Assembly (NCBI GenBank): GCA_028716165.1
Contig: JAQUQI010000005.1
Location: forward strand, 24,996-88,995
DNA length: 64,000 nucleotides
Direction of reading: 5' to 3'
DNA from: Candidatus Omnitrophota bacterium
Lineage (GTDB): Bacteria; Omnitrophota; Gorgyraeia; JABMRG01
Shown here: positions 1 through 64,000 of the stretch, piece after piece
How positions within the stretch are numbered: position 1 is the stretch's first letter
How the letters are laid out: the number at the start of each line of letters is the position of its first letter
Made by a program: the position numbers and the translations under genes
The notes under the pieces: generated by a model
The model's database searches: none
The model's input: the letters and a program-made list of their open reading frames with translations, nothing else
What the model was told of the DNA's origin: nothing

Positions 1-3000
1 ACTTATGTTTTTAATTTTGACGCGGAAACAGGGCGCGTTACGACCGGCGAATTAAAACGTTATGCGGACAGCGGAAGGCCGATATTGATAGCTCTTGAAT
101 ATACCCCGGGCAAAGAAGGAAAATCGCCATCATTTAAAGCCAGGGTTTTTGGTTCGCAACAGGACATGGAAGATGCCCAAGACTTGCTTACAAGCGGCTC
201 CCAGATCGTGCTTGTTTCAAAGGCCGATTCTTTTGTGGTCCATGAGGTCCAAAAGGCCGGCGAAGGATATGTGGCAAGGCTTGACGGTAACGGAGCTCCT
301 GTTGTGTGGATCCATGCGGAATATAATAAAGGCAACCCTGATGTTGAAAGATCAGGTGCTGTTAGCGCAAGCATACAGGACATGCGCCTTATTGCTGATA
401 TTCAATCTGTGTCAAAAAAACTCAGATTAAAAGGTCCAGATGGAAATGATATTACCGGTTTAGCCCAAATTACCGATGCTAACAATCTTGAATCTGTCTT
501 GAACAAAGACTTGGGAGAGCCTGTGCAGGTCTCAACAGAACTTCCGGATCATAAATACGTTATTATGGCCTATAACAGCGGCACGAAGCAGGTCCTGCCT
601 TTTTACGGCAAAAGCACGTTTGATGTTTATACGCAGTTTTATAATTCGCCCGAACACGAAAAAGAATTTGAATTGCTCAATCTTTTAAAGATAGGAAACA
701 TCATTTATACTGATGATAATTCTTCCTGGCTGGGCGGTTTTGAGCCTCAACGGGGCGGGGTGCGAAGGGCGAAGATTACCATGTTCAATGACAACAAGGG
801 GAATGAATACCCCGTGAAGATAGGCCATGACGCGCAAACAAGAGATGATTTGTATGCCTACGGCGTCCTTGAAATAGATATAAGAGATGATTCTTTTAAT
901 CCAACGGGATCATGGGTGTATTATCTTAACAAACAAGGACTTCCAATAGATCGCCTGCCGCATGAAGAGGCTTGTAATTTAAGAAATGTTAGCATAAATT
1001 TTAGCGGTAAGAATGAAAACGCGAAGCTTTTGATAAATGATATCGCGTACGGGCAAAATGCCCATGATAAGTTCGGGGCATTTTTACCTTTTGCCGCTGA
1101 TGTTTATGATGTTTCTGGCGGCGCGCCCCGGCCTGTGGGCATACATATTGATGATAGGGGCAGAAACCGTATTTATTTTGAATTTACATCCCAGGCAACG
1201 CAGTCAGCAGACGGCACATGGTCTGTTCCCGCGCTGGCTTTTTGCGATATGTATGACGACCAAAACGTGTATTTAGGTCAATACGCTTTTAATTCTATAG
1301 TGAAGTGGACCGAAGGAGAGGACGGAGCCAAGGCATATACATATGAGATAGGAAACGCTCTCTCCTGGGGGGTCGAAGCCCAGTCAGGACCGTACGCGGG
1401 CAATAAATTTGTGTATATTTTAGACAGTACCAGGAAAAAAGATGATGGTAGTTATATTATATCTAATGAAATGCTCGGCAAGCTTGGTACCACAGAGCGC
1501 GGGTCCCATATTCTTAGCGGTAAAGATTTGGATACTTTAGGCATAGATAAAAACAGCAAAGCCGTGAGCAGGATACTAAGGGCGGCCCAAATATATCAGG
1601 CGGGCTTTGAAGCCGGGGACCCAAGCCGTGTTATGCTGTTTGACAGCTCTTATCCGGGAAGGGAAAAAGAAGCGGTCGCTATGTCACAGTACCCTGGCGG
1701 TGAATTGGAAATGGTTATTCGCGGCCCGAATAGCAAGGAGATTGCCAGATTTACTTTTGGAGATAGTGACAGCTATGACACCAATAAATTCGGTCTTTAC
1801 AGAAAAATAGTTGAGGATTTTCAAACAGACCAGTCTGAAAAGATTAAACAGATGGCGTTAAGCGAGGGCATTATTACAATACCTGTTAAATTGGGTAATT
1901 ATTATATTGGTCACAGATATAATAATGAGACATCATTATATGAGCATGGTATGTTTAAAACGCTTGCAGATCTTGCGAAAGCCGGATATGCAATCTATGA
2001 TGAAATTACCGCGGCGCAAATATTCAGGCTTGACAGTGACACCCCGGCGAAAATAGAGTTTTTTGCAAACGATGGTTCAAGCCTTGGCAGGGCAATAACA
2101 GATCAAAAGCTTAGCTTGTCGGTTTTTGATAAAGGTGGAGAAAAAATAGGCGAAAACGTTTATGAGTTTGTTTTTGACAGGTTGACAGGCAATGTGGTTA
2201 TAGGCAAATTTTTGTATTTTATTGATACAAAAAAGGCTGAAGAAATGCTTGGTAAAATGCTGGAGGCATTGCGTGAAGACCCTGTCGCGCTTGAAGCATT
2301 TAACCTTTTAACAGGCGCGGGCATAAAAGACAGCGGCAAATTAAGCCAGGCGCAACTGGACGTATTGTATACCCTTATATTTAAAAATGATTTGGGAGAA
2401 TTCCATGAAAATGCCGCGGATACTGAAAAAACGCTTGAAGGCCTAAGACTTGCTTCATCAATGCTTGCAGCTTTAAGGGGTAATCAAGGCGCTTTAGAAG
2501 CGTTTAACGCATTGACTAATGCCGGATTTGCTAATGAGGGTTATCTGGCAGACAGCCAATTAGCGGTATTATACGGCATGATATATGATGGTGAGGGCGA
2601 AAAACATAAGCATGCAGGAGATCCTAAAACAACAATGGAGGGTATTATATTAGCCAAAAAGGCGCTTGACCAATTGAGGGCCAACCCGTCGGAATTAGCG
2701 GCGTTTAACTTAATAGCGGGAGTTAACATCAAGCTTTCCGGGCCGCTAACCGCCGAAGAATTGACCGCTCTATACACACTGGTATATGATTCAGACGGAG
2801 ATTTTTACAGGGATTCCGCCGGTTATGCATATACCCCTATTGAAAGTATAAAATTTGCCGGGCCCATGCTTAAGGCCCTGCGCCTTGACCTGGAAGCCCT
2901 AAAAGCATTTAATCTTTTTACAGGCGTAAATATCCAGCCAACAGGCAAATTAAGCCAGAGTCAGATAAATGCTCTTTATGGGCTTATTTATGGCGCGAAT

Positions 3001-6000
3001 GGAGACTTCCAGCCAAATGCCACAGACCCCATAGCGACCATAGAAGGTTTAAAATTAGCTGTTGCTATGCTGGACAGCCTAAGAAGCAATCCGGAGGCAT
3101 TGAAGCTGTTTAATCTTTTTACAGGCATTAATATTACTTTACAGGGAGCGTTGAACGGAAAACAAATAGATGCCTTGTATGGGTTGATATATACAAAAGA
3201 TGCGGATGGTAAAACTATATTAAAAGATAATGCCGATGACCCTGCTTCCGCTATTCAGGATATTATCACCTTCTACAACAATGTAGTCTCATATGTTATA
3301 GCCATATCAGCCAATCCCAATGCCATGGCCTTAGCAAACAGCGCTTTTGGTTTAGGCCTTACACCCAATATGACGGCAGGCAATATAACCCAGGCCCAGC
3401 TTAAGATATTCTCCAATAGCGACCTTGGCATACTCTATGATGAAGGAGGAGTTTTAAGAGATATTGATACTGTGGTGATGCTTTTTAAAAGGATGGGTGA
3501 GATATACGCTAATTGGGATAGCCAGGCGCAGTCTGCCTTGAGGATATTTTCTGGTGTGGACATAGCGCCAGGCCTAGACTCTTTAAACTCTGATCAGATT
3601 AAAGCTTTTAACACTTTACTATTTGATAGAAATGGTAATCTTTATCTTACTGATGCTGAATTTGATGCCCAAACAGTAGTAGCTAATTTAAAGAGGGTTA
3701 TTTACAAAGTAGGAGATACTTATGTTACAGAAAACGGTTTAGCGGCATACAGCCTGAATAGCAATAGCCCGGGGGTAAAACCCCTCCTGCTTGCGCAGGT
3801 TACAAAAACCGGTAAACATGATAGGATGTATATAATTGATCCGTCTATACCTAATACTGATAATGTCTATGCCGAGATTCTGGAAGGCGATATTGATCTG
3901 GATGCCGGCACTATCAATCTGAAGTTTGTTGTTAATGTAGGGCGTGACAGCGCGGGTAATCGCATATCTTCTGTCACAAACTATGATGGCCGGGAGGTCC
4001 AGAGGGGAACACTTGCGGGCTTTATAGACAGTTCCGGCGGTTATATACCGTCAGATGTTTATATAGACGATTTATCTGATATCGCGGCTGTCAGGATGAA
4101 AATTACTACATCTTTGTTTGGCCAGCAATGGTATGAGGAATATGATTTTAATGGAAACATTGTCAGAACTATAAAGCCTTATCCTGAAACAGGCCAGGCC
4201 GAGGTTGTTAAATACAATGTTAAGGAAAATGGATCATTTCCGGATAGCCGGTCATATTTATATGAATATGATAACAACTTGAACGATATAAAGACTGATA
4301 AGCCTGTTATGGATTTGAGGGAATCAAAAATTATCGGCTATACGGATATGAATGACCCTATTGCTTTTGTTCATGATTCAGTTACCGATTCTTATTGGCA
4401 GGAAATAATAGACCCTGTTGGCAGGGTAAAAGCGAAAGTAATAGGGGATTATAATGCGGCTGCAGGTATTTTTAGTCCTATTGCCATAGAAATCCCTTCG
4501 TATGATGGATATATTGGGGCATCAGCTATCGGCTCCAGCAAGATGTATGAATATTCTAAAGCTAATGGATATAATACCGCCGCGTATGCCGGTTCAAAGG
4601 TTCTTATTGAAACAGGCAAAATAGAAATTATAACAATAGACGGCCGCGTTTGTGTAAGAAGCTTTTACTTTAATAATAAGACCAATGTCAGCTGGCAGGA
4701 GATAAAAGACGCCAGAGGTAATATTATAGCTAAACTCTACCAGTATCCTGATTCGGGTTCATCCGGTTATCGCGCGTCATTCGTTGAAATTATGCAGTAT
4801 GAGCCCGGTATAGGTTCAATAGAAGGCATTGCCCAGAGCGGAAAGCTTTATTTATTCACGGGCAGAGAAGACTTGAGAGATTTTAGCATAAGCCAATATG
4901 CTGATAAACCTGTCCTGACGGAGAGTTATCTTGTAGATCATTCCGGAAAGGCTATTACTACGGTTGAGGCCCTAAAGATGGACAGCCTTGTTTACCAGTA
5001 TGAGAACAAGGTCTCAAAATTAGTATGGCAGGAAGAAAGGGACAACCGTGGACGGCTGATAGCAAAGTATACCGGTGTAAGTTCGCGTGATGACCAAGGC
5101 AACTTGACAGGTTTTTCAAGAAAGGTTGTTGAGAAGATTACGCCCACAGGCATATTGGGTGTCATGCATATATCCGCTACAAGTAATAGTTATTTATATG
5201 AAACCTACCAAGGTGAAAAAGGAAAACATCTTAGTGAATATAGACCCGAATTTGCTTATGTGTCAGCTCAAATTATCAATGATTCCGGCAATGCAGTAGA
5301 TTCGCTTGCAGGTATTGCGCAAGATAATACAGTTACTTATAGATATGTAAATCACAAAACACATTTAGTGTGGGAAGAGGTGCGAGACGGTTTTGGGCGC
5401 ATTATAAGACGCTATGACGGTGAAACTTTAGGGGACAAATCAAGCCCATTGACAGAACCCTTTAAACGTGTTCTTGTTACCGATCAATATTATGAAGGTC
5501 TCATTGGTGATTTTGGTTTAAGTACCAGCAGTGAAGTTTATTCGCTGGATGAGTCCGGTAAGAAAGTCGGTAATCCGATTGACCAATCAGAACTTTTAAG
5601 CAATAAGTTTGAAAAACTTGATTTTGAACAATTGTCCGCAACCGATAGTTTTGGCGCGCTTAAGAGTATTTTTGATGAACAGGGCAGGATATATTATCAA
5701 GGCAGCCGTGCTTACAAAAGATCTGATATACGGGGAGAGGGTTTATTAGAATACCGTGAAATAAAAAATAATACGGGATCTATTGAAGAGAGGTTTGAAG
5801 GTTACAAGGATCCAAGCGGTAAATTCGTTAGCAATCTAAAAAGATACTTTTTCTACCCGGACAGCGATATCTGGCGTTCATTTAGTATTGCCCAAAAAAC
5901 AATTCTTACTATATTTGTTGACGGCAAAGAGATTATTTTTTCTGTTGCCAATAGAACAAGTTTTGATGAACAGACAGGGGATATATCTTATAGCTGTAAG

Positions 6001-9000
6001 AAGGGCAAGGGTATTATTAATTTCCCGCAAATTACATATACCAATCTGGAGCAGAGCCTTGACCTGTTATTTGAAGATGCCAAAGGTTTTGAATATGTGA
6101 CCTATGCATGGCAAGAAATAAAAAATAATAGAGGATGGCTTGTGCAGACGAGAGAAGGGTTTGGCCTTGATGATAAAAATTTTCCGATGGGCGTTCCCAG
6201 ATACATTACTTTCTTAAAAGGTTATTCGTTGGATATACCCATTAGTTTAGAGGCTCACATATATAAATATGATGACAATGCCGGTGAGCGTCTTGACGGA
6301 CAGGTTATCCGGACAAAGCAAACAGAATCAGATTATAGGCACGGTACCAAGGTTGGGTCTCTGCAGGGCCTGCATTTTACAGATAACATAGCTGTATACG
6401 ATGTTAATGACACCCGTATCAACAGAAAGTCTGTTAATAATAGCGGATACAGAATGGACGGCAGGCTTGCTTGGGAGATTCACGCCGGGAAAATGTTTAG
6501 AGATAAGGTTTATTTAACATATTTTAATGAGTTGGAATGCGCTGATTATAGCGCGCGGCTTGTCGGTGTGCTTTCTCCGATTGCGGGTAGCAAGTTAAAT
6601 ATCACAAACCGTCTTGCCGAAATAAAACAAGAACCTTATAAGACACATTATACTATTATGATACCAAGCAAGCCCGGGTCTTATATTGTGTGGGATAAAA
6701 CGCCTGACCAGGCAAAAAATGTTTGGTTTGCTGTTGACCGGTTTATGGATGGCGATGAAATTGATACGGAAAAGGTTTCATCCAAAGGCTTTACTCGGGC
6801 CGTAGAAAACAGGAATATTTTTACAGCCCCATCTGAAGATTCGGCTCTTAACCTCGCGGAACAAGACGGGAAATATTTTTCCGAAGGGGAATTCTTGTAT
6901 GAAATTAAGAATAAATACACCCCTGTTTTGTGGAGATCCTATCATGAAAACAGCATACGAGAATACATTGGCGTTCAATTCAATAAACACATTAAAAATT
7001 CATGGTTATATAATGCTATTGTGGAATCCAATAAACGCGATACATTATCGCCTATCGTTATAACAACGGCAGTATCTTTGGCAGCCATAACATTTTTACT
7101 GCCTTTGGCATTGTTTTTGTTTACATACGTTTTGTCGTATGTTCATTTCAAAAAACTCGGCAAAAAGCAAATCGCGGATACCAAAAGTTCCGGTTTGCCG
7201 GGCGAGGGGGGAGATATTGCTTCGGGCAGGGCGCCATCCGCACAGGCGCCTGGTCACGCGTCTGCTAAAGTTTCGCCTGGCGCGCCTTCTGTGCCTGATC
7301 AAGAAATTAGGGTCAGGGTTGCCGATATAAATCGTCATTTGTATCTTAATAAAGCTTTCACTGATTATTTGATTTCTTTGTACTATAAGACTGATGAAGA
7401 ACTGTTCGCTTTGTTAGATGCCTATTATCCCGACACTCATAGTGAAAAACCCGCCATGCTTTCAGAGCGTTATAAATACAGTATGGTATTGAATAACAAT
7501 ACGGTTTCGCCTGATAGCAAGCAAAGAGCAAAGTATGATTTTGTTGATAGAGTTTTTACAAAACCTATATCATATTTGATGCTTGCAATCATGATTGACC
7601 AGGCTGAAAAATGGGACTGGATGAATAAAGGCGAACTTGATAAAGGTGACAGAATTACAGGCGGCCTTGCAGATAATTTCTGGCCGTTTACGGACAGGGA
7701 TATGAAACGGCTGTTTGAGTACTTTAAAGCAGACGGAAAAGACCCTATCTTGGAATTAGGCCTGTATAAGTATCTTGGCGCAACAACGCTCCAGCAATGG
7801 TATATGGACGCTAATATAAAGGCTCTTAAAGAGAAAGCAGATAAAAATACGACCGAGAAGCAAGCGAAAGCTAATGTTAAGAAAAAGAAAGACCATAAAT
7901 TGGAAAAAGGAAAGCTGATTGAAGAAGCTATCAAACCCGCTAAAGAGTGGCTTGCTAAAAGATATGAATATGAAGGCCTGCATCAGACTGTATACCCTAT
8001 GAAGGTTAATAAGATTATCAATCTCGTCTGGCGTGTTTTCGCTTTAGGCGGGACTGCCGGCTTGATTGCTATGGCAATAACTTCATTTTCATCGTTTGGT
8101 GTTATTGGCCTTGTTTTTACCGGATTGATCTGGTCGTTTGTCCTTGTTGAAACGCATAAAATGCTTCAATATGCGCAGTTTCATAAGAATTGGCTCCAGG
8201 GCCTTCGGACCATGTTTAAGGCCAGGGCTGATTATAAAGGCCCTCTTTCAGAGGCCGAACTAAAAGTAAAAAAGAATTTCTTCAAGGCGTATTTTGGATG
8301 GATGGGGACATACGCGGCTGTTATAGTGGGCTTTAGCCTGCTTTATAGTGTTGGCAGTATACCATGGTTTGGTTGGCTTGCCGCTATCCCTATTTTAGTG
8401 ATTTCTTTGCGGGAATCTTTCAGGAGCTGGTGGTATATTTTTACAGAATCTGCCGCCACGGCAATAAGCCGTAACCAAAGACTGGATAGCCTGAAACGGT
8501 ATGAAGATATAGGCAAACAAGAGCTTGACAGGATACGCCGCAATGAATATTTGAAGGATGTTTTTAAAGATGTTGTTATAGAAGCAACGCTTTCGGTGGA
8601 GTCAGGTTTTCATCTTATATCAAAACAGGAAGAACAGGCACTTATAAAAGTCCTGAACGATCCGAAAGCAAAAAAGTTGCCGGATCTTAAAAGCCCTCAT
8701 GCTAAACAGGAAATCATCAAATGGTTTAATACGATACTTATGTTTGATGAGGATGAATTTAAGAGAATATATGACCAGACGAAACTTGATGAGCTTAATC
8801 CGTCAATATTCAAGGGGACAGGTAAAAAGAGAGTTTTACCCACACGCGATTTTCTTGACGCGGAAGACGGTGAGACAAAGGATGCCAAGGGCGTTATCAC
8901 AGAATATACACCCGCAGGCATTATAAAATCCGGTTTTTATGTGTTTAAAGAAGAATTCAAAGAGTCGTGGGAAATTTTTCTTAGAGATGATATTTTTAAT

Positions 9001-12000
9001 GGTGTAGCAGTTGATGATGCTTTTCTAGAACGCCTGATGGATCCCAAGACAACCCTTAAACAAACCATAGAAGACATCGCGCAAAAATTAGGCAGAACGC
9101 AAAAGGATATAGAAGAATACATAATTTCAAAATGGATAGTATTTCGTGCTGACGGGTATTTAAAGACACTTCTTTTTGCTGAACGCGCGGGAGAAGCGGC
9201 ATACAGGGTTTTAATAAAGCACAAATTTAAAGACGAAAATGGCCGTGATCCAAGTGAAGCGGAAATAAACGATATTTTGAAAAAACATCTTATGTTTATT
9301 CATGTCCATGAAGATATAGATCCGGATATACAGAACTGGGGTGGAAAGAACCCTAGCGAGATTATTAATATATTATGCGATACAAACAGGCCGCAAGGAA
9401 CCTATACGATAAACGGCTGTTCTTATGCTGATACAGGTAGCGAAAAGAGCTTTAATAGAACATTTACGCCCCAGGATTCAAACAAAATAATTCTTTCAAC
9501 GAAAGAATTTAAAGGTCATGATTATCTTAAGGATGAGGCAAAAAGATGGGTTGTTAAAACCGATAAGTGGTCAGTAACAGCTCGTTTTATAGAAAAGTTT
9601 TTGAAAGACATAGTCAAAGAAGACGCTATGATTGTCAATCTGGATAGGGATCATTTTTTCTATCCATCCGAATTTTTCATGCTCCCGTTTTTAGCGCAAA
9701 GATTTACTTCCGAAGATAATCTTGGTTATCTGACCACAAGGCTTGATATGAGGACGGGGTATGTCGCCCCTACCGGCGCCGCGCATCAGGTAGCAGAAGA
9801 TACATGGAATTTAAGGACATTGCTCGCGGAAGCTCTTTTGGGCGCGTCCTCTTATTACGGCCCGGGATTAGTGCGTTGGAGTGTTATGAGGAGCTGGGGC
9901 GCTTATATGTCTAATATAGAGGACACCGCCGCGGCGCACGAAGCTATAATGGATGGCATGCGCGGCGACCATACTACCTGGATTACCTGGGGCAGGCCAA
10001 GAGAAATGGTCGGCGCTTCTATCCTTGATTTTCAGAACAGGTTTGGCGGACTTGTTATTGATGAATTTCTTTCAGTGCATTATCAGAAATTATTAAAAAG
10101 CGATAAGGCGCATTGGACTGAAAAGCTGACAATATTCCAGAATTTTGATTTTTACTTTAACAAACCATTGATACCGCACTTTAATCTACTGATCTTTTTG
10201 TTCTCATTTTTTATTAATTTTACTCCGTTTTCATTTTTTGCCCTGCCGATATTATTTGTAAGCCTTGGGTATCTGTTTTCACAGGCTATAACATCGGGAG
10301 GCATAAGATTATTCCATGCCAAACAGCCGTTTTTAAAGGCCTGGGCGTCTTATTCAAAAATGTTCTGGGGCCTTGTGTTTACTTTCGTTCCTTTGATACC
10401 CATGCACGGCGAGAAGGCATTAAATGCTTTTAAGGGTACCGCAGGAAGATTCAGCAGCGGTATTAAAGATATTTTCTACCCTGCCGTAAAGTTTAGGGAA
10501 TTATACAATCTTTACAAGCCGTCCATTCGCTGGGGAGTCGCATTATTAGGGATATTATGCTTGGCGCCGACACATCCCTGGGCTATTGTGACCCAGATAT
10601 TTTTTCATATATTCCCTATCGCGTTTATTTTTGGGCCTTTTATGAAAAATGCCCCTGCTAACAAGAAGATAGCGGCCTCTGTTTTTGGCGTAAGCGGAGC
10701 ATTGTTTGCTTTAAACGCCATCTTTGCCTTTATGCCTATGCCTTTTGTAGCGGCAGTGGCTTTAGGTATCATTATTGCCGCAGGGCTGACTGGTAAAGAA
10801 AAATATACCAAGGGTATAACGCACGGGTTATTGGCTATAGTATATTATCTGTTAAGAATAGATGATATCTTTTTTGATCGTCCCGGAGCCCGGGGCCCAG
10901 ATGCAAAAGGTGTAAAAACCAAAGTCAAAGACCGCAAGTATAGCCCCTTAATGACATCATTGCTGATATCAGTATCCCTGCCTTTTTATGTCCTGCGGCT
11001 TGATTTATTAGGAGCATTAATAAAAAAACAGGATTCAAAAGCGGAATTAGGGGCTGGTTTGGAATTGGGCCTTGATCTTTCAAGAAAAATATTTAACCCT
11101 TTGAATGAGTCTTCCGGAAAATTTGCCGCTCTCATGAACGATTCACTTAAAGCGCTTATGTCTCTGGCACAATCCGACCAAAACTTAGACGCTTATTTGC
11201 AAAATTTATTAAGCAAAGAAGATAATATTTCTAAAAATATAAGCATAAGGGTATTAAAGAACTTGCCTGTTAACGCGGCAAGGTATCTAAATGATATGGG
11301 TTCTGTTGAAATAGTTTTAAATGAAAGATTTGTGCTTTCTCTTCTTAATGATTATGACTCATACCCTGTTGTAAAATATATACTTGCCGAACGCCTGTTT
11401 CATGAATTAGGCCATGATAATAAGACTGGAACAGCGCAGGAAGAAGTTGACGAAGAGGCCGAGCTTATAGCCAGGGACTTAGAACTTCACTCCATCATAT
11501 CCTCTGATATCCAAAACGAAATCAATAAATATTTTCAAGATAAAAAACCATCTTTTCCTTCAGGTTATTATTTTGTATTTTTAGACAAACTGTCAAAACT
11601 TGGCGATGGCCAAAGATCCGCGAGTATAAGAGATTATATAAGGCAGAACGGCCTGGCTATAGGCAGGCTTAGTGATGATGAAATAAATGCGCTATCGGTT
11701 GAGGAGCTTGTTCAATTGATAGAGAGTGTTCTTGACATGAGCGGGAAAGAAATAGCGAATAAGTTTTTATTGTATTCGGCCGCGCCTGGTACCGGCAAAG
11801 GCGAAGTTATGGACGCTATCTTTACCGAAGGCAAAGGTAAATACGCTCATCTTGTTGATAAGCTGACACTTTATCACACAAGGTCTCCGCGCGTTAAAAA
11901 AGGTATATCCGAAAAAGATGGCATTGCCTATCATTTTAGAGGAGAGGACGAGCTAAGACAGCTTGAAAAAGAGGGCAAGATTATTACCGCTCTTGTAAAT

Positions 12001-15000
12001 AACCAGCTTCAAGGTATGGCATTAGAGACTTTTTACGAAGAAATTACAATAAGGAAATCCGATTTAGCTGATAGCAAAAAGGCTGTTGTGCTTAATGATG
12101 ATATAAAAATAGAGGAAACCGATGAATACATAAAAATCCGCCGAAAAATACGCGGCCTGAATGATATCTTTAAGGGGCCTAAGCTTGCGATACTTGAGGG
12201 CGGCTATGGATGGTTTGAGAGTATTAAAAAAGACCCGCGTTATAAAGAACAACATAAAGATGTTTTAACAATATTTATATCTCCTTTTACTGATGAGGAA
12301 ATAGGTATAAGGGCTCTTAACAATGCCTGGGTTGATTCAAAATTCAAATTGCCGGAAGAAAAGGCGGCTGCTTATAATGAAATTTTTGTTGTAATTAAGG
12401 AATTGCAAAACGAAATAAACCTTGTCAATGATGCCAATTTACAGCAAAGGGTGATAAGAGCCGTAGAGGATAACGCGCCTTCGCTTAAGGATTCCGCGGC
12501 TTGTCACAATGCTCAAGTAATAGATAGCAATGAATTCTTAAGCAGCTTAAAAATTGATATTAAGTCCCCCGGCGCGATAGATAAGGTCAAAGCCCTCGCG
12601 TATGAAGTAAACAGAAGGCTTTCTATGCGGGACGGCGAAATCAAATTCGCTTATTCTATCAAAGACGACCCCGCCGGTTATGACAGGTATCAGAGGGTGC
12701 TGGAAGGCATTATGCAGATAGTTAATAAAAATGAATATGACACCGTTTTGACGAACACATGGGGCTATACTGATAATGCGAGAAATCAAAACATAGAGAA
12801 ACTAACAATGGAATTTTCAAAAAGCTTTTTCTCGCATGTGGTAAAAGGCCTCCGTGATTCAGCCAAGGCCAGTTCAAAGGCTTTTGCAAAACGAGCATAT
12901 CCTGAGGGGTTATTAGATATGGCAAAAAAATATTTCAATTCAGATATAGAGAAAACCCTTAAGCAATTAAAGGATTGGGCAAAAGCTTATAATGACGCTG
13001 TCAAAAACAAAGAGATACTGGATACGGAAGAAATGACAGTGGAAAGACTGCTTAATATAAAAACAGCAGAAGGCCAGACGGATGCTGTAGAATATTTTCA
13101 TATAATTGATTCTGACGGTAATTATATCGGCATCAAGCCAAGGCCTCTTGCGCATCTTTCTAAAGCAAATGAAGATTGGCACAGGAGCGTATTTGTCATC
13201 GTAGTTGATGAACAAGGCAGGATGCTGGTGCAGACTCGTTCTGCCAATAAAGACCATGCCCCTAATGCCAGAGATATTTCTACGGGCGGGCATATGGGCT
13301 TATTGGATGATGGGCGAAATCTCGCTGATACGACAAAAGAAGTTGCCCTAAAAGAACTTGGGGAAGAGTTATTTAACATAGGCAATCTTAAGGATTATAG
13401 TATTTCTCCTGACAGGCTTTCTATGATAAGCGAGGTAGACGGGCTAAGGCTTTCCGTTCAATATACGACCCCTGTTAAAGGGTGGGATAATGAGCGTGTC
13501 ACTGTGTTTCTTTATTGCGCATCAAAAATGGATATAGAAAGAATTGACGCGGCAGCAAAAGCGATAAGTGACGAAAAGGCTTCATTTACCGCTTTTGAGG
13601 GTGAGGTAGCGGCTATGGAATGGGTTGCAATATCAGATGAATGGAATAAATTTAAAAACATGCCAGATTCTGACAGGCGCGTCAATTATGGGGCCGGTTT
13701 TATAAAGTTGTTTACGGATTACGATCGGGATGTATCGGATCCGGATACTGTTTTAGGAAAGATAGCGCGAATGTCTAATGATCTCAAGGCGCTCTATGCC
13801 AAGTTTTCAGAGTACGAAAAGAGGCTTGGCGAAAGATCTATAGGCCAATTTGTTGGGAAACCATTTGATCCTAACAGGCATATTTATCGTCCGAAGGTAG
13901 GCCCTGATGGCGAGATGCTGCCATTTTCCGGCTTCACAGTAGCTAAGAGGATAACGGAAGGGAAGCTGCGTGAGGCATTAATCGCATTTCAAGAAACAAT
14001 GAAAGAAGAGCTTAAAGCCGCGGGCATGGGCGATGTAGTGGCATTTCTTGATCCTGCCTCGCTTCATATGACTATAGCGGATATTGATCCCAGCCGGTCA
14101 TATCCAAAAGGAACAAGTTTTGAACAAGCCGGACAAAGGTTAGGCCAGATAGACAGCGCTTTTAAAGATATAGGCACGCCCGGCGCAGTACAGTCTACGG
14201 TCCGTGGCTTAGGCCTTGGGAATACGATCTCGGCGCTTGTAAGATTTACTCCAGAAGATCTGGACAAGGCCCTTTTGCTTGAAGGCGCTGTTCAGAAATC
14301 CGCGGATGTGTTCAATAGGCAGTTTACCGGGCATATAAGCTTAGGATATATAGCAAAAGAACCTGAAGATTATGACAAGTTTATCGCGATTCTCCAGAAA
14401 TACGCAGATTATAATTTTGGCGAACTGTTAATTGATACAATTGCTTTATTGCATTTTTCCGACATGAATCATTATACGCCTTTAAAGGAGAAGAATTTGG
14501 ATACAGGTGAGATTACAGACCGTTCCGAAGCAAAAGAGTTTTTGGAGTTTTTAAGAAAAGCCCCCGAAACAGCTCAGGATGAGGTTGTAGGTGGAATTTT
14601 CGGCATAATGACGGCAATTTTGGAAAACGACCCCCGGGCTGGAGATGTCAAGAAAGCCCCCGAAACAGCAGAAAGGCCCGCTGACGAGCTCGTAGATGAA
14701 CTGTACCGCAATAAAGAGCCTATGGGTTCTATACGAAATATTGCCGACTTGGAAAAACTGGCATTGGATAATATTAATGATAATATGGTTGTGGAGCCTA
14801 TAAAAAAGGTTCTTATTGATATTCTTAATGATGAGCAGACGGCCGGAGAGGATTATATTTTTGTTCGCGAAATGGCGGCTTATGCGTTGAGAATATTCGC
14901 GGATATCAATATTATACGTTCGCTGATGACCGTTGCTTCGCTTGAAAACGCGATGAACACTGAAACAGCTGGCAATGAGCTGCCGCCAGCCATTGCGGGC

Positions 15001-15519
15001 CTTGATCTTGCCGGCGTTGCCGATTATTCGGTTGAATATCAGCTTGCCTTATCATTACTGGACTATTCGCCTTCCGGACAGCTGTTTGTTAATAGAGACA
15101 AGCAGGCAGTGATAGTTTACTCGGATGCTCTCAAGCAAAGCAGGGCATTGCAGGATATCCTTAGGGCGTCTGTTCAGGACGAGAGAAGGTTCTATTTCGT
15201 TAATAAGACATCCCTAAGTTCCGGTGAATTTTTAGCAGGGGTCGGCCTGGATACTTTAAATTTTGATAATATTATTGAAGCCGAGGATATGTCCGCAGGG
15301 CAAATAGCCGAAACTGTAATGTCCGAATTGGCTAATCAGCACATAACCCAAGCCCGCGTTTTTGCCGCATTGGATCAGGATTTAATGTCGTGGAAAACAG
15401 CTTCTATTGAAACACTCCTCATGCTTCTAAAGGACAAGAGGTTTGAGATAATATCCGATTACAGCCAGCAGCATGCCGAATATATCAGGACGCATGCCCA
15501 GGCGTTAACAGCAGCATAA
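1..15519 (+). CDS. Giant multidomain membrane protein, 5'-partial (>5144 aa). Contains tandem ~68-aa repeats, Rhs/YD-like repeats, three TM clusters, a guanylate-kinase-like domain with degenerate P-loop, a Nudix/IDI-like domain, and a C-terminal module paralogous to the ORF at 16714.
   Basis: One uninterrupted frame from base 1 to the stop at 15517-15519. The ORF track begins at a TTG at 85, but codons 1-84 have no stop, so the true start is upstream. Hydrophobic helices lie at about nt 7040-7140, 7990-8420 and 10150-10960. GK-like motifs are APGTGKG ... LYHTRSPR..DGIAYHF ... ILEGGYGW ... IFISPFTDEEIG. The IDI/Nudix-like stretch is HRSVFVIVVDEQGRMLVQTRS...GGH...KELGEEL. Confidence 0.85.
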   Translation, partial: TYVFNFDAETGRVTTGELKRYADSGRPILIALEYTPGKEGKSPSFKARVFGSQQDMEDAQDLLTSGSQIVLVSKADSFVVHEVQKAGEGYVARLDGNGAPVVWIHAEYNKGNPDVERSGAVSASIQDMRLIADIQSVSKKLRLKGPDGNDITGLAQITDANNLESVLNKDLGEPVQVSTELPDHKYVIMAYNSGTKQVLPFYGKSTFDVYTQFYNSPEHEKEFELLNLLKIGNIIYTDDNSSWLGGFEPQRGGVRRAKITMFNDNKGNEYPVKIGHDAQTRDDLYAYGVLEIDIRDDSFNPTGSWVYYLNKQGLPIDRLPHEEACNLRNVSINFSGKNENAKLLINDIAYGQNAHDKFGAFLPFAADVYDVSGGAPRPVGIHIDDRGRNRIYFEFTSQATQSADGTWSVPALAFCDMYDDQNVYLGQYAFNSIVKWTEGEDGAKAYTYEIGNALSWGVEAQSGPYAGNKFVYILDSTRKKDDGSYIISNEMLGKLGTTERGSHILSGKDLDTLGIDKNSKAVSRILRAAQIYQAGFEAGDPSRVMLFDSSYPGREKEAVAMSQYPGGELEMVIRGPNSKEIARFTFGDSDSYDTNKFGLYRKIVEDFQTDQSEKIKQMALSEGIITIPVKLGNYYIGHRYNNETSLYEHGMFKTLADLAKAGYAIYDEITAAQIFRLDSDTPAKIEFFANDGSSLGRAITDQKLSLSVFDKGGEKIGENVYEFVFDRLTGNVVIGKFLYFIDTKKAEEMLGKMLEALREDPVALEAFNLLTGAGIKDSGKLSQAQLDVLYTLIFKNDLGEFHENAADTEKTLEGLRLASSMLAALRGNQGALEAFNALTNAGFANEGYLADSQLAVLYGMIYDGEGEKHKHAGDPKTTMEGIILAKKALDQLRANPSELAAFNLIAGVNIKLSGPLTAEELTALYTLVYDSDGDFYRDSAGYAYTPIESIKFAGPMLKALRLDLEALKAFNLFTGVNIQPTGKLSQSQINALYGLIYGANGDFQPNATDPIATIEGLKLAVAMLDSLRSNPEALKLFNLFTGINITLQGALNGKQIDALYGLIYTKDADGKTILKDNADDPASAIQDIITFYNNVVSYVIAISANPNAMALANSAFGLGLTPNMTAGNITQAQLKIFSNSDLGILYDEGGVLRDIDTVVMLFKRMGEIYANWDSQAQSALRIFSGVDIAPGLDSLNSDQIKAFNTLLFDRNGNLYLTDAEFDAQTVVANLKRVIYKVGDTYVTENGLAAYSLNSNSPGVKPLLLAQVTKTGKHDRMYIIDPSIPNTDNVYAEILEGDIDLDAGTINLKFVVNVGRDSAGNRISSVTNYDGREVQRGTLAGFIDSSGGYIPSDVYIDDLSDIAAVRMKITTSLFGQQWYEEYDFNGNIVRTIKPYPETGQAEVVKYNVKENGSFPDSRSYLYEYDNNLNDIKTDKPVMDLRESKIIGYTDMNDPIAFVHDSVTDSYWQEIIDPVGRVKAKVIGDYNAAAGIFSPIAIEIPSYDGYIGASAIGSSKMYEYSKANGYNTAAYAGSKVLIETGKIEIITIDGRVCVRSFYFNNKTNVSWQEIKDARGNIIAKLYQYPDSGSSGYRASFVEIMQYEPGIGSIEGIAQSGKLYLFTGREDLRDFSISQYADKPVLTESYLVDHSGKAITTVEALKMDSLVYQYENKVSKLVWQEERDNRGRLIAKYTGVSSRDDQGNLTGFSRKVVEKITPTGILGVMHISATSNSYLYETYQGEKGKHLSEYRPEFAYVSAQIINDSGNAVDSLAGIAQDNTVTYRYVNHKTHLVWEEVRDGFGRIIRRYDGETLGDKSSPLTEPFKRVLVTDQYYEGLIGDFGLSTSSEVYSLDESGKKVGNPIDQSELLSNKFEKLDFEQLSATDSFGALKSIFDEQGRIYYQGSRAYKRSDIRGEGLLEYREIKNNTGSIEERFEGYKDPSGKFVSNLKRYFFYPDSDIWRSFSIAQKTILTIFVDGKEIIFSVANRTSFDEQTGDISYSCKKGKGIINFPQITYTNLEQSLDLLFEDAKGFEYVTYAWQEIKNNRGWLVQTREGFGLDDKNFPMGVPRYITFLKGYSLDIPISLEAHIYKYDDNAGERLDGQVIRTKQTESDYRHGTKVGSLQGLHFTDNIAVYDVNDTRINRKSVNNSGYRMDGRLAWEIHAGKMFRDKVYLTYFNELECADYSARLVGVLSPIAGSKLNITNRLAEIKQEPYKTHYTIMIPSKPGSYIVWDKTPDQAKNVWFAVDRFMDGDEIDTEKVSSKGFTRAVENRNIFTAPSEDSALNLAEQDGKYFSEGEFLYEIKNKYTPVLWRSYHENSIREYIGVQFNKHIKNSWLYNAIVESNKRDTLSPIVITTAVSLAAITFLLPLALFLFTYVLSYVHFKKLGKKQIADTKSSGLPGEGGDIASGRAPSAQAPGHASAKVSPGAPSVPDQEIRVRVADINRHLYLNKAFTDYLISLYYKTDEELFALLDAYYPDTHSEKPAMLSERYKYSMVLNNNTVSPDSKQRAKYDFVDRVFTKPISYLMLAIMIDQAEKWDWMNKGELDKGDRITGGLADNFWPFTDRDMKRLFEYFKADGKDPILELGLYKYLGATTLQQWYMDANIKALKEKADKNTTEKQAKANVKKKKDHKLEKGKLIEEAIKPAKEWLAKRYEYEGLHQTVYPMKVNKIINLVWRVFALGGTAGLIAMAITSFSSFGVIGLVFTGLIWSFVLVETHKMLQYAQFHKNWLQGLRTMFKARADYKGPLSEAELKVKKNFFKAYFGWMGTYAAVIVGFSLLYSVGSIPWFGWLAAIPILVISLRESFRSWWYIFTESAATAISRNQRLDSLKRYEDIGKQELDRIRRNEYLKDVFKDVVIEATLSVESGFHLISKQEEQALIKVLNDPKAKKLPDLKSPHAKQEIIKWFNTILMFDEDEFKRIYDQTKLDELNPSIFKGTGKKRVLPTRDFLDAEDGETKDAKGVITEYTPAGIIKSGFYVFKEEFKESWEIFLRDDIFNGVAVDDAFLERLMDPKTTLKQTIEDIAQKLGRTQKDIEEYIISKWIVFRADGYLKTLLFAERAGEAAYRVLIKHKFKDENGRDPSEAEINDILKKHLMFIHVHEDIDPDIQNWGGKNPSEIINILCDTNRPQGTYTINGCSYADTGSEKSFNRTFTPQDSNKIILSTKEFKGHDYLKDEAKRWVVKTDKWSVTARFIEKFLKDIVKEDAMIVNLDRDHFFYPSEFFMLPFLAQRFTSEDNLGYLTTRLDMRTGYVAPTGAAHQVAEDTWNLRTLLAEALLGASSYYGPGLVRWSVMRSWGAYMSNIEDTAAAHEAIMDGMRGDHTTWITWGRPREMVGASILDFQNRFGGLVIDEFLSVHYQKLLKSDKAHWTEKLTIFQNFDFYFNKPLIPHFNLLIFLFSFFINFTPFSFFALPILFVSLGYLFSQAITSGGIRLFHAKQPFLKAWASYSKMFWGLVFTFVPLIPMHGEKALNAFKGTAGRFSSGIKDIFYPAVKFRELYNLYKPSIRWGVALLGILCLAPTHPWAIVTQIFFHIFPIAFIFGPFMKNAPANKKIAASVFGVSGALFALNAIFAFMPMPFVAAVALGIIIAAGLTGKEKYTKGITHGLLAIVYYLLRIDDIFFDRPGARGPDAKGVKTKVKDRKYSPLMTSLLISVSLPFYVLRLDLLGALIKKQDSKAELGAGLELGLDLSRKIFNPLNESSGKFAALMNDSLKALMSLAQSDQNLDAYLQNLLSKEDNISKNISIRVLKNLPVNAARYLNDMGSVEIVLNERFVLSLLNDYDSYPVVKYILAERLFHELGHDNKTGTAQEEVDEEAELIARDLELHSIISSDIQNEINKYFQDKKPSFPSGYYFVFLDKLSKLGDGQRSASIRDYIRQNGLAIGRLSDDEINALSVEELVQLIESVLDMSGKEIANKFLLYSAAPGTGKGEVMDAIFTEGKGKYAHLVDKLTLYHTRSPRVKKGISEKDGIAYHFRGEDELRQLEKEGKIITALVNNQLQGMALETFYEEITIRKSDLADSKKAVVLNDDIKIEETDEYIKIRRKIRGLNDIFKGPKLAILEGGYGWFESIKKDPRYKEQHKDVLTIFISPFTDEEIGIRALNNAWVDSKFKLPEEKAAAYNEIFVVIKELQNEINLVNDANLQQRVIRAVEDNAPSLKDSAACHNAQVIDSNEFLSSLKIDIKSPGAIDKVKALAYEVNRRLSMRDGEIKFAYSIKDDPAGYDRYQRVLEGIMQIVNKNEYDTVLTNTWGYTDNARNQNIEKLTMEFSKSFFSHVVKGLRDSAKASSKAFAKRAYPEGLLDMAKKYFNSDIEKTLKQLKDWAKAYNDAVKNKEILDTEEMTVERLLNIKTAEGQTDAVEYFHIIDSDGNYIGIKPRPLAHLSKANEDWHRSVFVIVVDEQGRMLVQTRSANKDHAPNARDISTGGHMGLLDDGRNLADTTKEVALKELGEELFNIGNLKDYSISPDRLSMISEVDGLRLSVQYTTPVKGWDNERVTVFLYCASKMDIERIDAAAKAISDEKASFTAFEGEVAAMEWVAISDEWNKFKNMPDSDRRVNYGAGFIKLFTDYDRDVSDPDTVLGKIARMSNDLKALYAKFSEYEKRLGERSIGQFVGKPFDPNRHIYRPKVGPDGEMLPFSGFTVAKRITEGKLREALIAFQETMKEELKAAGMGDVVAFLDPASLHMTIADIDPSRSYPKGTSFEQAGQRLGQIDSAFKDIGTPGAVQSTVRGLGLGNTISALVRFTPEDLDKALLLEGAVQKSADVFNRQFTGHISLGYIAKEPEDYDKFIAILQKYADYNFGELLIDTIALLHFSDMNHYTPLKEKNLDTGEITDRSEAKEFLEFLRKAPETAQDEVVGGIFGIMTAILENDPRAGDVKKAPETAERPADELVDELYRNKEPMGSIRNIADLEKLALDNINDNMVVEPIKKVLIDILNDEQTAGEDYIFVREMAAYALRIFADINIIRSLMTVASLENAMNTETAGNELPPAIAGLDLAGVADYSVEYQLALSLLDYSPSGQLFVNRDKQAVIVYSDALKQSRALQDILRASVQDERRFYFVNKTSLSSGEFLAGVGLDTLNFDNIIEAEDMSAGQIAETVMSELANQHITQARVFAALDQDLMSWKTASIETLLMLLKDKRFEIISDYSQQHAEYIRTHAQALTAA
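2233..3700 (+). repeat. In-frame tandem array inside the giant gene: 5 clear and 2 degenerate copies of a ~201-204 nt (~68 aa) unit, consensus ..ALEAFNLxTGxNI..G.Ls..Q...LY.LIY..DGDF......DP....EGL.LA..ML..LR.NP
   Basis: ALEAFN / ELAAFN / ALKAFN / ALKLFN recur at nt ~2287, 2491, 2692, 2893 and 3094 with a 201-204 nt period. Two further decayed copies sit near 3330 and 3540-3650. Confidence 0.7.
4380..6160 (+). repeat. Dispersed Rhs/YD-like repeats inside the giant gene, motif [SVA]W(Q/E)E..D..G(R/N)(L/I)I..Y, at least 5 copies
   Basis: SYWQEIIDPVGRVKAKV (~4390); SWQEIKDARGNIIAKLYQY (~4691); VWQEERDNRGRLIAKYTG (~5025); VWEEVRDGFGRIIRRYDGE (~5375); AWQEIKNNRGWLVQT (~6110). These resemble the YD-repeat core D..GRL....Y, flanked by Y.YD/Y.YEN motifs. 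Confidence 0.4.
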
Positions 15520-15566
15520 TATTTATAGCGTATTCTTCATATCCTGGCTTAAGGCGAGCGGCTATT

Positions 15567-16694
15567 ATGAGAAGGAGCATAAAAATATTTGTTTTATACG
15601 CAGGCCTTGCCATTATATCCATGGCAAGCCCCGCTTATTCTTGGCAAAATTTTTTATGCGCCTTAAGGCCTTTATCGCTGGCGCAATCGCAAAGGATTGA
15701 ATCAGATATAAAGTCCGCCTTCTTGTCAATGCGTATTTCAGATATTGTGTTTATCGCGGATAAAGATGGGACTTTGTCAAAGCCTAATGAGCCTGTCCGC
15801 GGTTCCACGGTTAACCTTATAAGTGAAATTTTTAAAATGTACGGCCGTTCGCATATCGTTATCTGCACAGGGGGTATACTGGAAGACAGCGAGAATAATC
15901 TTATAAAGCCTTTGGAGGAAATGATAAAGTCTGGTGATTCCAGTTGGTTTGAGCGTTTAACATATTATTTTATGGCTGGACTGGGTAAAATATCTTGGAA
16001 TAAGCAAGGAATACGAACGATTGAGTATTTTGGAAAACCTTTTTCAGCAGATGACCAGATGTTTATCGTAAGAAATCTGGCTAAATCTCTGGCAGGCAAT
16101 ATAGAGGGCATGCGCCTGCCTGAAAGCATTGATAGGGCCGAAAGCTTTGACGCCTTTAGTAAAATATTTGATGAATTTGTAGCAGAAAATAAAAGCGTTC
16201 TCGGCCATATTGAGATTGCCAACGGCATGGGCCGGCAGTTTACCATAGAGTTTAAAAAATCGTCCGAGAAACAGGCATTGCCTGAATTGCAAAATTCTGA
16301 TTTTACCCGAAAGGTCGCGGAAACTTTTAAAGAACTTCTTGCACAGCGCCCTAACCTCCAGAATCTGCATGTAAGATACGGTGATACATATGTGGATTGC
16401 AGTCCGGTGGATAAAAAAGATGCCATAGAATATTTTTTAAGCGAGAAAAATTTTGAAAGCCCTCTTATTGTGGCGGTTGGAGACGGTAGTAATGATTATG
16501 GGTTTTTATTTAAAGCCGCAGACGATAGGACGAAGCTATCTTTTTTTGTAGGCAAAGGCCATGAAGGCTTGCCCGATCATGTGACTCTATGGCAGACGCC
16601 CGGCCCGGCTGGAACGGAAGAGATACTGTCGTCAATAGTCAAGTCAGTCAAAAGCTCATTTGACATGGAATATAATATAAGAATTTGCGCCTAA
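15567..16694 (+). CDS. Secreted HAD-superfamily (subfamily IIB, Cof/sugar-phosphatase-like) hydrolase
   Basis: N-terminal signal peptide followed by FLCALRPLSL. HAD motif I is DKDGTL (nt ~15760) and motif IV is GDGSNDYGF near the C-terminus. Confidence 0.6.
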   Translation: MRRSIKIFVLYAGLAIISMASPAYSWQNFLCALRPLSLAQSQRIESDIKSAFLSMRISDIVFIADKDGTLSKPNEPVRGSTVNLISEIFKMYGRSHIVICTGGILEDSENNLIKPLEEMIKSGDSSWFERLTYYFMAGLGKISWNKQGIRTIEYFGKPFSADDQMFIVRNLAKSLAGNIEGMRLPESIDRAESFDAFSKIFDEFVAENKSVLGHIEIANGMGRQFTIEFKKSSEKQALPELQNSDFTRKVAETFKELLAQRPNLQNLHVRYGDTYVDCSPVDKKDAIEYFLSEKNFESPLIVAVGDGSNDYGFLFKAADDRTKLSFFVGKGHEGLPDHVTLWQTPGPAGTEEILSSIVKSVKSSFDMEYNIRICA

Positions 16695-16713
16695 TAATAA
16701 AAAGGAGGCCTAT

Positions 16714-19044
16714 ATGCACGGATTAAGGGTATTTAAAAAATCTTTGATATTTGTGTTAATATGCTGTTTTTTTATCAATCAGCAGCTTTTGGCCTGCGAA
16801 TTTTTTTGCCTAAGGCCCGCGTCTGTTAATAACTCCAACACCCCTCTTGTTTTACAGCAACCGGATGATTTAAACAAATTATCTGTAAAAGAACTTGAGG
16901 CCAAACTCCAAAATATTAAGTTGATTAAGCTGAAGGAGCTGAATAAATTGACACCGTCCAGCAAGGAGGAGCTTAAAGATCTCGCTGGCAGGGTAGCTGA
17001 AATGGGCGATTACTTGAGTGCGGTTATACAAAAAGAGTTATTGGGAAATGGTAAAAAATATGGCAATATTATGGAAAAATTTATGCTATTTTCAGCAGGT
17101 CCCGGAACTGGTAAGGATTATGTTTTTTCTAAAACATTTGGAAGAGAAAAAGAAAAAAATGCAAATAAAAAATGGAAGTATCCACACTATACAGATGGGA
17201 GCTTCTTTAAGTTAGTTGAAAAATTGATATTGTATCATTCAAGGCCGTTAAGAACAAAAGAAAATGAAAAAGACGGCTGGGAGTATAATTTTGACACAAG
17301 ACTTGATCATAATCGTATAAACACATTAGAAAATAAAGGAAAAATTAAAACCGCAACAGTAAACAGGCAGTTACAGGGTATGGCAATAAACGGATTTGAT
17401 GAGAAAGGCGTGGTAATAGAGAATGTTATCAATCCTGCAGATTTTAAAGCAGGTGATAAGGTAACAAAAACTATTGAATTTTTGGATGGAGAAAATCTCA
17501 AACAAGATGTTTTGGTTAAAAGGCAAGGCTTCGAGCAAAACCTGAAAATAACCACAGGTATAAAAGATGATGAAATAGGAGATGGCAAGCCCGGCGTCTT
17601 TATTGCGGGTGATATTATTGAAGAGGTTTCTCATAAAGATGTAACAGTTAAAAGGCCTGTAAAAGGCATAATGGATATTATTGATGGGCCCAAACTTGGG
17701 GTGGTTGAGGTAGGATATGGCTGGTTTAGGATGCTTACAGGTCCTCAATCTCCGACGAAGGATGTGTTCAAAATTTTTATAGCACCGTTTGACGAAAAAG
17801 AGATGCGATACATGACTAATGCAAGGAAATGGATTGAGCGCAGATTTACCAGCTATAATGAAAGAGCTTATGCCCATTTGTATATTTCATATAAGATGCA
17901 AGAAGCTAAGAAAGAATTATCAAACTTTAAATTCAAAGAAATAAGAGAATTAAAAAAAGACATAAAAGAACGCCTTAAAAAATTAAATAAAGATGAGGAT
18001 CTTATTGAAAAAGAGTTGGCTGATATTGCAGGCAAGGTTATGGAGTCTGGTATTAAAAAATTTGGATCAGACAAACAGACATATGCGAATCGTTTATTGG
18101 AATACGCAAAGCTTATAGAGAAAGAAGATTTTATAGTGCATCTGAATGAAAGATTGGAAAGCGATTTTGGTGATCCAAATGGAATAACGGACGTTAATCA
18201 AATAAGAGAAGCGAGATTGCTTGCTTACGAGATTAACAGAAGGACCCTTGCAAGGGATAGAGCTGTAGGGTTATCAAATGATGACAAACAGCCTGTTGAG
18301 TATGATAGATATAATAGATTGCTTGAAGGCATAATCCAGATTATGCATCGTAACGAATATGCCCAAAAAGGCGGTTTTGTTGTAATTAATAGGTGGGTAT
18401 TTGATCAAAGCAAGCAACAGGAATATGATGATGTTTTAAAAATACAATTTGCCGGAGCGTTTTTCTCAAATTTGATCGGAAAAATACAAGAAAAAATAAA
18501 ATCTCCTTCAGCAGGCATTGTCCCGGAGCGCGCGCCGGATTATGATGAGCAGTACATTTTAGCCGACGGGCTTCTTCGCTATTTCCCGGAGGGCATAATA
18601 AATGTCCCCGCGGAAAATCAAGCCGTGATAGTTTATTCAGATTCGCTCGCGGAAAGCGCGGCATTGCAGGATATAATCAGAAAGTCGTCAGCAGATGGCA
18701 GGAAATTTTATCTTGTCAATAAACAGGATTCCGTTTCCGCCGAAGATTTTTTAAGAAGCCTTAATATTGACAGGGATATATTTGAAAGCAATGTTTTTTT
18801 GCAAAACTCGCTTTCAGCCGATCAACTGGCGCTTAATATAGCGGCCGTGCTTAATAAAAACGGTATCCGCCAGGGCAGGGTGTTTGCCAGCGCGCAAGAC
18901 GATCTCATTGCCTGGAGCAGACAGGGCCTTATTGAAGCCCTTGTAATGCTACTAAAGGACAAGAAGTTTGAGATAATATCGGATTACAGCCAGCAGCATA
19001 CCGAATATATCAGGACGCATGTCGAGGCGCTGAAAGCGGCATAA
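16714..19044 (+). CDS. Secreted/lipoprotein 776-aa paralog of the giant protein's C-terminal region: GK-like domain with degenerate P-loop plus conserved C-terminal module
   Basis: RBS AAAGGAGG 6 nt upstream of the start. Signal peptide with a possible lipobox LLAC, then EFFCLRPASV. GPGTGKD...LYHSRPLR..DGWEYNF...VEVGYGW...IFIAPFDEKEM aligns with the giant protein's GK-like segment. The last ~150 aa align with the giant protein's C-terminus. Confidence 0.7.
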   Translation: MHGLRVFKKSLIFVLICCFFINQQLLACEFFCLRPASVNNSNTPLVLQQPDDLNKLSVKELEAKLQNIKLIKLKELNKLTPSSKEELKDLAGRVAEMGDYLSAVIQKELLGNGKKYGNIMEKFMLFSAGPGTGKDYVFSKTFGREKEKNANKKWKYPHYTDGSFFKLVEKLILYHSRPLRTKENEKDGWEYNFDTRLDHNRINTLENKGKIKTATVNRQLQGMAINGFDEKGVVIENVINPADFKAGDKVTKTIEFLDGENLKQDVLVKRQGFEQNLKITTGIKDDEIGDGKPGVFIAGDIIEEVSHKDVTVKRPVKGIMDIIDGPKLGVVEVGYGWFRMLTGPQSPTKDVFKIFIAPFDEKEMRYMTNARKWIERRFTSYNERAYAHLYISYKMQEAKKELSNFKFKEIRELKKDIKERLKKLNKDEDLIEKELADIAGKVMESGIKKFGSDKQTYANRLLEYAKLIEKEDFIVHLNERLESDFGDPNGITDVNQIREARLLAYEINRRTLARDRAVGLSNDDKQPVEYDRYNRLLEGIIQIMHRNEYAQKGGFVVINRWVFDQSKQQEYDDVLKIQFAGAFFSNLIGKIQEKIKSPSAGIVPERAPDYDEQYILADGLLRYFPEGIINVPAENQAVIVYSDSLAESAALQDIIRKSSADGRKFYLVNKQDSVSAEDFLRSLNIDRDIFESNVFLQNSLSADQLALNIAAVLNKNGIRQGRVFASAQDDLIAWSRQGLIEALVMLLKDKKFEIISDYSQQHTEYIRTHVEALKAA

Positions 19045-19217
19045 TAAAACCTTAAAGGGCCTTACGCGCCCGGCAGATTATCGCGGTGATATTATGCGGT
19101 TTGATATCCTGTATTGATACCGTTTTCTATATCAGAAAATCGGATTATACCGTGCTTTTTACCAACAATCGCTAAAATTATTTATCAAAAACCGGATAGG
19201 ACACACTAAATAAACAT

Positions 19218-22200
19218 ATGGGTGTGAGAAAAGTTTCGCTAAAAATATCCGCCGTTTTTTTAATGGCAATAACGCTGGCCATATGGGCCAGGCCCGCCTT
19301 TTCTCTGTCCTGCCTTAGGCCGTCATCCCTGGCCGCGTCTAATGATACGGGTATAGTCCTGGATCTGCGGCCTGCGAATGGAGCGAATTTTAACAGTCAA
19401 AAAGCGCTCGCTGATTTTTTACATAAACGCGGGCTTATGCCGCAAGGCGTAAAAAGAAAGACCGCGCGCCTGGCAATCAGGGAAATGGCAAAGGCCCTTG
19501 AGACATACAGATTTGCCCAAGGTTTTAAATATCCTCCGTCAGATGAAGAGATCCTGAACTCGCTTGAGGATACCAACCTGTTCGATCCTTATAGAATCAG
19601 CCATAAATTACCGGTAACAATGGTTTTCAGGAAAGGCGCTTACAACGGAGATTACAAGAATAATATATCAAGAATTATTTTTACCCTAAGCCACGATTTT
19701 TGCGCGTTTGCTTCTATATGCGGGGTTGAAACGGAAGATAATGATATTATTTCTCTTGCCAGCCTGCATTATTGCGAGTTTGGCGACATGCTGTATGATA
19801 TGAGCGATGGAGTGCTTACTTCATTTCTCAAGTCTTGCGTTAGCCAGGCTGTATTTGAAGATACCACCAATAGCTTATGGGGTGTCGGTTTTAACGGGGC
19901 CGCCTGTTGTATTATAAGAAACCCATTGTCTCATAGGGAGAAAAAGGAGATTATCAAGCAATTCGCGGCATCTTTTTCAAACATTGGGATTTTAGGAAAA
20001 ACATTAATACTTAAGCCCGGTAAAAATACGGACGAAGCAGACATGGCTGTTATACAGGCCCGCGCCAACAGCGTTTATGGTTTTGCCAATAAGTCTTCTG
20101 CGGGAAAAGGCAAAGTGTATTTTCCTGTTGCCACATCAAGGGCTTTTGATAAAAACAGTTTCCCCCACACATTATGGAAAATAAGGGCGGCCGGTATAGT
20201 AGAGGCCTTAAACGCGGTTTTGCGCTCTAAAGGCATAAAACCTGAAAATGCCACTGTGATATTATGCGGGAAAACGGTTATAGCGCGTGGGGTTTTTGAT
20301 ATATTATTGTCGCAGAAGACAAAGGTAGTGGGGATATATGACGGTGACCATTGTCTGTATAACAAAAAAGGCATTGTGTCCCAGTATGGCAACAAAAAGG
20401 ATGACAATGTGATATTGGCAGACCTTTTAAGCATGGAGGCCACTGCCCTGGTTTCAACAGACATTTTTTCTCTTATCAGTTCAAAAAATATGCCCAGGCT
20501 TTGCGTGGATGTTATTATTGACGGCATATATCCGGCAATAAATCCTGAAACGTCAGATGCTCAAGCATTACCTGGCAAGATCACATATATACCCGCGTGC
20601 TTAAGCTGTGGCAGCAGCGCCTATGCCAGCGCCAGCGAGTTTTTTAACAGCAATGCCTCCGGTATGAACATAAAAGACCCGAGGATGCACCTTGAAAGAA
20701 GCATATTCAATATTGTCAATTCACTTGTTTTCTTAACAGACCGGGGTATCGTTCAAGGTTCTGTATACAATATATTAACAAAAAAAGCCGAAGAAATACG
20801 GAGCTTAAGGAACAGGTTCATAGAAGTTCCTACGGAAGAAGTCATAGAAGAGGCTGAATTTGAAATGCTTTACGGCTTGCCGGAAAGAATAGCCTTTTTG
20901 CGCGCTGCCACAAATATTGCCCTGACAAAAGTATTGTTTTCCGGTATCAGCTCCAATGCTCTTATGGATATTATTATGTCCGCTCGCTCCGATATGCTTG
21001 AAAAGAGAACGGCTGTTTATATATTAGGTAAAAAACAGGACCTTTCGTCAGTTGCTGAATTAATGCGGATAATATCGGATGAGGATGAGGACATAGACTT
21101 GAGGATAAACGCTATAGAGGCTGTCGGAAACATGAGGGCCGGAAGCGCGATAGAGCTCTTGCTTAAAATATGCAAACAAAAGAGTAAAGGTACGGATTTG
21201 TCCGGTTGGGCATCCTGGGCCCTTGAAAAGATGGGAGTCGCATTAAACGGGCAGAAAAGCCCGGTTAAAGAAGGAATATCATTCAGCCGCGCGCTGGAAG
21301 AATTGCCGAAAAAGGCGGCGGACGCTTGGTTTAATAATATACAAAAAGAGGGCAATAAGCCTGTTATGATCGGTTTTTCGGGGTATTCGGCAAGCGGTAA
21401 ATCGTACTTCGCGTCTTCTTTTGTCAAAAAATTGAAACTGATTATTGCGTCCCAACGGCGCAGATTAGATAAAGCTCCGGATAAAGCTGTGCATGAGATG
21501 CCCGCTATATACCGGCTTGATATGGATGAATACCTTATTCCAAAAAATGAGCGTTTGGCGCGCGCGAAAAGTTTAGGTTATGAGTTGTCAATTTTTATTA
21601 AATACGAAATAAAAAGATACTATGAAGACATGAAGGCCTTTGCCGCGGGCAAGCCTATATATGTCCCGCATTTTAATCAGGTAACGCGCCAGCGCCAGCG
21701 TTTGGCTCAAAGCCAGATTGACCTGGCAAGGATTGCTTTGGCGCGGGGCGCCGAAAGCCATGAACGCTATATAGACGGCCGAAAACATACTATTGTTTAT
21801 AGCCCTGCGATCAGCAGTGAAATGGGTATAATGGCTTATATAGACCTTGAGTCAGGGGATATCCTTACGCGTTTAGACCCGGAGAACAATATCCTTATAG
21901 TTGAGGGCATATTGGCCCTTACGAGCGAATCTGTCAACAGCTTGTTTTATGAAAGCATTTTTATAAAAGCGCCATGGACATTAAGATACTTGCGGGACAT
22001 TGAGCGTTATATCGCAACGGGTAAATACGCTTCTTTGACAGTGCAGCAGGTAAAAGAGAAGTTTGAGAGAAAGCGCGCTGCGGAAGAAACGCGTTTTATA
22101 TCCGCCCAGGAATCTATAAGTTCGCGTGTTGTGGATACCGCGGACAGCCCAACTGGCGCTTATGTTGAAGCCTTTACCGGAGCTTTAGACCTTTACAGGC

Positions 22201-23510
22201 AATGGCGCTTGGAGATATCCGCGGAAAAGGCAGGGCTATCCGAACAAAAAGAAAAAGTCAAGGGCCTCTTCATGGATATTGTCCGCCGGCATATTATTGA
22301 TAAAAATGTTTTAGAGAAACTCTGGACAAGGTTCTGCCAGAATACCCTTTTGCTGGAAAGAAGCGCTCTTTTTGACCTTGTTTCGCGCGTGATTGAAGAG
22401 CAGAACAGAAAATTATGGCCGTCATTATCAAAAACCGCAAAAAAGACTGTGATAAGTGGTATTCTGGAAAGCCGCGGCCTTGATTGCCAGGATTTTGACA
22501 TATTATGGTTTTCAGTATCTGTCCCGGATGAAATCAGGAAATACACCAGTACCCTGCCTGCCGGCGCGCCGGAGAATGGACAGATATGCTATTTTGGCCC
22601 GGATTCTATAAAGGGCCGGGACATAAAACTTATTATGGCTGATTTTGACCGCACCCTTTCTTCAGACCCATTTGCCATCGGGGATGATATCATCAGAGAG
22701 ATTGAAAAATTTCTTGCCTCCGGCGGCATATTTGTTGTCAACACAGGAAGGACGACAGACAGGATGCGCACGGTATTTGACAAAAGGATAGCGCCTGAAT
22801 TAAGAAAAAACATGATCTTCATGGGAGAATTTTCATCAATTATAGCCGGATACGATGAGAACGGCACTTTTTATACTGACTACCAATCCTCATTAAATGA
22901 TGATTTTCTCCTTAGCAAGGCCTTTACAGATAAGGTCATTGAAGACCTGCGTCTTAGGCTCGGTGTTAAAGCGGCATTGGAAGATGATTATAATCCCGTT
23001 GAACATGACGTGAAAATAATAAAGAACGGTAAACAGGCGACCATTACGGTATCATATGAAGATTGCCCGCGGATAAAATGCAAAACAAAGGACATGCGTT
23101 TTTTGCTTGAGAATGTTTTAAAGTCTTTTGGAAGGAGCGATTTCCATTTGTATGAAACATCCAGGTGCATTGATATATCCTTTAGGTCAAAGGCTTTTGG
23201 GCTTGATTGGGCGCTTGACAGATTCGGCCTGGATCCCGGGCAAATTGTAATCATAGGAGATAGCGCGGGATTATTTAAAAACGACAGGCCTATGTTAACG
23301 CATTTACCCCAGGCTTTAAATGTTTATGTAGGGATTGAAGATATCAATTCCCTGCCCAGCGGTATATTATATGGCAAAATGCCTTCAGAGGCAGGGGTTG
23401 TAGAAATACTGCGGGCAATTACAGGCGCCGGAAACGAAGTTAAAGGCCCCGGTCGCGTTACAATATTTGATAAGCGCCAGTTCGCGGCCGGCATAATGGC
23501 CGCTGCCTGA
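19218..23510 (+). CDS. Secreted 1430-aa multidomain protein: degenerate Glu/Leu/Phe/Val-dehydrogenase-like region, HEAT (PBS-lyase-like) repeats, PRK/uridine-kinase-like P-loop domain, C-terminal HAD-IIB phosphatase domain
   Basis: Signal peptide then LSCLRPSSLAAS. The GDH-like stretch (~19670-20420) has the GGGKGG lysine motif replaced by GAACCI and the Rossmann GFGNVG replaced by GKTVIARG. HEAT is LRINAIEAVGNMRAGSAIELL. The P-loop is GFSGYSASGKSYF (nt ~21370-21410). HAD motifs are DFDRTL (nt ~22640) and GDSAGLFKND. Confidence 0.65.
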   Translation: MGVRKVSLKISAVFLMAITLAIWARPAFSLSCLRPSSLAASNDTGIVLDLRPANGANFNSQKALADFLHKRGLMPQGVKRKTARLAIREMAKALETYRFAQGFKYPPSDEEILNSLEDTNLFDPYRISHKLPVTMVFRKGAYNGDYKNNISRIIFTLSHDFCAFASICGVETEDNDIISLASLHYCEFGDMLYDMSDGVLTSFLKSCVSQAVFEDTTNSLWGVGFNGAACCIIRNPLSHREKKEIIKQFAASFSNIGILGKTLILKPGKNTDEADMAVIQARANSVYGFANKSSAGKGKVYFPVATSRAFDKNSFPHTLWKIRAAGIVEALNAVLRSKGIKPENATVILCGKTVIARGVFDILLSQKTKVVGIYDGDHCLYNKKGIVSQYGNKKDDNVILADLLSMEATALVSTDIFSLISSKNMPRLCVDVIIDGIYPAINPETSDAQALPGKITYIPACLSCGSSAYASASEFFNSNASGMNIKDPRMHLERSIFNIVNSLVFLTDRGIVQGSVYNILTKKAEEIRSLRNRFIEVPTEEVIEEAEFEMLYGLPERIAFLRAATNIALTKVLFSGISSNALMDIIMSARSDMLEKRTAVYILGKKQDLSSVAELMRIISDEDEDIDLRINAIEAVGNMRAGSAIELLLKICKQKSKGTDLSGWASWALEKMGVALNGQKSPVKEGISFSRALEELPKKAADAWFNNIQKEGNKPVMIGFSGYSASGKSYFASSFVKKLKLIIASQRRRLDKAPDKAVHEMPAIYRLDMDEYLIPKNERLARAKSLGYELSIFIKYEIKRYYEDMKAFAAGKPIYVPHFNQVTRQRQRLAQSQIDLARIALARGAESHERYIDGRKHTIVYSPAISSEMGIMAYIDLESGDILTRLDPENNILIVEGILALTSESVNSLFYESIFIKAPWTLRYLRDIERYIATGKYASLTVQQVKEKFERKRAAEETRFISAQESISSRVVDTADSPTGAYVEAFTGALDLYRQWRLEISAEKAGLSEQKEKVKGLFMDIVRRHIIDKNVLEKLWTRFCQNTLLLERSALFDLVSRVIEEQNRKLWPSLSKTAKKTVISGILESRGLDCQDFDILWFSVSVPDEIRKYTSTLPAGAPENGQICYFGPDSIKGRDIKLIMADFDRTLSSDPFAIGDDIIREIEKFLASGGIFVVNTGRTTDRMRTVFDKRIAPELRKNMIFMGEFSSIIAGYDENGTFYTDYQSSLNDDFLLSKAFTDKVIEDLRLRLGVKAALEDDYNPVEHDVKIIKNGKQATITVSYEDCPRIKCKTKDMRFLLENVLKSFGRSDFHLYETSRCIDISFRSKAFGLDWALDRFGLDPGQIVIIGDSAGLFKNDRPMLTHLPQALNVYVGIEDINSLPSGILYGKMPSEAGVVEILRAITGAGNEVKGPGRVTIFDKRQFAAGIMAAA

Positions 23511-23788
23511 TACTGCGCAGTTATAATCCAGGCGATATTTTGATAAGTAAGGCACCGTCTTAAAACGCGCGCTTGCCGCTCTTTATTATTTTTTCGGTTT
23601 TTTTCGTGTATCCATGGTGAAAATCTGACCGGGAAGGAGGGAAAAAGTAAAAGCTGATTTTTCAGGATTTTAGCTTGACGCATATTGCTGATTTTGATAA
23701 ACTAATAACACTTATCCTTTAAAAGGATCAAAATAACCGCTGTTTCTGCGTTTAATGCATGAGAACTTATATAAAGGAGGAACGGATA

Positions 23789-24433
23789 ATGAATAAGGCA
23801 TTTTATTGCTTTTCCTGCGTGTTTTTAATGGCTTTGCTTGCGCTTTCGGGTTGCGCGAAACAAGAAGAAATCGTTATTGAAGAGTTTGAGGCGAAGAGCG
23901 CCGCCACGGGCAATGAGTTCAAGGTTTTTAATATATATACAGACAAGTCATCCCCGGGCAATCATTATATACCTTCAGGCTGGATGGGAGATTTCGGCGA
24001 CATAAAATTGAACGACCGCTGGATGGAAAATTCTCATAGCGGGACTACGTGTATCAGGATAGAATATGTGCCGCGCCGTTCGCAAGGCGCCGGCTGGATG
24101 GGCATATACTGGCAGAACCCCGCCAATAACTGGGGTTCAAAAAAATCCGGCTTTGACCTGACCGGCGCGAAGCAATTATCGTTTTATGCCCGCGGCGAAA
24201 AAGGCGGCGAAATTATATCGGAATTTAAAATAGGCGGTATCAGCGGTGAATTTTCTGATTCAGATTCCGCGGGTATCGGCCCTGCCATGCTTACCCAGGA
24301 TTGGAAAAAGTATGAGATAGACCTGAAAGGCAAGGACCTCTCGCATATTATAGGCGGTTTTTGTTTTTCGGCGAATTCTGACGACAATCCTGACGGTTTC
24401 ATAATATATCTTGACGAAATAAAATACGAGTAA
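23789..24433 (+). CDS. Lipoprotein with a CBM-like beta-sandwich domain (paralog 1 of 3)
   Basis: RBS AAGGAGG 7 nt upstream of the ATG at 23789 (the ORF track's start at 23759 is probably too early). Lipobox LSGC. Conserved FNIY.D...GNH(Y/F).PSGWMGD...W......G..C..I.Y.......GW.G.YWQNP.NNWG.KK.GFDLTGA..L.F.ARGEKGGE..........D..Y. Confidence 0.6.
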   Translation: MNKAFYCFSCVFLMALLALSGCAKQEEIVIEEFEAKSAATGNEFKVFNIYTDKSSPGNHYIPSGWMGDFGDIKLNDRWMENSHSGTTCIRIEYVPRRSQGAGWMGIYWQNPANNWGSKKSGFDLTGAKQLSFYARGEKGGEIISEFKIGGISGEFSDSDSAGIGPAMLTQDWKKYEIDLKGKDLSHIIGGFCFSANSDDNPDGFIIYLDEIKYE

Positions 24434-24465
24434 TAAACAATCCGCATGCTTTTTCCGAGCTGCAA

Positions 24466-24520
24466 CCGGCGCGCCTTTATGGCGTGCCGGCTTTGCCCCG
24501 GACGGCGGTGGTTTATTTTT
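24466..24520 (+). terminator. Possible terminator hairpin after the CBM-like gene at 23789
   Basis: CCGGCGCGCC-tttat-GGCGTGCCGG (one mismatch) followed ~20 nt later by TTTATTTTT. Confidence 0.3.
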
Positions 24521-24534
24521 AATATGAGGGATTT

Positions 24535-25812
24535 ATGATAAATAAAAAGTTTAAGCTAAAACCAAAAAAGCAAAATTCCAATAAAAAATTTATCCTATTT
24601 GTACTGGCCCTATTTTTTATGCTGTTATTAGGCATTTGCGTTGCTCTGATAGTAAAGTTTTCTTCAAAACCGGGAGTCGCTATACAAAAAAATTCAAAAG
24701 GGGATTATGTTTTGACCGTAAATAATAAACCCTATATAGTAAGGGGTGTCTGCTACAATCCAACACCTGTAGGAGAGGGCCCTATATATAATTGGTGGGG
24801 CAACCCTGCCAAGCCCTGGATTGCTGATGGAAGTCTTATGAAAGAGGCCGGCATTAATACCGTCCGGTTCTATGAACCCGGAGGCAAGCCCGAGCAGGTA
24901 AAGTCGGTGATATCTGATTTTTATGAAAAATACGGTATACGCTCTGTTATGGGCCATGGGCTTGGTTTTTGGGACTATCCTCATGCCAATTATGCCGATA
25001 TTGATTTCAGGCAGAAAATAAAAAAGCAGGTATACCAAATGGTCCAGGCCTACAAGCGAGAACCCGGAGTCATGGCATGGGTTTTGGGCAATGAGGCCAA
25101 TTATTCGTTTGACGGGAGCATGAATTCCTGGTCGACACCCGAGTTGGATGCTATTGAGAATGCCAAAGACAGACAGCTTGCCAAGGCCAAAATATACTAC
25201 ACTTTTTTAAACGACCTTGCGCGCATCGTAAAAACAATCGATCCTACAAGGCCTGTGGGTTTCGGTAACGGTGAACTTGGAAGCATAGAGATAGCTAAGG
25301 AGTATTGCCCTGATTTTGATTTTGCCGGCATTATTATTTACAGGGGAAAATCTTTCGGAAATCTTTTTCGCCAGCTTAAAGAAAGATATGGCAAGCCTTG
25401 CATGATTATAGAATTTGGTTGCGATTCGTACAATGCCCTTAAACAGGAACCCGACGAGGAAAGCCAGGCTTTTTTCCTGAAAACATTGTGGCAGGAAGTG
25501 GATTATAATACCTATCGCGGAAAAGGGGAAGGCAACTGCCTGGGAGGGCTTATATTTTCATGGACCGACGAATGGTGGAAAAGCAACCAGGATGACCCCA
25601 AAACATGGTCTATCCATAATACAGAGGCGAGTTGGACAAACGCCTCTTATTATTTTGACACAGAAGGCAACCCCAATATGAATGAAGAGTGGTTTGGCAT
25701 TGTTTCAGTCAGCTCTGAAAAAGAAAACGGCATAGATAAAAGGCTTCCAAAGAGGTCTTACGGTGTTTTAAAAGAACTATGGCTTTTAGAAGATAAGCCG
25801 GGCCGTAACTGA
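24535..25812 (+). CDS. Membrane-anchored clan GH-A (GH5-like) TIM-barrel glycoside hydrolase
   Basis: N-terminal TM anchor. WVLGNE (acid/base) and IIEFGCDSYN (nucleophile-like TE/EFG) motifs, plus ...FSWTDEWWK. Paralogous to the ORF at 29714. Confidence 0.6.
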   Translation: MINKKFKLKPKKQNSNKKFILFVLALFFMLLLGICVALIVKFSSKPGVAIQKNSKGDYVLTVNNKPYIVRGVCYNPTPVGEGPIYNWWGNPAKPWIADGSLMKEAGINTVRFYEPGGKPEQVKSVISDFYEKYGIRSVMGHGLGFWDYPHANYADIDFRQKIKKQVYQMVQAYKREPGVMAWVLGNEANYSFDGSMNSWSTPELDAIENAKDRQLAKAKIYYTFLNDLARIVKTIDPTRPVGFGNGELGSIEIAKEYCPDFDFAGIIIYRGKSFGNLFRQLKERYGKPCMIIEFGCDSYNALKQEPDEESQAFFLKTLWQEVDYNTYRGKGEGNCLGGLIFSWTDEWWKSNQDDPKTWSIHNTEASWTNASYYFDTEGNPNMNEEWFGIVSVSSEKENGIDKRLPKRSYGVLKELWLLEDKPGRN

Positions 25813-25932
25813 TATTTGTTTTAAGGCCACGGAAGCCTTCATTTGAGCGGAGAAAAGGCTTGTAGTCTCGGGTACCGGGAATTAATTGAATAATAAGCAT
25901 GATTCCGAAGGCAAGAGAAAGGATATGAACGT

Positions 25933-27240
25933 ATGAATAAATTTATATCACTTATATTAGCGGCCGGACTGGCCGGTATTGCCGGCTGCGCGCCAAGCGC
26001 GGTTGAAACTAAGGGCCCCGAGAAAATACTTGTGTGGCATTGGATGACCGACAGGGAAGAAGCCTTTGACGAATTGGCAAGAAGATACAAATCTCTTACA
26101 GGCACCAATGTTCAGTTTGAACTGTATGCTCCGACAGACGCGTATGATGAGAAAATAAAAGGCGCCGCCCAGACTCAGACCTTACCTGATATTTTCGGAG
26201 TTCTCGCGGACAAAAGGGTGATCGCGTCGTTTATTAATGCCGGCCATATCTTAAATCTTGGCCCATACATGGCACAGGATAACGGAAAATGGGAGAATAC
26301 CTTTTACGAAAAAGCGCTGAACGTAAACAGGTTTTTGGATAATAATGAATTTGCCGTTACGCCCGGTATATACGCCGCGCCGATAGATGTTATGAATATC
26401 CAGATGGTATATAATAAAGACCTGTTTAAGAAAGCCGGGCTTGACCCTGATAATCCTCCGAAAAACTGGGCTGATTTTCTTGATGCCGGCAATAAACTCA
26501 ATGCCGCCGGTATACAGGGCATGGTAAGCGGCTGGGGCGAGATATGGATGATAGACTGCCTTGCTTCAAATTATGCTTATAATATAATGGGCGAGGAAAA
26601 ATTTATAAAGACATTAACAGGCGAAGTTGCTTATACTGATCCTGACTGGATAAAGGTTTTTGGCCTTTTCAGGGATATGAGGGATAATAACCTGCTTGCC
26701 AGCGGTATCGTTACCATGGTCAATAAGCATGCTGAACAGATGTTTGCCAATCAGCGCGCGGCCATAGCCTTTAACGGTTCGTGGTGCGTTAACGTGTATC
26801 ACGGTATGAACCCGGATCTGAATTACGGCGCAATGCTGCCGCCGGCCTATTCTGATAAACATCCTATGATGGTATGGGGCGGGGCCGGAGCCAGCTTTAT
26901 GGTGAACGCCAGAAGCGCGCACAGGGAAAAAGTGGTTGAGTTTTTGAAATGGCTTACCGCGAAAGACCAGCAGGCATACCTGTCAACCCAGACCAGAAAC
27001 TTGCCGGCTAATAAAGACAGCCTCGGCGCGATACCCGAAGTGCTTGCGCAGTTTGTTGATGATATGGATTTGGTCAACCATCCCAACAATCTTAATGTAT
27101 CGGAATTTCCCAGGGTAATTGAGGCAAGGAGCAAGGGAATACAGTCTGTTATCATTGGAGAAAAAACACCTGAAGAGGTTGCGTTAGAGGTGCAAGCGGT
27201 TAAGCTGCGCGAACTTCAAAAATCCCAGGGCAAGGATTAA
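25933..27240 (+). CDS. ABC transporter extracellular solute-binding lipoprotein (family 1, oligosaccharide-type)
   Basis: Lipobox IAGC. Length and composition are typical of sugar SBPs, and it lies directly upstream of two MalF/MalG-type permeases. Confidence 0.7.
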   Translation: MNKFISLILAAGLAGIAGCAPSAVETKGPEKILVWHWMTDREEAFDELARRYKSLTGTNVQFELYAPTDAYDEKIKGAAQTQTLPDIFGVLADKRVIASFINAGHILNLGPYMAQDNGKWENTFYEKALNVNRFLDNNEFAVTPGIYAAPIDVMNIQMVYNKDLFKKAGLDPDNPPKNWADFLDAGNKLNAAGIQGMVSGWGEIWMIDCLASNYAYNIMGEEKFIKTLTGEVAYTDPDWIKVFGLFRDMRDNNLLASGIVTMVNKHAEQMFANQRAAIAFNGSWCVNVYHGMNPDLNYGAMLPPAYSDKHPMMVWGGAGASFMVNARSAHREKVVEFLKWLTAKDQQAYLSTQTRNLPANKDSLGAIPEVLAQFVDDMDLVNHPNNLNVSEFPRVIEARSKGIQSVIIGEKTPEEVALEVQAVKLRELQKSQGKD

Positions 27241-27270
27241 GGCAGGCGCTCTACCCTAATTCTTTCATAG

Positions 27271-28170
27271 TTGAGTAAAAAAATGCAAATAAAAAAAACA
27301 AAAACGATACTATCTAACTATCTTTTTGTCCTGCCGGCTGTTCTTTTGTTTTGCACGTTTCACGTATATCCTTTTATCAATGTATTCCGCTATTCTCTTT
27401 TTCAGTGGGACGGTATATCTCCCGCCATGAAATTCATAGGCCTTGCCAATTTCAAGGACATTTTTACCGCCAATTCCCAGTGGTGGTATTCCATGTGGCA
27501 CGCTTTTTATATCACACTGCTTACTCTGATATTTCAGAATGGTTTGGCATTAATACTGGCGCTTGCCTGTGACAGGGCGATAAAAGGCGCCCAGACCTAC
27601 AGGATGATATTTTTTCTGCCGCCCGTGCTTTCAGGAATAGTGGTAGGCCTTATTTGGCAGTGGATATACGACGGCAATTACGGGCTTTTGAACTATTGGC
27701 TTACGAGGATGGGCATAGGCCATCTTGCCCGCGCCTGGCTGGCTGACCCCAAAACAGCGCTAACATGTGTGGGGGTTGTCCATATGTGGAAAGGTTTTGG
27801 GTGGGGTTTTATTATATTGCTGGCCGGATTACAGTCAATACCGCGGGAATTATATGAAGCCGCTAAAGTGGACGGCGCCGGCGCCTGGGACTCCTTTGTA
27901 AGGGTCACGGTGCCCCTTATGATACCTGTTTTTGTCCTTGTTGTGATACTTACCATATTAAATACTATGCAGATATACGACCTTATAGTTTCTCTTACGG
28001 GCGGCGGCCCCGGATATCACACGGAAGTTCCTATTACAAGGATATTGGCTTCTATGAGAGGCGGTTCCCAGCTTGGTTATGCGTGCGCGCTTGGCGTAGT
28101 GTTCGGCTTGATACTTCTGGCTATTTCGTTCGCGCAGATACAGGGTTCAAAGCTTGTGAAGCAGGAGTAA
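27271..28170 (+). CDS. Sugar ABC transporter permease (MalF/UgpA-type)
   Basis: Six hydrophobic segments. EAA loop ELYEAAKVDGAGAWDSFVRVTVPL. The start may instead be the ATG at 27283. Confidence 0.8.
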   Translation: MSKKMQIKKTKTILSNYLFVLPAVLLFCTFHVYPFINVFRYSLFQWDGISPAMKFIGLANFKDIFTANSQWWYSMWHAFYITLLTLIFQNGLALILALACDRAIKGAQTYRMIFFLPPVLSGIVVGLIWQWIYDGNYGLLNYWLTRMGIGHLARAWLADPKTALTCVGVVHMWKGFGWGFIILLAGLQSIPRELYEAAKVDGAGAWDSFVRVTVPLMIPVFVLVVILTILNTMQIYDLIVSLTGGGPGYHTEVPITRILASMRGGSQLGYACALGVVFGLILLAISFAQIQGSKLVKQE

Positions 28171-28177
28171 TTTTTTT

Positions 28178-29062
28178 ATGCAAAAACCGGCATACTACAA
28201 AGCCAAGCAGTTTTTACTAACATATCTGACCCATATTCTGCTTATTATTGTGTCAGCCAGCTGTATACTGCCTTTGCTGTGGATGTTTGCCTCAAGCCTT
28301 AAAACCCAGGCAACTGTTTTTACGGACATGAGCCTGTGGCCGGCTAATCCCCACTGGGAAAATTTTTATATTGCCTGGACAAGAGGCGGGTTCGGAAAGT
28401 ATTTTTTTAACAGCCTTTTCTATACCATTGTTGTCGTAGTAAGCGTGGTTTTTGTCACTTCAATGGCGGCATATGGCATATCAAGGCTTAAGATACCCGG
28501 TAAGAATATCATATTTTTTGTGTTTCTGGCCGCCATGATGATACCAATACCCGGAGTTTTCGTCGCTCTTTATGTATTATTGAACAAGCTTGGTTTTTTA
28601 AATCCTAATACAGGGTTTTCTTTCCTTGACAATATGATTATGAGGATAGGGTATATGCTGCCTCTGATTAATAGCGGATTATCGCTGGGTATCTATATAT
28701 TAAAGACATTTTTTGATAAGATGCCCGGGGATTTAGAAGATTCGGGCAGGATAGACGGTTGTTCCAAATTCGGCATATACTGGCACATAGCGCTTCCTTT
28801 GGCCAAGCCCGCTATAGCGGTTATTGTTATTTTTAACACTCTGACCGTTTGGAATGAATACCTGCTTGCCATGCTGGTTTTGACCGGAAAGAGCCTGATG
28901 CCCCTTACGAGGGCTTTGATGGTATTCAGAGGGACCCATATCACGGAATATCCTCTTCTTATGTCAGGCATGTCCATAACCGTAATTCCTATAATAATAA
29001 TCTATCTTTTTTTGCAGAAACACATAATAGCAGGCATAACGGCAGGGGCGGTAAAGGGATGA
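28178..29062 (+). CDS. Sugar ABC transporter permease (MalG/UgpE-type)
   Basis: EAA-like loop LEDSGRIDGCSKFGIYWHIALPLAKPA, polytopic. Only 7 nt separate it from the upstream permease. Confidence 0.8.
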   Translation: MQKPAYYKAKQFLLTYLTHILLIIVSASCILPLLWMFASSLKTQATVFTDMSLWPANPHWENFYIAWTRGGFGKYFFNSLFYTIVVVVSVVFVTSMAAYGISRLKIPGKNIIFFVFLAAMMIPIPGVFVALYVLLNKLGFLNPNTGFSFLDNMIMRIGYMLPLINSGLSLGIYILKTFFDKMPGDLEDSGRIDGCSKFGIYWHIALPLAKPAIAVIVIFNTLTVWNEYLLAMLVLTGKSLMPLTRALMVFRGTHITEYPLLMSGMSITVIPIIIIYLFLQKHIIAGITAGAVKG

Positions 29063-29727
29063 TAAATTTTTTTTATTGTTTTGTTCGCGCGTTAAGTCGC
29101 AACATTTTTTTAAGAGAGTCCGGCCCGCGCGCAAGTGTATTAACTTTTTTAGTGTGTTTTACCTGCTTTATGCCGCGAGCTTTTGCTTTAGAACTGCCTG
29201 AAGAAGCCATGGCATATTACAAGGACAATACTGTTGCTTCAGCCGGCATATCGGATGGAGTTGGCCCCACGGTTAAAAAAGCGGAGATAATAGAGGGCGT
29301 TGATATCGGGAGACGAGAGGCCAAAGACTATGATTTTTCCGACAGCTCATTATCGGGCCTTACTATAAAAAGTTGGGAAGCGCTTAACCAAAAAGACGAA
29401 CAGGCCCTGCTTGCTTATACGGCACGGTGTTTTGACCTCTATACCCAGCAGGCAAAAGACCAGCAGGCCAGGATGACCGATTTTGCTCCTTCGGGTTCTG
29501 AAGCCGGGAATGAGGCTTTAAATAATGTGGCTGTCTGCTATTTTATGCTCGGGGAATTTTATAAGCATAAAAAGGATTGGCAAAAATCGGTTGAGAATTA
29601 TAAAAAGGCGGTTGATAATTTTTATTTCGCCCAATACTGGGACCCGCGCGGCTGGTGGTGGAAACCCTCGCAGATATCTCAAGGCGAAGTTGAAAAGATT
29701 AATACCGGATACTATGATAAAGAATAA
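29059..29727 (+). CDS. Hypothetical secreted protein (TPR-like helical), translationally coupled within the transporter/GH operon
   Basis: ATGA overlap with the permease stop. Hydrophobic N-terminus. No recognisable catalytic motif; the true start is uncertain. Confidence 0.4.
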   Translation: MINFFYCFVRALSRNIFLRESGPRASVLTFLVCFTCFMPRAFALELPEEAMAYYKDNTVASAGISDGVGPTVKKAEIIEGVDIGRREAKDYDFSDSSLSGLTIKSWEALNQKDEQALLAYTARCFDLYTQQAKDQQARMTDFAPSGSEAGNEALNNVAVCYFMLGEFYKHKKDWQKSVENYKKAVDNFYFAQYWDPRGWWWKPSQISQGEVEKINTGYYDKE

Positions 29728-31624
29728 TTATTTTCTAAGAGGCTTGAGGTTTTGCCTATTAGCTTTTTTAATTCCGGCTTGCGGTTTTTTCGTATCAGGT
29801 TGCGCTGAAAATATTGTATTTGAAGAAAATCCGGTTTTTAAGCTTTCCGATAAGGGTAGTGAAGAGATAATTAACTATGAAAGATACGGCAGGTTTGACG
29901 GCGCGGGAACGTCGGCTTACAGTTATTCCATAATTGATCAGGCCGGACTTTCCAAGGCTGCCGGAGAAGGTATTCATCCCAACTCGTCGGCTGTTCTAAA
30001 GGACCCGTTGTATAAAGAGCTTAAACAATCGGGAGCGTTGGACGGCACGCACTGGGATTTTATTAACAAGCCTCAATACGCAAAGAATTTTTATAAATGG
30101 GCCGTGGCTGCCGAGGAAAGAGGTGTAAAGCTTTTTTATACCGCCCTTGCCCTTGAAAGGGCCGGTTGTATAAAACAGGCGATTAAAGCCTACTATGCCA
30201 TTGTTGTCCATTTTCCGAAAACCATAGGCTGGACATACTGGAAAACCCCGTGGTATGTCGGCCAGGCGGCCATAGACAGGATAAATTTCTTGTGCCGGCA
30301 ATACCCCCAGCTTGGTTTAAGGCTTGAAGGCGCTTATATTATCGTTGATAATTCTTACGATGATAATCCCAAAACGGATGTTTTTTTGGTAGACCCCGGC
30401 AGGATAGTGAAGGTCAAATCTTCGCGGGTATATGATTATGCCAGGAGAAAAGATCTGCCGCGGAAGAACATAATAAAATCAACCAACGGCGATTTCGTAA
30501 AGCTCGTCCAGTATGAGGACAGGTCGTGGCAGCTTTTAGTTGACGGTAAGCCTTATATCGTAAAAGGGGTTGCTTATGAGCCGAGCAAGATAGGCCAGAG
30601 CCCCGACCAGGGCACTCTTGAGGATTGGATGCAGTATGACTACAACAAAAATAATAAGATAGACGGGCCATATGACGCGTGGGTTGATCACAACAGAAAC
30701 GATATACAGGATCCGGAAGAAAAGCCCGTCGGCGATTTCAGGCTTTTATGGGAAATGGGCTGTAATACCATAAGGGTTTATAACCATGCCTCAAATAAAC
30801 CCTTGTTAAAGGATCTGTATGAAAACTTTGGCATTATGTCGCTTATGGGGGATTTTTTAGGCGCTTATGCCGTAGGCTCGGGCGCCAGCTGGTACAAGGG
30901 GACGGATTATTCAGACCCCGTACAACAGCAGAACATGCTTGATAACCTGAAGAAAATGGTTGAGGAGCATAAACAGGAAAAATATGTGCTTATGTGGGTC
31001 CTGGGAAATGAAAATAATTACGGTGTTGCCAATAGCGCCAAGCGCGATCCGGTGTCATATTACAGATTCGCTAATAAGGCCGCTGAATTGATAAAATCCA
31101 TAGACCCATATCATAGGCCTGTGGTAATAAGCAACGGCGAAGTAAAGTTTATTGATATATTCGCCAAAGAATGCCCTGCCGTGGATGTCTTCGGCCTGAA
31201 CGCTTACCGCGGGGATTATGGTTTTGGCCATCTCTGGCTGACGGCAAAACGCGAAACAGACAGGCCTGTCTTGATAACGGAATACGGCTGCCCGGCTTAC
31301 AATGGATATACGGATGCCGAAACGGCAGAGGACCAGCAGGCGCAATATCTTAAAAATTGCTGGATAGACGTTGTTTCCAATTCCAACGGCTGGGGCCAGG
31401 GTAACGCTATAGGGGCTGTCTTGTTTGAGTGGTCGGATGAATGGTGGAAGGCCTATGAACCGTATATGCATGATACCAAACCTCTGTGGGCTGGCAATTT
31501 TCCCGGAGGATGGATGTATGAGGAATGGCTCGGCATCGCGTCGCAGGGTTCAGGGAAGAACAGCCCGTTTCAGAGAGTCTTAAGAAAGTCGTATTATGAA
31601 TATAAAAAGTTGTGGAGAGGTTAA
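29714..31624 (+). CDS. Clan GH-A (GH5-like) glycoside hydrolase lipoprotein
   Basis: The real start is the ATG at 29714 (MIKNNYF...), lipobox VSGC. The ORF-track start at 29525 is an out-of-frame extension across the upstream gene. WVLGNE, ITEYGCPAYN and FEWSDEWWK motifs parallel those of the ORF at 24535. Confidence 0.65.
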   Translation: MIKNNYFLRGLRFCLLAFLIPACGFFVSGCAENIVFEENPVFKLSDKGSEEIINYERYGRFDGAGTSAYSYSIIDQAGLSKAAGEGIHPNSSAVLKDPLYKELKQSGALDGTHWDFINKPQYAKNFYKWAVAAEERGVKLFYTALALERAGCIKQAIKAYYAIVVHFPKTIGWTYWKTPWYVGQAAIDRINFLCRQYPQLGLRLEGAYIIVDNSYDDNPKTDVFLVDPGRIVKVKSSRVYDYARRKDLPRKNIIKSTNGDFVKLVQYEDRSWQLLVDGKPYIVKGVAYEPSKIGQSPDQGTLEDWMQYDYNKNNKIDGPYDAWVDHNRNDIQDPEEKPVGDFRLLWEMGCNTIRVYNHASNKPLLKDLYENFGIMSLMGDFLGAYAVGSGASWYKGTDYSDPVQQQNMLDNLKKMVEEHKQEKYVLMWVLGNENNYGVANSAKRDPVSYYRFANKAAELIKSIDPYHRPVVISNGEVKFIDIFAKECPAVDVFGLNAYRGDYGFGHLWLTAKRETDRPVLITEYGCPAYNGYTDAETAEDQQAQYLKNCWIDVVSNSNGWGQGNAIGAVLFEWSDEWWKAYEPYMHDTKPLWAGNFPGGWMYEEWLGIASQGSGKNSPFQRVLRKSYYEYKKLWRG

Positions 31625-31640
31625 TAAAAAAGGAGGAGAC

Positions 31641-32243
31641 ATGGGTAAAAAAAGATTTTTAGGTTTTATCCTTATGGCGGCCGTGGTTTTTACGACAATG
31701 GCGCTGAAGGCGCAGGCGGTTGATTATTTTGAACCGTTTAATATTTATTCGGACAGGAATGCCCGCGGCAATCACTTTGCCCCGTCGGGGTGGATGGGCG
31801 ATTATAATGACATTTCTTTCACGGATGCCTGGCAGGACAGCCCGCATTCGGGCGCTACGTGCATAAAGATTGTGTATAGGCCCAATGCTTCGCAGGGCGC
31901 CAGATGGGCGGGTATGTATTGGCAGAATCCGCCGAATAACTGGGGAGAGAAAAAAGGAGGCTTTGACCTGACAGGCGCCAGAAAACTGACATTTTGGGCC
32001 CGCGGCGAAAAAGGCGGCGAGCGCCTGGAGGAAGTCAAGGTAGGCGGAATTAACGGGGCTTATCCTGATTCGGATATTGCATCGGCAGGACCCATCATAC
32101 TCACGAAAGACTGGCAGCAATACAGCATAGACCTGAAAGGCAAAGATCTTACATATATCAGCGGCGGGTTTGTATGGGCTACCAACCTTGACGTTAACCC
32201 GGAAGGGTGCACGTTTTATCTTGATGACATAAGGTATGAGTAA
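31641..32243 (+). CDS. Secreted CBM-like beta-sandwich protein (paralog 2 of 3)
   Basis: RBS AAGGAGG 4 nt upstream of the ATG at 31641. Signal peptide. Same conserved domain as the ORF at 23789 (FNIYSDRNARGNHFAPSGWMGDYNDI ... YWQNPPNNWGEKKGGFDLTGA..L.FWARGEKGGE). Confidence 0.6.
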   Translation: MGKKRFLGFILMAAVVFTTMALKAQAVDYFEPFNIYSDRNARGNHFAPSGWMGDYNDISFTDAWQDSPHSGATCIKIVYRPNASQGARWAGMYWQNPPNNWGEKKGGFDLTGARKLTFWARGEKGGERLEEVKVGGINGAYPDSDIASAGPIILTKDWQQYSIDLKGKDLTYISGGFVWATNLDVNPEGCTFYLDDIRYE

Positions 32244-32247
32244 AAAC

Positions 32248-32292
32248 ATGCCCGGGATAAATATTTTTTAATTTGTCCCGGGCGTATTTTTT
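32248..32292 (+). terminator. Terminator-like hairpin after the CBM-like gene at 31641
   Basis: ATGCCCGGGA, an 18-nt AT-rich loop, TCCCGGGCGT, then ATTTTTT. Confidence 0.45.
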
Positions 32293-32304
32293 CAAATATA
32301 AGCA

Positions 32305-34434
32305 ATGACCCGACATTATAGCGGACGCAGAAAATACATAAGGCTGGATTCATGTTTTCCTGTTGAATTCAGCCTTTCTCTTTGCGCGGATAATCCTGCC
32401 CGCCAATACCAGGGCTTTACATGTGATGTGTCCGAAGGAGGGATATGCCTTAAAGCAAAAGGCCTGTCTCCCGAGCAGGAAAAGATTCTATCAGAGAAAG
32501 GGTCTGAATTGGATTTAATTATACACATGCCTCTAAGAGGCAAGCCTGTGCCGGCCAGAGCGGAAATCATGTGGACAAGCAAACCGCGCCAAAGCCCGGA
32601 TAGCGGGCAGGGTATTGATATAGGCCTTCAATATTCTGCCATAGATGACGCTGACAGGGCCAGGGTTATAAATTATGCCCGCAGGCTCAAATGGCTGCCG
32701 CGTATCGCGGCGCTGTTGTTTCTTGCGCTATTTTTTTTCATGTTTATACTCGCTTTCTACCATATTAAATCTATAGGCATAAATAAGTTCCTGGTAAGGC
32801 GCGTAGTTTCTATTTCAATGATAAAATCGCGCATAGAGCGCCAGCTAAATGAGGTCAGGGTAAGGAAGGACATGCTGGAGTCCGGGCTGTCAAAGGGCAC
32901 GGCTGATGAAGACAATCTTAGGTCGCAAATAGCATTTATTGAAAAAAGAGCCGATGAAGAAAAGCTTAGGCTCAAGTCCATGCTGGAGCAGTCGGACCTT
33001 GAGAAAAAAAGAATTGAATCCCAGATTGATAATCTTCAGGCAGGGCAGGAAGGCGCTAACAGCATGGCTTCCATGGTCATAGAGTCAAGGCTTTCCCGGA
33101 TTAATTCCGATACTGAACTTTTGCAGATGGAATTAGAAGAGGTCCTTAAGAAGGCCGCGCTTGAGAAAAAGACGCTTGAAGGAAGGCTTCAATCACTTAA
33201 GCAGGAAAATGAAGCGTTAAAAAAAGGATTGAAGTCAACGTTTGAAGACGAGGAATTACTGGAAGAACAGCTTGCCGGATTAAGGTATGAAAGCGGCGGC
33301 GTTGAAAAGGCCGGCATAGAACGTATGTTTGAATGGGTAAAGTTGAGACAGGTCAGAAAGACCGGCCTTGTATTAAGCTATGAAGGAGACCCCTCGCTTA
33401 AGGACTGGGCGTTTATTTACGACCAGGCGCTTGCGGCGCAGGCCTTTATTTTTATGGACGAACCCGAACGGGCTAAAAACGTCCTTGACTTTTTTAACAA
33501 TAAAGCCGCGCTTAGCGAAGGCCTGTTTTATAATGCCTATGACGCAAAAACAGCCGACCCGAGAGAGTACACCGTTCATTCGGGCCCTAATATATGGGTG
33601 GCTATATCTGCCTGTCAATATACCTACTGGATGGGCAATGCCCAATTTCTTGAGATGGCTGAAAGAATAGCCTTGAAAATGATCGGTATGCAGTCCGCGT
33701 CACCGGATGGAAGCATTAGCGGAGGCCCCGGCGTCAACTGGGTCAGCACAGAACATAATATTGATGCTTATGCCTTATTCAACATGCTCTACAGGTTGAC
33801 CAATAAACAGGAGTATGCCTCTGCCGCGCTGAAAGCGCTTGATTGGCTTAAAACGTCAGGTTATAATAGCCAGGAAGCCAGGTTTATGCGGGGCAAAGGA
33901 GATGCCACTATTGCCACAGATACCTTTTCCTGGGCCATAGCCGCCCTGGGGCCAAAGGCGCTTTTAAATAACGGTATGGATCCCGATGGTATAATGGAAT
34001 TTGCCGAAAAGGAATGCAGGGTACGGGTGAAGTTTTACAGGCCATCCGGCAGTGTTATTGATGTGACGGGCTTTGATTTTTCTAAGGCCGGCAATATGGC
34101 CCGCGGAGGAATCGTTTCAACGGAATGGACCGCGCAGATGATAGTCGCGTTAAAAATAATGGCTGATTATTATAAGATTGCCGGCGATACTGTCAAACAG
34201 AACGTATATGGTTCCAAGGCCGAGTATTATCTGGCGCAACTCGGCCAGATGGTCATATCGTCGCCATCTCCCACGGGCCAGGGCCAGGGCTGCCTTCCAT
34301 ACGCGTCTATTGACAATGTTGACACAGGACATGGCTGGCGTGTCGCCTGCGGCCGGCGGACAGGTTCTGTAGCCGGCACGATTTATTATATATTTGCTTA
34401 TACAGGTTATAACCCGCTCTCCCTTGATATCTGA
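32305..34434 (+). CDS. PilZ-domain / transmembrane / coiled-coil protein with a C-terminal (alpha/alpha)6-like glycoside-hydrolase-like domain
   Basis: N-terminal PilZ signatures RRKYIRLD (RxxxR) and DVSEGGICL (DxSxGG). A TM helix at about aa 135-155. A ~170-aa heptad-rich coiled coil. The C-terminal ~400 aa is a helical toroid-like domain (…YDQALAAQAF…GPNIWVAISACQY…TGSVAGTIYYIFAY). Confidence 0.55.
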   Translation: MTRHYSGRRKYIRLDSCFPVEFSLSLCADNPARQYQGFTCDVSEGGICLKAKGLSPEQEKILSEKGSELDLIIHMPLRGKPVPARAEIMWTSKPRQSPDSGQGIDIGLQYSAIDDADRARVINYARRLKWLPRIAALLFLALFFFMFILAFYHIKSIGINKFLVRRVVSISMIKSRIERQLNEVRVRKDMLESGLSKGTADEDNLRSQIAFIEKRADEEKLRLKSMLEQSDLEKKRIESQIDNLQAGQEGANSMASMVIESRLSRINSDTELLQMELEEVLKKAALEKKTLEGRLQSLKQENEALKKGLKSTFEDEELLEEQLAGLRYESGGVEKAGIERMFEWVKLRQVRKTGLVLSYEGDPSLKDWAFIYDQALAAQAFIFMDEPERAKNVLDFFNNKAALSEGLFYNAYDAKTADPREYTVHSGPNIWVAISACQYTYWMGNAQFLEMAERIALKMIGMQSASPDGSISGGPGVNWVSTEHNIDAYALFNMLYRLTNKQEYASAALKALDWLKTSGYNSQEARFMRGKGDATIATDTFSWAIAALGPKALLNNGMDPDGIMEFAEKECRVRVKFYRPSGSVIDVTGFDFSKAGNMARGGIVSTEWTAQMIVALKIMADYYKIAGDTVKQNVYGSKAEYYLAQLGQMVISSPSPTGQGQGCLPYASIDNVDTGHGWRVACGRRTGSVAGTIYYIFAYTGYNPLSLDI

Positions 34435-34542
34435 TATACCGGTTGGCCGGAGCGCATTGCCGGGGGAAATGGAGGCCCGGTAAAACTTGAAAGAGTAATT
34501 TTATTGTGATAATATATATTATAACACAGTAAAGGTGATCAT

Positions 34543-37500
34543 ATGCCCGGCAAAGTAAAATATTATTTTGGTAAAAATAATGAGTTCATAATAGACAATT
34601 ATTATCTTGCCAAGCCGTTTTCAAGTTTCTTTTGCGGCATAGCCGGCCAATGGGGCGTTCCCGCGTGGGTTTTTTATGTAAATCGCGGCCAGGCAATAGC
34701 TTCATTCGGCACGAAGGATAAAGATAATCCGATAATGGAATTTCAGCCTGCCAACAAATCTTATTATCTTGGCCCGATACTCGGTTTCAGGACTTTTATA
34801 AAAATAATGAGCGCTTCAGGGCCTGTTTTTTATGACGCGTTTTCAACAAGCCTTCACAATAGTTCATATGATATTAAAAATTCCATGATCATTACTTCTG
34901 CCGGGCTTAAACTGTCCGAGGTCAATCACACGCTGGGCATCGGGGTTTGCGTAGAATATTTTACCATACCCGGAGACACTTACGGCGCCCTTGCCAGAAA
35001 GGTAACTATAACCAATCTGGCAAAAGAAGCGAAAGAATTTGAGGTATTAGACGGCCTGCCGCAGATTCAGCCTTATGGCGTAAATAATTTTTTTTTAAAA
35101 CAGATGTCGCGCACTATTGAAGCCTGGGTTGTGGTTGAAAACCTTGAGAATGACCTGCCGTTTTTCAGGCTCAAAGTGGAGCCGGCCGACCGTCCGGAGG
35201 TTGTGCATGTAAAAAGAGGTAATTTTTATGCGCCCTTTGATTCTAAGGGGGCAATGAAAGTAATTGTTCAGCCTGATCTTGTTTTCGGCGCGCAAAACGA
35301 CCTAATCATTCCCGCCGCTTTTTTACGAAAGGGCTTTTTCCCGGTTCCAAAGTGCCAGTTTGCCAAGTCAAAGACTCCTTGCGCGTTCGCGTATAAACGT
35401 ATCAGGCTTAAGCAGGGTGATGAGTATGTTTATCATTCTATTTCCGGCAATATCAGCAGTCTGGACAATCTGAAGGCCCAGTCAAAGCGCATAACAGAAC
35501 CGGCTTATTTTGACCGCAAAAAGATAGAGAACGATTCTCTTGTCGCGTCTTTACAAAGCACTGTGTTTACCAAGTCCTCGTCGGCCGCGTTTGATTCATA
35601 CTGCGCTCAAAATTTTCTTGACAATATAATGCGCGGAGGGTATCCGGTTTCCATAGAGTATGCTTCGGGCAGGAAAAACCTGTATCTGTATTCCCGTAAA
35701 CACGGCGACCTTGAACGCGATTATAATATGTTTTTGCTTGAACCTTCCTGTTTTTCACAGGGCAACGGTAATTACCGTGACATTAATCAAAACCGCAGGT
35801 GCGATGCCTGGTTTAACCCGGCGCTCGGCAGTGAAAATATATATTATTTTTTCAACCTTCTACAGACCGATGGGTATAACCCGCTCGTAATATGCCCCGA
35901 CCGGTTTGAATTCAATCAAGACAAGGCCGCGATAAGCGGTTTTTTAAACCGTTATAATATGGAAAAGGTATCGGCATTTCTTAAAAATGATTTTACTCCC
36001 GGCGAGCTGATGAACTTTATTGACAGCAATAACATCATGCTAAGAGGCTCCAGGCCCGGCCTGTTAAGCGTTATTATGGAGAATTCAACAAAACATTCGC
36101 ACGCGGTTCATGGAGAAGGATTTTGGACGGACCACTGGCATTATTGCCTTGACCTTCTGGAGAGTTTTGCTGGGTTATACCCTGAAATGTTGAATGAAAT
36201 ATTGTTCCAAAAAGAGGATTTTACTTTCTTTGACAACGCGTATATTGTTAGTCCAAGAAGCAAAAGGCATCTCCTGCATAAAGGTTTTTTTAGGCAATTC
36301 GGCAGTGTTGTAAAAGACGCTGAAAAGGAAAGTATTATCGCTTCACGGGGAAGGCCGGCTAATATATCAAGGTCTAAAAACGGCAAAGGCGGCATATATA
36401 ATACGACACTGCTTGTCAAGATGGCGGTTGTTATAGCCAATAAATTCGCAAGCCTGGACCCCTTCGGCTGCGGCATAGAAATGGAAGCGGATAAACCTAA
36501 TTGGTATGACTCTCTCAACGGCCTGCCCGGGCTTTTGGGTTCATCAACTTGCGAGACTTTTGAGTTAAAAAGATGGATCATGTTTTTAAGGGGCGCGGTC
36601 GCGGGATTAGGGCCTGCGAAGAAAAACAGCGCCCGTATCCCGGTTGAGCTATATGACCTATTAAACGGATTATGCCGGACATGCGAAAGCGGCTTAAGCG
36701 ATTTCACGCGCTGGGACAGGAGAAACAGCTTAAAAGAAAAATACCGCTTAAAGACAAAATTTGGTTTTGAAGGCAGTGAAAAAGAAATAAGGCTTAAAGA
36801 GCTGGATTCTATATTGCGCGTATTTTTGTCGTTAATTGACAGGGGCCTGGAAAAGGCTTATGATAAAAAGTCAAAACTTTACCGCTCTTATTTTATCAAT
36901 GAGGCGGTTGAATATAGCGCTGTATCAAAAGATCCGGACAAGGTTTATGCCAGGGCCGGGAAATTCCGGCAGACGCCTCTTCCTTTTTTTCTTGAAGGCA
37001 TGGTACACGCGTTCAGGGTATCCGGCAAAAAGGATTGCCTGAAATATCACAAGACGGTCCGCTCCAGCGGGCTGTTTGATAAAAAGCTTAAAATGTATAA
37101 AGTCTGCGCAGCGCTTTGCAGCATGCCGGAAGAGATAGGCCGTTCGCGCGTGTTTACTCCGGGCTGGCTTGAGAATGAATCTGTCTGGCTGCATATGGAA
37201 TATAAATATATGCTGGAATTATTGAAATCAGGCCTTTACAGGGAATTTTTTGATGATTTTCGCAATGTTTTTGTTCCGTTCATGAAACCGGAGATATACG
37301 GCAGGAGTATATTTGAAAATTCTTCTTTTATTGTCTCAAGCGCTTTTCCTGAAAAGGGCCTTCATGGCAATGGTTTTGTGGCGCGCTTAAGCGGTTCAAC
37401 GGCGGAATTCATAAATATCTGGCTGATTATGTGCCTGGGGCATAGGCCGTTTTATTTAGACAAGGAAGCAAGGTTATGCGCCGGATTCAAGCCCATCCTT

Positions 37501-37764
37501 CCCGGCTGGTTGTTCACCGCGGGGCCGGCAGAGGGGTTTGCGAAAGGTGTTTTCGCGTTTAGTTTTCTTTCAAAGACGCAGGTGGTTTATCATAATCCTT
37601 TGAGAAAAGATACTTTCGGCCCGTCAGGGGCAAAAATAAAGAGTATTTTTATGCGATGGACAGACGGCAGGACAGCCCGGTTTAAGGGTGCCTCTATACC
37701 GTATCCTTATTCAAACGACATAAGAAAAGGCGATATTTCGCGTATAGAGATAGAAATGGCCTGA
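34543..37764 (+). CDS. Large (1073 aa) putative glycoside phosphorylase/hydrolase distantly resembling the GH94 superfamily (GH94/GH149/GH161-like)
   Basis: No signal peptide. N-terminal beta-sandwich-like region followed by an (alpha/alpha)6-like region (…DHWHYCLDLLESFAGLYPEM…). Adjacent to a bona fide GH94 gene. This assignment is weak. Confidence 0.4.
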   Translation: MPGKVKYYFGKNNEFIIDNYYLAKPFSSFFCGIAGQWGVPAWVFYVNRGQAIASFGTKDKDNPIMEFQPANKSYYLGPILGFRTFIKIMSASGPVFYDAFSTSLHNSSYDIKNSMIITSAGLKLSEVNHTLGIGVCVEYFTIPGDTYGALARKVTITNLAKEAKEFEVLDGLPQIQPYGVNNFFLKQMSRTIEAWVVVENLENDLPFFRLKVEPADRPEVVHVKRGNFYAPFDSKGAMKVIVQPDLVFGAQNDLIIPAAFLRKGFFPVPKCQFAKSKTPCAFAYKRIRLKQGDEYVYHSISGNISSLDNLKAQSKRITEPAYFDRKKIENDSLVASLQSTVFTKSSSAAFDSYCAQNFLDNIMRGGYPVSIEYASGRKNLYLYSRKHGDLERDYNMFLLEPSCFSQGNGNYRDINQNRRCDAWFNPALGSENIYYFFNLLQTDGYNPLVICPDRFEFNQDKAAISGFLNRYNMEKVSAFLKNDFTPGELMNFIDSNNIMLRGSRPGLLSVIMENSTKHSHAVHGEGFWTDHWHYCLDLLESFAGLYPEMLNEILFQKEDFTFFDNAYIVSPRSKRHLLHKGFFRQFGSVVKDAEKESIIASRGRPANISRSKNGKGGIYNTTLLVKMAVVIANKFASLDPFGCGIEMEADKPNWYDSLNGLPGLLGSSTCETFELKRWIMFLRGAVAGLGPAKKNSARIPVELYDLLNGLCRTCESGLSDFTRWDRRNSLKEKYRLKTKFGFEGSEKEIRLKELDSILRVFLSLIDRGLEKAYDKKSKLYRSYFINEAVEYSAVSKDPDKVYARAGKFRQTPLPFFLEGMVHAFRVSGKKDCLKYHKTVRSSGLFDKKLKMYKVCAALCSMPEEIGRSRVFTPGWLENESVWLHMEYKYMLELLKSGLYREFFDDFRNVFVPFMKPEIYGRSIFENSSFIVSSAFPEKGLHGNGFVARLSGSTAEFINIWLIMCLGHRPFYLDKEARLCAGFKPILPGWLFTAGPAEGFAKGVFAFSFLSKTQVVYHNPLRKDTFGPSGAKIKSIFMRWTDGRTARFKGASIPYPYSNDIRKGDISRIEIEMA

Positions 37765-37883
37765 CCGTCCCCCGCCCGCCGGTTATGATTTTAATGCTTG
37801 ATTATTTTCTGTTTATGTGGTATATAGATATCCTGAAACATTTAACCCCCTAAAAGGCTCTATTATAGGAGAATCCCATCAGA

Positions 37884-40316
37884 ATGAACCTGAAAAAATA
37901 CGGCTATTTTTCCAAAGACCGTCTTGAATTTATTATAACTAATCCTGTCACCCCCAGGCCTTGGATTAATTATCTTACCAATGAAGACTATTGCGCCGTT
38001 ATATCGCAAAATGCCGGAGGTTATAGTTTTTACAAAGACTGCCGAAGCGATAGGATACTGCGGTGGCAGCCCGATAACTGGCATTTTGACAGGCCGGGCA
38101 GGTATATTTATCTAAGGGATAAAAATACCGGTAAATGCTGGTCAGCCTCTTATCAGCCGATGAGGGTCAAACCGCAATTTTATCAGTCGCGGCATGGCTT
38201 GGGTTATACTATTACAAATACCACATATTACGGTATTAACATTGAAACCACATTTTTTGTCCCTTGCCATGATACCTGTGAAGTGTGGCATGTGAAGATA
38301 TCAAATGATACGTCAAAGACTAAAAACCTGGAGGTATATCCGTACGCGGAATGGCTTCTTGGGGATTACCATCAGGAACTTCGTTACCGCAATATAATGA
38401 ACCTTTACAATAGGGTCTGGTTTGATAAAACCAAAAAGGCCGTGTTTGCCAAAAAAACGGCATTCTGGGCGGATATGCGGATAAAACCCTATCCTTATAT
38501 AAATTTTCTTGCTTCAAGCCTTCCTGTGGCAGGCTATGCCACGCAAAAAGACGGTTTCTTGGGGCGATATAATACGGAGGAAACGCCGCAGGCTGTCCTT
38601 GAGGGGAGTTTTAAGAATTCAGGGTTTACTTCAGGCGAGGATTCTATAGCGTGTCTCAAACATAATGTGGTTTTGAAACCCGGCTCGCGCAAGGAATTTA
38701 CCATAGTGCTGGGGCAGACCGACAAAGATGACCATCTATCCGATATACTTGCAAAATACCGCAATGTTAAAAAAGCAAAAGAAGAATTTGCCAGAGTCAA
38801 GGCGCTTTGGAAGAAGAGAATCGCAGACAACATTGTGATAGAAACGCCGGATGATGATTTTAATAATATGATGAATTACTGGGTTAAGTACCAGGTTTAT
38901 ATATGTAATTTTTGGTCGCGTTCACCCAGTTATTATCATGAAGGTTCAGGCGGGCGGGGATACAGAGATTCATGCCAGGACGCTGAAAGTATTATGGCTA
39001 TAGACACAAAGCACGCCAAAAAGAAAATCAGGCGCATAGTTTCTCTTATCAGAAAAGACGGCACATGCGCCCCGGGTTTTTCCGATACCACAGGCCCTGC
39101 CGGCCACAGGCCGAACAAGGACCATCCTATTTGGCTTACCATGACTGTGTCGGCCTATGTCAAAGAGACCGGTGATAAGGAAATATTGCTTGAATATGCC
39201 CCCTATCTTAAAGACAAATGGATAAACGGCTGGTCTGTTGACACAAACTATCAGGCCGGCATTTCTACCGACGGGGAAGGGACTATATTTGACCATCTTG
39301 AGAGGAACCTGAATTTTACCTTTAATGATGTAGGGCCCAGAGGCCTGCCTCTTATAGGCCACGCGGACTGGAATGACGCGATAGACGCCGCCGGTATCAA
39401 GCTTAAGGGGGAAAGCGTCTGGCTTGCTATGGCGCTTGTCAGAAGCCTTAAGACATTGGCTGAAATGGCACTGCTTATAGGTCAAACGGAAAAAGCCGAT
39501 CAGCTTTTACATAAAGCCGGCACAATGACCGGCAGGATAAATGATTCCGCCTGGGACGGGAATTGGTACGTAAGGGGTTTTACTGATGAAGGGTTTATTT
39601 ACGGTTCCCGCAAAAATAAGGAAGGCAGGGTGTTTATCAATACGCAGAGCTGGGCCGTGCTTTCCGGTGTGGCTGATGCCGCGCGCAGAGAAAAAATACT
39701 GAAATCCGTTGATAAATATCTTAATGGTCCGCACGGCCTGGCGTTATTTTATCCGGCTTTTTCCAAATGGGACAGCAGATTAGGAAGGATCAGCATGTTT
39801 TCGGAAGGCACCAAGGAGAATGCCGCGGTATTTTGCCACGCGGTCATGTTTCAAGCGGTCGCGGAATGTATGGCCGGCCGAGGGAACAAGGCATATGAGG
39901 CTATGAAGAAGATCATGCCATGTAATCAGAAGGACTACGATCTTTATAAGACAGAACCTTTCGCCTATGCGGAATATATTGTAGGCCCCCAGCACCCTTA
40001 TCTCTCCGGAGAGGGCGCTTTTACATGGATAACGGGTAATGCGGGTTGGAATTTTTTGGCGGCTACCGAATGGGTATTGGGCGCCAGGCGCGAATATGAA
40101 GGTTTGCGTATAGATCCCTGTATACCAAGTTCCTGGAAACAGGCAAGGATAAAAAGGCCTTTTAGAGGGTCTATTTATGATATATTGATCAAAAACCCTG
40201 ATAACAAAGAAAAGGGAGTCAAAAAGCTTATTGTTGATGGCAGGCAGATGGAGTCAAATCTTATTTATCCGCACTCGGACGGCAATGTCCATAAAGTTGA
40301 GGTTCTTTTAGGCTGA
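37884..40316 (+). CDS. GH94 glycoside phosphorylase (cellobiose/chitobiose/cellodextrin phosphorylase family)
   Basis: The N-terminus matches GH94 throughout: PRPWINYLTNEDYCAVISQNAGGYSFYKD ... RHGLGYTITNTTYYGINIETTFFVP ... EVWHVKISN. 810 aa, cytoplasmic. RBS ATAGGAGA. Confidence 0.8.
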   Translation: MNLKKYGYFSKDRLEFIITNPVTPRPWINYLTNEDYCAVISQNAGGYSFYKDCRSDRILRWQPDNWHFDRPGRYIYLRDKNTGKCWSASYQPMRVKPQFYQSRHGLGYTITNTTYYGINIETTFFVPCHDTCEVWHVKISNDTSKTKNLEVYPYAEWLLGDYHQELRYRNIMNLYNRVWFDKTKKAVFAKKTAFWADMRIKPYPYINFLASSLPVAGYATQKDGFLGRYNTEETPQAVLEGSFKNSGFTSGEDSIACLKHNVVLKPGSRKEFTIVLGQTDKDDHLSDILAKYRNVKKAKEEFARVKALWKKRIADNIVIETPDDDFNNMMNYWVKYQVYICNFWSRSPSYYHEGSGGRGYRDSCQDAESIMAIDTKHAKKKIRRIVSLIRKDGTCAPGFSDTTGPAGHRPNKDHPIWLTMTVSAYVKETGDKEILLEYAPYLKDKWINGWSVDTNYQAGISTDGEGTIFDHLERNLNFTFNDVGPRGLPLIGHADWNDAIDAAGIKLKGESVWLAMALVRSLKTLAEMALLIGQTEKADQLLHKAGTMTGRINDSAWDGNWYVRGFTDEGFIYGSRKNKEGRVFINTQSWAVLSGVADAARREKILKSVDKYLNGPHGLALFYPAFSKWDSRLGRISMFSEGTKENAAVFCHAVMFQAVAECMAGRGNKAYEAMKKIMPCNQKDYDLYKTEPFAYAEYIVGPQHPYLSGEGAFTWITGNAGWNFLAATEWVLGARREYEGLRIDPCIPSSWKQARIKRPFRGSIYDILIKNPDNKEKGVKKLIVDGRQMESNLIYPHSDGNVHKVEVLLG

Positions 40317-40442
40317 TCATGCCTTTTTGTGCGGTTTTTAGGCAGATTTTGTCTTAAAAACTGCTGATAAAAATCAAAAAATTAATCGGTGGGAAGAATA
40401 AAAATAGATTTTTTTAAAACTTTAGAAAATAATACAAAAAGC

Positions 40443-40478
40443 TTGACAAAAGATAGGTTTTCTGCTATATTTATAATA
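40443..40478 (+). promoter_or_regulatory. Near-consensus sigma70-type promoter upstream of the family-A gene
   Basis: TTGACA (40443-48), a 17-nt spacer, TATATT, and a TATAAT just downstream. Confidence 0.5.
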
Positions 40479-40605
40479 TAAAAGTAGTTTTTTGTAGTTT
40501 TGTTTATTATTATTGTTTTATATATAAAGTAATAAGAGAGGAGAAAAGATGAAATTTCTTACTTGGAGTTTTATTAAAAAATTTACCGGAAAGGAGGTGA
40601 AAAAC

Positions 40606-41352
40606 ATGAGAGTATTATTATCCATTATTATGACCATTACGATGGTAATCTCTACAAGCGGACTGTCTTTTGCCGAGTTCTCAAGCATAGGCAAAAGCAC
40701 TTTTTCCGCTTCAGGCACGGTAGGCGGTTCGGGCGGTGTTACAGTGGCTTTTAGCGCCAACCTGAAAAACATTACAGGCGATACTACAAGCTCATCTGTA
40801 ACATGGTCTACAATTACCGCGGGCACTACCGGATGGTTGGCGGCACAGCAGTATATCGCTGTGCAAGGGTTTGCTACCTACAGTGATTGGGGTATACAGA
40901 TATATACCAATAACACCAATTATACTGGATCAGGTGACCCTGCCGGATTGATCAATCAAAGCAATACTATTTACAGTTTGCCTATGGCATGGAGAACAAA
41001 GACAACCAAACTTGCTTCAGGCAGTACTGAACTTAGTATAATTGAAAAGACAGTCGGAGGATATGCAGTCCTCGCCGATGGAACAGGGCAGACTTATTAT
41101 CCCTGGTTCTATATGCTTGATAAGCGATCGGATCTGGATACAGCTACTGCCGGCGTTCAGGCATTTGGTAACTATCAGGAGTATGCGACCTTTATAGGTT
41201 CTAAAGGTTATCAGCATGCGCCTTCAGATTATGCCACGCCGTCTTCTGCTGATATGACATATTATGTTTATCTTGGAGCCAAGTTTACGCAGGCGGCCCC
41301 GGGAGCGACATACGCTACCAGTTCCTTGACCGTAGAGATGTATCGTCTCTAA
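40606..41352 (+). CDS. Secreted protein, family A (shares its mature N-terminus with the ORF at 43598 and a core domain with the ORF at 41464)
   Basis: RBS AAGGAGGTGA 6 nt upstream of the ATG at 40606. The alternative upstream ATG at 40549 also has a strong SD. Signal peptide ...SGLSFA | EFSSIGKSTFSASGTVGG. The domain VTWSTITAGTTGW...WGIQIY.NN...GDPAGL.N......SLPMAW is paralogous to the ORF at 41464. Confidence 0.55.
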   Translation: MRVLLSIIMTITMVISTSGLSFAEFSSIGKSTFSASGTVGGSGGVTVAFSANLKNITGDTTSSSVTWSTITAGTTGWLAAQQYIAVQGFATYSDWGIQIYTNNTNYTGSGDPAGLINQSNTIYSLPMAWRTKTTKLASGSTELSIIEKTVGGYAVLADGTGQTYYPWFYMLDKRSDLDTATAGVQAFGNYQEYATFIGSKGYQHAPSDYATPSSADMTYYVYLGAKFTQAAPGATYATSSLTVEMYRL

Positions 41353-41429
41353 TATATAAGATTTTCCTGGCCCTGCCTGACACGGTTAAGCTATCAGGCA
41401 GGGTTAGGACAGGGCCAGGTTCTTATATA
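41353..41429 (+). terminator. Extended GC-rich imperfect hairpin between the two family-A paralogs (terminator/attenuator-like)
   Basis: TATATAAGA-tttt-CCTGGCCCTGCCTGA ... TCAGGCAGGG(ttagga)CAGGGCCAGG-tt-TCTTATATA. Begins 1 nt after the stop codon and has no U-run. Confidence 0.4.
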
Positions 41430-41463
41430 TTAGAAAAGTTTTTATTTGTATCCGGGAGATACT

Positions 41464-42753
41464 ATGAGATTTACTAACATGTATAGAAAAAATTCTATGT
41501 ATTTATTTGTCACGGCCTTAGTATTGTCTGTGGCCTCGTACTGTTATGCCGCTGACAGCGCCTCTGTTGTTGTCAAAGGTCTTACAGAGGGCAGTCTGAA
41601 TGTTGTTGTACGCAATATCAGTAACAATCAGCCGGCAAGTAACGGCCTTATTACATGGAGTAATCTTATCGCGGGCCAGACAGGATGGAGAGTAGCCAAT
41701 CAATACATAGAGATTTCTCATAGTGGTTTGCCGGCAGGCTGGGGCATACAGATATATTCGGACAATAAAAACACATCGGCCTCTCCTAAATATATCGGTA
41801 CCGCTAATCCCGCCGGGTTAGTCAATGCTAAATATTCCGTATTATCTGCGCCTATGGCGTGGCAGGTGACGGATTCTGTCATAAGCCCTACTACCCCTGT
41901 CCAGCGAGCTGATAATACTGGTTTCACCAATTATCTGTGGCATTTTTTAAAAGATGTCAATACTACCGATGACCCTAAAACAGAAGCCTATAATGAGACT
42001 TTCCAGAACGCAGAAGATTATATAACGGTCTGGAACCAGTCTGGCATAGCGTGGAATGAAGGCGGCAGGACCGGCAACCCCAAGAAGGCGTATATTTATT
42101 TGGCGGCAAACTTTACCATGTCCCCTGCCGGATCCCAGTATCAGACATCAACTCTTACTATTGAAGTTTATAAAGGCGTTTCACCTTTTCCTGTATATAT
42201 CTATAAGGATGCTTCTTTGGCGGATTATCCAGACGAAGCAGGTGCCACGCTTGCTAATCACTTTAACCCTTCAGGTTGGATGAATTACAATGGCCAATTT
42301 AGCGTTAATCCGAAATGCAAATCTGTTATACCTTATTCGCCTCCGCACTGTTTTGAGATTACATGGAATGGCAATGAGGGAAGCGATGGATGGACATGGG
42401 GAGGCATCCAATGGCTTGAACCGGCAGATATATGGGAAAAAAATGGCAAAAGCGCTACGCATAACGGTTATGACTTAAGAGGGGCCTCCGCTTTAACTTT
42501 TTGGGCGCGCACCAATACGGATAATAAAAGAGGGTTGAGTATAGGTATCTATATGGGTAATACTTGGGATTCATGTAAACAGACGAGTACGGATTGGGTA
42601 TCGCTTAGCACGCAGTGGAAGAAATTCAGCATTTATGTCAGCGGACGAAATATGTCCAATGTTACCGGAGGCCTTGCGATAGTATTTGATTCGGAACACG
42701 ATCCTGAACCCGAGGGTTGTGTAATATATATTGATGATATTAAGTTTGAATAA
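41464..42753 (+). CDS. Secreted two-domain protein: N-terminal family-A core domain plus C-terminal CBM-like beta-sandwich (paralog 3 of the CBM-like family)
   Basis: Signal peptide ...SYCYA. ITWSNLIAGQTGW...WGIQIYSDN...ANPAGLVN...LSAPMAW parallels the ORF at 40606. The C-terminal NHFNPSGWMNY...WTWGGIQW......GYDLRGA..L.FWAR........YIDDIKFE parallels the ORFs at 23789 and 31641. Confidence 0.55.
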   Translation: MRFTNMYRKNSMYLFVTALVLSVASYCYAADSASVVVKGLTEGSLNVVVRNISNNQPASNGLITWSNLIAGQTGWRVANQYIEISHSGLPAGWGIQIYSDNKNTSASPKYIGTANPAGLVNAKYSVLSAPMAWQVTDSVISPTTPVQRADNTGFTNYLWHFLKDVNTTDDPKTEAYNETFQNAEDYITVWNQSGIAWNEGGRTGNPKKAYIYLAANFTMSPAGSQYQTSTLTIEVYKGVSPFPVYIYKDASLADYPDEAGATLANHFNPSGWMNYNGQFSVNPKCKSVIPYSPPHCFEITWNGNEGSDGWTWGGIQWLEPADIWEKNGKSATHNGYDLRGASALTFWARTNTDNKRGLSIGIYMGNTWDSCKQTSTDWVSLSTQWKKFSIYVSGRNMSNVTGGLAIVFDSEHDPEPEGCVIYIDDIKFE

Positions 42754-42804
42754 TGTAATATTTGGCGGCCGAAAGATCAGAGTATTGCAGCTGATAAGGC
42801 CGAG

Positions 42805-43578
42805 ATGAACATGAAAAAGAATATATATATAATAATATTAGTAGTAATGGCGCTTATGGCGCCCGTTCAAGCGAGGGCCGGGATTATGGTAACGCCTGAT
42901 AGGCATATTGTATTTCTTGATCCGGGCGAATCAAAAACCGTGATATATAATATTCACAATGAAGGGGCGGAAGACATTAATATGATCATAGAGCCTAAAG
43001 GCTGGTCAGGGTTAAAAGATCCCTATGCCTGGCTGTCTTTGGAAACAGATGAAATATACGTTCGCGCCGGAGAGTCAACGCCTCTTGTAGCAAATATCAA
43101 TGCCCCTGAAAAAGAAGCGGGGGAAATGGTCGCCATGCTTTTTCTTTGTTATAAAGATAAAATGGGTTCTCAATTAAATATAAAAAACGGTGTCCCGCTT
43201 TATATGATAGTGAAGGGGACGGAATATTATAGTTTAAATATAAAAGATATTCATATCTCTTTTTCCAGAAAAAATGATTTTCTTGACCTTAATTTTAACG
43301 TAGAAATGGAAAATACCGGTAATGTTCATATCGTGCCGGATATCAGTATTGCGATAAAAAACAATAACGGCAGACAGCTTAACGAATTGATATTAAAGAG
43401 GCCTCATATTGTCTTACGCGGCAAGACCCAACTATATACGCTTTCTTGGCGCGAGCCGGATTTAAGAGACGGCACCTACAAAGCTACCGTGATGTTTGAA
43501 TTTGAAGACAAGATAAAACAGACGATAAAAGAGTTTGAATTTAATTTGTCCGGGGTTAACGTAAGCCTCGTGGAATAG
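42805..43578 (+). CDS. Periplasmic beta-sandwich protein with a PapD/pilus-chaperone-like N-terminal pattern (tentative)
   Basis: Signal peptide ...VQARA. GIMVTPDRHIVFLDPGESKTVIYNIHNEGAEDINMIIEPKGW resembles the chaperone N-domain pattern (TR.VF.G.EKS.T..I.N....P.L.Q.W). Weak. Confidence 0.3.
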   Translation: MNMKKNIYIIILVVMALMAPVQARAGIMVTPDRHIVFLDPGESKTVIYNIHNEGAEDINMIIEPKGWSGLKDPYAWLSLETDEIYVRAGESTPLVANINAPEKEAGEMVAMLFLCYKDKMGSQLNIKNGVPLYMIVKGTEYYSLNIKDIHISFSRKNDFLDLNFNVEMENTGNVHIVPDISIAIKNNNGRQLNELILKRPHIVLRGKTQLYTLSWREPDLRDGTYKATVMFEFEDKIKQTIKEFEFNLSGVNVSLVE

Positions 43579-43597
43579 ACGAAAGCAGGCGGTTAAT

Positions 43598-46500
43598 ATG
43601 AAAAATACAGCAAGGCTCAATTTAGCGGCCGGGTTTAAGGTAAAAAGCGTAAGCATTTTACTTACAGCCGCCCTATGCCTTACCAATATCCAGCCTTCTT
43701 TTGCCGCTTTCAGTTCTATAGCGCAATCGGGTTTTAGCGCTTCCGTTACCATCGGAGAAGTGAAAAATTCTTATCCGGAGAAACCGGATTTTTATGCTTC
43801 GGCATATCCTTACATAAAATACTTTTTGGATAGAGCGCTTGATAACACTGTCCAGACGGATTATGCATTTAACGGGTTTACAAGGAGTTTTCAGCGTTAT
43901 AATGGCGGCCAAACGGCCAACTGCGAGTCATTGATATTTTCCGGGGCGTCAAGTTATGACCAAGCCATATTGGGAAGGATAAGCCTGTTTAACGGCCTTA
44001 CCACGATACTTGATACTTATGTGAGTTTTTATAATAATCTTTCTGACGAGTTAAACCCGGTTTTGAAATGCAGCAGCGGCTATACGGACGACGCCGGTAA
44101 TGAGTTGTTATACGGGCCGTATCGTATAGTACGGATAGCAAATCGGGACACATCCCCGGATTGGTGGAACAGTTGGGACTGGTCTGTTGATACCGGAGCT
44201 GCCGCTGTCCTTATTATGTATGCTGCCGAGGCCTATGACAAGACTCTGACGCAAGACTACAAAAAATTTGCTGTTCTTTTGGGCGATTATATACTCAAAC
44301 TCCAGGACGCTGACGGCGGCCTGCGTTATGGCCCAAGGGGCATGTATCATGATTCAGGCCCGGACTTTTATTGGAATTTAAAATCAACCGAACAGAATGA
44401 GCGCGCCCTTTATGCCCTTGAGGCTTTATATCATATAACCCAGAACAGTTCTTATCAACAAGCGGCGGACAAGATAAAGGCATGGCTTAAGAGTATGTAT
44501 GATTTTAGTACTCACCTGTTCCACTCAGCGTCAAGCCGCGAAAATGGTGTGTGGATAAAATCAGATTTTGGTTATGTGGCCACTGATGTAATGGCGCTGG
44601 CGCCTTTGAGCATGATGTTTGACGATACATTTTTTGGCGCAACCCAGAACCAGAGGGATGCCGAAGTGGACGCGATGTTTACCGCTATAGAAACAAGGAC
44701 GGCATTTCTTAATGCTGATAGTAAACCGGTCTTTTTCAAGTTCTCTGTTTCGCAGACAGGTAGTTATGGCTCGGTTGAGATATCTTCTCAAATGGCACTG
44801 GCGTATTTGAGGGCCGCGCAGATATATCACGAGAGAGGGTCAAGCCAAACAAAGGCGGCCCAATACCTTGATAAATACAACACCTTAGTAAACAGCATAG
44901 AAGGTTTTTTTACTGTTCCTGACGACGATGCCGCTTCAAAAATAGCGCCTTACGCTTCTTATCTGGATAAGACTGTTGCCGGGAATGTCCCCACAGGCAC
45001 GGGTTTTGACACCTATAACTGCGAGGCCGCCCTTGCCTCCGGTTATTTTGTTTTCGCAAAGACAGGTTATATACCGTATCTTTATGATGGCGGTAATGGT
45101 ATTCCTAATGTAGGGGGCGCTGTAATACCCGCAAGCGGCGATAGCGATTATGACGGTATTCCCGATAATTATGACGCTGATCCATCCAATCCTTATGACG
45201 CTTATGAAATGGATGATACCGGGTTTACGGGGCTTGAAAAATATATTCTAACCGCGCGCGGTATAGATATTTTTGACAGCACTATGTATGTAGCGTTTTC
45301 CGCCTCGCCTTTAACGGGCCAGATACCGCTTGACGTCACATTTACCGTTAACGCGATAGGCAGTGATATTGTTAAATATGAATGGGATTTTGACGGGAAC
45401 GGAACATATGACAGATGGCAATACGCTTCCGAAGGCAATACCGTAAAATATAAATATACGGCTGGAGGCGCGCATAATGCAAAAGTCCGTGTGACCAATA
45501 AGAATGGGAAAATAGCTGTTTCCGGTCTGACCGTCAACGCGTTAAAAACACCATCTTCGCCTACGGCTCGGTTGTCCGGCGATCTATTGTCATATCCTGT
45601 GGCAAATGAATTCGTAATAGCCTCAACCCGTGCCCTGAAAGGAACCGGCGCGGCATATTCCGGAAAAGAGATTGTGATGTATCAATGGGATGTCTCCGGA
45701 AACGGAGAGTATGAGCTTTCATCCGCGAAGTCGGCTGATGCCACAAAGAGATTTGACGAGACGATATCGCGTATGTTTACAGGCTCGCTTAAAGTGACTG
45801 ATTCGTCGGGTTTATCAGATACAGCCTATTTGAGCGTGATGTCCAACGCCGCGGGATGGGATAATTCTAATTACAGGCCTGTTGTTTATCTGGATAATAG
45901 CGTTGTATATGGGGTATCGGCTTCAAGCGTTACATTGGGTGGTTACGGCATGCCTGCCGCCGGCAATAGCTACGGATATGCTAAGAAACTTGAATGGGAT
46001 TTTGAATCAGACGGTATATATGATTGGTCGTCATCTGTAGAAAACAGCGGGTGGACAGGTTTTGCAAGCGTTAATCGCAAATACGGCGCCCCGGGCATTT
46101 ATAGGGCCACATTAAAGGCCCACACAGAGGCTAATCTGTCTTCTTATAAAACCGGTATAGTTATTATAGAAGGCGGTGAGCCCGCGGTCCGTGCCGAAGC
46201 CCTGGTATCTGCCGATGGAGGCCCGCTTACGGGTGAGATTACAAGCGCGGTGGTCCCTGTCAAGGCAAGATTCAACCATTTGTCAAGCACGGCGGATGCT
46301 GTTCAATTTGAATGGGATTTTGACGGTGATAAGAGAATTGATTATACAACGACAGACCCCAATGAAACACCCGTGTATAACTATGCGGTACCGGGTTATT
46401 TTGTCGCCACACTAAAGGTGACCGATTCCAGCGGAAATATTGACACAGATTACATCCCTGTGTTTTGTGCTTATCCGGTTTCTTATGGTAGCGCTATAAA

Positions 46501-47518
46501 GGCCCCCAAAGAAGGCCAGGTTATCGCCGGAAATTCCGTAACGCTGTCTGCCGATGTCTTTCCTGATGACGCGGGGATAAACAGCGTTATGTTCCAGTAT
46601 AGCCCTGACGGAGGTGTTTCATGGTTTGATATCGGCTATGGCCAGCCGGTCATGTCTTACGCGGTCGCCTGGGATACTACCGCGCGCGCTAATGGCACCT
46701 ATAATGTAAGGGCTATAGTAAACGGTATTTCTTCATCTGATTTCAAGACCATGACCCTTATCATAGACAACAGTTCCGCGGCGCCCGATGTCTATGAAAA
46801 TAATAATGGCACCTATGTAAAGAGCCAGGTTGTAGACCCGTGGCAGTCAAGCAGTATGGTGCTTTTAGACGGCACGCGTATAGACATACCTTATGGCTCC
46901 GTTCCGGGCAGCAGCGTTACAACGCTTACTTCCAAGCAGGTCATTATACCGGGCGCTAGTAATACTATAGATGTTACTATGACGGGATTAAGCCAGTTCT
47001 TGAAAGATATAACTATTACGATACCTTATCCGGATGCCGATAATGACGGTATTATTGACGGAACAAATATTAATGAAAATGATCTTGTCCTGAAATGGTA
47101 TAACGAGAATACGGGTGAGTGGGAAATACTGTATAATTCGGTAGTATATCCTAATGAGAATCTTATTTCAGCACAGGTGAATCATTTGACTATTTTTGGC
47201 TGGGGTGTTTTGGCCGGCGGCGCGGCGGCTGTTTCTTCCGGAAGCGGTTCATCATCCGGCTCAAGCTCGGTTGCCAGTTATTGCTTTATCGCGACAGCGG
47301 CATACGGCACTCCCGCATCGCAAGACGTATTGACTTTAAGAGCATTCAGGGATAATTATCTTTTAAAGTCGCGGTTAGGCGCGGCATTTGTTGACAATTA
47401 CTACAAGATTAGCCCGCCTTTGGCGAGATTTATATGCGATAAGCCTGTTTTAAGAAAGCTTGTAAGGCTTCTTTTGAAACCTTTTGTCCTGATTGCCCGC
47501 GCGGCAAATGCCTGCTGA
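43598..47518 (+). CDS. Large secreted protein (1306 aa) with PKD-like repeats, thrombospondin-type-3-like Asp-rich repeat, and a C-terminal Gly/Ser linker plus a CFIATAAYG-containing tail
   Basis: Signal peptide ...QPSFA | AFSSIAQSGFSASVTIGEV (family-A N-terminus). PKD-like motifs are YEWDFDGNGTYD, WDVSGNGEYE, LEWDFESDGIYD and FEWDFDGDKRIDY. DSDYDGIPDNYDADPSNPYD is TSP3-like. C-terminus: GSGSSSGSSSVASYCFIATAAYGTP...FRDNYLL...YY.ISPP. Confidence 0.6.
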   Translation: MKNTARLNLAAGFKVKSVSILLTAALCLTNIQPSFAAFSSIAQSGFSASVTIGEVKNSYPEKPDFYASAYPYIKYFLDRALDNTVQTDYAFNGFTRSFQRYNGGQTANCESLIFSGASSYDQAILGRISLFNGLTTILDTYVSFYNNLSDELNPVLKCSSGYTDDAGNELLYGPYRIVRIANRDTSPDWWNSWDWSVDTGAAAVLIMYAAEAYDKTLTQDYKKFAVLLGDYILKLQDADGGLRYGPRGMYHDSGPDFYWNLKSTEQNERALYALEALYHITQNSSYQQAADKIKAWLKSMYDFSTHLFHSASSRENGVWIKSDFGYVATDVMALAPLSMMFDDTFFGATQNQRDAEVDAMFTAIETRTAFLNADSKPVFFKFSVSQTGSYGSVEISSQMALAYLRAAQIYHERGSSQTKAAQYLDKYNTLVNSIEGFFTVPDDDAASKIAPYASYLDKTVAGNVPTGTGFDTYNCEAALASGYFVFAKTGYIPYLYDGGNGIPNVGGAVIPASGDSDYDGIPDNYDADPSNPYDAYEMDDTGFTGLEKYILTARGIDIFDSTMYVAFSASPLTGQIPLDVTFTVNAIGSDIVKYEWDFDGNGTYDRWQYASEGNTVKYKYTAGGAHNAKVRVTNKNGKIAVSGLTVNALKTPSSPTARLSGDLLSYPVANEFVIASTRALKGTGAAYSGKEIVMYQWDVSGNGEYELSSAKSADATKRFDETISRMFTGSLKVTDSSGLSDTAYLSVMSNAAGWDNSNYRPVVYLDNSVVYGVSASSVTLGGYGMPAAGNSYGYAKKLEWDFESDGIYDWSSSVENSGWTGFASVNRKYGAPGIYRATLKAHTEANLSSYKTGIVIIEGGEPAVRAEALVSADGGPLTGEITSAVVPVKARFNHLSSTADAVQFEWDFDGDKRIDYTTTDPNETPVYNYAVPGYFVATLKVTDSSGNIDTDYIPVFCAYPVSYGSAIKAPKEGQVIAGNSVTLSADVFPDDAGINSVMFQYSPDGGVSWFDIGYGQPVMSYAVAWDTTARANGTYNVRAIVNGISSSDFKTMTLIIDNSSAAPDVYENNNGTYVKSQVVDPWQSSSMVLLDGTRIDIPYGSVPGSSVTTLTSKQVIIPGASNTIDVTMTGLSQFLKDITITIPYPDADNDGIIDGTNINENDLVLKWYNENTGEWEILYNSVVYPNENLISAQVNHLTIFGWGVLAGGAAAVSSGSGSSSGSSSVASYCFIATAAYGTPASQDVLTLRAFRDNYLLKSRLGAAFVDNYYKISPPLARFICDKPVLRKLVRLLLKPFVLIARAANAC

Positions 47519-47571
47519 TACCAATCCCGCGCGCGGGATAGGCAAGTCTTGGCAAAAAGAGGCTGATTGAT

Positions 47572-48273
47572 ATGAGAAATATAATTACGGCTGTAATAGC
47601 GGTCTTATTGGTTTTTACTGTATTTTTTACCTCTACTACCCATGCCGAGCGGCCAGACGATGCCGGCCTATTGCCCGAAAAATTATTAAGCGGACTTCAG
47701 CTTAGGGGCACGCTTTTTACCGACAGCCTTAGCCCTTTGGCTATAATAGAATACGCCAATAGCGGACAGGTCATGATACATGAATTGGGTGATTCTGTTG
47801 AAGGGTTTAAGATCGTAAAGATATCAAGGGGAGAGGTCATAATGTCTTCCGCGGGCAGGCAGTTTACGCTTTCTTTCCCTGATGGCGGCGTTTTACAACC
47901 GATGGTTTTTGCCGCTAATGAAGGTAAATGGTATAATATAAAAACCGAAGGCAATACCATCGTTACCGATAGGGCCACTGTCGCGGGGGCGATATTAAGG
48001 ATAAAGGATATTATGAAGGATGTCCAGGTGGGCCCATATTCAGAAAACGGTAAAAAATCAGGTATGGCCGTGGCAAAATTAGATGAAAAAGGCATATTGC
48101 AGGAGATTGGCGTGAAACAGGGTGATATAATAAAATCCGTAAACGGCCTTCCGATAAATAATCCTTATCAGGTGATAAATGCCTACCGCAGGCTGAAAGA
48201 TAAAAGCGAGTTGAGAGTTGAAATTATCAGGAACGCAAGCCCGCTGGTTCTTAATTACAGGATTGAAAAATAA
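47572..48273 (+). CDS. GspC/PilP-like inner-membrane protein with C-terminal PDZ domain (type II secretion / type IV pilus-associated, tentative)
   Basis: N-terminal TM anchor, a central beta-rich segment, and a C-terminal PDZ-like GMAVAKLDEKGILQEIGVKQGDIIKSVNGLPINNPYQV. Confidence 0.45.
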   Translation: MRNIITAVIAVLLVFTVFFTSTTHAERPDDAGLLPEKLLSGLQLRGTLFTDSLSPLAIIEYANSGQVMIHELGDSVEGFKIVKISRGEVIMSSAGRQFTLSFPDGGVLQPMVFAANEGKWYNIKTEGNTIVTDRATVAGAILRIKDIMKDVQVGPYSENGKKSGMAVAKLDEKGILQEIGVKQGDIIKSVNGLPINNPYQVINAYRRLKDKSELRVEIIRNASPLVLNYRIEK

Positions 48274-48370
48274 AATCACTTTTTTACAAAATTTGTATTG
48301 AATGGTCAACCGGTCCTGTGCTATCCTAAAAAAGACATATACTCGGTGGGGATAGCACGCTCAACTTTAA

Positions 48371-48398
48371 GGGGAACGGGTATATTCCCCTTTTTTTA
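48371..48398 (+). terminator. Rho-independent terminator downstream of the GspC-like gene
   Basis: GGGGAA-cgggtata-TTCCCC followed by TTTTTTT. A second 9-bp-stem hairpin (GTGCTATCC...GGATAGCAC) lies at 48318-48358. Confidence 0.6.
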
Positions 48399-48431
48399 TT
48401 GGCAGATATACGCTAAAAGAGGTAATAAATA

Positions 48432-51400
48432 ATGCGAAAAATATTAACGGTAATATTCATAATGTCAATAGCTCTGTCATTTTCAGGCTTTGCGCATGCC
48501 TCTGATATTGAAGAAAAAACACAGTTTACCCCCTGCCAGTATAAGGGCGCTTATAAATATTACATGGACCGCGGTGAAAAATTTTTGTCCGATGAGCAAT
48601 ATGAGTCTGCTATTGAATCGTTTGAAAGGGCATTGATTATACAACCCAATTCCCAGCAGGCGCGCGCAAAAATCATAATGGCAAGAGAGTCTTTAAGCGG
48701 CAAGAAAACGATAAGCGGATCGTCGGGCAGGGAAAAGATTATACAATCAGCGGTAAATGAAGTATCCGAAACTCCGGAAGTTTACACCCAAGGCGCAAGA
48801 CGCCCGGCAGACTCTAACCAAAAACCCGTATTTGCAGATTCCAGCTCAAATACTGCTATTCGCGAAATAAAACCTGCTGACACGCTAAGTTCCAGGGCTA
48901 AAAAAGCGTTTACCTATAATGCCCCACCGGCTTATAACGATGATGTTGACCGGACGGAGCAGATTGTTCGCAATGAGCCCTCGGATGAAACAAGGCCCTC
49001 GCAGTCCGAATATACAGCTCCTGCCGTAAGGCGTATTCCGAAGCCCGGTTATCGTATTACGCCGATCCCGTCAACGTTTAAAGCAAGAGAGCGGGACGCG
49101 GAAGCGGATGAAGAGACTAAAAAATATCCATATGAAAATTATCCTTCCGAGCTATCGTATCCGTTGCCTGATGACATGCCTTCATCCGGCGCCGAAGCAG
49201 GATCTTATGGCTCGGTTTTAAAATATCCCTCGGCTTTATTGCCTGCGGCACGGGAAGAAGACGAAACGCCTTCATTGTATTTAAAAGAACCTTTTGAATG
49301 CAGAATGCCGTTGTTTCAGGAATTCTCCGACGGTTTTAATCAAAAAATACAGGAAGGCTCCGGCAATATAAACAGCCATATAGCGCCTTCGGTTATGCGT
49401 GGAGAATACCGCATAGCTTTTGGCGCGGATAGCGGCGGTTTTTTATGGAAAGACGCCAACGCGGATTATCATAATATGCCCGGTAATACAAGCTGGAGAT
49501 TTTTATACGGCGAAGACAGGCACAACAGCTATGACAAGGGCATATATTCCAGGTTAAAAGTTGATTTAGACGCGCATATAACCGATAATGTCAGCGGTTT
49601 TGGCCAAATGGTTATAGACCCATGGACCTTTGTGGGTAAAAAGAAAGTATATGTTACCGGGTCCGGCGGCGACAGTATGGAGCTGGAGTATAAATACTGG
49701 TCAAATACAAGGTCCACCATAAATGAGACTTACAGGACGGATAAAGGAGATATTGTCAGGATAAATGAAAACAAGGTAAAGGATGACAAAACGTCATCGG
49801 CCAGTTATACGGGGTTAACGGATTGGGGCAGTAACACGTTCAGCGTGCCGGAAGAAGAAATAGACAGGATGTATGTCCCTATAAGGAAACTATGGGTTGA
49901 GTATAATGAAGACCCGTACAATATGAAGGTATTTGCCATGGCCGGCCAGGAAGAAGCTCTTACATCCGACGATCCTTTGCGCTTGTCAAATAACAAAATA
50001 TGGTGGGAAGAAAGCGCCTGGCTTGACAGATATGATGAAAGCCGTGTTTTTAGCAGAGCGAATAATCCTCTTAAAAAAGGACAGTGGGTCAGGAATCTGT
50101 CGTTTATGGCAAGAGACAGCGAAGATACAAGGCTTACATTTTTGCGCGGCGCATCATTTAACGCGGAATTTCCCAGCGGCACATCCATAAAAATGGTCGC
50201 GGCAACGCCAAGAAGCCTTTGGGATAGTTATGAACAAGCCTCAAGCATTCCCGCGGCTTTTGAACTACGCTCGCCTGTCACGGACAGGCTTACATTAGGC
50301 GGGCTATATACGTTTAAGGGCGGTGTATATAAACAGTCTTTAGAGGCAATGAATAATCTTGGTTCCATAGACGCGGCTTACAGGATTTTTGACAATGTTC
50401 AACTTTTAGGCCAAATGGCGGTAAGCAATATGAAAGTTGATGAGGCCAATGGTTATAGAAGTGATTATACCGGATATGCCGGAGGGTTTGGCCTGCAGAG
50501 CCAGGGCCCGATTAACGCGACCGGAGGCAAAGGGGACAGGTATGAGATAAAGGCGATGTTTACCAGCATGAACGATAGGTTTTTCCCCGGGCTTTCAAAT
50601 TACAGGTTTACGAGAAAAGAGTTTGAATTCGCCAAGCATATATATTTTGATGATATTAATCCGGAGAATGAGGCTTCAATGTTTGGAGACGGGCTTGATG
50701 TCGGGCGCAATGCCTTTAATATTACCGCTAAGGCGCAATTCCCCGATATGCCGCTTGATACAAAATTTAATTTTAGGACCGTTTACAGCGATTCAAATGA
50801 TCATATAGAGGATGTATACAGGCTTGAAGGCACTTATAAGCCGGCAGACAAACTAACGGTAAAAGGCCTTGGGTTCTATAAACATTTACCAAAAACAAAG
50901 CAGGGCATTGACCCTCTTATAAACGCCAAAAGCGCTTACAGCGCCTTTACCGATTATTTTGCTTATGAAGATGTGTGGCTTAAGAATGATGCCATTGAAG
51001 GCGGTAAAGACCCTTCTATCGGGGCCTTCTCCGCGGGCCTTCAATATGACCTGACCGATTATTTTACGGCTGAAGGCGTGTTTGAAACAACGAATGATCC
51101 TAAGGATTATCCGAGAGGTTTATTGAATACCGAATGGGTGGATGAATATTATAAAGAGGGTATTTTATGGGACCAAATCGTGCCCGCTCTCTATGGCCAG
51201 GGCCCGTTTGGCGTGCCGCCTTATAAATATTATAATATTTATAAGGCCCGGTTTATCTATTATCCTTTTGCTCCGTTAAAGGTCACTCTCAAGTATACTT
51301 ATAATGAGAATAAATACGCCATGGCTATTGATGATAATCCAACGGCGCAGGGTATAGAATTGGAATTTAAGCCATGCCCCAGAACTACTCTCGGTTTCCT

Positions 51401-52463
51401 TTATCAATACACAAGGCAGAGAGATCTATATAAACAGGTCGTTACAAATGAGGGTTATAATTTTGACGGGCATCATAATATCTTCGCGGCTTTTGACTAC
51501 CAGATAAATCAGGATCAGCATTTAAGAGTGATGTATGGAGCTTATGTTGGTTATGATTACGCGTATCCCGAGGAACACGATGATATAAATGCTTTGGATA
51601 CAAGGCATATAGTCAGGTTTTCTTATACGGGTAAATTCGGCCCTTCTGATAAACGTGAAGGCGCCGCTCTTATTGATTCAAAGCCTAATGCCTTCGGCCC
51701 TCTCAATCCGGCAATACCCGGAGCGGCGCTTGTTGCCAAATTTTCCGGCGGCTGGGCCAATTATGAACAAGATGCCGACAGCGCTTCGGTCAAATCGGAT
51801 TGGGACAATTATCTTTTAAGGTTTGACCTTGGGCTTGACGCCTATGACAGGGAATACTGGGAAGGCGGCATAAGATTAGGCTTATTTACCACGCTTGAAG
51901 ACCAGGAGAAGTGGGAATATGAAGGCTTGGGTGTTTATCAGACCGATGATATGAGTTTGAGGGGCGCTGACATTAACGCGAATATCGGATGGGCCATAGC
52001 AAATTCTTCAAAATACGTATCAGTTACCCCGATGCTGTGTGCCGGATATAGAAGAGTGGAATTTTCCCGCGGCCAGATATCAGCTGTAAGCAATGTTTCT
52101 CAACTCGGAGAGGTTAGCGAGAACTTTAATATTACCTATGCCGGTATCGGCGGAAGAATTGACGCGGGCCCGGTCAACAGTTTTAATTTTTATACGGGAG
52201 GTTATTGGGCGCCGCTTGTTTATGCTCCGATAAATAACAGCCGTCTCGGCAGGCTTACCTGTGATAAAGGGGATATATGGCACGCGGAAGGCGGTATTGA
52301 TTATGCCGTATCAGACCGTTTTGATTTAAATCTCGGTGGTTTTTATGATATGCAGAATTTAAGAAAGACGCAGAGAATAGACGATGGTATTGTCAGCCAT
52401 GAAATGCCGGATAATAAACTTGAAACATTTGGCATTACTTTAGGCGGCCAGTATAGATTTTAA
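48432..52463 (+). CDS. Very large (1343 aa) secreted protein: N-terminal TPR-like region, Pro/Ser/acidic linker, large beta-rich domain ending ...GGQYRF (outer-membrane beta-barrel-type C-terminus)
   Basis: Signal peptide ...GFAHA. Aromatic/Gly/Asn/Tyr-rich alternating segments throughout the C-terminal ~1000 aa. Terminal Phe. No secretin motif seen. Confidence 0.5.
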   Translation: MRKILTVIFIMSIALSFSGFAHASDIEEKTQFTPCQYKGAYKYYMDRGEKFLSDEQYESAIESFERALIIQPNSQQARAKIIMARESLSGKKTISGSSGREKIIQSAVNEVSETPEVYTQGARRPADSNQKPVFADSSSNTAIREIKPADTLSSRAKKAFTYNAPPAYNDDVDRTEQIVRNEPSDETRPSQSEYTAPAVRRIPKPGYRITPIPSTFKARERDAEADEETKKYPYENYPSELSYPLPDDMPSSGAEAGSYGSVLKYPSALLPAAREEDETPSLYLKEPFECRMPLFQEFSDGFNQKIQEGSGNINSHIAPSVMRGEYRIAFGADSGGFLWKDANADYHNMPGNTSWRFLYGEDRHNSYDKGIYSRLKVDLDAHITDNVSGFGQMVIDPWTFVGKKKVYVTGSGGDSMELEYKYWSNTRSTINETYRTDKGDIVRINENKVKDDKTSSASYTGLTDWGSNTFSVPEEEIDRMYVPIRKLWVEYNEDPYNMKVFAMAGQEEALTSDDPLRLSNNKIWWEESAWLDRYDESRVFSRANNPLKKGQWVRNLSFMARDSEDTRLTFLRGASFNAEFPSGTSIKMVAATPRSLWDSYEQASSIPAAFELRSPVTDRLTLGGLYTFKGGVYKQSLEAMNNLGSIDAAYRIFDNVQLLGQMAVSNMKVDEANGYRSDYTGYAGGFGLQSQGPINATGGKGDRYEIKAMFTSMNDRFFPGLSNYRFTRKEFEFAKHIYFDDINPENEASMFGDGLDVGRNAFNITAKAQFPDMPLDTKFNFRTVYSDSNDHIEDVYRLEGTYKPADKLTVKGLGFYKHLPKTKQGIDPLINAKSAYSAFTDYFAYEDVWLKNDAIEGGKDPSIGAFSAGLQYDLTDYFTAEGVFETTNDPKDYPRGLLNTEWVDEYYKEGILWDQIVPALYGQGPFGVPPYKYYNIYKARFIYYPFAPLKVTLKYTYNENKYAMAIDDNPTAQGIELEFKPCPRTTLGFLYQYTRQRDLYKQVVTNEGYNFDGHHNIFAAFDYQINQDQHLRVMYGAYVGYDYAYPEEHDDINALDTRHIVRFSYTGKFGPSDKREGAALIDSKPNAFGPLNPAIPGAALVAKFSGGWANYEQDADSASVKSDWDNYLLRFDLGLDAYDREYWEGGIRLGLFTTLEDQEKWEYEGLGVYQTDDMSLRGADINANIGWAIANSSKYVSVTPMLCAGYRRVEFSRGQISAVSNVSQLGEVSENFNITYAGIGGRIDAGPVNSFNFYTGGYWAPLVYAPINNSRLGRLTCDKGDIWHAEGGIDYAVSDRFDLNLGGFYDMQNLRKTQRIDDGIVSHEMPDNKLETFGITLGGQYRF

Positions 52464-52486
52464 TTTCTTTATATTATACCAAACAG

Positions 52487-52515
52487 TTGACAATGTATAA
52501 GAATAGGTGTATACT
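52487..52515 (+). promoter_or_regulatory. Near-consensus sigma70-type promoter for the ORF at 52578
   Basis: TTGACA, the 17-nt spacer atgtataagaataggtg, then TATACT. Confidence 0.55.
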
Positions 52516-52577
52516 TATTAAAAGACTTTTAAAATATAATATTAAGTTTCAAGTTTAAATACCAAGGTTGTATCCAT

Positions 52578-54146
52578 ATGATTAGAAATATTTTATTTTT
52601 ATTGTTAAGTTTCTGCGTAATCCATAGCGGTATTGCGATTGCCCAATCCGTAGGCAATATTAATGAGATGGTGTCTGAAAATCACGGTATTATACGTGAA
52701 AGTTTTTTTTCCGGAACAAACAGCGGTATAGTTGTGCACATACAGGATCTGCATTGTAATTATGACGCGCAGTTGTCCATTTATAATATACTAAACGAAC
52801 TTATGGGTAAATATCGTATAGGCCTTGTTGCCATAGAGGGCTGTGTGGGCAGGCTTGAAACATCGCCCTATGCCAAACAACCAAACGACAGCATCAAAGA
52901 ATCCACCGCCAAATATATGCTGAAGGCAGGACGCATTGACGGGGCGGGATATGCCCATATGATGCGGCATGGTGATTTTTTATTTTTGGGAGCTGATGAC
53001 GAGGCACTACATCAGGATAATGTTGATGCCTACGTAAAATCGCTGGAGGCCGAAGCGGATAATGTCAGGTTTTATGATAATATAAAAAGTATATTAGATT
53101 CTATTAAAGCTAAAGCGTACACAAGCGCCCTTAAAGAGTTTGATGAAAAAATATCCGCGTATAAAGATGAAACGCTTGATTTTTCACAATACGTGCTTTA
53201 CCTTGACGGATTGTACCGTGAAAGAGGTTATGACCCGGATGCTTACCCTGTTTTTATGAAATTAGTTTTAGTTGTTGAAAAAGAGTCTGGGATTGATTTT
53301 TTGAAAGTAGATGACGAACGGGCGCAATGTATTGAAAAATTAAGCCAAACGCTTGAACCCAGGCCCCTGTCGGAGCTTCTTGATAAAAGCCTTCATTTTA
53401 AGACCGGGGCTTTAAGCCCAAGGCTTTTTTATAATTATCTCTCTGATATGGCCGCCGGTCAAAAATCGGTTGACCTTAAAAATGATTATCCCCAGCTCGC
53501 CCTTTATATTGATTATATAAATCTTTATTCGGACATAGATAATACCGCTCTTTTTAAAGAGATTGCGGCTTTAGAAAACGCCGTTAAAGAGTCGCTTTTT
53601 ACGGATGACGCCCAGCGAAAGATAGACAGGATGTATCACAATCTGCTTATCTTAAGGGACATGTTCAGCCTTAAGGTTACGGTAAATGACATTCAGTATT
53701 ACAGAGCAAACAGGAAAGAATTTGTTCCGGCATATATAATAAATTTTATAACTGATATTGCAAAACGGTACAGCGTGTTATATGAGCTTGATCCTGCTTT
53801 TAGGGATATAGCCGCCAGGCTTCCTGACATGGAGAGGTTTTATAATATCGCGGAAGAGAGGGATGCCGTGCTTGTTAAGAACACTGTTGATGCCATGAAA
53901 AATAATAATGCCGATATTGCCGTCCTTATTTCGGGAGGTTTTCATACCGACGGCATAACGAAGCTTTTAAAGGAACGCGGTATATCATATATAGTTGTTA
54001 CCCCCAATATAGAATCACTCGGCCCCCCCGGCCTTTACAGGTCAATATTATTAGGCGCGAAAAGCGGGCTTGAAGAATTCATTCAGCGCGCGGAAGAATA
54101 CGCGCGGCATTACAAAGAAAATATACAAAAAAGGAGCTTATCATGA
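52578..54146 (+). CDS. Hypothetical secreted protein
   Basis: Driven by a near-consensus promoter at 52487-52515. Signal peptide. No recognisable motifs. Confidence 0.45.
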   Translation: MIRNILFLLLSFCVIHSGIAIAQSVGNINEMVSENHGIIRESFFSGTNSGIVVHIQDLHCNYDAQLSIYNILNELMGKYRIGLVAIEGCVGRLETSPYAKQPNDSIKESTAKYMLKAGRIDGAGYAHMMRHGDFLFLGADDEALHQDNVDAYVKSLEAEADNVRFYDNIKSILDSIKAKAYTSALKEFDEKISAYKDETLDFSQYVLYLDGLYRERGYDPDAYPVFMKLVLVVEKESGIDFLKVDDERAQCIEKLSQTLEPRPLSELLDKSLHFKTGALSPRLFYNYLSDMAAGQKSVDLKNDYPQLALYIDYINLYSDIDNTALFKEIAALENAVKESLFTDDAQRKIDRMYHNLLILRDMFSLKVTVNDIQYYRANRKEFVPAYIINFITDIAKRYSVLYELDPAFRDIAARLPDMERFYNIAEERDAVLVKNTVDAMKNNNADIAVLISGGFHTDGITKLLKERGISYIVVTPNIESLGPPGLYRSILLGAKSGLEEFIQRAEEYARHYKENIQKRSLS

Positions 54147-55450
54147 AAAATAAGAAATTAGCTTTTTGCCTGAAATCTTTTTTGATATCAACGATAGCTA
54201 TATGTGCCGGATTTATTGCGTATAATAATACGATTAAGGATGCAACCGGTACCGACGCGGAAAAGAACCTTGGCCCGATGAGGGCACTGTATCACGCTGG
54301 CAAGTCTCTGCAGGATTTCCAGGATTCTTTAAAAAATATAGACGGGGTAAAGCGGGTTTTAGAAAATATCCAAAGCTCAAAAGAGATGCCCGAAGGCGCT
54401 GTGCGTATAGAAAATGTAGGCGATGATACTATATATCTTATCACTGTGCCTATTGAAGGCGGTAAGTTTGTTATGTTTGCCGTGTCTTTGAATGACCAGT
54501 CAGAAGAGGTAAAGGCTGTATTTCACGTAGACGAGGAATTGTCCAAACAGTTTAATATGTTTGTGGGTATTCCGGAGCAGGCTATTACTGAAGCGAGTAT
54601 AATCGCTGAAGAAGAGCAGCAGGCCAAAGGCAAAGGCCAGACTCCCACCAAGTCTTCTTCCGCGGGTATTGTTGAACAAGCAAATGAAATCCGTGGAAAT
54701 ATATTGGCCGTGGATCAAAACCTATTTAACAAGTTATCAACAAACGCGAACATCATGACAGCAGATACGCTTAAAGAATATATGAAAGATATTGGTGCTT
54801 TACAAAAATTATTAGAAGATACTGCCGCTAAATCGCCCGAAGCAATGGCTGAACTTCATAAAGACATTGAGAAGCTTGATGTGTCGCTTGAGACCATGAA
54901 CAGAATTTATGAAACATCATTAAGGGCGCAGGAAACGGGCATCAGGGACACTAAAGGCACTATAGTTATTAATGAGAATGAGATACCCGAGAACCAGAGG
55001 GCCATATTGACAGCCATGCTTGACAAGGCAAGCCCTTATCTCCAGGCGCTGGAAAGCAAGCTTGGCTGTGTTATCCGGCTGTTATCACAGTATTCTCCCC
55101 AGACTGACCGTAACGCTGATATGATAGCGATATCCAGCCAGCCGATTGAAGGTATAACAAAAAATATTGACATACAATCAGTGGCTTCCGACGGATATAT
55201 GCCTTTGGAACAGATAATAATCCTGGCAAAGGGCCTTTTGGCCTATAATCCGGAGACAGCGGTATCATTAAGTTCTGTGATAGGCCAGATGTATAATTAT
55301 ATTACAAAGTCAACTTTACCTCAGAGCGTTCTGGATGTCTTTTTGCAGACATCAAGGTTTGTGCTGGACTTACCGGCCCTTGTCGCTATAGATCCTTCGT
55401 ATTATGAGCATTTGCACAAGCAGGCTTTGTCGGCATTGATATCGGCTTAA
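54143..55450 (+). CDS. Hypothetical membrane-anchored protein, translationally coupled to the ORF at 52578
   Basis: ATGA overlap with the upstream stop. N-terminal TM helix. Helical/coiled-coil composition. Confidence 0.45.
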   Translation: MKNKKLAFCLKSFLISTIAICAGFIAYNNTIKDATGTDAEKNLGPMRALYHAGKSLQDFQDSLKNIDGVKRVLENIQSSKEMPEGAVRIENVGDDTIYLITVPIEGGKFVMFAVSLNDQSEEVKAVFHVDEELSKQFNMFVGIPEQAITEASIIAEEEQQAKGKGQTPTKSSSAGIVEQANEIRGNILAVDQNLFNKLSTNANIMTADTLKEYMKDIGALQKLLEDTAAKSPEAMAELHKDIEKLDVSLETMNRIYETSLRAQETGIRDTKGTIVINENEIPENQRAILTAMLDKASPYLQALESKLGCVIRLLSQYSPQTDRNADMIAISSQPIEGITKNIDIQSVASDGYMPLEQIIILAKGLLAYNPETAVSLSSVIGQMYNYITKSTLPQSVLDVFLQTSRFVLDLPALVAIDPSYYEHLHKQALSALISA

Positions 55451-55575
55451 TAATTTGTCTTGAATATGAGGGCAGCGGGCTTCTTAACAGGGCCTGCTGC
55501 CGTCTGTAATTATACCGGTTTTTATTTTCCTCGTTTTATTGACTTAAGCATTTTTCGTTTATTAAGATTAATATT

Positions 55576-56199
55576 ATGAATTCTCCCTTCCGGCGCAGAG
55601 TGGCGCTTACCTTTGATGATGGCCCCAACAGCGAATACAGCCTGCAAATTCTTGATATACTCAAGTCGCATAACAGCATAAAGGCCGCGTTTTTCTTCCC
55701 GGGCAAAAACGTTGAACGCGAACCGGATACTGCGTTAAGGGTCAAGCAAGAAGGCCATGATATAGGTAATCACTCTTATAGCCACCCGCATCTTAACAGG
55801 TTATCGCCTGCAGATTGCGCGTTTGAGGTTGAACGGACAGAAAAGGTTTTTAAGGACTTGCTCGGTATCAAACCGCGTTTTTTTCGCCCGCCTTACGGTG
55901 AATATAACTTAGCGATAGAACGTTTTATCACGGCAAAGGGTTATAAGCTGGTTCTCTGGGACATGAAATGTTATTCTATGGACTGGATGGGGTATTCTGC
56001 GCGCAGGATCGCGGATGTTTCCACGCAAAAGGCGCGTGATGGCTCTATAATACTTCTGCATGACGGAAGAAATATTCAGTATAGGCCCTGCCGCCGCAAT
56101 ACCGTAAAGGCCCTTGGTATGATAATTGAGATATTAGAAGAGAAGGGGTTTGAAATAGTGCCGCTTAACAGCATATGCGAAGACTGGAAAGAACTATAG
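55576..56199 (+). CDS. Polysaccharide deacetylase (CE4 / NodB homology domain)
   Basis: VALTFDDGPN, HSYSHPHL and RPPYG motifs. Confidence 0.8.
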   Translation: MNSPFRRRVALTFDDGPNSEYSLQILDILKSHNSIKAAFFFPGKNVEREPDTALRVKQEGHDIGNHSYSHPHLNRLSPADCAFEVERTEKVFKDLLGIKPRFFRPPYGEYNLAIERFITAKGYKLVLWDMKCYSMDWMGYSARRIADVSTQKARDGSIILLHDGRNIQYRPCRRNTVKALGMIIEILEEKGFEIVPLNSICEDWKEL

Positions 56200-56531
56200 C
56201 CCTCTTTATTGCCTGTGGTATTATTGTGTCAGCAGGCATGTCGTATTACTCCAAGGCAAATATTCCCGCCTGCCGTGGCGCGCTTATTAAGACAGACGGT
56301 ATTAGCAGTGCTAAATCGGAAATATCTCAAAAAGGCATAATAAACCTCAATACCGCGGACAGGCACGCGCTTGTTAAATTACCCGGCATAGGCTATAAAC
56401 TTGCCGAAAGGATCATTGAATACAGATTATCGCACGGGCCCTTCTCTGTTGTGGAAGATATATTAAAGGTAAAAGGGGTTGGCAGGAAAAAATATGAAGC
56501 CATGGCCAAACAAATTACTGTCCGCGATTGA
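56175..56531 (+). CDS. comEA: ComEA-type competence protein (helix-hairpin-helix DNA binding)
   Basis: N-terminal membrane anchor and a C-terminal HhH: LNTADRHALVKLPGIGYKLAERIIEYR...VKGVGRKK. Confidence 0.7.
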   Translation: MRRLERTIALFIACGIIVSAGMSYYSKANIPACRGALIKTDGISSAKSEISQKGIINLNTADRHALVKLPGIGYKLAERIIEYRLSHGPFSVVEDILKVKGVGRKKYEAMAKQITVRD

Positions 56532-56573
56532 TCTATCCGCCGCTTACATTGCCGGCGGTATGCTGGTAAAATA

Positions 56574-58190
56574 TTGTTTTGCAAGCTACCCATGGCAAAA
56601 TACGCTATGCAGTCAAAATGGGTTATAGTAAATATCCTGCGCAGGCCCACGGCAGGCTGTTTTGTTTTTTTGGTATTCGGTATTATTTTTTCTCATTATG
56701 TAAATTTGGATTTTTTCATCGTTCTGTCCGCTGCCGTTATATTAGCCTTTCTTGCGGGAATTTCAGCCATAAAGTTCGCGCGATTTTTCCCTGCTTTGTT
56801 TTTTGCCCTTATATTCGCGTCGGGTGTTTTGCTGCACTCTAATTTTCATATTTTATCAAAAGATAATATCCGCAATGTTGAAAAAAGTGAAGGGGTTGAT
56901 TGCTATTTAAACGGTATCGTGGAATCGCTTCCTTCATACGCGTGGCAGAAATGGGGCCAAAGGCGTTGCAGTTTTTTATTCAGTATATTGCATTATGATA
57001 ATGGCAATACTTACAAAAAAGCACGCGGCCTTGCCTGGGTTACGATCCGTGACAATGATACGGAATACGATTCGGGTGATAATTTGATCATACGAGGCAC
57101 AATAAAAAGAACGGACGATTCTATGGCGGATAATGGCAGGGGAAGTTATCTGAAATACCTTTACCTTCAAGGTGTTCACTGCTGTTTGGATGTCAGAGAT
57201 GACGACGATATCGCCCACTCCGGCAGGCCGCGCGGTTTCTTTCCGGCAAAATGCGCTCATAAGTTAAGGCGGGGGATGGAAAAGCGCATAAAAAGATACC
57301 TGCCCTATCCGGATTCAGCCCTGCTTAACGCCATGCTTCTGGGAAGGCGCGAATTCATGCCCCCGCATATATCAGATCTTTTTATCAGAACGGGTACAAT
57401 GCATATTTTGTCGGTAAGCGGGCTCCACGTCGGACTCTTATCGTCGGTATTCTTTTTTTGTCTTAAGTTATTCCGCCTGCCTAAAAAATACATTATCACC
57501 ATCGTTATATTTTTTTTGTGGATATACGCCTTTATCGCGGGTTCCCGGTCGCCGGTGGTCAGGGCGTCCGTTATGATTTCCGTTTACCTATTATCCGTAG
57601 TCCTTGAAAGGGATTTTGATATTTTTTCAGCCCTTTTTTTCGCGGGATTGCTAATATTGCTTATTAATCCTATGCAGTTATTTAACGCGGGTTTTCAGCT
57701 TTCTTTTGCCTGCGTATTTTTTATTGTGTATCTTTGCCCAAAAATTGAATCCGCTTTTTTACCAAGCTGTTTTAGACCGGGCAAATCCATTAGACAAAAA
57801 AATACGGGAAAGTTTATGCCATATCTGTTTAAAACTTTCTTTTCATCACTTGCTGTTTTTGCGGGCGTCTGGCCGTTGGTTGCTTATCACTTTGGAATAA
57901 TATCTCCCGTTACGATAATTGCCAATTTATTCGTGGTCCCGCTTCTGGCGGTCTTATTAACAGCGGGCATAATACTTGTCTGTATCCCGGGATTATTTTG
58001 GCCATTGGCTTATGCCTTTTCCTGCCTCAACCACGCGTTATTTTATCTGCTCCTGCGCATCGTAAAGCTTTTTGCCGGCCTGCCATACGCTTTTTTCAAC
58101 ACTGAATATATACCATTGTGGCTTATAGGGGTTTATTATATTATACTTCTTATTGTGGCAGAGGCTTTGCCCGACCGCAAGATGATGTAG
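56574..58190 (+). CDS. comEC: ComEC/Rec2-family DNA-uptake channel protein (competence domain only, no metallo-beta-lactamase domain)
   Basis: Polytopic. Competence-domain motif DSALLNAMLLGRREFMPPHISDLFIRTGTMHILSVSGLHVG. 538 aa, with no C-terminal MBL HxHxDH motif. Confidence 0.65.
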   Translation: MFCKLPMAKYAMQSKWVIVNILRRPTAGCFVFLVFGIIFSHYVNLDFFIVLSAAVILAFLAGISAIKFARFFPALFFALIFASGVLLHSNFHILSKDNIRNVEKSEGVDCYLNGIVESLPSYAWQKWGQRRCSFLFSILHYDNGNTYKKARGLAWVTIRDNDTEYDSGDNLIIRGTIKRTDDSMADNGRGSYLKYLYLQGVHCCLDVRDDDDIAHSGRPRGFFPAKCAHKLRRGMEKRIKRYLPYPDSALLNAMLLGRREFMPPHISDLFIRTGTMHILSVSGLHVGLLSSVFFFCLKLFRLPKKYIITIVIFFLWIYAFIAGSRSPVVRASVMISVYLLSVVLERDFDIFSALFFAGLLILLINPMQLFNAGFQLSFACVFFIVYLCPKIESAFLPSCFRPGKSIRQKNTGKFMPYLFKTFFSSLAVFAGVWPLVAYHFGIISPVTIIANLFVVPLLAVLLTAGIILVCIPGLFWPLAYAFSCLNHALFYLLLRIVKLFAGLPYAFFNTEYIPLWLIGVYYIILLIVAEALPDRKMM

Positions 58191-58241
58191 CTTATAGAAA
58201 TATTACTTTTGATTTATTTTTAAAAAAGTTTTAAATGGAGC

Positions 58242-58271
58242 TTGACAACATTATATATATAATGTTATAAT
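58242..58271 (+). promoter_or_regulatory. Sigma70-type promoter for the PilZ gene, containing a perfect 20-bp palindrome in its spacer
   Basis: TTGACA (58242-47), an 18-nt spacer, TATAAT (58266-71). The palindrome AACATTATATATATAATGTT spans 58247-58266. Confidence 0.5.
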
Positions 58272-58307
58272 CACGTATAAATAGTTCAACATTGTCGGGG
58301 GAAAATA

Positions 58308-58676
58308 ATGCAGCCTTATGTTAAGGAAAAGAGGTCATATCCTCGGATAGAGGCCAGGCTTCCGTTTCAGTTTAAAGATATACAGAGACCTATAGAAACC
58401 TATACAGGTTCTCTTACAAAAGACGTAAGCACCGGAGGGGTTCGTTTTATCTCAAACGAATTCCTTTCAATTTTTACAAGGCTTATTCTGGAGGTTTCTG
58501 TTCCGACTTTTTCCAAACCTATAAAAGCGATCTCAAAAGTTGCCTGGATACAAAAGGCCCCGCGGAGTTCCTCTTATAATGTGGGCTTGCAGTTCGTGGA
58601 TATGACAGAAGAAGACAAAAAACATCTGTCAAATTTTCTGGCAAAGTCTCCCGCCCCTGCTTCGGTTATACCTTAA
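58308..58676 (+). CDS. Stand-alone PilZ-domain (c-di-GMP-binding) protein
   Basis: RSYPRIEAR (RxxxR) and DVSTGGVRF (DxSxGG). 122 aa. Confidence 0.6.
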   Translation: MQPYVKEKRSYPRIEARLPFQFKDIQRPIETYTGSLTKDVSTGGVRFISNEFLSIFTRLILEVSVPTFSKPIKAISKVAWIQKAPRSSSYNVGLQFVDMTEEDKKHLSNFLAKSPAPASVIP

Positions 58677-58737
58677 AAATTCTCTTTTTATTGCCTCTGT
58701 TGCGTTTATTTTGCCCCATGTTCCGCTTAATCGCCTA

Positions 58738-58766
58738 TTGACAAAAACAGCGCGCAATGATATATT
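58738..58766 (+). promoter_or_regulatory. Near-consensus sigma70-type promoter for the BamD-like gene
   Basis: TTGACA, the 17-nt spacer aaaacagcgcgcaatga, then TATATT. Confidence 0.5.
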
Positions 58767-58794
58767 AAACTGATATACAACAAGTTTTTATCCT

Positions 58795-59769
58795 ATGAGA
58801 ATCTATTTAAGACTAATATATATTATTATATTTATCCATTTGGCGCATGCCGGCACAGGTTATTGCTACTGGGTCTGGACGCCTGAAACAAGGAAATGGA
58901 TAAACCCCAAATATGCCCCCAAAGACACCCCCAAAGAACAGCTACTTTATGCTATGGATTTTTTTGAGGCTAAGGATTACAAGAAAGCGCTTTCGGAATT
59001 TGGAAAGATAATAAGGCACTACAGGCGCTCTGAAGCGGCGTCAGAGGCCCAGTATTATATGGGACTCTGCTATGAGAATATGGATTATCCTTATCAGGCA
59101 TTTGAGTCGTTTCAAAAAGTTATTGATGATTATCCGTTTACCCAGAGAACCGAAGATATCGTGAACCGGCAGTTTGATATAGGCAACAGGCTTTATGAGG
59201 GGGAAAAAACAAAATTCTTTGGGCTCAAATTTAAGGCATTGCCCGAACAAATAATAGATGTGTATAAAAAAGTAGTCTCCAACGCGCCATACAGTCCAAA
59301 CGCCCCCGTTGCCCAGTTTCGCGTAGGAGAGCTTTATAAGAAGATTAGTTTCTATCAGGAGGCTAGAGAGGCTTTCCAGAAAATAGTTGATGATTACCCG
59401 GACAGCGATGTCGCGCAAGAGGCTAAATTTCAGCTTGCTCTGACAGCCTCTGTTGCTTCGTCAGGAAGCAGTTATGACCAGTCTCTGGCCGAGCAGGCCC
59501 TGGATGAGTTTGAGGAGTTCAAGAGGTCTCATCCCGACAGCGAATTGGTTAAAACAGCCGAAAAAGAGAAACGGGAGATAATTGAAAAACAGGCCGCTCA
59601 TTACATGGAGAATGCCAGGTTCTACGAGCGGTTAGGAAGGTATAATTCGGCGGCAGTCTATTACAAAAAGATCCTTGACGAATTCTCAAGTTCTTCATTC
59701 GCGCCAAAGGCGCTTGAGAGGTTTGAGGCTGCTCAAAAACGGGTAAAAAGTAAAGCGGCCGGGAAATAA
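58795..59769 (+). CDS. BamD/YfiO-like TPR outer-membrane assembly lipoprotein (tentative)
   Basis: N-terminal hydrophobic segment with a Cys. TPR-like helical repeats. Sits upstream of lptE in a context of envelope-biogenesis genes. Confidence 0.45.
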   Translation: MRIYLRLIYIIIFIHLAHAGTGYCYWVWTPETRKWINPKYAPKDTPKEQLLYAMDFFEAKDYKKALSEFGKIIRHYRRSEAASEAQYYMGLCYENMDYPYQAFESFQKVIDDYPFTQRTEDIVNRQFDIGNRLYEGEKTKFFGLKFKALPEQIIDVYKKVVSNAPYSPNAPVAQFRVGELYKKISFYQEAREAFQKIVDDYPDSDVAQEAKFQLALTASVASSGSSYDQSLAEQALDEFEEFKRSHPDSELVKTAEKEKREIIEKQAAHYMENARFYERLGRYNSAAVYYKKILDEFSSSSFAPKALERFEAAQKRVKSKAAGK

Positions 59770-59794
59770 CAGCCCCGCGCTGGATCTGGAAAAT

Positions 59795-60355
59795 ATGAAG
59801 AAATATATTTTTTTATTGTCATTATGCCTTTACTGCTTGCCCGCCTTAGGCGCTTTTTTTATTTCCGGCTGCGGGTATACCACAGGCTCTCTTTTGCCCC
59901 CGCACTTAAAGACAATAAGCGTTGAAAATTTTTCTAACAAGATACCCATAACCGATGAGGTATCGGATCGGCGCAGGTATAAGACCTATAGGCCTTTGCT
60001 TGAGGTTGATGTGACCAGGGCGATAATAGACAGGTTTATATTTGACGGCCATCTCCGATTGGCCCAAAAAAAAGACGCGGACCTTATAATGGAGGGCAGT
60101 CTTGTTGATTTTAGAAGAGAGCCTACCAAATACGGCTATAATGATACTATAGATCAGTACAGGATTGCCATATTTGTTGATCTTAAGCTTGTGGAAGCCC
60201 AGACGGGTAATGTCGTGTGGTCGGAGCATAATTTTGCGGGCAGTGAATATTATTTCACGTCAGGCCAGCAGGCCAAGAGCGAGGATGAGGCTGTAACAGA
60301 TGCTATTAAGGATTTGGCAAGAAGGGTAGTTGAAAGGACCATAGAGGTCTGGTAA
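59795..60355 (+). CDS. lptE: LPS-assembly lipoprotein LptE-like
   Basis: Lipobox ISGC followed by GY.., ~185 aa, immediately upstream of holA (the conserved lptE-holA arrangement). Confidence 0.55.
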   Translation: MKKYIFLLSLCLYCLPALGAFFISGCGYTTGSLLPPHLKTISVENFSNKIPITDEVSDRRRYKTYRPLLEVDVTRAIIDRFIFDGHLRLAQKKDADLIMEGSLVDFRREPTKYGYNDTIDQYRIAIFVDLKLVEAQTGNVVWSEHNFAGSEYYFTSGQQAKSEDEAVTDAIKDLARRVVERTIEVW

Positions 60356-60357
60356 AG

Positions 60358-61344
60358 ATGCGCCAAGCTGGTAATATCCCACCCAATAAACATGCCGCTG
60401 TCTATTTACTAACCGGAGCCGATGAGTTTAGAAAAAGGCTATGCCTGGATAAGCTTAAGAGAAAAATTATGGGCGAAGCTGCCGACGCCTTTAACTTTAA
60501 TCTTTATTATGCCAGGGATATATCCGCGGCTATTATCATAGATTTTTTGCAGACTTTCTCAATTACAGGTTCGCGCAGAATGGCCGTTCTTGTTGAACCG
60601 GAGGTTTTTTCTGAAGAGGACAGAGGCCATCTTATGGCGTATATAAAAAGTTGCCGGCCTGAAAACGTATTTCTTGTTATGCTGGGCGGAAAGTCTTCCG
60701 TGAAACTGCAGAATTTCTCCAGGTCACTGCCTGACTGCGTTGATAAGATTGATACGACTATTGATGATGAAGACGACATATCTGACTGGGTTATTCAAGA
60801 ATTCGGCAAAAATGGCAAGAAAATAAATCGCGCGACAGCAGCTCTTATCTCCGGTTCTGCCAGGCAAGATATGGGAAGGGCCTTGTCTTGCATTGAACAG
60901 GTAAGCGCTTATACAGGAGCCAGGCAGGATATTACGGAAGATGACGTGGCGCTTTTTTTAGATGCTCCTTGCGAGAGCTCAACATTTGCCTTGTTGGATG
61001 CTACAAACGCTAAGATGCCCGATAAGGCACTGCTTGTTTTAAACGATTTGCTGAAGACAAACCTGTCTCCAACGCAGGCAATAGGATTAATGGCGTGGCA
61101 TATCATCAGGCTTTTGAAGGTCAAAAAAATGATTTCTGCCGGGGCGTCATTGCAGGATATGATGGCAGGGCTTAAAACAGGTTCTTACAGATTAAACAAA
61201 CTTATAGCGCAGGCAAAGGGTTTTTCACTGGTAAAGCTTAAAAAGAACCTGCAAAGCCTGTCCAATACGGATATCTGGATAAAATCAAGCAATATAAACG
61301 ATAGCTATCTGTTAGAGGCGCTTGTCGTAAAACTTGCCGGTTAA
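60358..61344 (+). CDS. holA: DNA polymerase III delta subunit
   Basis: 328 aa. N-terminal YLLTGADEF...L pattern. 2-nt spacing after lptE. Confidence 0.6.
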   Translation: MRQAGNIPPNKHAAVYLLTGADEFRKRLCLDKLKRKIMGEAADAFNFNLYYARDISAAIIIDFLQTFSITGSRRMAVLVEPEVFSEEDRGHLMAYIKSCRPENVFLVMLGGKSSVKLQNFSRSLPDCVDKIDTTIDDEDDISDWVIQEFGKNGKKINRATAALISGSARQDMGRALSCIEQVSAYTGARQDITEDDVALFLDAPCESSTFALLDATNAKMPDKALLVLNDLLKTNLSPTQAIGLMAWHIIRLLKVKKMISAGASLQDMMAGLKTGSYRLNKLIAQAKGFSLVKLKKNLQSLSNTDIWIKSSNINDSYLLEALVVKLAG

Positions 61345-61640
61345 ACGGGATGATTCTTATCTTTGGCAGGCAAGCCTTTTTTAAGTTTTGATATTTTTAA
61401 TGACAGGCGTGATTTTTTACGGTCGGCATTCTGGCGCTTTATTAGATTTTTCTTGGCTGCCTTATCCAGTTTAGACATTAGGACGCTAAAAAACTTTGAC
61501 GCCTCTTCGGTCTTGCCCCCGGCTATAAAGGCGTTTAATTTTTTGGTAAGGGTTTTAAGTTCGGACAGCATCGCGGTATTGTGAGGCCTTCTTTTTTTAT
61601 CTTGTCTTATTGATTTTTTTGCCGATTTTAGATTAGCCAT
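61341..61640 (-). CDS. rpsT: 30S ribosomal protein S20
   Basis: MANLKSAKKSIRQDKKRRPHN... is classic S20. A GGAGG Shine-Dalgarno lies 5 nt upstream of the ATG (minus strand). The ORF track's 228-aa call is an N-terminal over-extension of this 99-aa protein. Confidence 0.85.
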   Translation of the reverse strand: MANLKSAKKSIRQDKKRRPHNTAMLSELKTLTKKLNAFIAGGKTEEASKFFSVLMSKLDKAAKKNLIKRQNADRKKSRLSLKISKLKKGLPAKDKNHPV

Positions 61641-61689
61641 ATTATCCTCCGATAATGTGAAATGATAATATAACATAACAGAGCAAGCC

Positions 61690-63243
61690 ATGTCAACTAA
61701 TAAATCTATAGCAAAGTCCGCGGGTATTATAGGGCTGGCAACGCTTTTAAGCCGCGTTCTGGGCTTTGTCAGGGACATAATGTTCGCGGCCCTTTTCGGT
61801 ACCGGCATAAACGCGCAGGCTTTTATCGTGGCATTTAGGATACCTAACCTTATGCGCGACCTGATAGGTGAGGGCGCTACAAATTCGGCGGTTGTGCCTG
61901 TCCTGGTGGAAGAGCTTAATCTTAAAGGCAAAGAAGCGTTTTGGAGCTTGGCCAATATTTTATTAAAGCTTGTCCTCATTATATTGTGCGCATTGACAGC
62001 AATAGGGTTTCTGCTTTCAAAACCCATAGTGCTTGCCTTGGCTCCGGGGTTTATTGAAAACAGCCTGAAATTTGATACCGCGGTAGTCCTTACGCGGGCG
62101 ATGTTTCCGTATCTTATATTTATAGGTTTCGCCGCTTATGGTATGGGGGTTTTGAATTCTCTCAAACATTTTACTGTGCCCGCTTTTGGGCAAGGGCTGT
62201 TGAATATTTCGCTTATCTTATGTATGTTTATATGGAGGCAGGATATAACAGGCCTTGCCGTAGGCGTATTGGCAGGCGGTATACTGCAGGCATTGAGCCA
62301 GGTTCCCGTGCTTTTAAGAAGCGGTATGCTATTTACCCAAAGAGGTTTTTTCCATCCACAGGTAAAAAAAATATTCCGCCTGCTTTTACCCAGGGTTTTT
62401 GGAAGCGGCATATACCAGATCAATGTCTTTGTCGCGACCGCGCTCGCTTCAATAGGCAGAATAGTAGGAGAAGGCGCGGTAGCCGCTCTTTATTTCTCAA
62501 ACAGGATAATGCAATTGCCGCTTGCCATATTCGCGATAGCGCTTGCCCAGGCGTCCTTACCCGAACTTTCCGGCTATGTAGTCAATAAACAGGACAGGGA
62601 GTTTTCATTATCCATAAATTTTCTTTTAAGAAGCGTTTTTTTTCTGCTTTTACCTGCCGCGTCAGGGCTTGCGGCATTATCAGGCCCGCTTACAAAGGTA
62701 CTGCTTCAGCGCGGCGCTTTTGGCAGTTATTCCACGGGCATAACCGCCAGCGCGCTTTTCTACTGTTCGTTCGGACTTTTATCGTACGGGGCCATAAAGA
62801 TACTTGTAAACGGGTTTTATGCCATGCAGGACACGAAAACGCCTGTAAAACTTGCAGCCGTGTCTCTTGCAGCGAACATAGCCTTTAGCATAGCATTTAT
62901 GTTCAAGCTTAAGGTAGGCGGGCTTGCTTTGGCAGGCTCTCTGGCAGGCGCTCTTAACGCGGTAATGCTTTTTCTTGTCTTGAAAAAAAAGGCGGGCACT
63001 TTTTATGAAGGAATGCTGTTTGTGTCATTGTTGAAAATTACGGCGGCATCGGCCATGACAGGAGTTGTTTCTTATTGGGTATATTCATTTTCATTAAAGA
63101 GCATGCCGCCGCGAGGCGCTTTTTCAATAGCGGCCCTTTTTCTGGCCATATGCGCGGCAATAGCTTTTTACGCGATAGCCTGCTATTGTTTTCGCGTTAG
63201 AGAGTTTGAGGAGTTAAGATCTTGGATATCAAGGAAAAGATAG
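61690..63243 (+). CDS. murJ: Lipid II flippase MurJ (MviN)
   Basis: Characteristic N-terminus ...LLSRVLGFVRD...FG.G....AF..AFRIPNL.RDL..EGA, 14 TM segments, 517 aa. Confidence 0.85.
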   Translation: MSTNKSIAKSAGIIGLATLLSRVLGFVRDIMFAALFGTGINAQAFIVAFRIPNLMRDLIGEGATNSAVVPVLVEELNLKGKEAFWSLANILLKLVLIILCALTAIGFLLSKPIVLALAPGFIENSLKFDTAVVLTRAMFPYLIFIGFAAYGMGVLNSLKHFTVPAFGQGLLNISLILCMFIWRQDITGLAVGVLAGGILQALSQVPVLLRSGMLFTQRGFFHPQVKKIFRLLLPRVFGSGIYQINVFVATALASIGRIVGEGAVAALYFSNRIMQLPLAIFAIALAQASLPELSGYVVNKQDREFSLSINFLLRSVFFLLLPAASGLAALSGPLTKVLLQRGAFGSYSTGITASALFYCSFGLLSYGAIKILVNGFYAMQDTKTPVKLAAVSLAANIAFSIAFMFKLKVGGLALAGSLAGALNAVMLFLVLKKKAGTFYEGMLFVSLLKITAASAMTGVVSYWVYSFSLKSMPPRGAFSIAALFLAICAAIAFYAIACYCFRVREFEELRSWISRKR

Positions 63244-64000
63244 GCTCTATCCCCGATTCGCCCGGAGTGTATATTTTTAAGGACAAAGAATCCGTTATTA
63301 TTTATATCGGGAAATCAGCATCTTTAAAAAAGCGGGTGAGATCTTATTTTTCGGGCCATTGCCACGGTAAAAAAACCGCCCTGCTTGAAAGTATTTCGGA
63401 AATTGAATATATACGTACTTCCACCGAATCCACGGCGCTTCTGCTTGAATCAGCTCTTGTCAAGAGGTATAACCCAAAGTTTAACGTACTGCTTAAAGAT
63501 GACAAGGCGTATCCGAGGCTTAAGCTGTCGGTGAACGAAAAATATCCAAGGCTTACGGTGGTCAGAAAATTGAAATCCGACGGGGCGGTATATTTCGGCC
63601 CGTTTACTGATGCCAGCCTCTTGTCGGAGGCGGTTAAATTGTTAAGAAGGACATTTCCTTTAAGGTCGTGCCGTAATATGCCTTCAGGCAATTCCAGGAA
63701 AGGCTGTCTTAACATGCATATCGGCCAGTGCCTGGCGCCGTGCACGGGTGATGATAGAAGGGCCGAATACCTTGCCTGCGTTGAGGAATTGAGATTGTTC
63801 CTTGAAGGCAAACAGCAGGACCTTTTGGATATGTTGTCACGAAAGATGAAGGAGGCCTCGGATAACAAAGATTACGAAAAGGCCGCGGCCGTCAGAGACC
63901 GCATAAAGGCTCTTTCCGCCCTGTTTTTGACAACATACAACAGTTCCGAAGCCCGGGGCAAGGCCTCTGCCGCCGCAAATGAGGCTGATCTGTTGGAGCT
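63222..64000 (+). CDS. uvrC: Excinuclease ABC subunit C, 5' portion (continues past the window end)
   Basis: Not in the ORF track because the frame runs off the window without a stop. TTG start at 63222 overlaps the murJ end. GIY-YIG motifs PGVYIFKD...IYIGKSASLKKRVRSYF...YIRT.TE..ALLLE..L.K.Y.P.FN, then the YEKAAAVRDRIKAL UvrB-interaction region. Confidence 0.85.
   Translation, partial: MDIKEKIGSIPDSPGVYIFKDKESVIIYIGKSASLKKRVRSYFSGHCHGKKTALLESISEIEYIRTSTESTALLLESALVKRYNPKFNVLLKDDKAYPRLKLSVNEKYPRLTVVRKLKSDGAVYFGPFTDASLLSEAVKLLRRTFPLRSCRNMPSGNSRKGCLNMHIGQCLAPCTGDDRRAEYLACVEELRLFLEGKQQDLLDMLSRKMKEASDNKDYEKAAAVRDRIKALSALFLTTYNSSEARGKASAAANEADLLE

Follow-up and report, generated by a model that had tools for sequence, protein, structure and literature searches.

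Divergent guanylate kinase-fold modules in a giant protein and a paralog from an Omnitrophota bacterium

Guanylate kinases (Gmk; PF00625, TIGR03263; PDB 2qor, 1s96, 1ex6 and 9lo3) carry a P-loop of the form GPSGxGK(S/G)T, and that of Escherichia coli adenylate kinase (Adk) reads GxPGxGKGT. Within the animal SH3–GK supramodules of MAGUK proteins (PSD-95/DLG, CASK, MPP1/p55 and ZO-1), the guanylate kinase (GK) domain is without the P-loop Lys/Gly and has a Pro at the hinge; MPP1 displays GASGVGRS at the P-loop, and in other MAGUKs the loop is entirely gone. Near-canonical GK domains are also found in the eukaryotic axonemal proteins FAP42 of Chlamydomonas and LRGUK of mammals, with yeast GK matching FAP42 at an E-value of 2.7e-74.

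The locus described here matches, in type, those of the Omnitrophota 'Archaeovorins' (bioRxiv 10.1101/2023.11.21.568195 and 10.64898/2026.06.07.730766). Within the window, meaning the whole 64,000 nt stretch of a Candidatus Omnitrophota contig that was analysed (all features below lie on its forward strand), a giant TM-anchored multi-enzyme ORF (85..15519) is followed by PilZ, sugar ABC import and a T2SS-like gene, as in an Archaeovorin-type locus. NUDIX, HAD and HEAT content is likewise shared, and one member of the family described below comes from an Omnitrophota SAG. A guanylate kinase-like domain is mentioned in neither Archaeovorin paper (the word 'guanylate' has 0 occurrences in both), which places the module in the sequence that they leave without annotation. 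Such sequence makes up large parts of the giant proteins of the Omnitrophota; some 380–480 residues per copy are now given a defined fold.

Both copies of the module, one in the giant ORF and the other in a 776 aa paralog (16714..19044), are real, very divergent guanylate kinase relatives, and belong to a rare, unnamed family in Omnitrophota giant proteins. Unlike in Gmk, all guanine-recognition residues are replaced, the P-loop reads xPGxGKG(E/A/Y), a β-hairpin is inserted in the NMP-binding part, and a helical insert of ~90 aa precedes the lid; moreover, the module resides inside proteins thousands of residues long and falls below Pfam and NCBIfam cutoffs. The module resembles Adk in its Pro-Gly-x-Gly-Lys-Gly P-loop and in the acid that follows strand 3. 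In contrast to MAGUK GK domains, the P-loop, lid Arg and adenine-contacting Asn are kept, the hinge is Leu and the host is bacterial, whilst with FAP42 and LRGUK this divergent module has the fold alone in common. What is established is homology to GK and a GK fold, which residues are conserved and which domains lie nearby; these results delineate a distinct, rare branch with a concrete residue set and a link to NUDIX and 2H partners.

Homology, fold and extent of the two copies

A profile of the family retrieves 24 guanylate kinases from PDB sequences (E 7e-10 to 8e-3), and hhalign matches the family to a GK alignment with 99.65 % probability (E 4.3e-25), with 99.8 % (E 2.8e-28) for the global alignment of the compact subfamily to residues 1–186 of yeast GK. 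An AF2 model from 24 sequences (pLDDT 90.8, pTM 0.85) displays the three-part GK fold, namely P-loop core, NMP-binding subdomain and lid, over the whole reference chain. The best 50 of 78 Foldseek PDB matches (E ≤ 0.001) are all guanylate kinases, with full-length matches amongst these at target-normalised TM-scores of 0.59–0.77. Membership of the GK family, as proposed in a preliminary description made from the window's sequence, is thus supported by profile, hhalign and AF2/Foldseek comparison alike. Direct comparison with PF00625 is less clear-cut: the window copies score 13.1–15.1 bits, below the Pfam gathering threshold of 25.2, and a Pfam Guanylate_kin search of the 776 aa paralog returned no match, whilst the similarity of the family profile to GK is far above chance. 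Across the 24 diverged family members in which conservation was assessed (22–81 % identity to a window copy), Pfam Guanylate_kin reaches E < 0.01 in 12, and two relatives exceed the threshold (P0027, 28.8 bits; P0002, 39.1 bits). At E ≤ 0.001 an exhaustive search gives 72 cluster representatives among 1.84 billion, its weakest matches being Pfam-positive, canonical guanylate kinases. The NCBIfam model of the PhnN ribose-1,5-bisphosphokinase, a GK-like enzyme with a non-nucleotide acceptor, gave no match, TIGR03263 alone being reported at E ≤ 0.01.

The module occupies 11758..12888 in the giant ORF (aa 3892–4268, numbered from base 85) and 17074..18513 in the paralog (aa 121–600), where the β-rich insert in the NMP-binding part is longer and the fold divides into segments at aa 121–231 (headA), 314–376 (headB) and 500–600 (tail). 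The two regions are 29 % identical over 530 columns (blastp, E 2e-45). All five family landmarks noted previously were located in each ORF, beginning in the giant at 11785 (PGTGKG), 11869 (LYHTRSPR), 11917 (DGIAYHF), 12190 (ILEGGYGW) and 12271 (IFISPF), and in the paralog at 17101 (PGTGKD), 17230 (LYHSRPLR), 17272 (DGWEYNF), 17704 (VEVGYGW) and 17773 (IFIAPF). The spans first assigned, 11770–12330 and 17085–17830, capture the N-terminal half, but the fold runs on to approximately 12888 and 18513; its true length is double the first estimate because the ~90-residue helical insert splits the fold. In the giant ORF, core strands 3 and 4 (12142..12339; ILEGGYGWF to IFISPF) lead into this insert (12340..12585), which is without counterpart in canonical GK and in the compact subfamily, the latter being gapped across the region. 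The AF2 model places consecutive helices after strand 4 (H196–212, H216–233, H243–260, H264–272 and H275–280), the first of which overlaps the strand 3/4 part. The tail (12586..12888) then contributes a lid-like AYEVNRRLSMRDGE, a YDRYQRVLEG helix, strand 5 (TVLTN) and a C-terminal helix; here, the profile covers GK residues 145–176, and R4204 aligns with the GK lid Arg.

P-loop, catalytic-type residues and acceptor pocket

The P-loop of the giant, SAAPGTGKGE (11776..11805; Lys is aa 3905), aligns with S7–T16 of yeast GK, and that of the paralog is SAGPGTGKDY (17092..17121), with the same GKDY, and the same motifs, in its ortholog, P0004. Ser, Pro and Lys of the loop are invariant across the 24 members, and the Gly preceding the Lys (G30 of the alignment) is present in 23. 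Directly after the Lys, Gly is found in 18 members, Asp in four, and His and Ala in one each; the next position holds Glu (nine), Ala (eight), Tyr (three), Thr (three) or Met (one), so that GKGT occurs in just 3 of 24. The Ala of these eight members provides no substitute ligand. Set against Walker A ([AG]xxxxGK[ST] or GKGT), the Ala/Gly, Gly and Lys are kept and the hydroxyl is replaced. An Ala in first position is canonical, as in the Pfam-positive GK P0061 (SAPSGAGKST), and Gly right after the Lys is seen in solved GKs with GKGT (3tau, 4qrh); the missing Thr/Ser is therefore the sole real deviation. Whilst the absence of the Walker A hydroxyl, in whose place the giant has Glu and the paralog Asp-Tyr, was correctly noted, the description of the loop as degenerate does not hold, as it is adenylate kinase-like (xPGxGKG) in all but that residue.

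Conservation extends well beyond the P-loop. At the acceptor-phosphate site (11869..11937; LYHTRSPR to SEKDGIAYHF), R3933, R3936, E3943 and Y3949 align with R38, R41, E44 and Y50 of yeast GK and are invariant. In alignment numbering, K31, R59, R62, E69, Y75, Q102, E164 and E333 are invariant, as is the Glu of an NRxxEG motif whose helix aligns with the GK lid helix; R330, N350, H57 and N98 are conserved in 23 of 24. The invariant E4038 of the giant, E164 in alignment numbering, aligns with yeast D98/human D101, a water-mediated Mg ligand. With roles assigned by alignment, the equivalents of yeast/human K14/K17, R38/R41, R41/R44, Y50/Y53, D98/D101, R146/R148 and N168/N171, which serve ATP binding and phosphoryl transfer in GK (PMC12297293), are kept, the lid Arg (yeast R146) and adenine-contacting Asn (N168; human GMPK) in 23 of 24 members each. 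For the remaining yeast lid residues, R131 and R135, the alignments allow two placements: one at R202, within the helix that follows strand 4, and one at an RRLxxR[DE]G motif that is kept in the long subfamily and may be their counterpart. From these alignments, the residues for ATP binding and phosphate transfer appear to be retained, invariant or nearly so.

Whether such a site could support catalysis without the hydroxyl may be argued both ways by analogy. In human GMPK, S18 is a direct Mg ligand and the S18A variant has no detectable activity (PMC12297293), whilst in E. coli adenylate kinase the Mg is held without a protein side chain, Asp84 positioning it via water (PMC11313852); a hydroxyl-free Mg site would thus be compatible with NMP-kinase catalysis. 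The module might alternatively be a nucleotide-binding pseudokinase, which would bind ATP/ADP or another nucleotide at the P-loop and a phosphate ligand in the NMP site without transfer, and act as a sensor, switch or scaffold inside the giant protein. The inactivity of S18A speaks for this, as does a hydroxyl that is missing at a variable position (Ala in 8 of 24), together with the tandem and permuted forms described below, which are typical of scaffolding repeats. Against it stand the conserved equivalents of residues required solely for the transfer step or for Mg positioning (R62 and E164 invariant, R330 in 23 of 24) and the fact that adenylate kinase functions without a protein Mg ligand, and we consider it a possible but fairly unlikely explanation. 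Were the module inactive, it would represent a bacterial path to a GK pseudoenzyme distinct from that of the MAGUKs.

The guanine pocket is, by alignment, lost. A hairpin, GKIITALVNNQLQGMA (11959..12021), stands in place of the guanine-binding segment of yeast GK, and hhalign with conservation indicates that yeast E69 corresponds to a gap, Y78 to an invariant Gln and S80 to Leu/Met; S34 is replaced by Leu and D100 by Gly (G4040), each in 23 of 24 members. The replaced pocket is accompanied by the VNxQxQG hairpin and the GYGWF motif. With regard to GMP-binding residues, the phosphate-site Arg, Arg, Glu and Tyr are intact, and those that read guanine are not. Although guanylate kinases top every search, the replacement or deletion of every guanine contact, a TIGR03263 equivalog score of 22.6 bits (E 6.8e-5) against a cutoff of 160.45, and Pfam scores of 13–15 bits against 25.2 make an ordinary GMP kinase fused into a large protein extremely improbable.

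A similar weighing applies to the earlier suggestion of a MAGUK-like domain, free of nucleotide, that binds proteins or phosphopeptides. It could draw on the missing guanine pocket, on the retained Arg/Arg/Tyr phosphate-binding triad, which MAGUK GK domains use for phospho-ligands, and on the signal-like leader of the paralog. However, the P-loop Lys, both Arg, the Tyr and the Mg acid are invariant and G30, lid Arg and adenine-contacting Asn nearly so, in place of the GASGVGRS of MPP1. The hinge, at the position of the human GMPK Ser-to-Pro variant S37P (PMC12297293), is Leu in 23 of 24 rather than the MAGUK-typical Pro; MAGUK GK domains match the family profile at E 0.06–0.6 only, compared with values down to 7e-10 for enzymes; and Pfam searches of both proteins return neither SH3 nor PDZ. 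As ATP-site residues are kept and the guanine pocket is lost, the pattern is the opposite of that in MAGUK GK domains, and we regard a non-catalytic module of their kind as quite improbable.

We instead read the module as nucleotide-binding and possibly active, of NMP-kinase type and with an acceptor other than GMP. ATP or another nucleotide would bind at the P-loop, and the remodelled pocket would accept a phosphorylated non-GMP ligand, perhaps another NMP or a sugar phosphate. Phosphate transfer would most likely be retained, with Mg held in the manner of adenylate kinase or else by the residue at the hydroxyl position, Glu in the giant and Asp in the paralog. Taken as a whole, with a complete GK fold and a role in a recurrent cassette that might process nucleotides alongside NUDIX and 2H phosphoesterase modules, this is an account we hold with slightly more than even confidence. 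For P-loop enzymology, the family presents a natural experiment, in which a GK fold is combined with a remodelled acceptor pocket and with a P-loop that is adenylate kinase-like but has no hydroxyl residue.

Neighbouring modules and location

In the giant ORF, the module is directly preceded by one harbouring an FHELGHD (HExxH) motif (11032..11757), and this order recurs: blastp with aa 3650–3891 matches the segment immediately before the GK-like module of P0003, P0006, P0007, P0025, P0031 and P0032. Downstream lie a NUDIX-like module (13180..13641; Pfam NUDIX E 0.022, with E 7e-21 for the homologous segment of P0007) and a 2H-phosphoesterase-like module (13762..14484; Pfam 2H-phosphodiest E 9e-4), the latter region being kept in P0007, P0043, P0011 and P0063; more than 10 family proteins possess NUDIX-linked and/or 2H modules downstream of the GK-like module. 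The C-terminal ~175 aa domain of the giant (14995..15516) is common to the paralog (18511..19041; 50 % identity, E 3e-41), is also terminal in P0004, P0007, P0010, P0013 and P0017, and has no Pfam or NCBIfam match. In P0007, from an Omnitrophota single-cell genome, the module is fused with starch synthase, GT1 and NUDIX. The GK-fold family further occurs in tandem (two copies in P0002, three in P0005) and in circularly permuted forms.

The N-terminus of the paralog (16714..16824) resembles a signal peptide, as first suggested: residues 3–21 are hydrophobic on inspection, with R5, K8 and K9 at the start, and LRPAS follows at residues 33–37, upstream of which homologs have AXA-type sites. The paralog is thus probably exported, as judged from these features. 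A more elaborate scenario, which we consider unlikely in its entirety, would see an active, hydroxyl-less NMP-kinase-type enzyme with a non-guanine acceptor working in a NUDIX/2H cassette for nucleotide processing, which the Omnitrophota would deploy within giant membrane-anchored proteins and in exported stand-alone ones (leader with LRPxS at residue 33, C-terminal -AA), possibly on or in prey; the family would in addition exemplify natural circular permutation of the GK fold. That a location outside the cytoplasm argues for binding rather than catalysis, as was originally reasoned, is a weak argument, given that a 1430 aa neighbour has the same leader together with a canonical GxxxxGKS kinase P-loop, and that the P0007 family member, with its starch synthase fusion, is without a leader. 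Still, for an enzyme that depends on ATP, export of the paralog would be hard to reconcile unless its site of action were prey or lysate.

A guanylate-kinase fold only marginally visible in single sequences

Both the giant ORF (85..15519) and its 776-aa paralog (16714-19044, forward strand) carry a guanylate-kinase (GK)-like module, and all motifs quoted for these modules in the preliminary description are present where it placed them. The two regions share 29 % identity across 530 columns (E 2e-45) and are paralogous. Pfam searches with the giant ORF halves and the whole paralog returned no GK match at E ≤ 0.1. Isolated segments of the giant reach Guanylate_kin at E 0.019-0.08 (13-15 bits, cutoff 25.2) over their first ~76 residues only, and the paralog has no match to this model. 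The best PDB match from a single sequence is the Listeria guanylate kinase 3tau (E 0.0013), and GK similarity at this level is marginal.

A profile of 24 family sequences retrieves 24 guanylate kinases from PDB sequences (E 7e-10 to 8e-3), with the non-catalytic GK domains of MAGUK proteins appearing at E 0.06-0.6 only; half of these sequences (12/24) individually match Pfam Guanylate_kin at E < 0.01. Profile-profile comparison of the family with a GK alignment, whose yeast reference was confirmed to be identical to 1ex6, gives 99.65 % (E 4.3e-25), and global alignment of the compact subfamily to yeast GK 1-186 gives 99.8 % (E 2.8e-28). An AlphaFold2 model built with the 24-sequence alignment has a pLDDT of 90.8 and a pTM of 0.85 (pLDDT 37 with three sequences), and a Foldseek search of the PDB with this model finds guanylate kinases throughout the best 50 of 78 matches at E ≤ 0.001. 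The module has a guanylate-kinase fold, and its homology to GKs, as originally proposed, is established by these profile and structural comparisons.

The existence of the domain was thus correctly recognised but its boundaries were not, as the fold continues past strand 4 (IFISPF). It extends over about 11758-12888 in the giant and about 17074-18513 in the paralog (both forward strand), with strand 4 followed by a helical insert, a lid-like AYEVNRRLSMRDGE helix, a YDRYQRVLEG helix, strand 5 (TVLTN) and a long C-terminal helix.

An exhaustive profile search of 1.84 billion cluster representatives yielded 72 at E ≤ 1e-3, 48 of them at E ≤ 1e-10; a word-indexed search found one or two relatives only. 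Most family proteins are very long, up to 7625 aa, and some hold tandem modules (two in P0002, three in P0005). A long subtype (about 380-520 aa), to which both window copies belong, can be separated from a compact subtype of about 260-290 aa that is without the inserts. The weakest matches (P0061, P0062, P0069 and P0071) are ordinary guanylate kinases of ~200 aa, scoring 50-138 bits in Pfam. None of Pfam, NCBIfam, PHROGs or PADLOC contains a model specific for the module, and a GK-like domain is unmentioned in two accounts of Omnitrophota giant proteins (bioRxiv 10.1101/2023.11.21.568195, 10.64898/2026.06.07.730766). As PADLOC gave no match and PHROGs only a weak one to a guanylate-kinase family (E 0.0078), a defence-system or phage reading finds no support.

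Nine proteins display the module in the order tail, P-loop half, strands 3-4, with no further module parts nearby: P0001 (L001 371-1693), P0008, P0011, P0012, P0014, P0021, P0024, P0030 and P0036. Their profile segments overlap at ~positions 230-260, within the helical insert, and this arrangement is what would be left by circular permutation via tandem duplication and truncation. A different reordering, with strands 3-4 ahead of the P-loop half, occurs in P0055, P0060 and P0065. These three also belong to a second GK group within large proteins (with P0052, P0058, P0059 and P0066) that has the P-loop LILYSGPSATGKSPLW; tested members score 73-77 bits, well over the Pfam threshold, and the group is an intermediate between canonical GKs and the family studied here. 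Fusion partners of the GK domain are a PEP-utilising-enzyme part in P0052 and MbnB-like and DUF1152 parts in P0066.

Conservation of the nucleotide site and replacement of the base pocket

Residues are numbered within a 413-aa segment (adding 3874 gives giant ORF numbering), with conservation counted in the 24-sequence alignment and yeast and human GK equivalents taken from alignments. About 45 core-family modules share the P-loop consensus [YF]S[AG][APG]PG[TGS]GK[GD]x, and in the two window copies this loop had been described as degenerate. Alanine at the first position is canonical (the Pfam-positive GK P0061 reads SAPSGAGKST), and glycine after the lysine also occurs in the solved GKs 3tau and 4qrh (GKGT); Pro-Gly-x-Gly-Lys-Gly is the form that the loop takes in adenylate kinase, as in E. 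coli Adk. The loop truly deviates at a single position, the one at which Thr is expected, which is occupied by Glu in nine sequences, Ala in eight, Tyr and Thr in three each and Met in one. The loss of the Ser/Thr was therefore correctly noted, but 'degenerate' is an overstatement for the loop as a whole.

Beyond the P-loop lysine K31 (yeast K14, human K17), invariant residues include the equivalents of three GK ligands of the acceptor phosphate, namely R59 (R38, R41), R62 (R41, R44) and Y75 (Y50, Y53), together with E69 (E44, E47) and E164 (D98, D101), the latter corresponding to a water-mediated Mg ligand. R330 (R146, R148), equivalent to a lid arginine, and N350 (N168, N171), equivalent to the Asn that contacts adenine, are each retained in 23/24 sequences. 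Further invariant positions are S24, P27, Q102 and E333, whilst G30, H57, N98, W169 and F170 are each conserved in 23/24. The guanine-reading residues of the yeast enzyme are replaced: S34 by Leu (23/24), Y78 by an invariant Gln, S80 by Leu or Met and D100 by Gly (23/24), with E69 falling in an alignment gap. As these residues are replaced, the module is very probably not a GMP kinase, and a true Gmk is likewise rejected on a score of 22.6 bits against the NCBIfam TIGR03263 cutoff of 160.45. A non-catalytic, MAGUK-like interaction module, as first proposed, fits less well: the family retains the ATP site and has a rebuilt base pocket, the reverse of the MAGUK pattern.

In human GMPK, the transferring phosphoryl is contacted by K17, R44, R137 and R148, adenine is held by N171 and R133, and Mg is bound directly by S18 and through water by D101; the K17A, S18A and R148A variants are inactive (PMC12297293). 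Loss of the S18 hydroxyl thus abolishes catalysis in that enzyme, and the absence of the expected Ser/Thr may do so in the family too, leaving a nucleotide-binding pseudokinase; this is the main rival reading, and we regard it as rather unlikely. In E. coli adenylate kinase, no protein side chain coordinates Mg, whose ligands are four water molecules and two oxygens of the phosphates; Asp84 positions it through water, and the D84A enzyme has a kcat of 1.8 instead of 330 per second (PMC11313852). An acid equivalent to Asp84 is invariant in the family. On balance, the residue pattern leans towards a nucleotide-binding module of NMP-kinase type that is probably still phosphotransferring, with an acceptor other than GMP.

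Modules accompanying the GK-like domain

Regions flanking the module in the giant ORF were compared with other family proteins for recurrence. Directly preceding it (11032-11757, forward strand) is a ~230-240-aa module with an HExxH motif (ERLFHELGHD) and no Pfam match, which is found in the same position in at least six other family proteins (P0003, P0006, P0007, P0025, P0031 and P0032) and may be a metalloprotease-like processing module. Downstream, a helical linker and NUDIX domain follow in P0003, P0031 and P0035, and linker matches without NUDIX occur in several additional proteins. A 2H-phosphoesterase-like region lies downstream in P0011, P0043 and P0003, and a HAD hydrolase stands behind the module in P0010. 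P0007 matches a 2962-aa ORF from a Candidatus Omnitrophota single-cell genome at 100 % identity and has no leader peptide; its GK-like module is followed immediately by starch synthase (GT5) and GT1, with the linker and NUDIX modules beyond these glycosyltransferases and the 2H-phosphoesterase-like region farther along. With nucleotide and nucleotide-sugar enzymes as partners, an enzymatic or nucleotide-binding role fits better than that of a pure adaptor.

The giant (14995-15516) and the paralog (18511-19041) also share a ~175-aa C-terminal domain with 50 % identity (E 3e-41), far above the 29 % of their GK-like modules. Neither Pfam nor NCBIfam has a match for it, a word-indexed search gave only one further homolog (P0073), and P0004, P0007, P0010, P0013 and P0017 likewise carry it at their C-termini. 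Elsewhere in the giant, a stretch at about 8800-10200 (aa ~2900-3360; …SNIEDTAAAHEAIMDGMRGDHTTW…GRPRE…) resembles by eye the catalytic part of glucan synthases of the FKS/callose type and lies between hydrophobic, transmembrane clusters (aa 2332-2762 and 3362-3646), and about 2100-3700 (aa ~700-1200) contains recurring ~50-aa helical tandem repeats (…ALEAFNLLTGAGI…SQLDVLYTLIF…); neither region has a Pfam match.

Gene neighbourhood, leaders and terminal motifs

Frame 1, which encodes the giant, is already open where the window begins, including 1-84, and ends at 15519, so the gene and its protein extend upstream and 5144 aa is a minimum. It is followed on the same strand by a 375-aa HAD-IIB-like protein (15567-16694), the paralog, and a 1430-aa protein that combines HEAT, uridine-kinase/PRK-like and HAD parts (19218-23510). 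Farther downstream are sugar ABC import genes, glycoside hydrolases, a PilZ protein, GH94 and a T2SS-C/PDZ protein. This neighbourhood is the one described for the giant genes of Omnitrophota, which encode Archaeovorins (bioRxiv 10.1101/2023.11.21.568195). Two metagenome contigs carry the exact sequence of the paralog.

The N-terminus of the paralog, with basic residues and a hydrophobic stretch at 3-21 in hydropathy analysis, looks like a Sec leader, in keeping with the signal peptide of the preliminary description, and AXA-type sites are present in its homologs. A location outside the cytoplasm had also been taken to argue for a binding rather than a catalytic role, which is a weak argument here: the same leader type is found on the neighbouring HAD and 1430-aa proteins, the latter with a canonical P-loop (GYSASGKS) in its uridine-kinase-like part, and thus export and a decayed P-loop are uncorrelated within the locus. 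In the giant, at least 10 hydrophobic segments precede the GK-like module, and strongly basic loops just upstream of it hint, by the positive-inside rule, at a cytoplasmic location, with two marginal hydrophobic segments blurring the topology. Predictions that put metabolic domains of Omnitrophota giant proteins in an 'extracellular' position are regarded as unreliable (bioRxiv 10.1101/2023.11.21.568195).

All three genes directly behind the giant gene encode LRPxS at exactly residues 33-37, behind the signal-like leader: LRPLS (15663-15677, ORF 15567), LRPAS (16810-16824, ORF 16714) and LRPSS (19314-19328, ORF 19218). The motif is absent from every other leader-bearing ORF in the window; in the homologs P0004, P0010, P0013, P0016, P0017 and P0033, (S/T)LR(P/A)xS stands a few residues past AXA-type sites. 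It could act as a signal dedicated to sorting or processing. At the opposite terminus, the giant (QALTAA, 15502-15516), the paralog (EALKAA, 19027-19041) and the 1430-aa protein (GIMAAA, 23493-23507) all end in -AA, as do many family proteins from elsewhere, namely P0004, P0010, P0013, P0016, P0017, P0018, P0023, P0024, P0031, P0034 and P0063, and this conserved dipeptide resembles a recognition tag.

Follow-up and report, generated by a model that had tools for sequence, protein, structure and literature searches.

A Nudix-fold domain of the YfcD/type-1 IDI/DR0079 branch in a giant Omnitrophota-type membrane protein carries a non-canonical Nudix box that is typical of its subfamily

The described proteins closest to the domain reported here are Escherichia coli YfcD, the type-1 isopentenyl-diphosphate isomerases (IDI), and Deinococcus radiodurans DR_0079. 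YfcD (PDB 2FKB; NCBIfam NF011922) is a free-standing protein of 180 aa with a canonical 23-residue Nudix box (GX5EX7REAEEELGI). Its structure was deposited only as a 'possible Nudix hydrolase', and a literature search on the function of YfcD and of COG1443 Nudix hydrolases returned no reported activity or substrate. DR_0079 (PDB 2O5F/1Q27) is an active hydrolase that prefers CDP/CTP-type substrates, despite replacement of the terminal Gly of its box. Type-1 IDI is represented by the structures of the E. coli enzyme Idi (1NFS/1HX3) and of human IDI1 (2DHO/2I6K); in IDI, residues R51 and K55 bind the diphosphate. Departures from the consensus GX5EX7REUXEEXGU are documented for several Nudix proteins (Srouji et al. 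2017, PMC5389931): (i) the box of E. coli NudK/YffH, an active enzyme, is GX4DX7KEX2EEXGU; (ii) NUDT16 has D for E (GX5DX8RE...); (iii) the box of DR_0079 ends in ...EEXNU, without the final Gly; and (iv) human IDI1 has an x14 box spacing. Non-enzymatic Nudix domains are known as well (PMC5389931).

NUDIX is also a consistent component of the giant proteins of Omnitrophota (bioRxiv 10.1101/2023.11.21.568195; bioRxiv 10.64898/2026.06.07.730766), and the published types that contain it are the 'Archaeovorins' and the multi-enzyme metabolic giants. The occurrence of NUDIX domains in these giants is thus already published, and the context of the domain studied here is already described. The published work on the giants gives no analysis of Nudix subfamily or motif state.

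The stretch analyzed here (the window) comprises 64,000 nt of a contig from a Candidatus Omnitrophota bacterium. It opens with a giant open reading frame (ORF) on the plus strand (1..15519) that shows no in-frame stop from nt 1 until the stop codon at 15519; this amounts to a minimum of 5172 codons, the 5′ end being located beyond the window edge. According to a hydropathy scan and a blastp comparison with a protein of the single-cell genome L001 (see below), the giant protein has a repeat-rich N-terminal region and transmembrane clusters (aa 2360-3592), after which its C-terminal part, about 1500 aa long, is soluble. The hydrophobic, transmembrane-like clusters are located at aa 2360-2378, 2672-2716, 2772-2801, 3390-3430, and 3512-3592 (nt 7078-10780, plus strand). 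With its 5′ end missing, the ORF would fit the giant multi-enzyme membrane proteins of Omnitrophota in its length of at least 5172 codons, its hydrophobic clusters, and its kinase-like, Nudix, and 2H domains.

Several further features of the giant ORF were noted. Its N-terminal part contains about seven helical repeats of about 60 aa ('..ALEAFNLLTG..LSQAQLDVLY..', about 2250-3400, plus strand), followed at about 4140-6200 (plus strand) by YD/RHS-like repeats ('YDFNGN', 'WQEIxDxxGRxIAK'); neither repeat type was detected by a Pfam scan. A soluble segment of about 590 aa flanked by transmembrane-like clusters had no match in Pfam or in a PDB sequence search. A resemblance of the membrane-embedded region at nt 8401-11100 to a glucan synthase was considered and dropped, as neither Pfam nor the PDB sequence search supported it. 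At 11401-11418 (plus strand), a zincin-like HELGHD motif is found (context AERLFHELGHDN); it is conserved in L001, and no Pfam peptidase family matched this region. Downstream of the giant ORF, the genes at 15567-34434 are all on the same plus strand. Their products include a HAD-like hydrolase, a 1430-aa protein with HEAT and PRK/uridine-kinase-like parts, two GH2-like TIM-barrel proteins, an ABC sugar-uptake system (solute-binding protein and two permeases), and a PilZ-domain protein.

The domain of interest lies within the soluble C-terminal region. Family HMM comparison delimited it to 13069..13728 on the plus strand (aa 4357-4576), with the N-terminal beta-hairpin that characterizes IDI and YfcD; domain residues are numbered here from aa 4356 (nt 13066). 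The first-pass annotation had flagged a shorter interval, which does lie in the frame of the giant ORF; its start was one base off, as the codon begins at 13171. The strings quoted in that annotation are all present, namely WHRSVF (nt 13177-13194), TGGHMG (13282-13299), and KELGEEL (13351-13371). Comparison with NCBIfam yielded matches to YfcD (E = 7.3e-10) and to IDI (PRK03759, E = 2e-7; TIGR02150, E = 2.7e-5). Pfam NUDIX (PF00293), proposed earlier as a check, gave a borderline result, with scores that straddle the gathering score of 21.1 bits (20.2 bits for a 300-aa slice and 21.4 bits for the trimmed 215-aa domain). All 31 aligned homologues described below matched PF00293 (best E = 2.6e-21). 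A search of all six frames of the window with the family HMM revealed no second or degenerate Nudix copy.

A word-indexed search with the single domain returned no homologue, and two short minus-strand ORFs (12967-13293 and 13122-13385) overlap the domain, as would be expected if the resemblance were due to chance or the sequence were mis-framed. When the C-terminal 1199 aa were searched exhaustively with HMMER against 1.8 billion representatives, however, 365 homologues were recovered, of which 125 had E ≤ 1e-10. From these, 36 Nudix-domain copies were extracted, and 31 were aligned (family A1). The A1 profile matched YfcD (9e-22), the IDIs of E. coli and Salmonella (about 1e-19 to 5e-20), and DR0079 (9e-17), with MutT-type proteins reaching only about 1e-8. 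AlphaFold2 (AF2) run on A1 gave a model with a pLDDT of 90.6 and a pTM of 0.88, which displays the Nudix alpha/beta/alpha fold with its loop-helix-loop motif; the top Foldseek matches to this model were human IDI1/2, E. coli IDI, DR0079, and YfcD. The homologues, the profile matches, and the model together refute a chance resemblance, which we regard as practically negligible. The conserved frame is that of the plus strand, and the two minus-strand ORFs were judged spurious. With NCBIfam, the A1 profile, and Foldseek in agreement, the earlier assignment to a Nudix domain of an IDI-like branch within a giant polypeptide is confirmed: the stretch is a genuine Nudix-fold domain of the YfcD/type-1 IDI/DR0079 branch in a giant Omnitrophota-type membrane protein.

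The Nudix box of this domain extends over 13288..13377 (plus strand) and reads G75-HMGLL-D81-(x14)-K96-E97-L-G-E100-E101-L-F103-N104, as established from alignments and the AF2 secondary structure. The canonical 23-residue spacing of GX5EX7REUXEEXGU is replaced by G75-x5-D81-x14-K96-E-x2-E-E-x-F-N. Its x14 stretch contains an insertion of eight residues (D82-T89), which occurs only in a subclade of six members: the window domain together with P0001, the second Nudix domain of the L001 protein (P0002), P0006, P0007, and P0017. In the AF2 model, a strand (73-76) is followed by a loop (77-85) and a long helix (86-103), the extra residues lengthening the Nudix helix. In the family, G75 never varies; of the 31 copies, 10 have D and another 10 have E at position 81, and position 96 is R in 20 copies and K in six. 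The R to K change reported previously is real and corresponds to K96.

A different register had been proposed on first reading, G-x4-D-x7-KELGEEL (G83...D88...K96), which would leave the box one residue short. Both G83 and D88 belong to the subclade insertion and are unconserved; in the orthologue P0001, which is 73% identical, positions 83 and 88 are Pro and Ile. Because of this lack of conservation, the register was rejected. A HMMER pairwise alignment to YfcD had placed KELG opposite EELG, shifting the helix by four residues and leaving only one Nudix glutamate; it was overturned, as the 31-sequence alignment and the L001 orthologue (E-x7-RELEEEL) equate KELGEE with REUXEE.

In this register, the glutamates of the REUXEE motif are conserved across A1 (E97 in 28, E100 in 28, and E101 in all 31 copies), and the window carries all three in the order K96-E97-L98-G99-E100-E101. 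Outside the box, the following elements stand out on the plus strand: (i) H30 (13153-13155) and the histidine of W38-H39-R40 (13177-13185), conserved in 27 and 30 of the 31 copies; (ii) Q56, R58, and K62 (13231..13251), conserved in 31, 31, and 29 copies; (iii) G74-G75-H76 (13285..13293), with H76 in 30 copies; and (iv) D141-N142-E143 (13486..13494), aligned with E114-N115-E116 of IDI and regarded as candidate metal ligand and general base. In summary, Q56, R58, G75, and E101 are invariant, and conservation reaches 90% or more for H39, K62, H76, A94, E97, and E100. E143 is conserved in 20 of the 31 copies and in all six members of the subclade of the window. At the 15 positions taken as key, the domain in the window has the string H H Q R K G H D K E E E D N E; 14 of these residues are the commonest ones in the family, and the exception, K96, is a recurrent variant (6/31).

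These patterns bear on the view of the first-pass annotation that the altered motifs mark a second candidate pseudo-enzyme domain, in which the Nudix fold would persist without catalysis, as a module for ligand binding, regulation, or scaffolding. Such a reading draws on the non-canonical box with its x14 spacing, R to K change, and terminal Gly to Phe replacement, on the borderline Pfam score, on the precedent of non-enzymatic Nudix domains (PMC5389931), and on the occurrence of degenerate copies in paralogous giant proteins. The latter are found in P0078 (726-904), P0075 (48-260), and P0009 (3869-4079), where I or L stands at position 97, K at position 100, and D141-N-E143 is lost. In these truly degenerate copies, E97, E100, and the DNE residues disappear together; the window domain keeps them, and the decay pattern is absent from it. 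The three REUXEE glutamates, 90-100% conserved in the family, are accompanied by R58, K62, H39, H76, and D141-N-E143, and the residue at each of the 15 key positions is family-typical. Moreover, each deviation has a precedent in an active Nudix hydrolase or in IDI1 (NudK, NUDT16, DR_0079, IDI1), so the motif changes are no ground for the label of pseudo-enzyme. The supposedly defective pattern of the first reading is in fact exactly the box of NudK/YffH (GDP-mannose diphosphatase, PDB 1VIU), which is active. Loss of catalysis is thus, in our judgment, a less favored explanation and rather unlikely, and the pseudo-enzyme claim was not upheld.

The domain was also considered as a type-1 isopentenyl-diphosphate isomerase, since its similarity to IDI in sequence and fold is as strong as that to YfcD. 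At the sequence level, equivalents of the IDI metal ligands are present in the window (H39 for H32, H76 for H69, and D141 for E114, with H30 within one residue of H25), and E143 aligns with the catalytic Glu of IDI, E116. The counterparts of R51, K55, and E87 are R58, K62, and E101. The catalytic Cys of IDI, by contrast, is replaced, as had been noted before: C67 aligns with Gly74, and G, S, A, or T stands in the A1 family where IDI has the Cys of the NxxC-x-HP motif. Furthermore, IDI Y104 aligns with Leu, and the scores of 30.9 and 24.1 bits with the IDI models of NCBIfam fall far below the equivalog cut-offs of 127 and 105.8 bits, respectively (type-1 IPP isomerase, TIGR02150/NF002995). The full set of REUXEE glutamates is kept in the window family (RExxEE), whereas it is lost in IDI (RRxxYE in E. 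coli, RRxxAE in human). An isomerase domain is hence highly improbable.

YfcD is the closest relative, yet no equivalog, the window domain scoring 38.8 bits against a cut-off of 152. Compared with YfcD, the window domain has a non-canonical instead of a canonical box and a GGH (H76) instead of a GGV that lacks the histidine, and it is part of a protein exceeding 5000 aa, whereas YfcD is free-standing. DR_0079 shares the clade of the window domain (profile E = 9e-17; Foldseek E = 9e-8) but has GGA and the canonical x7 spacing, whereas the window has GGH and x14; there is no sign of a shared substrate. Free-standing members with GGH and REUXEE stay below the equivalog cut-offs of both IDI and YfcD, which leaves this GGH plus REUXEE subfamily uncharacterised.

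Within the giant protein, the Nudix domain is part of a cassette. Upstream, a guanylate-kinase-like P-loop domain was identified at 11767..12030 on the plus strand (TIGR03263, E = 6e-4; PF00625 in P0006). Its P-loop, APGTGKG (nt 11782-11802), has Gly instead of Ser/Thr after the Lys. The kinase-like region as a whole (11767-13065, plus strand) contains a TRSPR...E..G..YHF signature, which looks like a GMP-binding one, and then a linker of about 180 aa. The order kinase-like domain, linker, Nudix recurs in P0001, P0002, P0006, P0007, P0008, and P0009. Directly downstream, a 2H phosphoesterase domain (DUF1868-type/Atu0111-like) occupies 13867..14478 on the plus strand (PF08975, 20.7 bits; gathering score, 21). 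Both of its HxT/S motifs are intact (LHMTIAD, 14062-14082, and GHISLGY, 14329-14349), and both are aligned in the match to Atu0111 (PDB 2fsq, E = 0.007). A 2H phosphoesterase follows the Nudix domain in the window, P0001, and P0002; the other partner domains vary across homologues and comprise HAD, ROK kinase, radical SAM, methyltransferase, and GT5 domains. The last 185 or so aa of the giant protein (about 14955-15516, plus strand) form a conserved domain, with RFEIISD at 15439-15459. It had no Pfam match and is found at the very C-terminal end of over 40 large proteins that otherwise differ. Possibly, it has a targeting or assembly role.

The sole relative in the species-level genome collection was found in the Candidatus Omnitrophota single-cell genome L001, whose protein of 2962 aa is 42-48% identical to the window protein in three blocks, with a value of 46-48% for the conserved blocks. 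Both proteins share the domain order kinase-like, Nudix, 2H, and C-terminal domain; a GT5 starch-synthase domain and an MbnB-like domain are additionally present in the L001 protein, which has two tandem Nudix domains where the window protein has one. In the L001 pair (first copy at 3934-4700), each domain is preceded by a 'YFN.D...LLNIK...ATEYF' leader, and the box of the upstream copy, REAQEELGL, is of a short-loop kind and has no counterpart in the window protein. The tandem pair points to gain or loss of modules within the cassette. The second 2H motif of L001 is GKIGLAY, the His being lost, and the 2H domain may be degenerate in this lineage.

Taken together, we consider it probable that the domain is competent for catalysis, as a pyrophosphohydrolase that depends on a divalent metal and whose substrate would be a small metabolite with a diphosphate group. 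In such an enzyme, R58, K62, and K96 would bind the diphosphate, Mg2+ or Mn2+ would be coordinated by the three glutamates of the long Nudix helix (E97, E100, and E101), and E143 would activate the attacking water, possibly helped by an IDI-like metal site of His30, His39, His76, Asp141, and Glu143. A cytoplasmic location of the domain is suggested solely because of this nucleotide-dependent chemistry; the membrane topology of Omnitrophota giant proteins is acknowledged as ambiguous. Certain points speak against a hydrolase, namely the Pfam score at threshold, the Gly to Phe replacement in ExGU, and an x14 spacing shared with the isomerase IDI1 and unlike that of typical hydrolases. Conservation is a mark of selection on the residues rather than of a particular reaction, and metal-dependent ligand binding without turnover would keep many of them, too.

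A more far-reaching idea is that of a Nudix subfamily uniting an IDI-type His/His/His/Asp/Glu metal site with the complete glutamates of the Nudix box. Located in the conserved guanylate-kinase-like/Nudix/2H cassette near the C-terminus of the Omnitrophota giants, it could process a diphosphate metabolite new to Nudix enzymes, for instance a derivative of a guanine nucleotide or an intermediate linked to prenyl diphosphate. We put this forward as speculation, with low odds of being correct.

The main value of the present analysis is one of correction. A motif that appears broken by eye when held against GX5EX7REUXEEXGU represents the normal state of a conserved subfamily, and the domain is consequently not to be counted as a pseudo-enzyme. 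If active, it would be one more catalytic module of defined type in the C-terminal enzyme chain of the Omnitrophota giants, a chain that for the most part lacks annotation and that in the window reads kinase-like, Nudix, and 2H phosphoesterase. As a small and well-folding piece (pLDDT 90) that could be expressed alone, an active domain would also offer an entry to the biochemistry of these otherwise intractable giants.

Follow-up and report, generated by a model that had tools for sequence, protein, structure and literature searches.

Bacterial paralogs that undergo ectopic (interlocus) gene conversion evolve in concert over short tracts, as in tufA/tufB, the rRNA operons, and surface-antigen cassettes. 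In the window analyzed in this study, which is a 64,000-nt stretch of a contig from an uncultured Candidatus Omnitrophota bacterium, two paralogous genes share a 3'-terminal block that resembles these systems in its short and sharp-edged tract, in its homogenized synonymous sites, in the placement of its copies as direct repeats a few kb apart, and in the grouping of its paralogs, which is by genome within the tract and by orthology elsewhere. In contrast to the classic cases, the tract is ~80 nt long, occupies only the very 3' end of paralogs that are saturated elsewhere, and coincides with the maximum of peptide conservation. This coincidence suggests that selection preserves the island of homology on which recombination draws. 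The block was most probably shaped by purifying selection on the peptide and short-tract gene conversion acting together on the same ~30 codons. An earlier note on this DNA had offered conversion and peptide selection as alternatives; both were supported, and its either/or framing was not.

The protein domain that ends in this block recalls a second group of systems. Like the T9SS C-terminal domains, dockerins, PEP-CTERM and LPXTG signals, and encapsulin or microcompartment targeting peptides, the C-terminal domain (CTD) encoded here is one module found invariably at the C-terminus of unrelated bodies, and its restriction to one lineage and the signal-peptide-like N-termini of its carriers are as in shared C-terminal sorting or docking domains. 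Additionally, the giant proteins of Omnitrophota, as described in three sources (West-Roberts et al. 2023, 10.1101/2023.11.21.568195; Seymour et al. 2023, PMC10066038; a 2026 preprint, 10.64898/2026.06.07.730766), have very long genes, signal peptides, and few annotated domains, and the genes studied here resemble them in these features and in their phylum. Term searches of these three sources found neither this CTD nor any conversion between a giant and a small paralog.

The giant gene occupies positions 1..15519 of the plus strand and exceeds the left end of the window, as its frame is open from nucleotide 1 and covers at least 5172 codons; its syntenic ortholog in a relative (L001) was called at 8417 aa. 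Its ~1270 C-terminal amino acids are paralogous to a 776-aa protein, p776, encoded on the same strand at 16714..19044, such that the two paralogous regions lie in direct orientation 3.5 kb apart. The p776 protein begins with a signal-peptide-like N-terminus that includes an LRPAS motif, continues with a P-loop (GPGTGK) kinase-like region, and ends in the CTD. It is identical to the NCBI MAG hypothetical protein PHV77_03810 of Candidatus Omnitrophica and had no match in Pfam. Alignments placed the CTD at 15097..15519 in the giant (from DKQAVIVYSD to ALTAA and the stop codon) and at 18613..19044 in p776, both on the plus strand. The neighborhood also includes T2SS-like, PilZ, and glycoside-hydrolase genes, a further resemblance to the giant proteins of Omnitrophota.

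The shared block was found where the earlier note had described it, with an identity of 88-90% between the 3'-terminal ~100 nt of the giant gene (15421-15519) and those of p776 (18946-19044). The identity was 88.2% across the final 102 nt including the stop codon, where the copies differ at 12 positions, and it peaked at 95% in 15436-15495. Slightly extended, the block forms the longest direct repeat in the window (15405-15521 against 18930-19046, 87% over 117 nt), and a degenerate 45-nt pattern built from it had exactly two matches in the window and none in 100 shuffles. Perfect-match runs between the giant and p776 reached 21 nt in the window and 44 nt in L001. The boundary was as sharp as had been claimed: nucleotide identity was 0.27-0.67 in all 28 of the upstream 60-nt bins (587 aligned codons) and 0.87-0.95 in the tract, the maximum chi-square breakpoint was at 15405 (permutation p=5e-4), and the phylogenetic pattern changed over at the ATG at 15421. 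On the other side, the identity ended exactly at the stop codon, and the next 60 nt downstream were only 30% identical. Protein identity outside the tail was 29% between residues 101-618 of p776 and 3875-4287 of the giant and 43-44% in the CTD body, close to the 35-50% noted earlier.

Synonymous sites were compared among four genes, namely the giant and p776 of the window and of L001, with dS estimated by the Nei-Gojobori method. Rather than being uniform across the paralogous region, synonymous divergence was strongly uneven, and the orthologs also carry the tail. Inside the tract, dS between giant and p776 was 0.15 for the window pair and 0.34 for the L001 pair, and the ortholog dS was 0.34-0.45; upstream, the paralogs were saturated (pS 0.73-0.75) and the ortholog dS was 0.54-0.72. 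Synonymous-codon identity between giant and p776 was 22/26 in the tail and 21/45 in the CTD body (Fisher p=0.002), and similarly 23/29 and 19/46 in the L001 pair. Over the 587 codons that could be aligned in all four genes, informative sites of the body supported orthology at 459 positions, grouping by genome at 14, and a crossed pattern at 10, whereas the whole tail had four by-genome and two orthology sites, the latter both in its last 21 nt (Fisher p=2e-5). Within the tract alone, four sites grouped by genome and none by orthology across the two genomes. The by-genome states include L->I and Q->R, and comparison with eight outgroup copies identified both as derived states of the two L001 copies. 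With our own implementation of a run-length permutation test of the Sawyer/GENECONV type, the longest concordant fragment fell within the tail both in the window pair, at third positions (p=7e-4), and in the L001 pair (p=5e-5); the test was not significant for the ortholog pairs. Tail-specific conversion was not significant on a related contig with four CTD genes (L003, L004, L005, and L007).

The pattern itself shows gene conversion, for which we infer the following mechanism from the sequences. Non-reciprocal homologous recombination over ~80 nt between the paralogs would have homogenized their DNA, synonymous sites included, and the selected peptide would keep the copies alike enough to seed such recombination. 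Conversion appears to have recurred after the split of the window and L001 lineages, as shown for L001 and likely for the window lineage. The conversion tract in the giant spans the 27 codons at 15421..15501 (MLLKDKRFEIISDYSQQHAEYIRTHAQ), with a 5' edge between 15405 and 15421, and its partner in p776, the probable donor type, lies at 18946..19026, both on the plus strand. Both orthology-pattern sites of the tail fall in the final five codons and stop of the giant (ALTAA, 15502..15519, plus strand), where the giants have TTA ACA and the small proteins CTG/TTG AAA/AAG. Either the most recent tract stopped short of this segment, or separate selection acts at position -3 (T in the giants, K in the small proteins).

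The protein architecture makes a transfer from the p776-type copy into the giant probable, since the body of the giant resembles carriers of another tail type. Its last 700 aa without the tail matched best to carriers ending in LSQA or LIQA (P0031, 42% over 520 aa, E 2e-107), while its tail had identities of 81-91% with p776-type tails and of 53-59% with the tails of the LSQA and LIQA carriers. The CTD body of the giant is roughly as far from one subfamily as from the next (44-51%), and the argument on direction therefore depends on the region upstream of the CTD. As the clade sample comprised two genomes and the tract ~15 synonymous sites, the timing and number of events were weakly constrained, and one conversion near speciation followed by a later event in L001 fits as well as ongoing conversion.

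The tail peptide is evidently under strong purifying selection, as its consensus (MLLKDKRFEIISDYSQQH.EYI.TH.QAL.AA-COOH) is conserved across the family. Information content was 3.29 bits per column in LKDKRFEIISD, 2.85 in the whole tail, and 2.55 in the body. That this selection, combined with codon preference, produced the DNA identity without any recombination is quite improbable, even though few segments of the family are as conserved as the tail and several of its codons have low degeneracy (M, K, D, F, E, Y, Q, and H). An internal control was provided by the QAVIVYSD..ALQDI block (15097..15158, plus strand, paired with 18613-18674), which has the same information content as the tail motif (3.3 bits per column) and no sign of conversion: its nucleotide identity was 79%, and its synonymous-codon identity of 10/15 was within the outgroup range. 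Equally, the nucleotide identity of the QAVIVYSD block was 76-79%, with a within-genome synonymous identity at the background level. Between clades, the same tail peptide had a synonymous-codon identity of only 0.44-0.60, which is also background, as compared to 0.79-0.85 within a genome. Selection alone is insufficient in view of these two observations. Moreover, the by-genome sites include a synonymous one (ACC/GCC versus ACT) besides shared derived replacements, and the codons CTA, TCC/TCG, ACG, and GCG are specific to the clade in both giant and p776 and absent from the outgroup copies that are p776-like in their body.

Just as doubtful is a single old chimera, in which the giant gained a p776-type tail once in the common ancestor and no concerted evolution followed. 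The six pairwise identities among the four tails are indeed much alike (84-90%), and within the tract the ortholog and paralog dS are comparable in size. However, the lack of orthology sites beside the four by-genome sites, two of which are derived states common to both L001 copies, and a window-pair dS below either ortholog dS can only be accounted for by one or more events later than the split. An old chimera would involve the same mechanism as conversion and differ in its timing alone.

A third explanation, which the earlier note had also raised, is selection on the nucleotides themselves, through an element for 3' mRNA stability, localization, or regulation or an antisense feature in both transcripts. 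It is extremely unlikely despite the conservation of synonymous sites within the clade of the window and L001 and a sigma-70-like match on the minus strand at 15508-15479, as the minimum free energy of each tail did not surpass that of shuffled sequences when folded with and without downstream sequence (six folds, z between -0.69 and +1.47), Rfam had no match overlapping either tail, the identity stops right at the stop codon, synonymous sites vary freely in other clades, the ortholog identity of 88% in the tail is near the 81-85% of its flanks and needs no extra constraint, and promoter-like matches were below shuffle expectation (9 versus 11). A single sub-threshold Rfam match was located elsewhere, at 17060-17211. 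Finally, assembly chimerism at the repeat seems unlikely from the 12 differences between the copies, their unrelated downstream sequences, and the same arrangement in two independent assemblies.

With gene conversion on a selected peptide as the preferred reading, the mechanism is textbook and the domain is uncharacterized. The ~140-aa CTD had no sequence match to any known family. A family HMM search identified it in 51 cluster representatives among 1.84 billion proteins, always at the C-terminus: the match reached the last residue of the carrier in nearly all representatives and stopped one to six residues short in the rest. The carriers are 600-6637 aa long and include diverse enzyme domains in otherwise unrelated bodies, and most of the complete ones have a signal-peptide-like N-terminus. 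An AlphaFold2 model of the CTD (pLDDT 84) has a HAD-like Rossmannoid core of the alpha/beta/alpha type, in which the tail forms the last beta-hairpin and helix (strands 134-139 and 144-148 and helix 152-168, a strand-turn-strand-helix). The tail is hence not the free-standing secretion or sorting peptide or interaction helix that had been proposed, but the terminal part of a folded HAD-like domain; the idea of a shared signal survives in that a shared C-terminal module fits a common handle.

The CTD is probably not a canonical HAD phosphatase, as both the catalytic motifs and matches to HAD sequences or profiles are missing. Searches with 13 CTD members gave no HAD match in Pfam up to E=10, NCBIfam gave none for the CTD, a PDB profile search returned only chance matches, and hhalign against the HAD-IIB domains of neighboring genes gave probabilities below 1%. 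Inspection of the 13- and 51-sequence alignments indicated that HAD motif I (hhhhDxDx[T/V]) is absent, with strand 1 ending in (V/I)YSD(A/S)L, and that the Ser/Thr of motif II is likewise absent, with strand 2 ending in LVNK and N-K in its place. The alpha/beta fold also differs from the T9SS beta-sandwich, the Ca-binding dockerin, the transmembrane-plus-basic tail of PEP-CTERM and LPXTG proteins, and a short amphipathic peptide; the CTD tail is polar and charged without a hydrophobic span, and sortase- or exosortase-like genes were not found in the window.

Our best guess, preferred over a canonical phosphatase, is that the CTD serves its carriers as a shared handle at the C-terminus, used in docking, assembly, sorting, or turnover, and that its free -AA/-QA end is exposed. 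The occurrence of the whole domain as the C-terminal module of ~50 large proteins that are unrelated in other respects fits this idea without proving it. Every member of the family ends in -AA or -QA (ALTAA and ALKAA in the two proteins of the window), and the last six residues of the model had a pLDDT below 50. An ssrA-like degron, as recognized by ClpXP or a tail-specific protease, would require an exposed end of small non-polar residues of the -LAA type. The CTD proteins also have an N-terminal leader, in which a signal-peptide-like segment is followed by [S/T]LR[P/A]xS, and K-[S/T/A]-S-S-[A/S]-G junctions between enzyme modules, of which the CTD is the last. These junctions could be candidate processing sites; a wider literature search on the K-x-S-S-A-G motif gave nothing relevant. 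A more speculative and rather unlikely possibility is that the CTD, with its near-invariant tail and terminal -AA/-QA, is the shared recognition handle of an undescribed lineage-specific pathway that exports, processes, or assembles "beads-on-a-string" multi-enzyme proteins in Omnitrophota. If so, conversion of the tail would keep the giant and p776 compatible with one co-evolving partner.

The DNA block is unsurprising in its mechanism, and its worth is as a pointer to the most constrained part of an unannotated domain. This domain is the defining feature of a small group of very large multi-enzyme proteins in Omnitrophota, and the giant proteins of that phylum are as yet poorly understood. 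As the giant and its small neighbor were kept identical exactly at the tail, the pattern suggests that the tail contacts something that both proteins must recognize, and work on the targeting, assembly, or turnover of these giant proteins gains a concrete and testable handle in the CTD, with its tail and -AA end.

The window belongs to the genome of an uncultured Omnitrophota bacterium. The reading frame of the giant gene is open from nucleotide 1 and ends at 15519 on the forward strand, so that the gene exceeds the window. The protein of the 776-aa paralog p776 (16714-19044, forward strand) is identical to the NCBI entry 'MAG: hypothetical protein PHV77_03810 [Candidatus Omnitrophica bacterium]'. 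BLASTP aligned amino acids 101-618 of p776 with 3875-4287 of the giant at 29% identity, and amino acids 600-776 with 4971-5144 at 50%. The ends of the two genes were 88% identical at the nucleotide level over the last 102 nt, and 95% identical within 15436-15495. Of all direct repeats in the window, this block was the longest (117 nt, 87% identical). Third-position identity in a sliding codon window was 0.9-1.0 in this tail versus 0.1-0.45 in most upstream windows, and the similarity stopped at the stop codon, with the 60 nt beyond only 30% identical. Hence, the sharply bounded 3' block of about 100 nt described in an earlier note, which was made from the sequence without database searches, was confirmed. 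No further copies of the tail were found in the window at the DNA level. The tail lies at the end of a C-terminal domain (CTD) of about 140 amino acids, which was absent from p375, the gene between the paralogs, and from p1430, the 1430-aa gene after p776.

A syntenic relative of the locus (L001) was found on a JGI metagenome contig, which encodes a giant of 8417 aa, a HAD protein, an ortholog of p776 (770 aa, 71% identical), and a 1430-aa protein. Informative sites were classified in a four-gene alignment of 587 codons, comprising the giants (A1, A2) and the small proteins (B1, B2) of the window (1) and L001 (2). Upstream of 15421, 459 sites followed the orthology pattern (A1=A2, B1=B2), 14 grouped by genome (A1=B1, A2=B2), and 10 were crossed. 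From 15421 to the end, four sites grouped by genome, none were crossed, and only two followed orthology, both within the last 21 nt (p=2e-5 for tail versus body, Fisher's exact test). The tail clusters by genome, with homogenized synonymous sites in a bounded tract. Relative to eight outgroup copies, both L001 copies carried derived states at two of the by-genome sites (Leu to Ile and Gln to Arg), which indicates at least one conversion after the split of the window and L001 lineages.

Synonymous divergence supported such a post-split conversion. In the tract 15421-15501, the Nei-Gojobori dS was 0.15 between the window paralogs and 0.34 between the L001 paralogs, in contrast to a saturated upstream pS of 0.73-0.75 for both pairs. 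Between orthologs, dS was 0.34-0.45 in the tract and 0.54-0.72 upstream. A Sawyer-type run test located the longest concordant fragment of each within-genome pair in the tail, with p=7e-4 at third positions for the window pair and p=5e-5 for the L001 pair, and the ortholog pairs were not significant. A maximum chi-square breakpoint was placed at 15405 (p=5e-4). The low tract dS, the by-genome sites, the run test, and the breakpoint together bore out the proposal that recent gene conversion had occurred between the giant and p776.

Strong selection on the C-terminal peptide had been offered as an alternative, and it also proved to be real. Among 12 additional CTD loci recovered by scanning metagenome and genome collections, the tail peptide was near-constant (MLLKDKRFEIISDYSQQH.EYI.TH.QAL.AA). 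However, the synonymous-codon identity of the tail was only 0.44-0.60 between clades, in line with the saturated body, versus 0.79-0.85 for within-genome pairs, so that purifying selection on the peptide is not enough to hold the DNA constant. An internal control was provided by the QAVIVYSD..ALQDI block (15097-15158 in the giant, 18613-18674 in p776), which is conserved like the tail at 3.3 bits per column in a 51-sequence alignment. The block was 79% identical in DNA between the two genes, with a synonymous identity (10/15) inside the outgroup range and with informative sites that tracked orthology. A second conversion tract at these positions was thereby ruled out. With the control block at background, peptide selection accounts for about 76-79% nucleotide identity, and the excess in the tail is attributable to recombination. 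Additionally, the four tails of the window and L001 have the clade-specific synonymous states CTA, TCC/TCG, ACG, and GCG in common, which are missing from outgroup copies with a p776-like body.

Selection on the nucleotide sequence itself, in the form of a shared 3' mRNA element, did not hold up. Six folds of the tails, covering both genomes and made either alone or together with the downstream sequence, showed no excess stability over shuffles (z from -0.69 to +1.47), and no Rfam match was obtained at either tail with a permissive threshold. The sole Rfam match in the window was a sub-threshold 'thermometer' at 17060-17211, away from the tails, and promoter- and terminator-like matches were at or below shuffle expectation. 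The tail identity between orthologs (88%) was also close to that of the flanks (81-85%), requiring no nucleotide-level constraint. An assembly artefact was rejected, as 102 positions contain 12 mismatches between the two copies with a longest perfect run of 21 nt, their downstream sequences are unlike, and the arrangement recurs in the independent JGI assembly.

Bacterial paralogs are well known to undergo ectopic gene conversion, of which the tract of the giant and p776 represents a clean small example. The p776-type copy was likely the donor and the giant the acceptor, as inferred from sequence comparison. The last 700 amino acids of the giant without the tail best matched the giant-type carriers P0031 (42% over 520 amino acids, E 2e-107), P0027, P0007, P0026, and P0034, which have another tail subtype that ends in ...LSQA or ...LIQA. 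In contrast, the tail of the giant was 81-91% identical to p776-type tails and 53-59% identical to those of the giant-type carriers. Within the CTD body, the giant was about equidistant from all subfamilies, and the direction thus rests on the upstream architecture. The conversion may have proceeded by RecA-type non-reciprocal recombination between the two copies, which lie 3.5 kb from each other in direct orientation, and it would have been seeded by a homology island that selection maintains. The longest perfect run in the L001 pair was 44 nt. The last five codons may not have been part of the latest tract; alternatively, position -3, which is Thr in the giants and Lys in the small proteins, may be under separate selection. 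In a related MAG, four different large genes on contig Ga0268276_1000353 (54.6 kb; L003, L004, L005, and L007) end in the same CTD, and one of them is a fusion of starch synthase GT5, GT1, MbnB-like, DUF218, and NUDIX domains. Tail conversion was not significant among them, including some pairs with mildly raised tail synonymous identity (0.76-0.80 versus 0.60).

When 1.84 billion cluster representatives were searched with a profile, 51 members of the CTD family were identified, set apart by a sharp cut-off in score, and almost all of the matches reached the last residue of the carrier protein. The carriers ranged from 600 to 6637 amino acids and included unrelated modules, such as a protein kinase with an HD domain, HEAT repeats, and, in one carrier, a combination of starch synthase GT5, GT1, MbnB-like, DUF218, and NUDIX domains. 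The domain had no sequence matches in Pfam, NCBIfam, or PDB. An AlphaFold2 model of p776 amino acids 608-776 was confident (pLDDT 84, pTM 0.83) and predicted the tail as two strands (134-139 and 144-148) and a helix (152-168), with the last six residues disordered. On this model the CTD is HAD-like in fold. It is not filed as a HAD phosphatase: hhalign detected no relation to the HAD-IIB domains of the neighboring genes, and the canonical HAD motif I (DxD) and motif II Ser/Thr were absent by inspection. An SGNH/GDSL-like hydrolase, considered from the SD[S/A]L after strand 1 and the D....H in the tail, was ruled out since many members have Ala in place of the presumed catalytic Ser and the 'TPDE' tail subtype lacks the His.

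Other features were shared among the carriers. A motif, [K/R]-[S/T/A/P]-S-[S/A]-[A/S]-G, sits between the enzyme modules of carriers P0011-P0053, with 1-9 copies per protein versus at most 0.02 expected from shuffles, and one copy was always directly upstream of the CTD. It occurred in p776 (amino acids ~606-611, 'KSPSAG', nt ~18529-18546) and p1430 (amino acid 293, nt ~20094), and was not found in the visible part of the giant. It resembles a conserved site at which modular polyproteins are joined or processed. Most complete family members begin with a signal-peptide-like segment followed by '[S/T]LR[P/A]xS' (N-termini of P0011-P0044), with the first K.SSAG about 20 amino acids beyond in many carriers. 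Similar segments were observed in p375 (CALRPLS, 15567-15700), p776 (CLRPAS, 16714-16840), and p1430 (CLRPSS, 19218-19340), and may constitute a dedicated N-terminal leader. p375 (15567-16694) encodes a HAD-IIB-like hydrolase, and p1430 (19218-23510) has a uridine-kinase/PRK-like P-loop domain together with HEAT repeats and a HAD-IIB domain; signal-peptide-like N-termini are odd for such kinases and phosphatases.

The neighborhood also encodes a sugar ABC transporter, two glycoside-hydrolase types (GH2 and GH94), PilZ and PKD-domain proteins, and a GspC-like PDZ protein (47572-48273), fitting the published contexts of Omnitrophota giant genes. Across positions 1-64000, nearly all long ORFs were on the forward strand, and GC skew was positive throughout with a monotonically rising cumulative curve, consistent with one replichore and strong co-orientation. 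Four repeats spaced by about 305 nt at 45374-46341 are ordinary tandem PKD-domain repeats inside the gene of a 1306-aa PKD/Big_7 protein (43598-47518). No tRNA or tmRNA genes were found in the 64-kb window, the latter sought for comparison of its tag with the -AA end of the CTD. The TPA records of three GTDB-representative MAGs with the CTD (L012-L014) read 'uncultured Planctomycetia bacterium' while the window protein is labeled Candidatus Omnitrophica, which is probably a naming difference within the PVC group.

The CTD family appears to be undescribed: literature searches returned no account of the domain, of the junction motif, or of conversion between these genes, and term searches of the Omnitrophota giant-gene papers gave no mention of the CTD. 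Its strictly terminal position, attachment to unrelated bodies, charged invariant residues (K, D, K, E, D, and H), and invariant -AA/-QA end are suggestive of a handle shared by the carriers, for docking, assembly, sorting, or turnover. The converted tract coincides with one of the two conservation maxima of the domain, and the main value of the block is that it marks a constrained, uncharacterized terminal module.

Follow-up and report, generated by a model that had tools for sequence, protein, structure and literature searches.

Enzymes encoded directly downstream of giant genes in Omnitrophota carry a short motif with an invariant Leu-Arg core just behind a Sec-type leader, and the same tag is found on many unrelated enzymes at related loci. 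We tentatively propose, from sequence and by analogy with known systems, that the motif could serve as a sorting tag, specific to this lineage, for the accessory enzymes encoded at an Archaeovorin-like giant-gene locus, read together with the signal peptide by the SecA-like module of the giant. A first-pass annotation of this DNA had noticed the motif in three neighboring secreted proteins and suggested a dedicated signal linked to the giant protein, an interpretation that is partly supported by the present analysis.

The window, meaning the whole 64-kb stretch analyzed here, opens with the C-terminal 5172 codons of a giant gene (positions 1..15519, plus strand, as are all features below), which extends beyond the window start (no stop codon in 1–84), ends in HAQALTAA and has an ortholog of 8417 aa. 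Three leader-bearing genes follow. ORF1 (375 aa, 15567..16694, ending NIRICA) consists of leader, tag and a HAD-type phosphatase (Hydrolase_3). ORF2 (776 aa, 16714..19044, ending EALKAA) has leader, tag, a P-loop (GK-like) module and a type-A C-terminal domain; it has no Pfam or PDB match, and both its modules have paralogs in the giant, in the P-loop (GK-like) module there and in the last ~180 aa, with 50% identity along the C-terminal 177 aa. ORF3 (1430 aa, 19218..23510, ending GIMAAA) combines leader, tag, an ELFV-dehydrogenase-like region, HEAT repeats and a domain of PRK/uridine-kinase type, with a HAD-like domain at the C-terminus. The three proteins had been described as otherwise unrelated, which is not wholly the case given the paralogy of ORF2 with two giant modules and a weak HAD-like C-terminal similarity between ORF1 and ORF3.

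The peptides FLCALRPLSLAQS (ORF1), FFCLRPASVNNS (ORF2) and LSCLRPSSLAAS (ORF3) are present where they had been reported. In six-frame translation of the window, C.?LRP.S has exactly three matches, which begin at residues 31–33 of these ORFs, and LRP.S occurs in no further real ORF of the 64 kb. The tag cores are L33-R-P-L-S37 of ORF1 (15663..15677, context FLCA-LRPLS-LAQS), L33-R-P-A-S37 of ORF2 (16810..16824, EFFC-LRPAS-VNNS) and L33-R-P-S-S37 of ORF3 (19314..19328, SLSC-LRPSS-LAAS). The tag leucine is thus residue 33 from Met in all three, 8–13 residues past an N-terminal hydrophobic stretch whose n-region is basic and whose end is AxA-like. In the window, about 15 further proteins with leaders, including lipoproteins, solute-binding proteins and pilin-like proteins, do not carry it.

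In a ~72%-identical relative, the orthologs of ORF1, ORF2 and ORF3 read LYVLRPLS, FFTLRPAS and DCLRPES. Their contexts are VLYV-LRPLS-LAQS (Cys replaced by Tyr), EFFT-LRPAS-VNSS (Cys replaced by Thr) and ARDC-LRPES-SVIA (Cys kept, with Arg codon CGG vs AGG in the window). L-R-P-x-S is kept in all three related homologs, and it is invariant between window and relative despite synonymous codon changes. Because the aligned orthologs carry Y, T and C at the Cys position, the conserved core is L-R-P-x-S without the Cys. Among 21 leaders, every one of the six Leu and six Arg codons occurs at the L-R pair. Since the orthologs keep L-R-P-x-S while Cys, leader sequence and codons vary, the sequence comparison indicates that selection on the tag acts at the protein and not at the DNA.

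Comparison loci were retrieved through domain homology or through a marker gene lying downstream, and the motif played no part in their choice. The exact pattern C-[A]-L-R-P-x-S-[LV]-[AN] of the first-pass annotation, with its Cys, fails there; the general form, [STAC]-L-R-[P>A,S,I,C]-x-[SA], is carried by ~18 different proteins at at least eight Omnitrophota giant-gene loci. Examples are found at locus L007 in a GT5 protein (DSLRPCSAARS), a 330-aa protein (QYLRAPSTAS) and the ORF3 homolog P0008 (SALRPQKT), which has ELFV_dehydrog, PRK and methyltransferase domains; at L010 in YYLRPSST and a PPDK (GTLRPLMS); at L013/L014 in a PGM (NTLRILASA), GSLRAKAS, ATLRPVAS, PALRAASAS and STLRPQSN; at L015 in STLRCISSA and NTLRSKAS; and at L016 in DALRSVSL. 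Among the loci compared, the tag is confined to gene clusters directly following giants. An exception to this association is L011, where two LRP-tagged proteins (YTLRPPLQ and KALRPQLN) lie beside housekeeping genes, with no giant up to 10 kb upstream and without the Ala-Ala tail described below.

Within 26 aa past the h-region, [STACYV]LR..[SA] is present in 17/18 cluster proteins vs 0/649 background ORFs with signal-peptide-like N-termini (Fisher 8e-33, the refined motif having been defined on these same data), and the a priori LRP pattern in 11/18 vs 0/649. The leucine lies 29–36 residues from Met in 20/21 leaders, and L-R is preceded by T, S, A, C or Y, depending on the family. A, S and T make up a fraction of 0.33 of the 15 aa that follow LR, vs 0.21 (sd 0.12) at the corresponding position of background leaders and 0.18 in the remainder of these proteins. 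The tagged proteins are enzymes of cytoplasmic type, including HAD, PRK, ELFV dehydrogenase, PGM, UDPGP/NDK, PPDK and glycogen-synthase-like GT5. No published description of the tag was found.

These data bear directly on the notion that there is no dedicated signal, and that the motif reflects chance, a DNA-level feature (such as a pause in translation or the GCCT(N)AGGC palindrome) or a leader passed on in a recent duplication. The window copies do contain short palindromes (GCCTTAAGGC, GCCTAAGGC, GCCTTAGGC), the ORF1 and ORF3 leaders align weakly (16/36 identities), so that some shared leader ancestry may exist, and ~33 codons from the start to the leucine is about one ribosomal tunnel length. 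However, the palindromes are broken in the ~72%-identical relative while the amino acids are kept, the full range of Leu and Arg codons is used, L-R is invariant in ~18 families whose leaders have otherwise diverged beyond recognition, and the background leaders lack the motif altogether. Moreover, A, S, I or C can take the place of Pro, which disfavors a Pro-dependent ribosome stall. Largely refuted by the codon and ortholog data, this explanation is very improbable.

Signal peptides and cleavage sites were judged by a hydropathy and charge heuristic, under which the leaders resemble Sec/SPase I signals: a length of 20–25 aa, a mean of 2.2 K/R in the n-region, an h-region of ~14 residues and AxA-like sites (SMA|S, LLA|C, AFS|L, ISA|E, VSA|Y, VYA|D). 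The tag lies 3–12 residues past the AxA-like end and is followed by an Ala/Ser/Thr-rich stretch. Other leader types were considered and rejected. The earlier remark that there is no canonical lipobox holds, on the evidence that the Cys is lost in orthologs (Tyr in ORF1, Thr in ORF2, where LLAC becomes VLAR); the true lipoproteins of the window (LSGC, IAGC) lack the tag. A Tat signal is rejected as well, RR being present in ORF1 alone (MRRSIK, with MMRGVI in its ortholog) and absent from the other leaders. Type IV pilin-like (class III) signals have a G|F/M-T-L-I-E cleavage motif ahead of the hydrophobic segment; they are rejected on the leader sequences, from which true background examples (KGFTLIEVLV) differ. 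Finally, LEPR-XLL, which we take to be an N-terminal motif of PVC bacteria (Planctomycetota) with an NCBIfam short-domain model, is rejected because the residue order differs (L-R-P vs L-E-P-R) and an NCBIfam scan of six leaders at E<=10 gave no such family.

A second mark is found at the opposite end of the same proteins. A C-terminal [SA]-[AS]-A end is common to tagged proteins and giants and occurs in 4/794 background ORFs, the background rate of [ASC]A ends likewise being 4/794. In the window, the stop codon is preceded by L-T-A-A in the giant (15505..15516), L-K-A-A in ORF2 (19030..19041) and M-A-A-A in ORF3 (23496..23507), while ORF1 has the variant R-I-C-A (16680..16691; its ortholog ends RTCA). 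The Ala and stop codons of the tail vary. This tail, as specific as the leader tag, is absent from the first-pass annotation. It also ends a leaderless PilZ protein, so leader tag and tail need not share one reader. As far as sequence can tell, tag and tail probably direct these enzymes toward machinery associated with the giant, the tail serving in the proposed scheme as a second address mark on the same protein set. Small apolar C-termini such as the ...LAA of ssrA are read by ClpX and by PDZ-domain tail-specific proteases, and the hydrophobic-x-[SA]-[AS]-A terminus resembles them; unlike these tails, it is encoded in the genome as part of a defined set of proteins. An S41 protease to match is not seen in the window, where the only PDZ domain belongs to a GspC-like T2SS protein.

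For the machinery, a candidate reader is present, in agreement with the suggested link to the giant protein. The giant's ortholog at L006 (77% identical, 8417 aa) matches Pfam SecA_DEAD (2.9e-14), SecA_PP_bind (3.6e-10) and P-loop_SecA (4.2e-8), as well as E. coli SecA residues 89–588 (E 4e-28, PDB), with Walker A/B-like and motif VI-like sequences. Directly behind this module lie ~9 TM helices; the scanned giant pieces have no SecY Pfam match. The module falls upstream of the window and was seen in the L006 ortholog only, the upstream giant parts at the other tagged loci being out of reach. Divergent SecA domains, reportedly lacking the scaffold and wing domains, occur in most Omnitrophota giants, with a suggested function in secreting either the giant or accessory proteins (West-Roberts et al. 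2023, bioRxiv 10.1101/2023.11.21.568195).

The locus matches Archaeovorin-type giants in having a multi-TM giant with GGDEF and, in its 8417-aa ortholog, SecA_DEAD and preprotein-binding domains, followed by PilZ (32305), solute-binding-protein (25933) and glycoside hydrolase genes (GH2_C, GH94); a multi-TM giant, often with GGDEF, that has a divergent SecA-like module, and then PilZ, solute-binding-protein transporters and glycoside hydrolases, is typical of such loci. Further downstream, ORF 52578 (52578..54146) encodes a protein that stands alone and is paralogous to the N-terminal domain of the giant (30% identity, E 7e-60, against the beginning of the L006 ortholog); it has a signal-peptide-like N-terminus and no LR tag. 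ORF 54143 (54143..55450) encodes a protein with an N-terminal TM segment and a type-B form of the C-terminal domain, ending SALISA. The pair resembles a split, 'mini' form of the two ends of the giant. The text of the Archaeovorin preprint that was searched differs in mentioning signal peptides only in passing, and no post-signal-peptide motif, Ala-Ala tail or leader-bearing enzyme set between giant and sugar-uptake genes was found in it.

In the mechanism that we propose, each accessory protein would be made with a Sec-type leader of 2–3 basic residues, ~14 hydrophobic residues and an AxA-like end. The signal peptide and the early-mature tag segment would be read together by the SecA-like ATPase/preprotein-binding module of the giant, which sits directly ahead of the ~9-helix membrane bundle, and the co-encoded enzymes would be exported at the giant and kept with it, bypassing the housekeeping route. 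Leader cleavage, export and the reading role of the SecA-like module are inferred; the link from tag to module comes from their co-location in one locus. As counterpoints, the SecA-like domains may serve the giant alone, and the cargo consists of enzymes that depend on NTP, PEP and NAD(P), for which export is difficult to rationalize.

A role in sorting, processing, anchoring or export is suggested for the tag by comparison with known systems. In the accessory Sec system, targeting requires an A/S/T-rich (30–50%) AST domain beside the signal peptide, and through it a small group of co-encoded substrates is committed to a SecA paralog dedicated to them (PMC6973325). The likeness to the AST of SecA2/SecY2 substrates (GspB-type serine-rich repeat adhesins of Firmicutes) lies in a short A/S/T-enriched stretch of the putative mature protein directly past the signal peptide and in a SecA-like motor encoded in the same locus, here in the giant's ortholog upstream of the window. 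The differences are substantial: signal peptides of 20–25 aa instead of ~90 aa with a Gly-rich core, metabolic enzymes instead of glycosylated, serine-rich adhesins, a SecA-like unit that is a domain within a giant membrane protein, an extra C-terminal tag, another phylum and envelope, and no SecY2 or Asp proteins found here. To our knowledge, a sharp L-R core at a fixed position has not been described for AST. Extra, truncated SecA-like proteins are also known from diderm bacteria, the secondary SecA_DEAD proteins of PVC and other Gram-negatives being encoded in conserved modules with secretion components (Kamneva et al. 2015, PMC4452313); unlike the present module, they are stand-alone, tied to type I secretion-like genes and have no known substrate tag.

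Alternatively, the enzymes could take the usual Sec route across the inner membrane and shed the signal peptide, with the exposed N-terminal xx[ST]LR[P]xx[SA] being read outside the cytoplasm by a docking site on the giant's extracytoplasmic part, by a nearby T2SS-like apparatus or by a protease trimming a short pro-segment. The leaders look canonical for Sec/SPase I, which would place the tag at mature residues ~4–12, and precedents exist in the CsgA N22 segment recognized by CsgG and the lipoprotein export signal of Bacteroidota. The small-residue patterns A/S-x-A/S after LR, and K-x-S-S-[AS]-G often 20–35 aa later, fit the -3,-1 rule of signal-peptidase-type cleavage, although the latter element is missing from the leaders of the three window proteins. 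T2SS-like loci are reported to adjoin giants (West-Roberts et al. 2023) and the GspC-like PDZ protein is encoded in the window, but T2SS substrates normally have no linear signal, and the cluster yielded no candidate for a periplasmic reader or protease. The near-fixed distance of the tag from Met and h-region better fits reading together with the signal peptide. Post-export reading is somewhat less probable than the favored reading.

The leader might instead be an uncleaved anchor with LR as a juxtamembrane contact, the enzymes being fission products of giant modules that helix, LR and Ala-Ala tail tether as a membrane-bound metabolon next to the membrane domain of the giant. In other lineages, giants contain these modules in fused form (P0010, 5865 aa, has HAD, ELFV, HEAT and PRK), ORF2 duplicates two giant modules, a 2026 preprint describes Omnitrophota giants as overwhelmingly membrane-anchored multi-enzyme proteins, and tethering would account for hydrophobic N-termini on NTP-dependent enzymes. 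Yet the short h-regions end in AxA-like sites, as cleaved signals typically do, no TM-plus-LR arrangement recurs at the giants' internal TM helices, and the basic n-region with an acidic/neutral post-helix flank predicts N-in/C-out, so that anchored enzymes would still lie outside the cytoplasm; this reading is improbable. Sortase-type signals (LPXTG, PEP-CTERM, GlyGly-CTERM) are similarly short lineage-specific motifs beside a membrane helix and basic cluster, placed on unrelated proteins for a dedicated machine. They are, however, C-terminal, in the order motif-helix-basic, and cut by a transpeptidase, whereas the order here is the N-terminal mirror image, basic-helix-motif, and no sortase-like enzyme was seen.

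A bolder extension of the favored sorting-tag reading, which we regard as unlikely, makes the giant a private export and assembly platform. SecA-like motor and ~9-helix bundle would form a dedicated translocon that recognizes signal peptide plus L-R and moves the enzymes out of the cytoplasm, and the tail would be read by a PDZ domain, the T2SS or a tail-specific protease, so that an ultra-small predatory bacterium would have a metabolic module outside its cytoplasm or injected into prey. The cargo would be sugar-phosphate, nucleotide-sugar and NTP-regenerating enzymes (PGM, UDPGP, NDK, PFK, PPDK, adenylate kinase, glycogen-synthase-like GT, HAD phosphatases and uridine/guanylate-kinase-like modules).

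The role of the divergent SecA-like domains in most Omnitrophota giants has so far only been guessed, and tag and tail give the idea of accessory-protein export concrete, testable substrates and cis-signals. They also provide a usable regex for metagenome annotation: a signal peptide, [STAC]LR..[SA] at about residue 33 and an -[SA][AS]A end. The surprise is the cargo, classical cytoplasmic enzymes of glycolysis, nucleotide-sugar synthesis and NTP regeneration that bear leaders of the secretion type. Should they not be exported, this phylum would have a new, membrane-tethering kind of leader that signal-peptide predictors systematically misread; should export be real, this would mean metabolism outside the cytoplasm or inside prey cells.

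Three consecutive forward-strand genes behind the giant gene, starting at 15567, 16714 and 19218 (ORF1, 15567-16694; ORF2, 16714-19044; ORF3, 19218-23510), share a short peptide tag behind their N-terminal leaders. In a six-frame translation of the window, C.?LRP.S has exactly three matches, one at each of these N-termini, which bears out the first-pass annotation of a motif common to three neighbouring secreted proteins. No further real ORF in the window matches LRP.S, and none of the ~15 other leader-bearing window proteins carries the tag; given this distribution, the observation is real and not due to chance. The tag leucine is residue 33 in all three proteins, 8-13 residues past a hydrophobic leader whose n-region is basic and whose end is AxA-like (signal peptides were assigned heuristically). 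An AlphaFold2 model of ORF1, built on a two-sequence alignment, is unusable (mean pLDDT 41.6) and gives a mere hint of a helix starting right after the tag.

The giant gene is open at the window edge (1-84 without a stop), and its 5172 codons reach 15519; its ortholog on a related metagenome contig has 8417 aa. Downstream of the tagged trio lie a CBM-like lipoprotein, GH2_C-type hydrolases, an ABC sugar importer, a PilZ protein, a GH94 phosphorylase and T2SS/pilus-like genes, a layout also given for Omnitrophota giant-gene loci (West-Roberts et al. 2023, bioRxiv 10.1101/2023.11.21.568195). The three ORFs match the NCBI proteins PHV77_03805 and PHV77_03810 ('Candidatus Omnitrophica bacterium' MAG). 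Three homology searches, in a database of 5.8 billion proteins from which the giant itself is absent, returned only the window's own MAG and a single relative with 71-73% identity. Directly 3′ of the tagged cluster, a very conserved lipoprotein domain of ~200 aa (NHYIPSGWMGD, YWQNP) occurs at 23759-24433 and 31596-32243. GTDB genomes give 563 matches to this domain, which is widespread among MAGs of Omnitrophota and Endomicrobia/Elusimicrobiota, several of them with the record label 'uncultured Planctomycetia'; its usual neighbours are an ABC sugar importer and a GH2_C-like hydrolase.

Comparison with the relative defines which residues matter. Its orthologous tags read VLYVLRPLSLAQS, EFFTLRPASVNSS and ARDCLRPESSVIA, and across the six leaders no column but L, R, P and S is invariant. 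Two of the three orthologs lack the cysteine, and where ORF2 has the lipobox-like LLAC its ortholog has VLAR, so that the cysteine lies outside the signal and no lipobox is present, the latter as the first-pass annotation had maintained. The ORF3 leader has fully diverged from its ortholog outside L-R-P-S, and its arginine codon has changed from AGG to CGG. The GCCT(N1-2)AGGC palindromes of the window copies are disrupted in the relative, which keeps the amino acids; selection therefore acts on the peptide. A DNA-level element is thus rejected, all the more as the 21 leaders collected from related loci use all six leucine and all six arginine codons. Ortholog comparison, an NCBIfam scan and the leader sequences likewise led to rejection of the motif as a lipobox, a Tat signal, a class III pilin signal or LEPR-XLL. 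A ribosome-arrest peptide of the SecM/RAPP type is improbable, since the motif is too near the signal peptide for force sensing and its proline is replaceable.

The tag is not confined to the window. An exhaustive HMMER search with ORF3 retrieved distant multi-domain homologs, several of which begin with a leader followed by LRP or LRA. Contigs of these homologs were fetched together with 78 loci around the conserved downstream lipoprotein gene, and the leader-tag arrangement was found on ~18 different proteins at no fewer than eight loci. Examples with assigned cargo are SAEHDSLRPCSAARS (glycogen-synthase-like GT5), LSALRPQKT (ELFV, PRK and methyltransferases), TGTLRPLMS (PPDK), NNTLRILASA (PGM/PMM), PALRAASAS (HAD) and NSTLRCISSA (NDK-UDPGP-PGM fusion); others are SQYLRAPSTAS, IYYLRPSST, IGSLRAKAS, TATLRPVAS, YSTLRPQSN, TNTLRSKAS and TDALRSVSL. 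The exact pattern first proposed, C-[A]-L-R-P-x-S-[LV]-[AN] with its cysteine, is accordingly corrected to [STAC]-L-R-[P>A,S,I,C]-x-[S/A]; the residues behind it are enriched in A/S/T (fraction 0.33, against 0.21 in background leaders). The tag leucine lies 29-36 residues from the initiator methionine in 20 of 21 leaders, a distance close to the length of the ribosomal exit tunnel. A pair of LRP-tagged proteins at another locus (L011) stands beside housekeeping genes, and the surroundings of two homologous proteins, P0010 and P0116, consist of contig ends or of neighbours without the tag.

Enrichment was assessed with cluster membership set by gene position, not by motif, against 649 non-redundant signal-peptide-like ORFs from background loci. 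The refined pattern [STACYV]LR..[SA] occurs in 17 of 18 cluster proteins and in none of the 649, a comparison in which the motif was derived from the tested set; the a priori LRP pattern, found in 11 of the 18, is equally absent from the background. The view that no dedicated function stands behind the tag is largely excluded by these background data, the codons and the orthologs, and is highly improbable. The first-pass observation is thereby confirmed and considerably extended. Its interpretation as a dedicated sorting, anchoring or processing signal is partly supported: retention in the relative and recurrence in related genomes agree with it, and the part that concerns a reader and export stands as a prediction. 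The notion that an early-mature arginine is in itself unusual for Sec substrates was dropped, as basic residues past the h-region are more, not less, frequent in a crude background set.

The best-supported reading is that the tag would act as a lineage-specific sorting tag beside a Sec-type signal peptide, singling out the accessory enzymes of the giant-gene locus. Its most likely reader is predicted to be the giant's own SecA-like preprotein-binding module. This module is known from one ortholog and lies outside the window, the upstream part of the giant being taken from the 77%-identical ortholog at locus L006, whose sequence sets in about 455 nt behind the predicted start of the ortholog, so that coverage of the giant begins after its first ~152 residues. 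At ~3100-4750 this ortholog has a GGDEF domain (Pfam 4e-38) and a SecA-like unit (SecA_DEAD, preprotein cross-linking domain, P-loop_SecA) that aligns with residues 89-588 of E. coli SecA (E 4e-28) and has recognisable ATPase motifs. About nine hydrophobic helices cluster directly behind the unit, and no similarity to SecY was detected in this giant ortholog. Divergent SecA domains have been described in most Omnitrophota giants, with a proposed role in exporting the giant 'or accessory proteins' (West-Roberts et al. 2023, bioRxiv 10.1101/2023.11.21.568195), and PVC bacteria likewise have secondary SecA_DEAD proteins (PMC4452313). Neither the West-Roberts 2023 preprint nor the 2026 preprint on complete genomes was found to describe a substrate motif.

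The nearest parallel is the AST segment of accessory Sec systems, which lies directly behind the signal peptide, is rich in A/S/T and is needed for SecA2 targeting (PMC6973325). The likeness is one of working principle and not of membership, since those systems have a long signal peptide, SecY2 and Asp proteins, and glycoprotein cargo, all of which are absent here. A substrate tag beside a signal peptide with a dedicated SecA paralog is a known kind, of which the present tag would be a new variant. Two other explanations retain a role for the tag. It could be read after export, by docking on the giant, by the T2SS or by a trimming protease, which is possible and the less likely course; more doubtful still is an uncleaved leader serving as a membrane tether, with a juxtamembrane LR touching the giant. 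Sequence data alone do not separate either from the SecA-type sorting model. A repeated 'TM helix plus LR' unit within giants is rejected, as LR[PA] is absent behind the internal hydrophobic segments and TM helices of six large proteins.

A second mark is found at the opposite end of the proteins. A hydrophobic-x-[SA]-[AS]-A end occurs on nearly all tagged proteins, on the giants themselves and on a leaderless PilZ protein (L007, 4869-5243; GIQAA); the two tagged proteins of L011 lack it. Window tails lie at 15505-15516, 16680-16691, 19030-19041, 23496-23507 and 55436-55447, and further ones at loci L001, L007, L010, L013-L016 and L018 (for example ALTAA, ALKAA, IMAAA, ALISA, ALIAA, VLISA, LDSAA and IDAAA; ORF1 ends in RICA). 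Their alanine and stop codons vary, and an [ASC]A end occurs in only 4 of 794 background ORFs. The tail is partly the closing end of a conserved C-terminal domain of two types (type A in the giant and ORF2, with 50% identity; type B in the window ORF at 54143) and is present on proteins lacking this domain too. Certain C-terminal tails are read by PDZ-type tail-specific proteases or ClpX, and the present tail is similar to these. A GspC-like protein with T2SSC and PDZ_2 domains is encoded at 47572-48273 among pilin-like and secretin-like genes, and the PDZ domain of this protein could conceivably read the Ala-Ala tail. More distant ELFV-domain proteins (P0093, P0116; L093, 865-4623) start like a signal peptide, continue with L-A-P-x-S (KLAPESI, DLAPSLV) and end in LICA and AIAA, which may be the two-tag scheme in another lineage, with the Arg changed to Ala.

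Giants and their neighbours also share modules. ORF3-type modules are fused inside the giant P0010 of another lineage, so that the stand-alone genes look like fission products of giant modules. ORF2 (16714-19044) duplicates two modules of the giant (11700-15519), namely a guanylate-kinase-like P-loop module (SAGPGTGK; 29% identity) and the last ~177 residues (50% identity), which suggests that modules were split off or duplicated between the giant and the genes beside it. The two ends of the giant seem to recur in miniature, divided over the overlapping genes at 52578-54146 and 54143-55450: the former encodes a free-standing paralog of the giant's N-terminal domain (30% identity, E 7e-60) with a signal-peptide-like start lacking LR, and the latter combines a TM segment with the type-B domain and the end ALISA. 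By-eye guesses of a TraB/TIKI-like fold for the N-terminal domain and of a GT48 glucan-synthase-like region in the TM-flanked part of the giant found no support in Pfam/PDB sequence searches. A linker motif, K-x-S-S-[AS]-G, occurs between domains and, in many leaders, 20-35 aa past the LR tag (ORF3 aa 293, about 20094-20111; ORF 54143 aa 172; L007, L010, L013-L016, L018). It has 36 matches per 31 kaa of system proteins versus 22 per 368 kaa of background (~19-fold) and may be a polyprotein processing site, since S-S-A|G agrees with the -3,-1 rule for cleavage of the signal-peptidase or LexA type.

The cargo consists of nucleotide-dependent enzymes of a cytoplasmic type: Pfam domains of the tagged or tail-marked proteins comprise HAD phosphatase, PRK/uridine kinase, ELFV dehydrogenase, SAM methyltransferases, GT5 glycogen synthase, PGM/PMM, NDK, UDP-glucose pyrophosphorylase, PPDK, PFK, transaldolase, adenylate kinase and PHP. 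Leader- or tail-bearing enzymes of central metabolism lie at L015 (1972-7803), L010 (3-2447 and 6688-11736), L018 (3-3665) and L014 (2-6337), and include the NDK-UDPGP-PGM fusion, phosphofructokinase, PPDK, transaldolase and an adenylate kinase with a PHP domain. Export of ATP-dependent enzymes is a topology paradox for the export reading. A private, giant-protein-based export route for a metabolic enzyme set would be a possible reading, and the marked enzymes together would cover sugar-phosphate interconversion, UDP-glucose synthesis and NTP regeneration.
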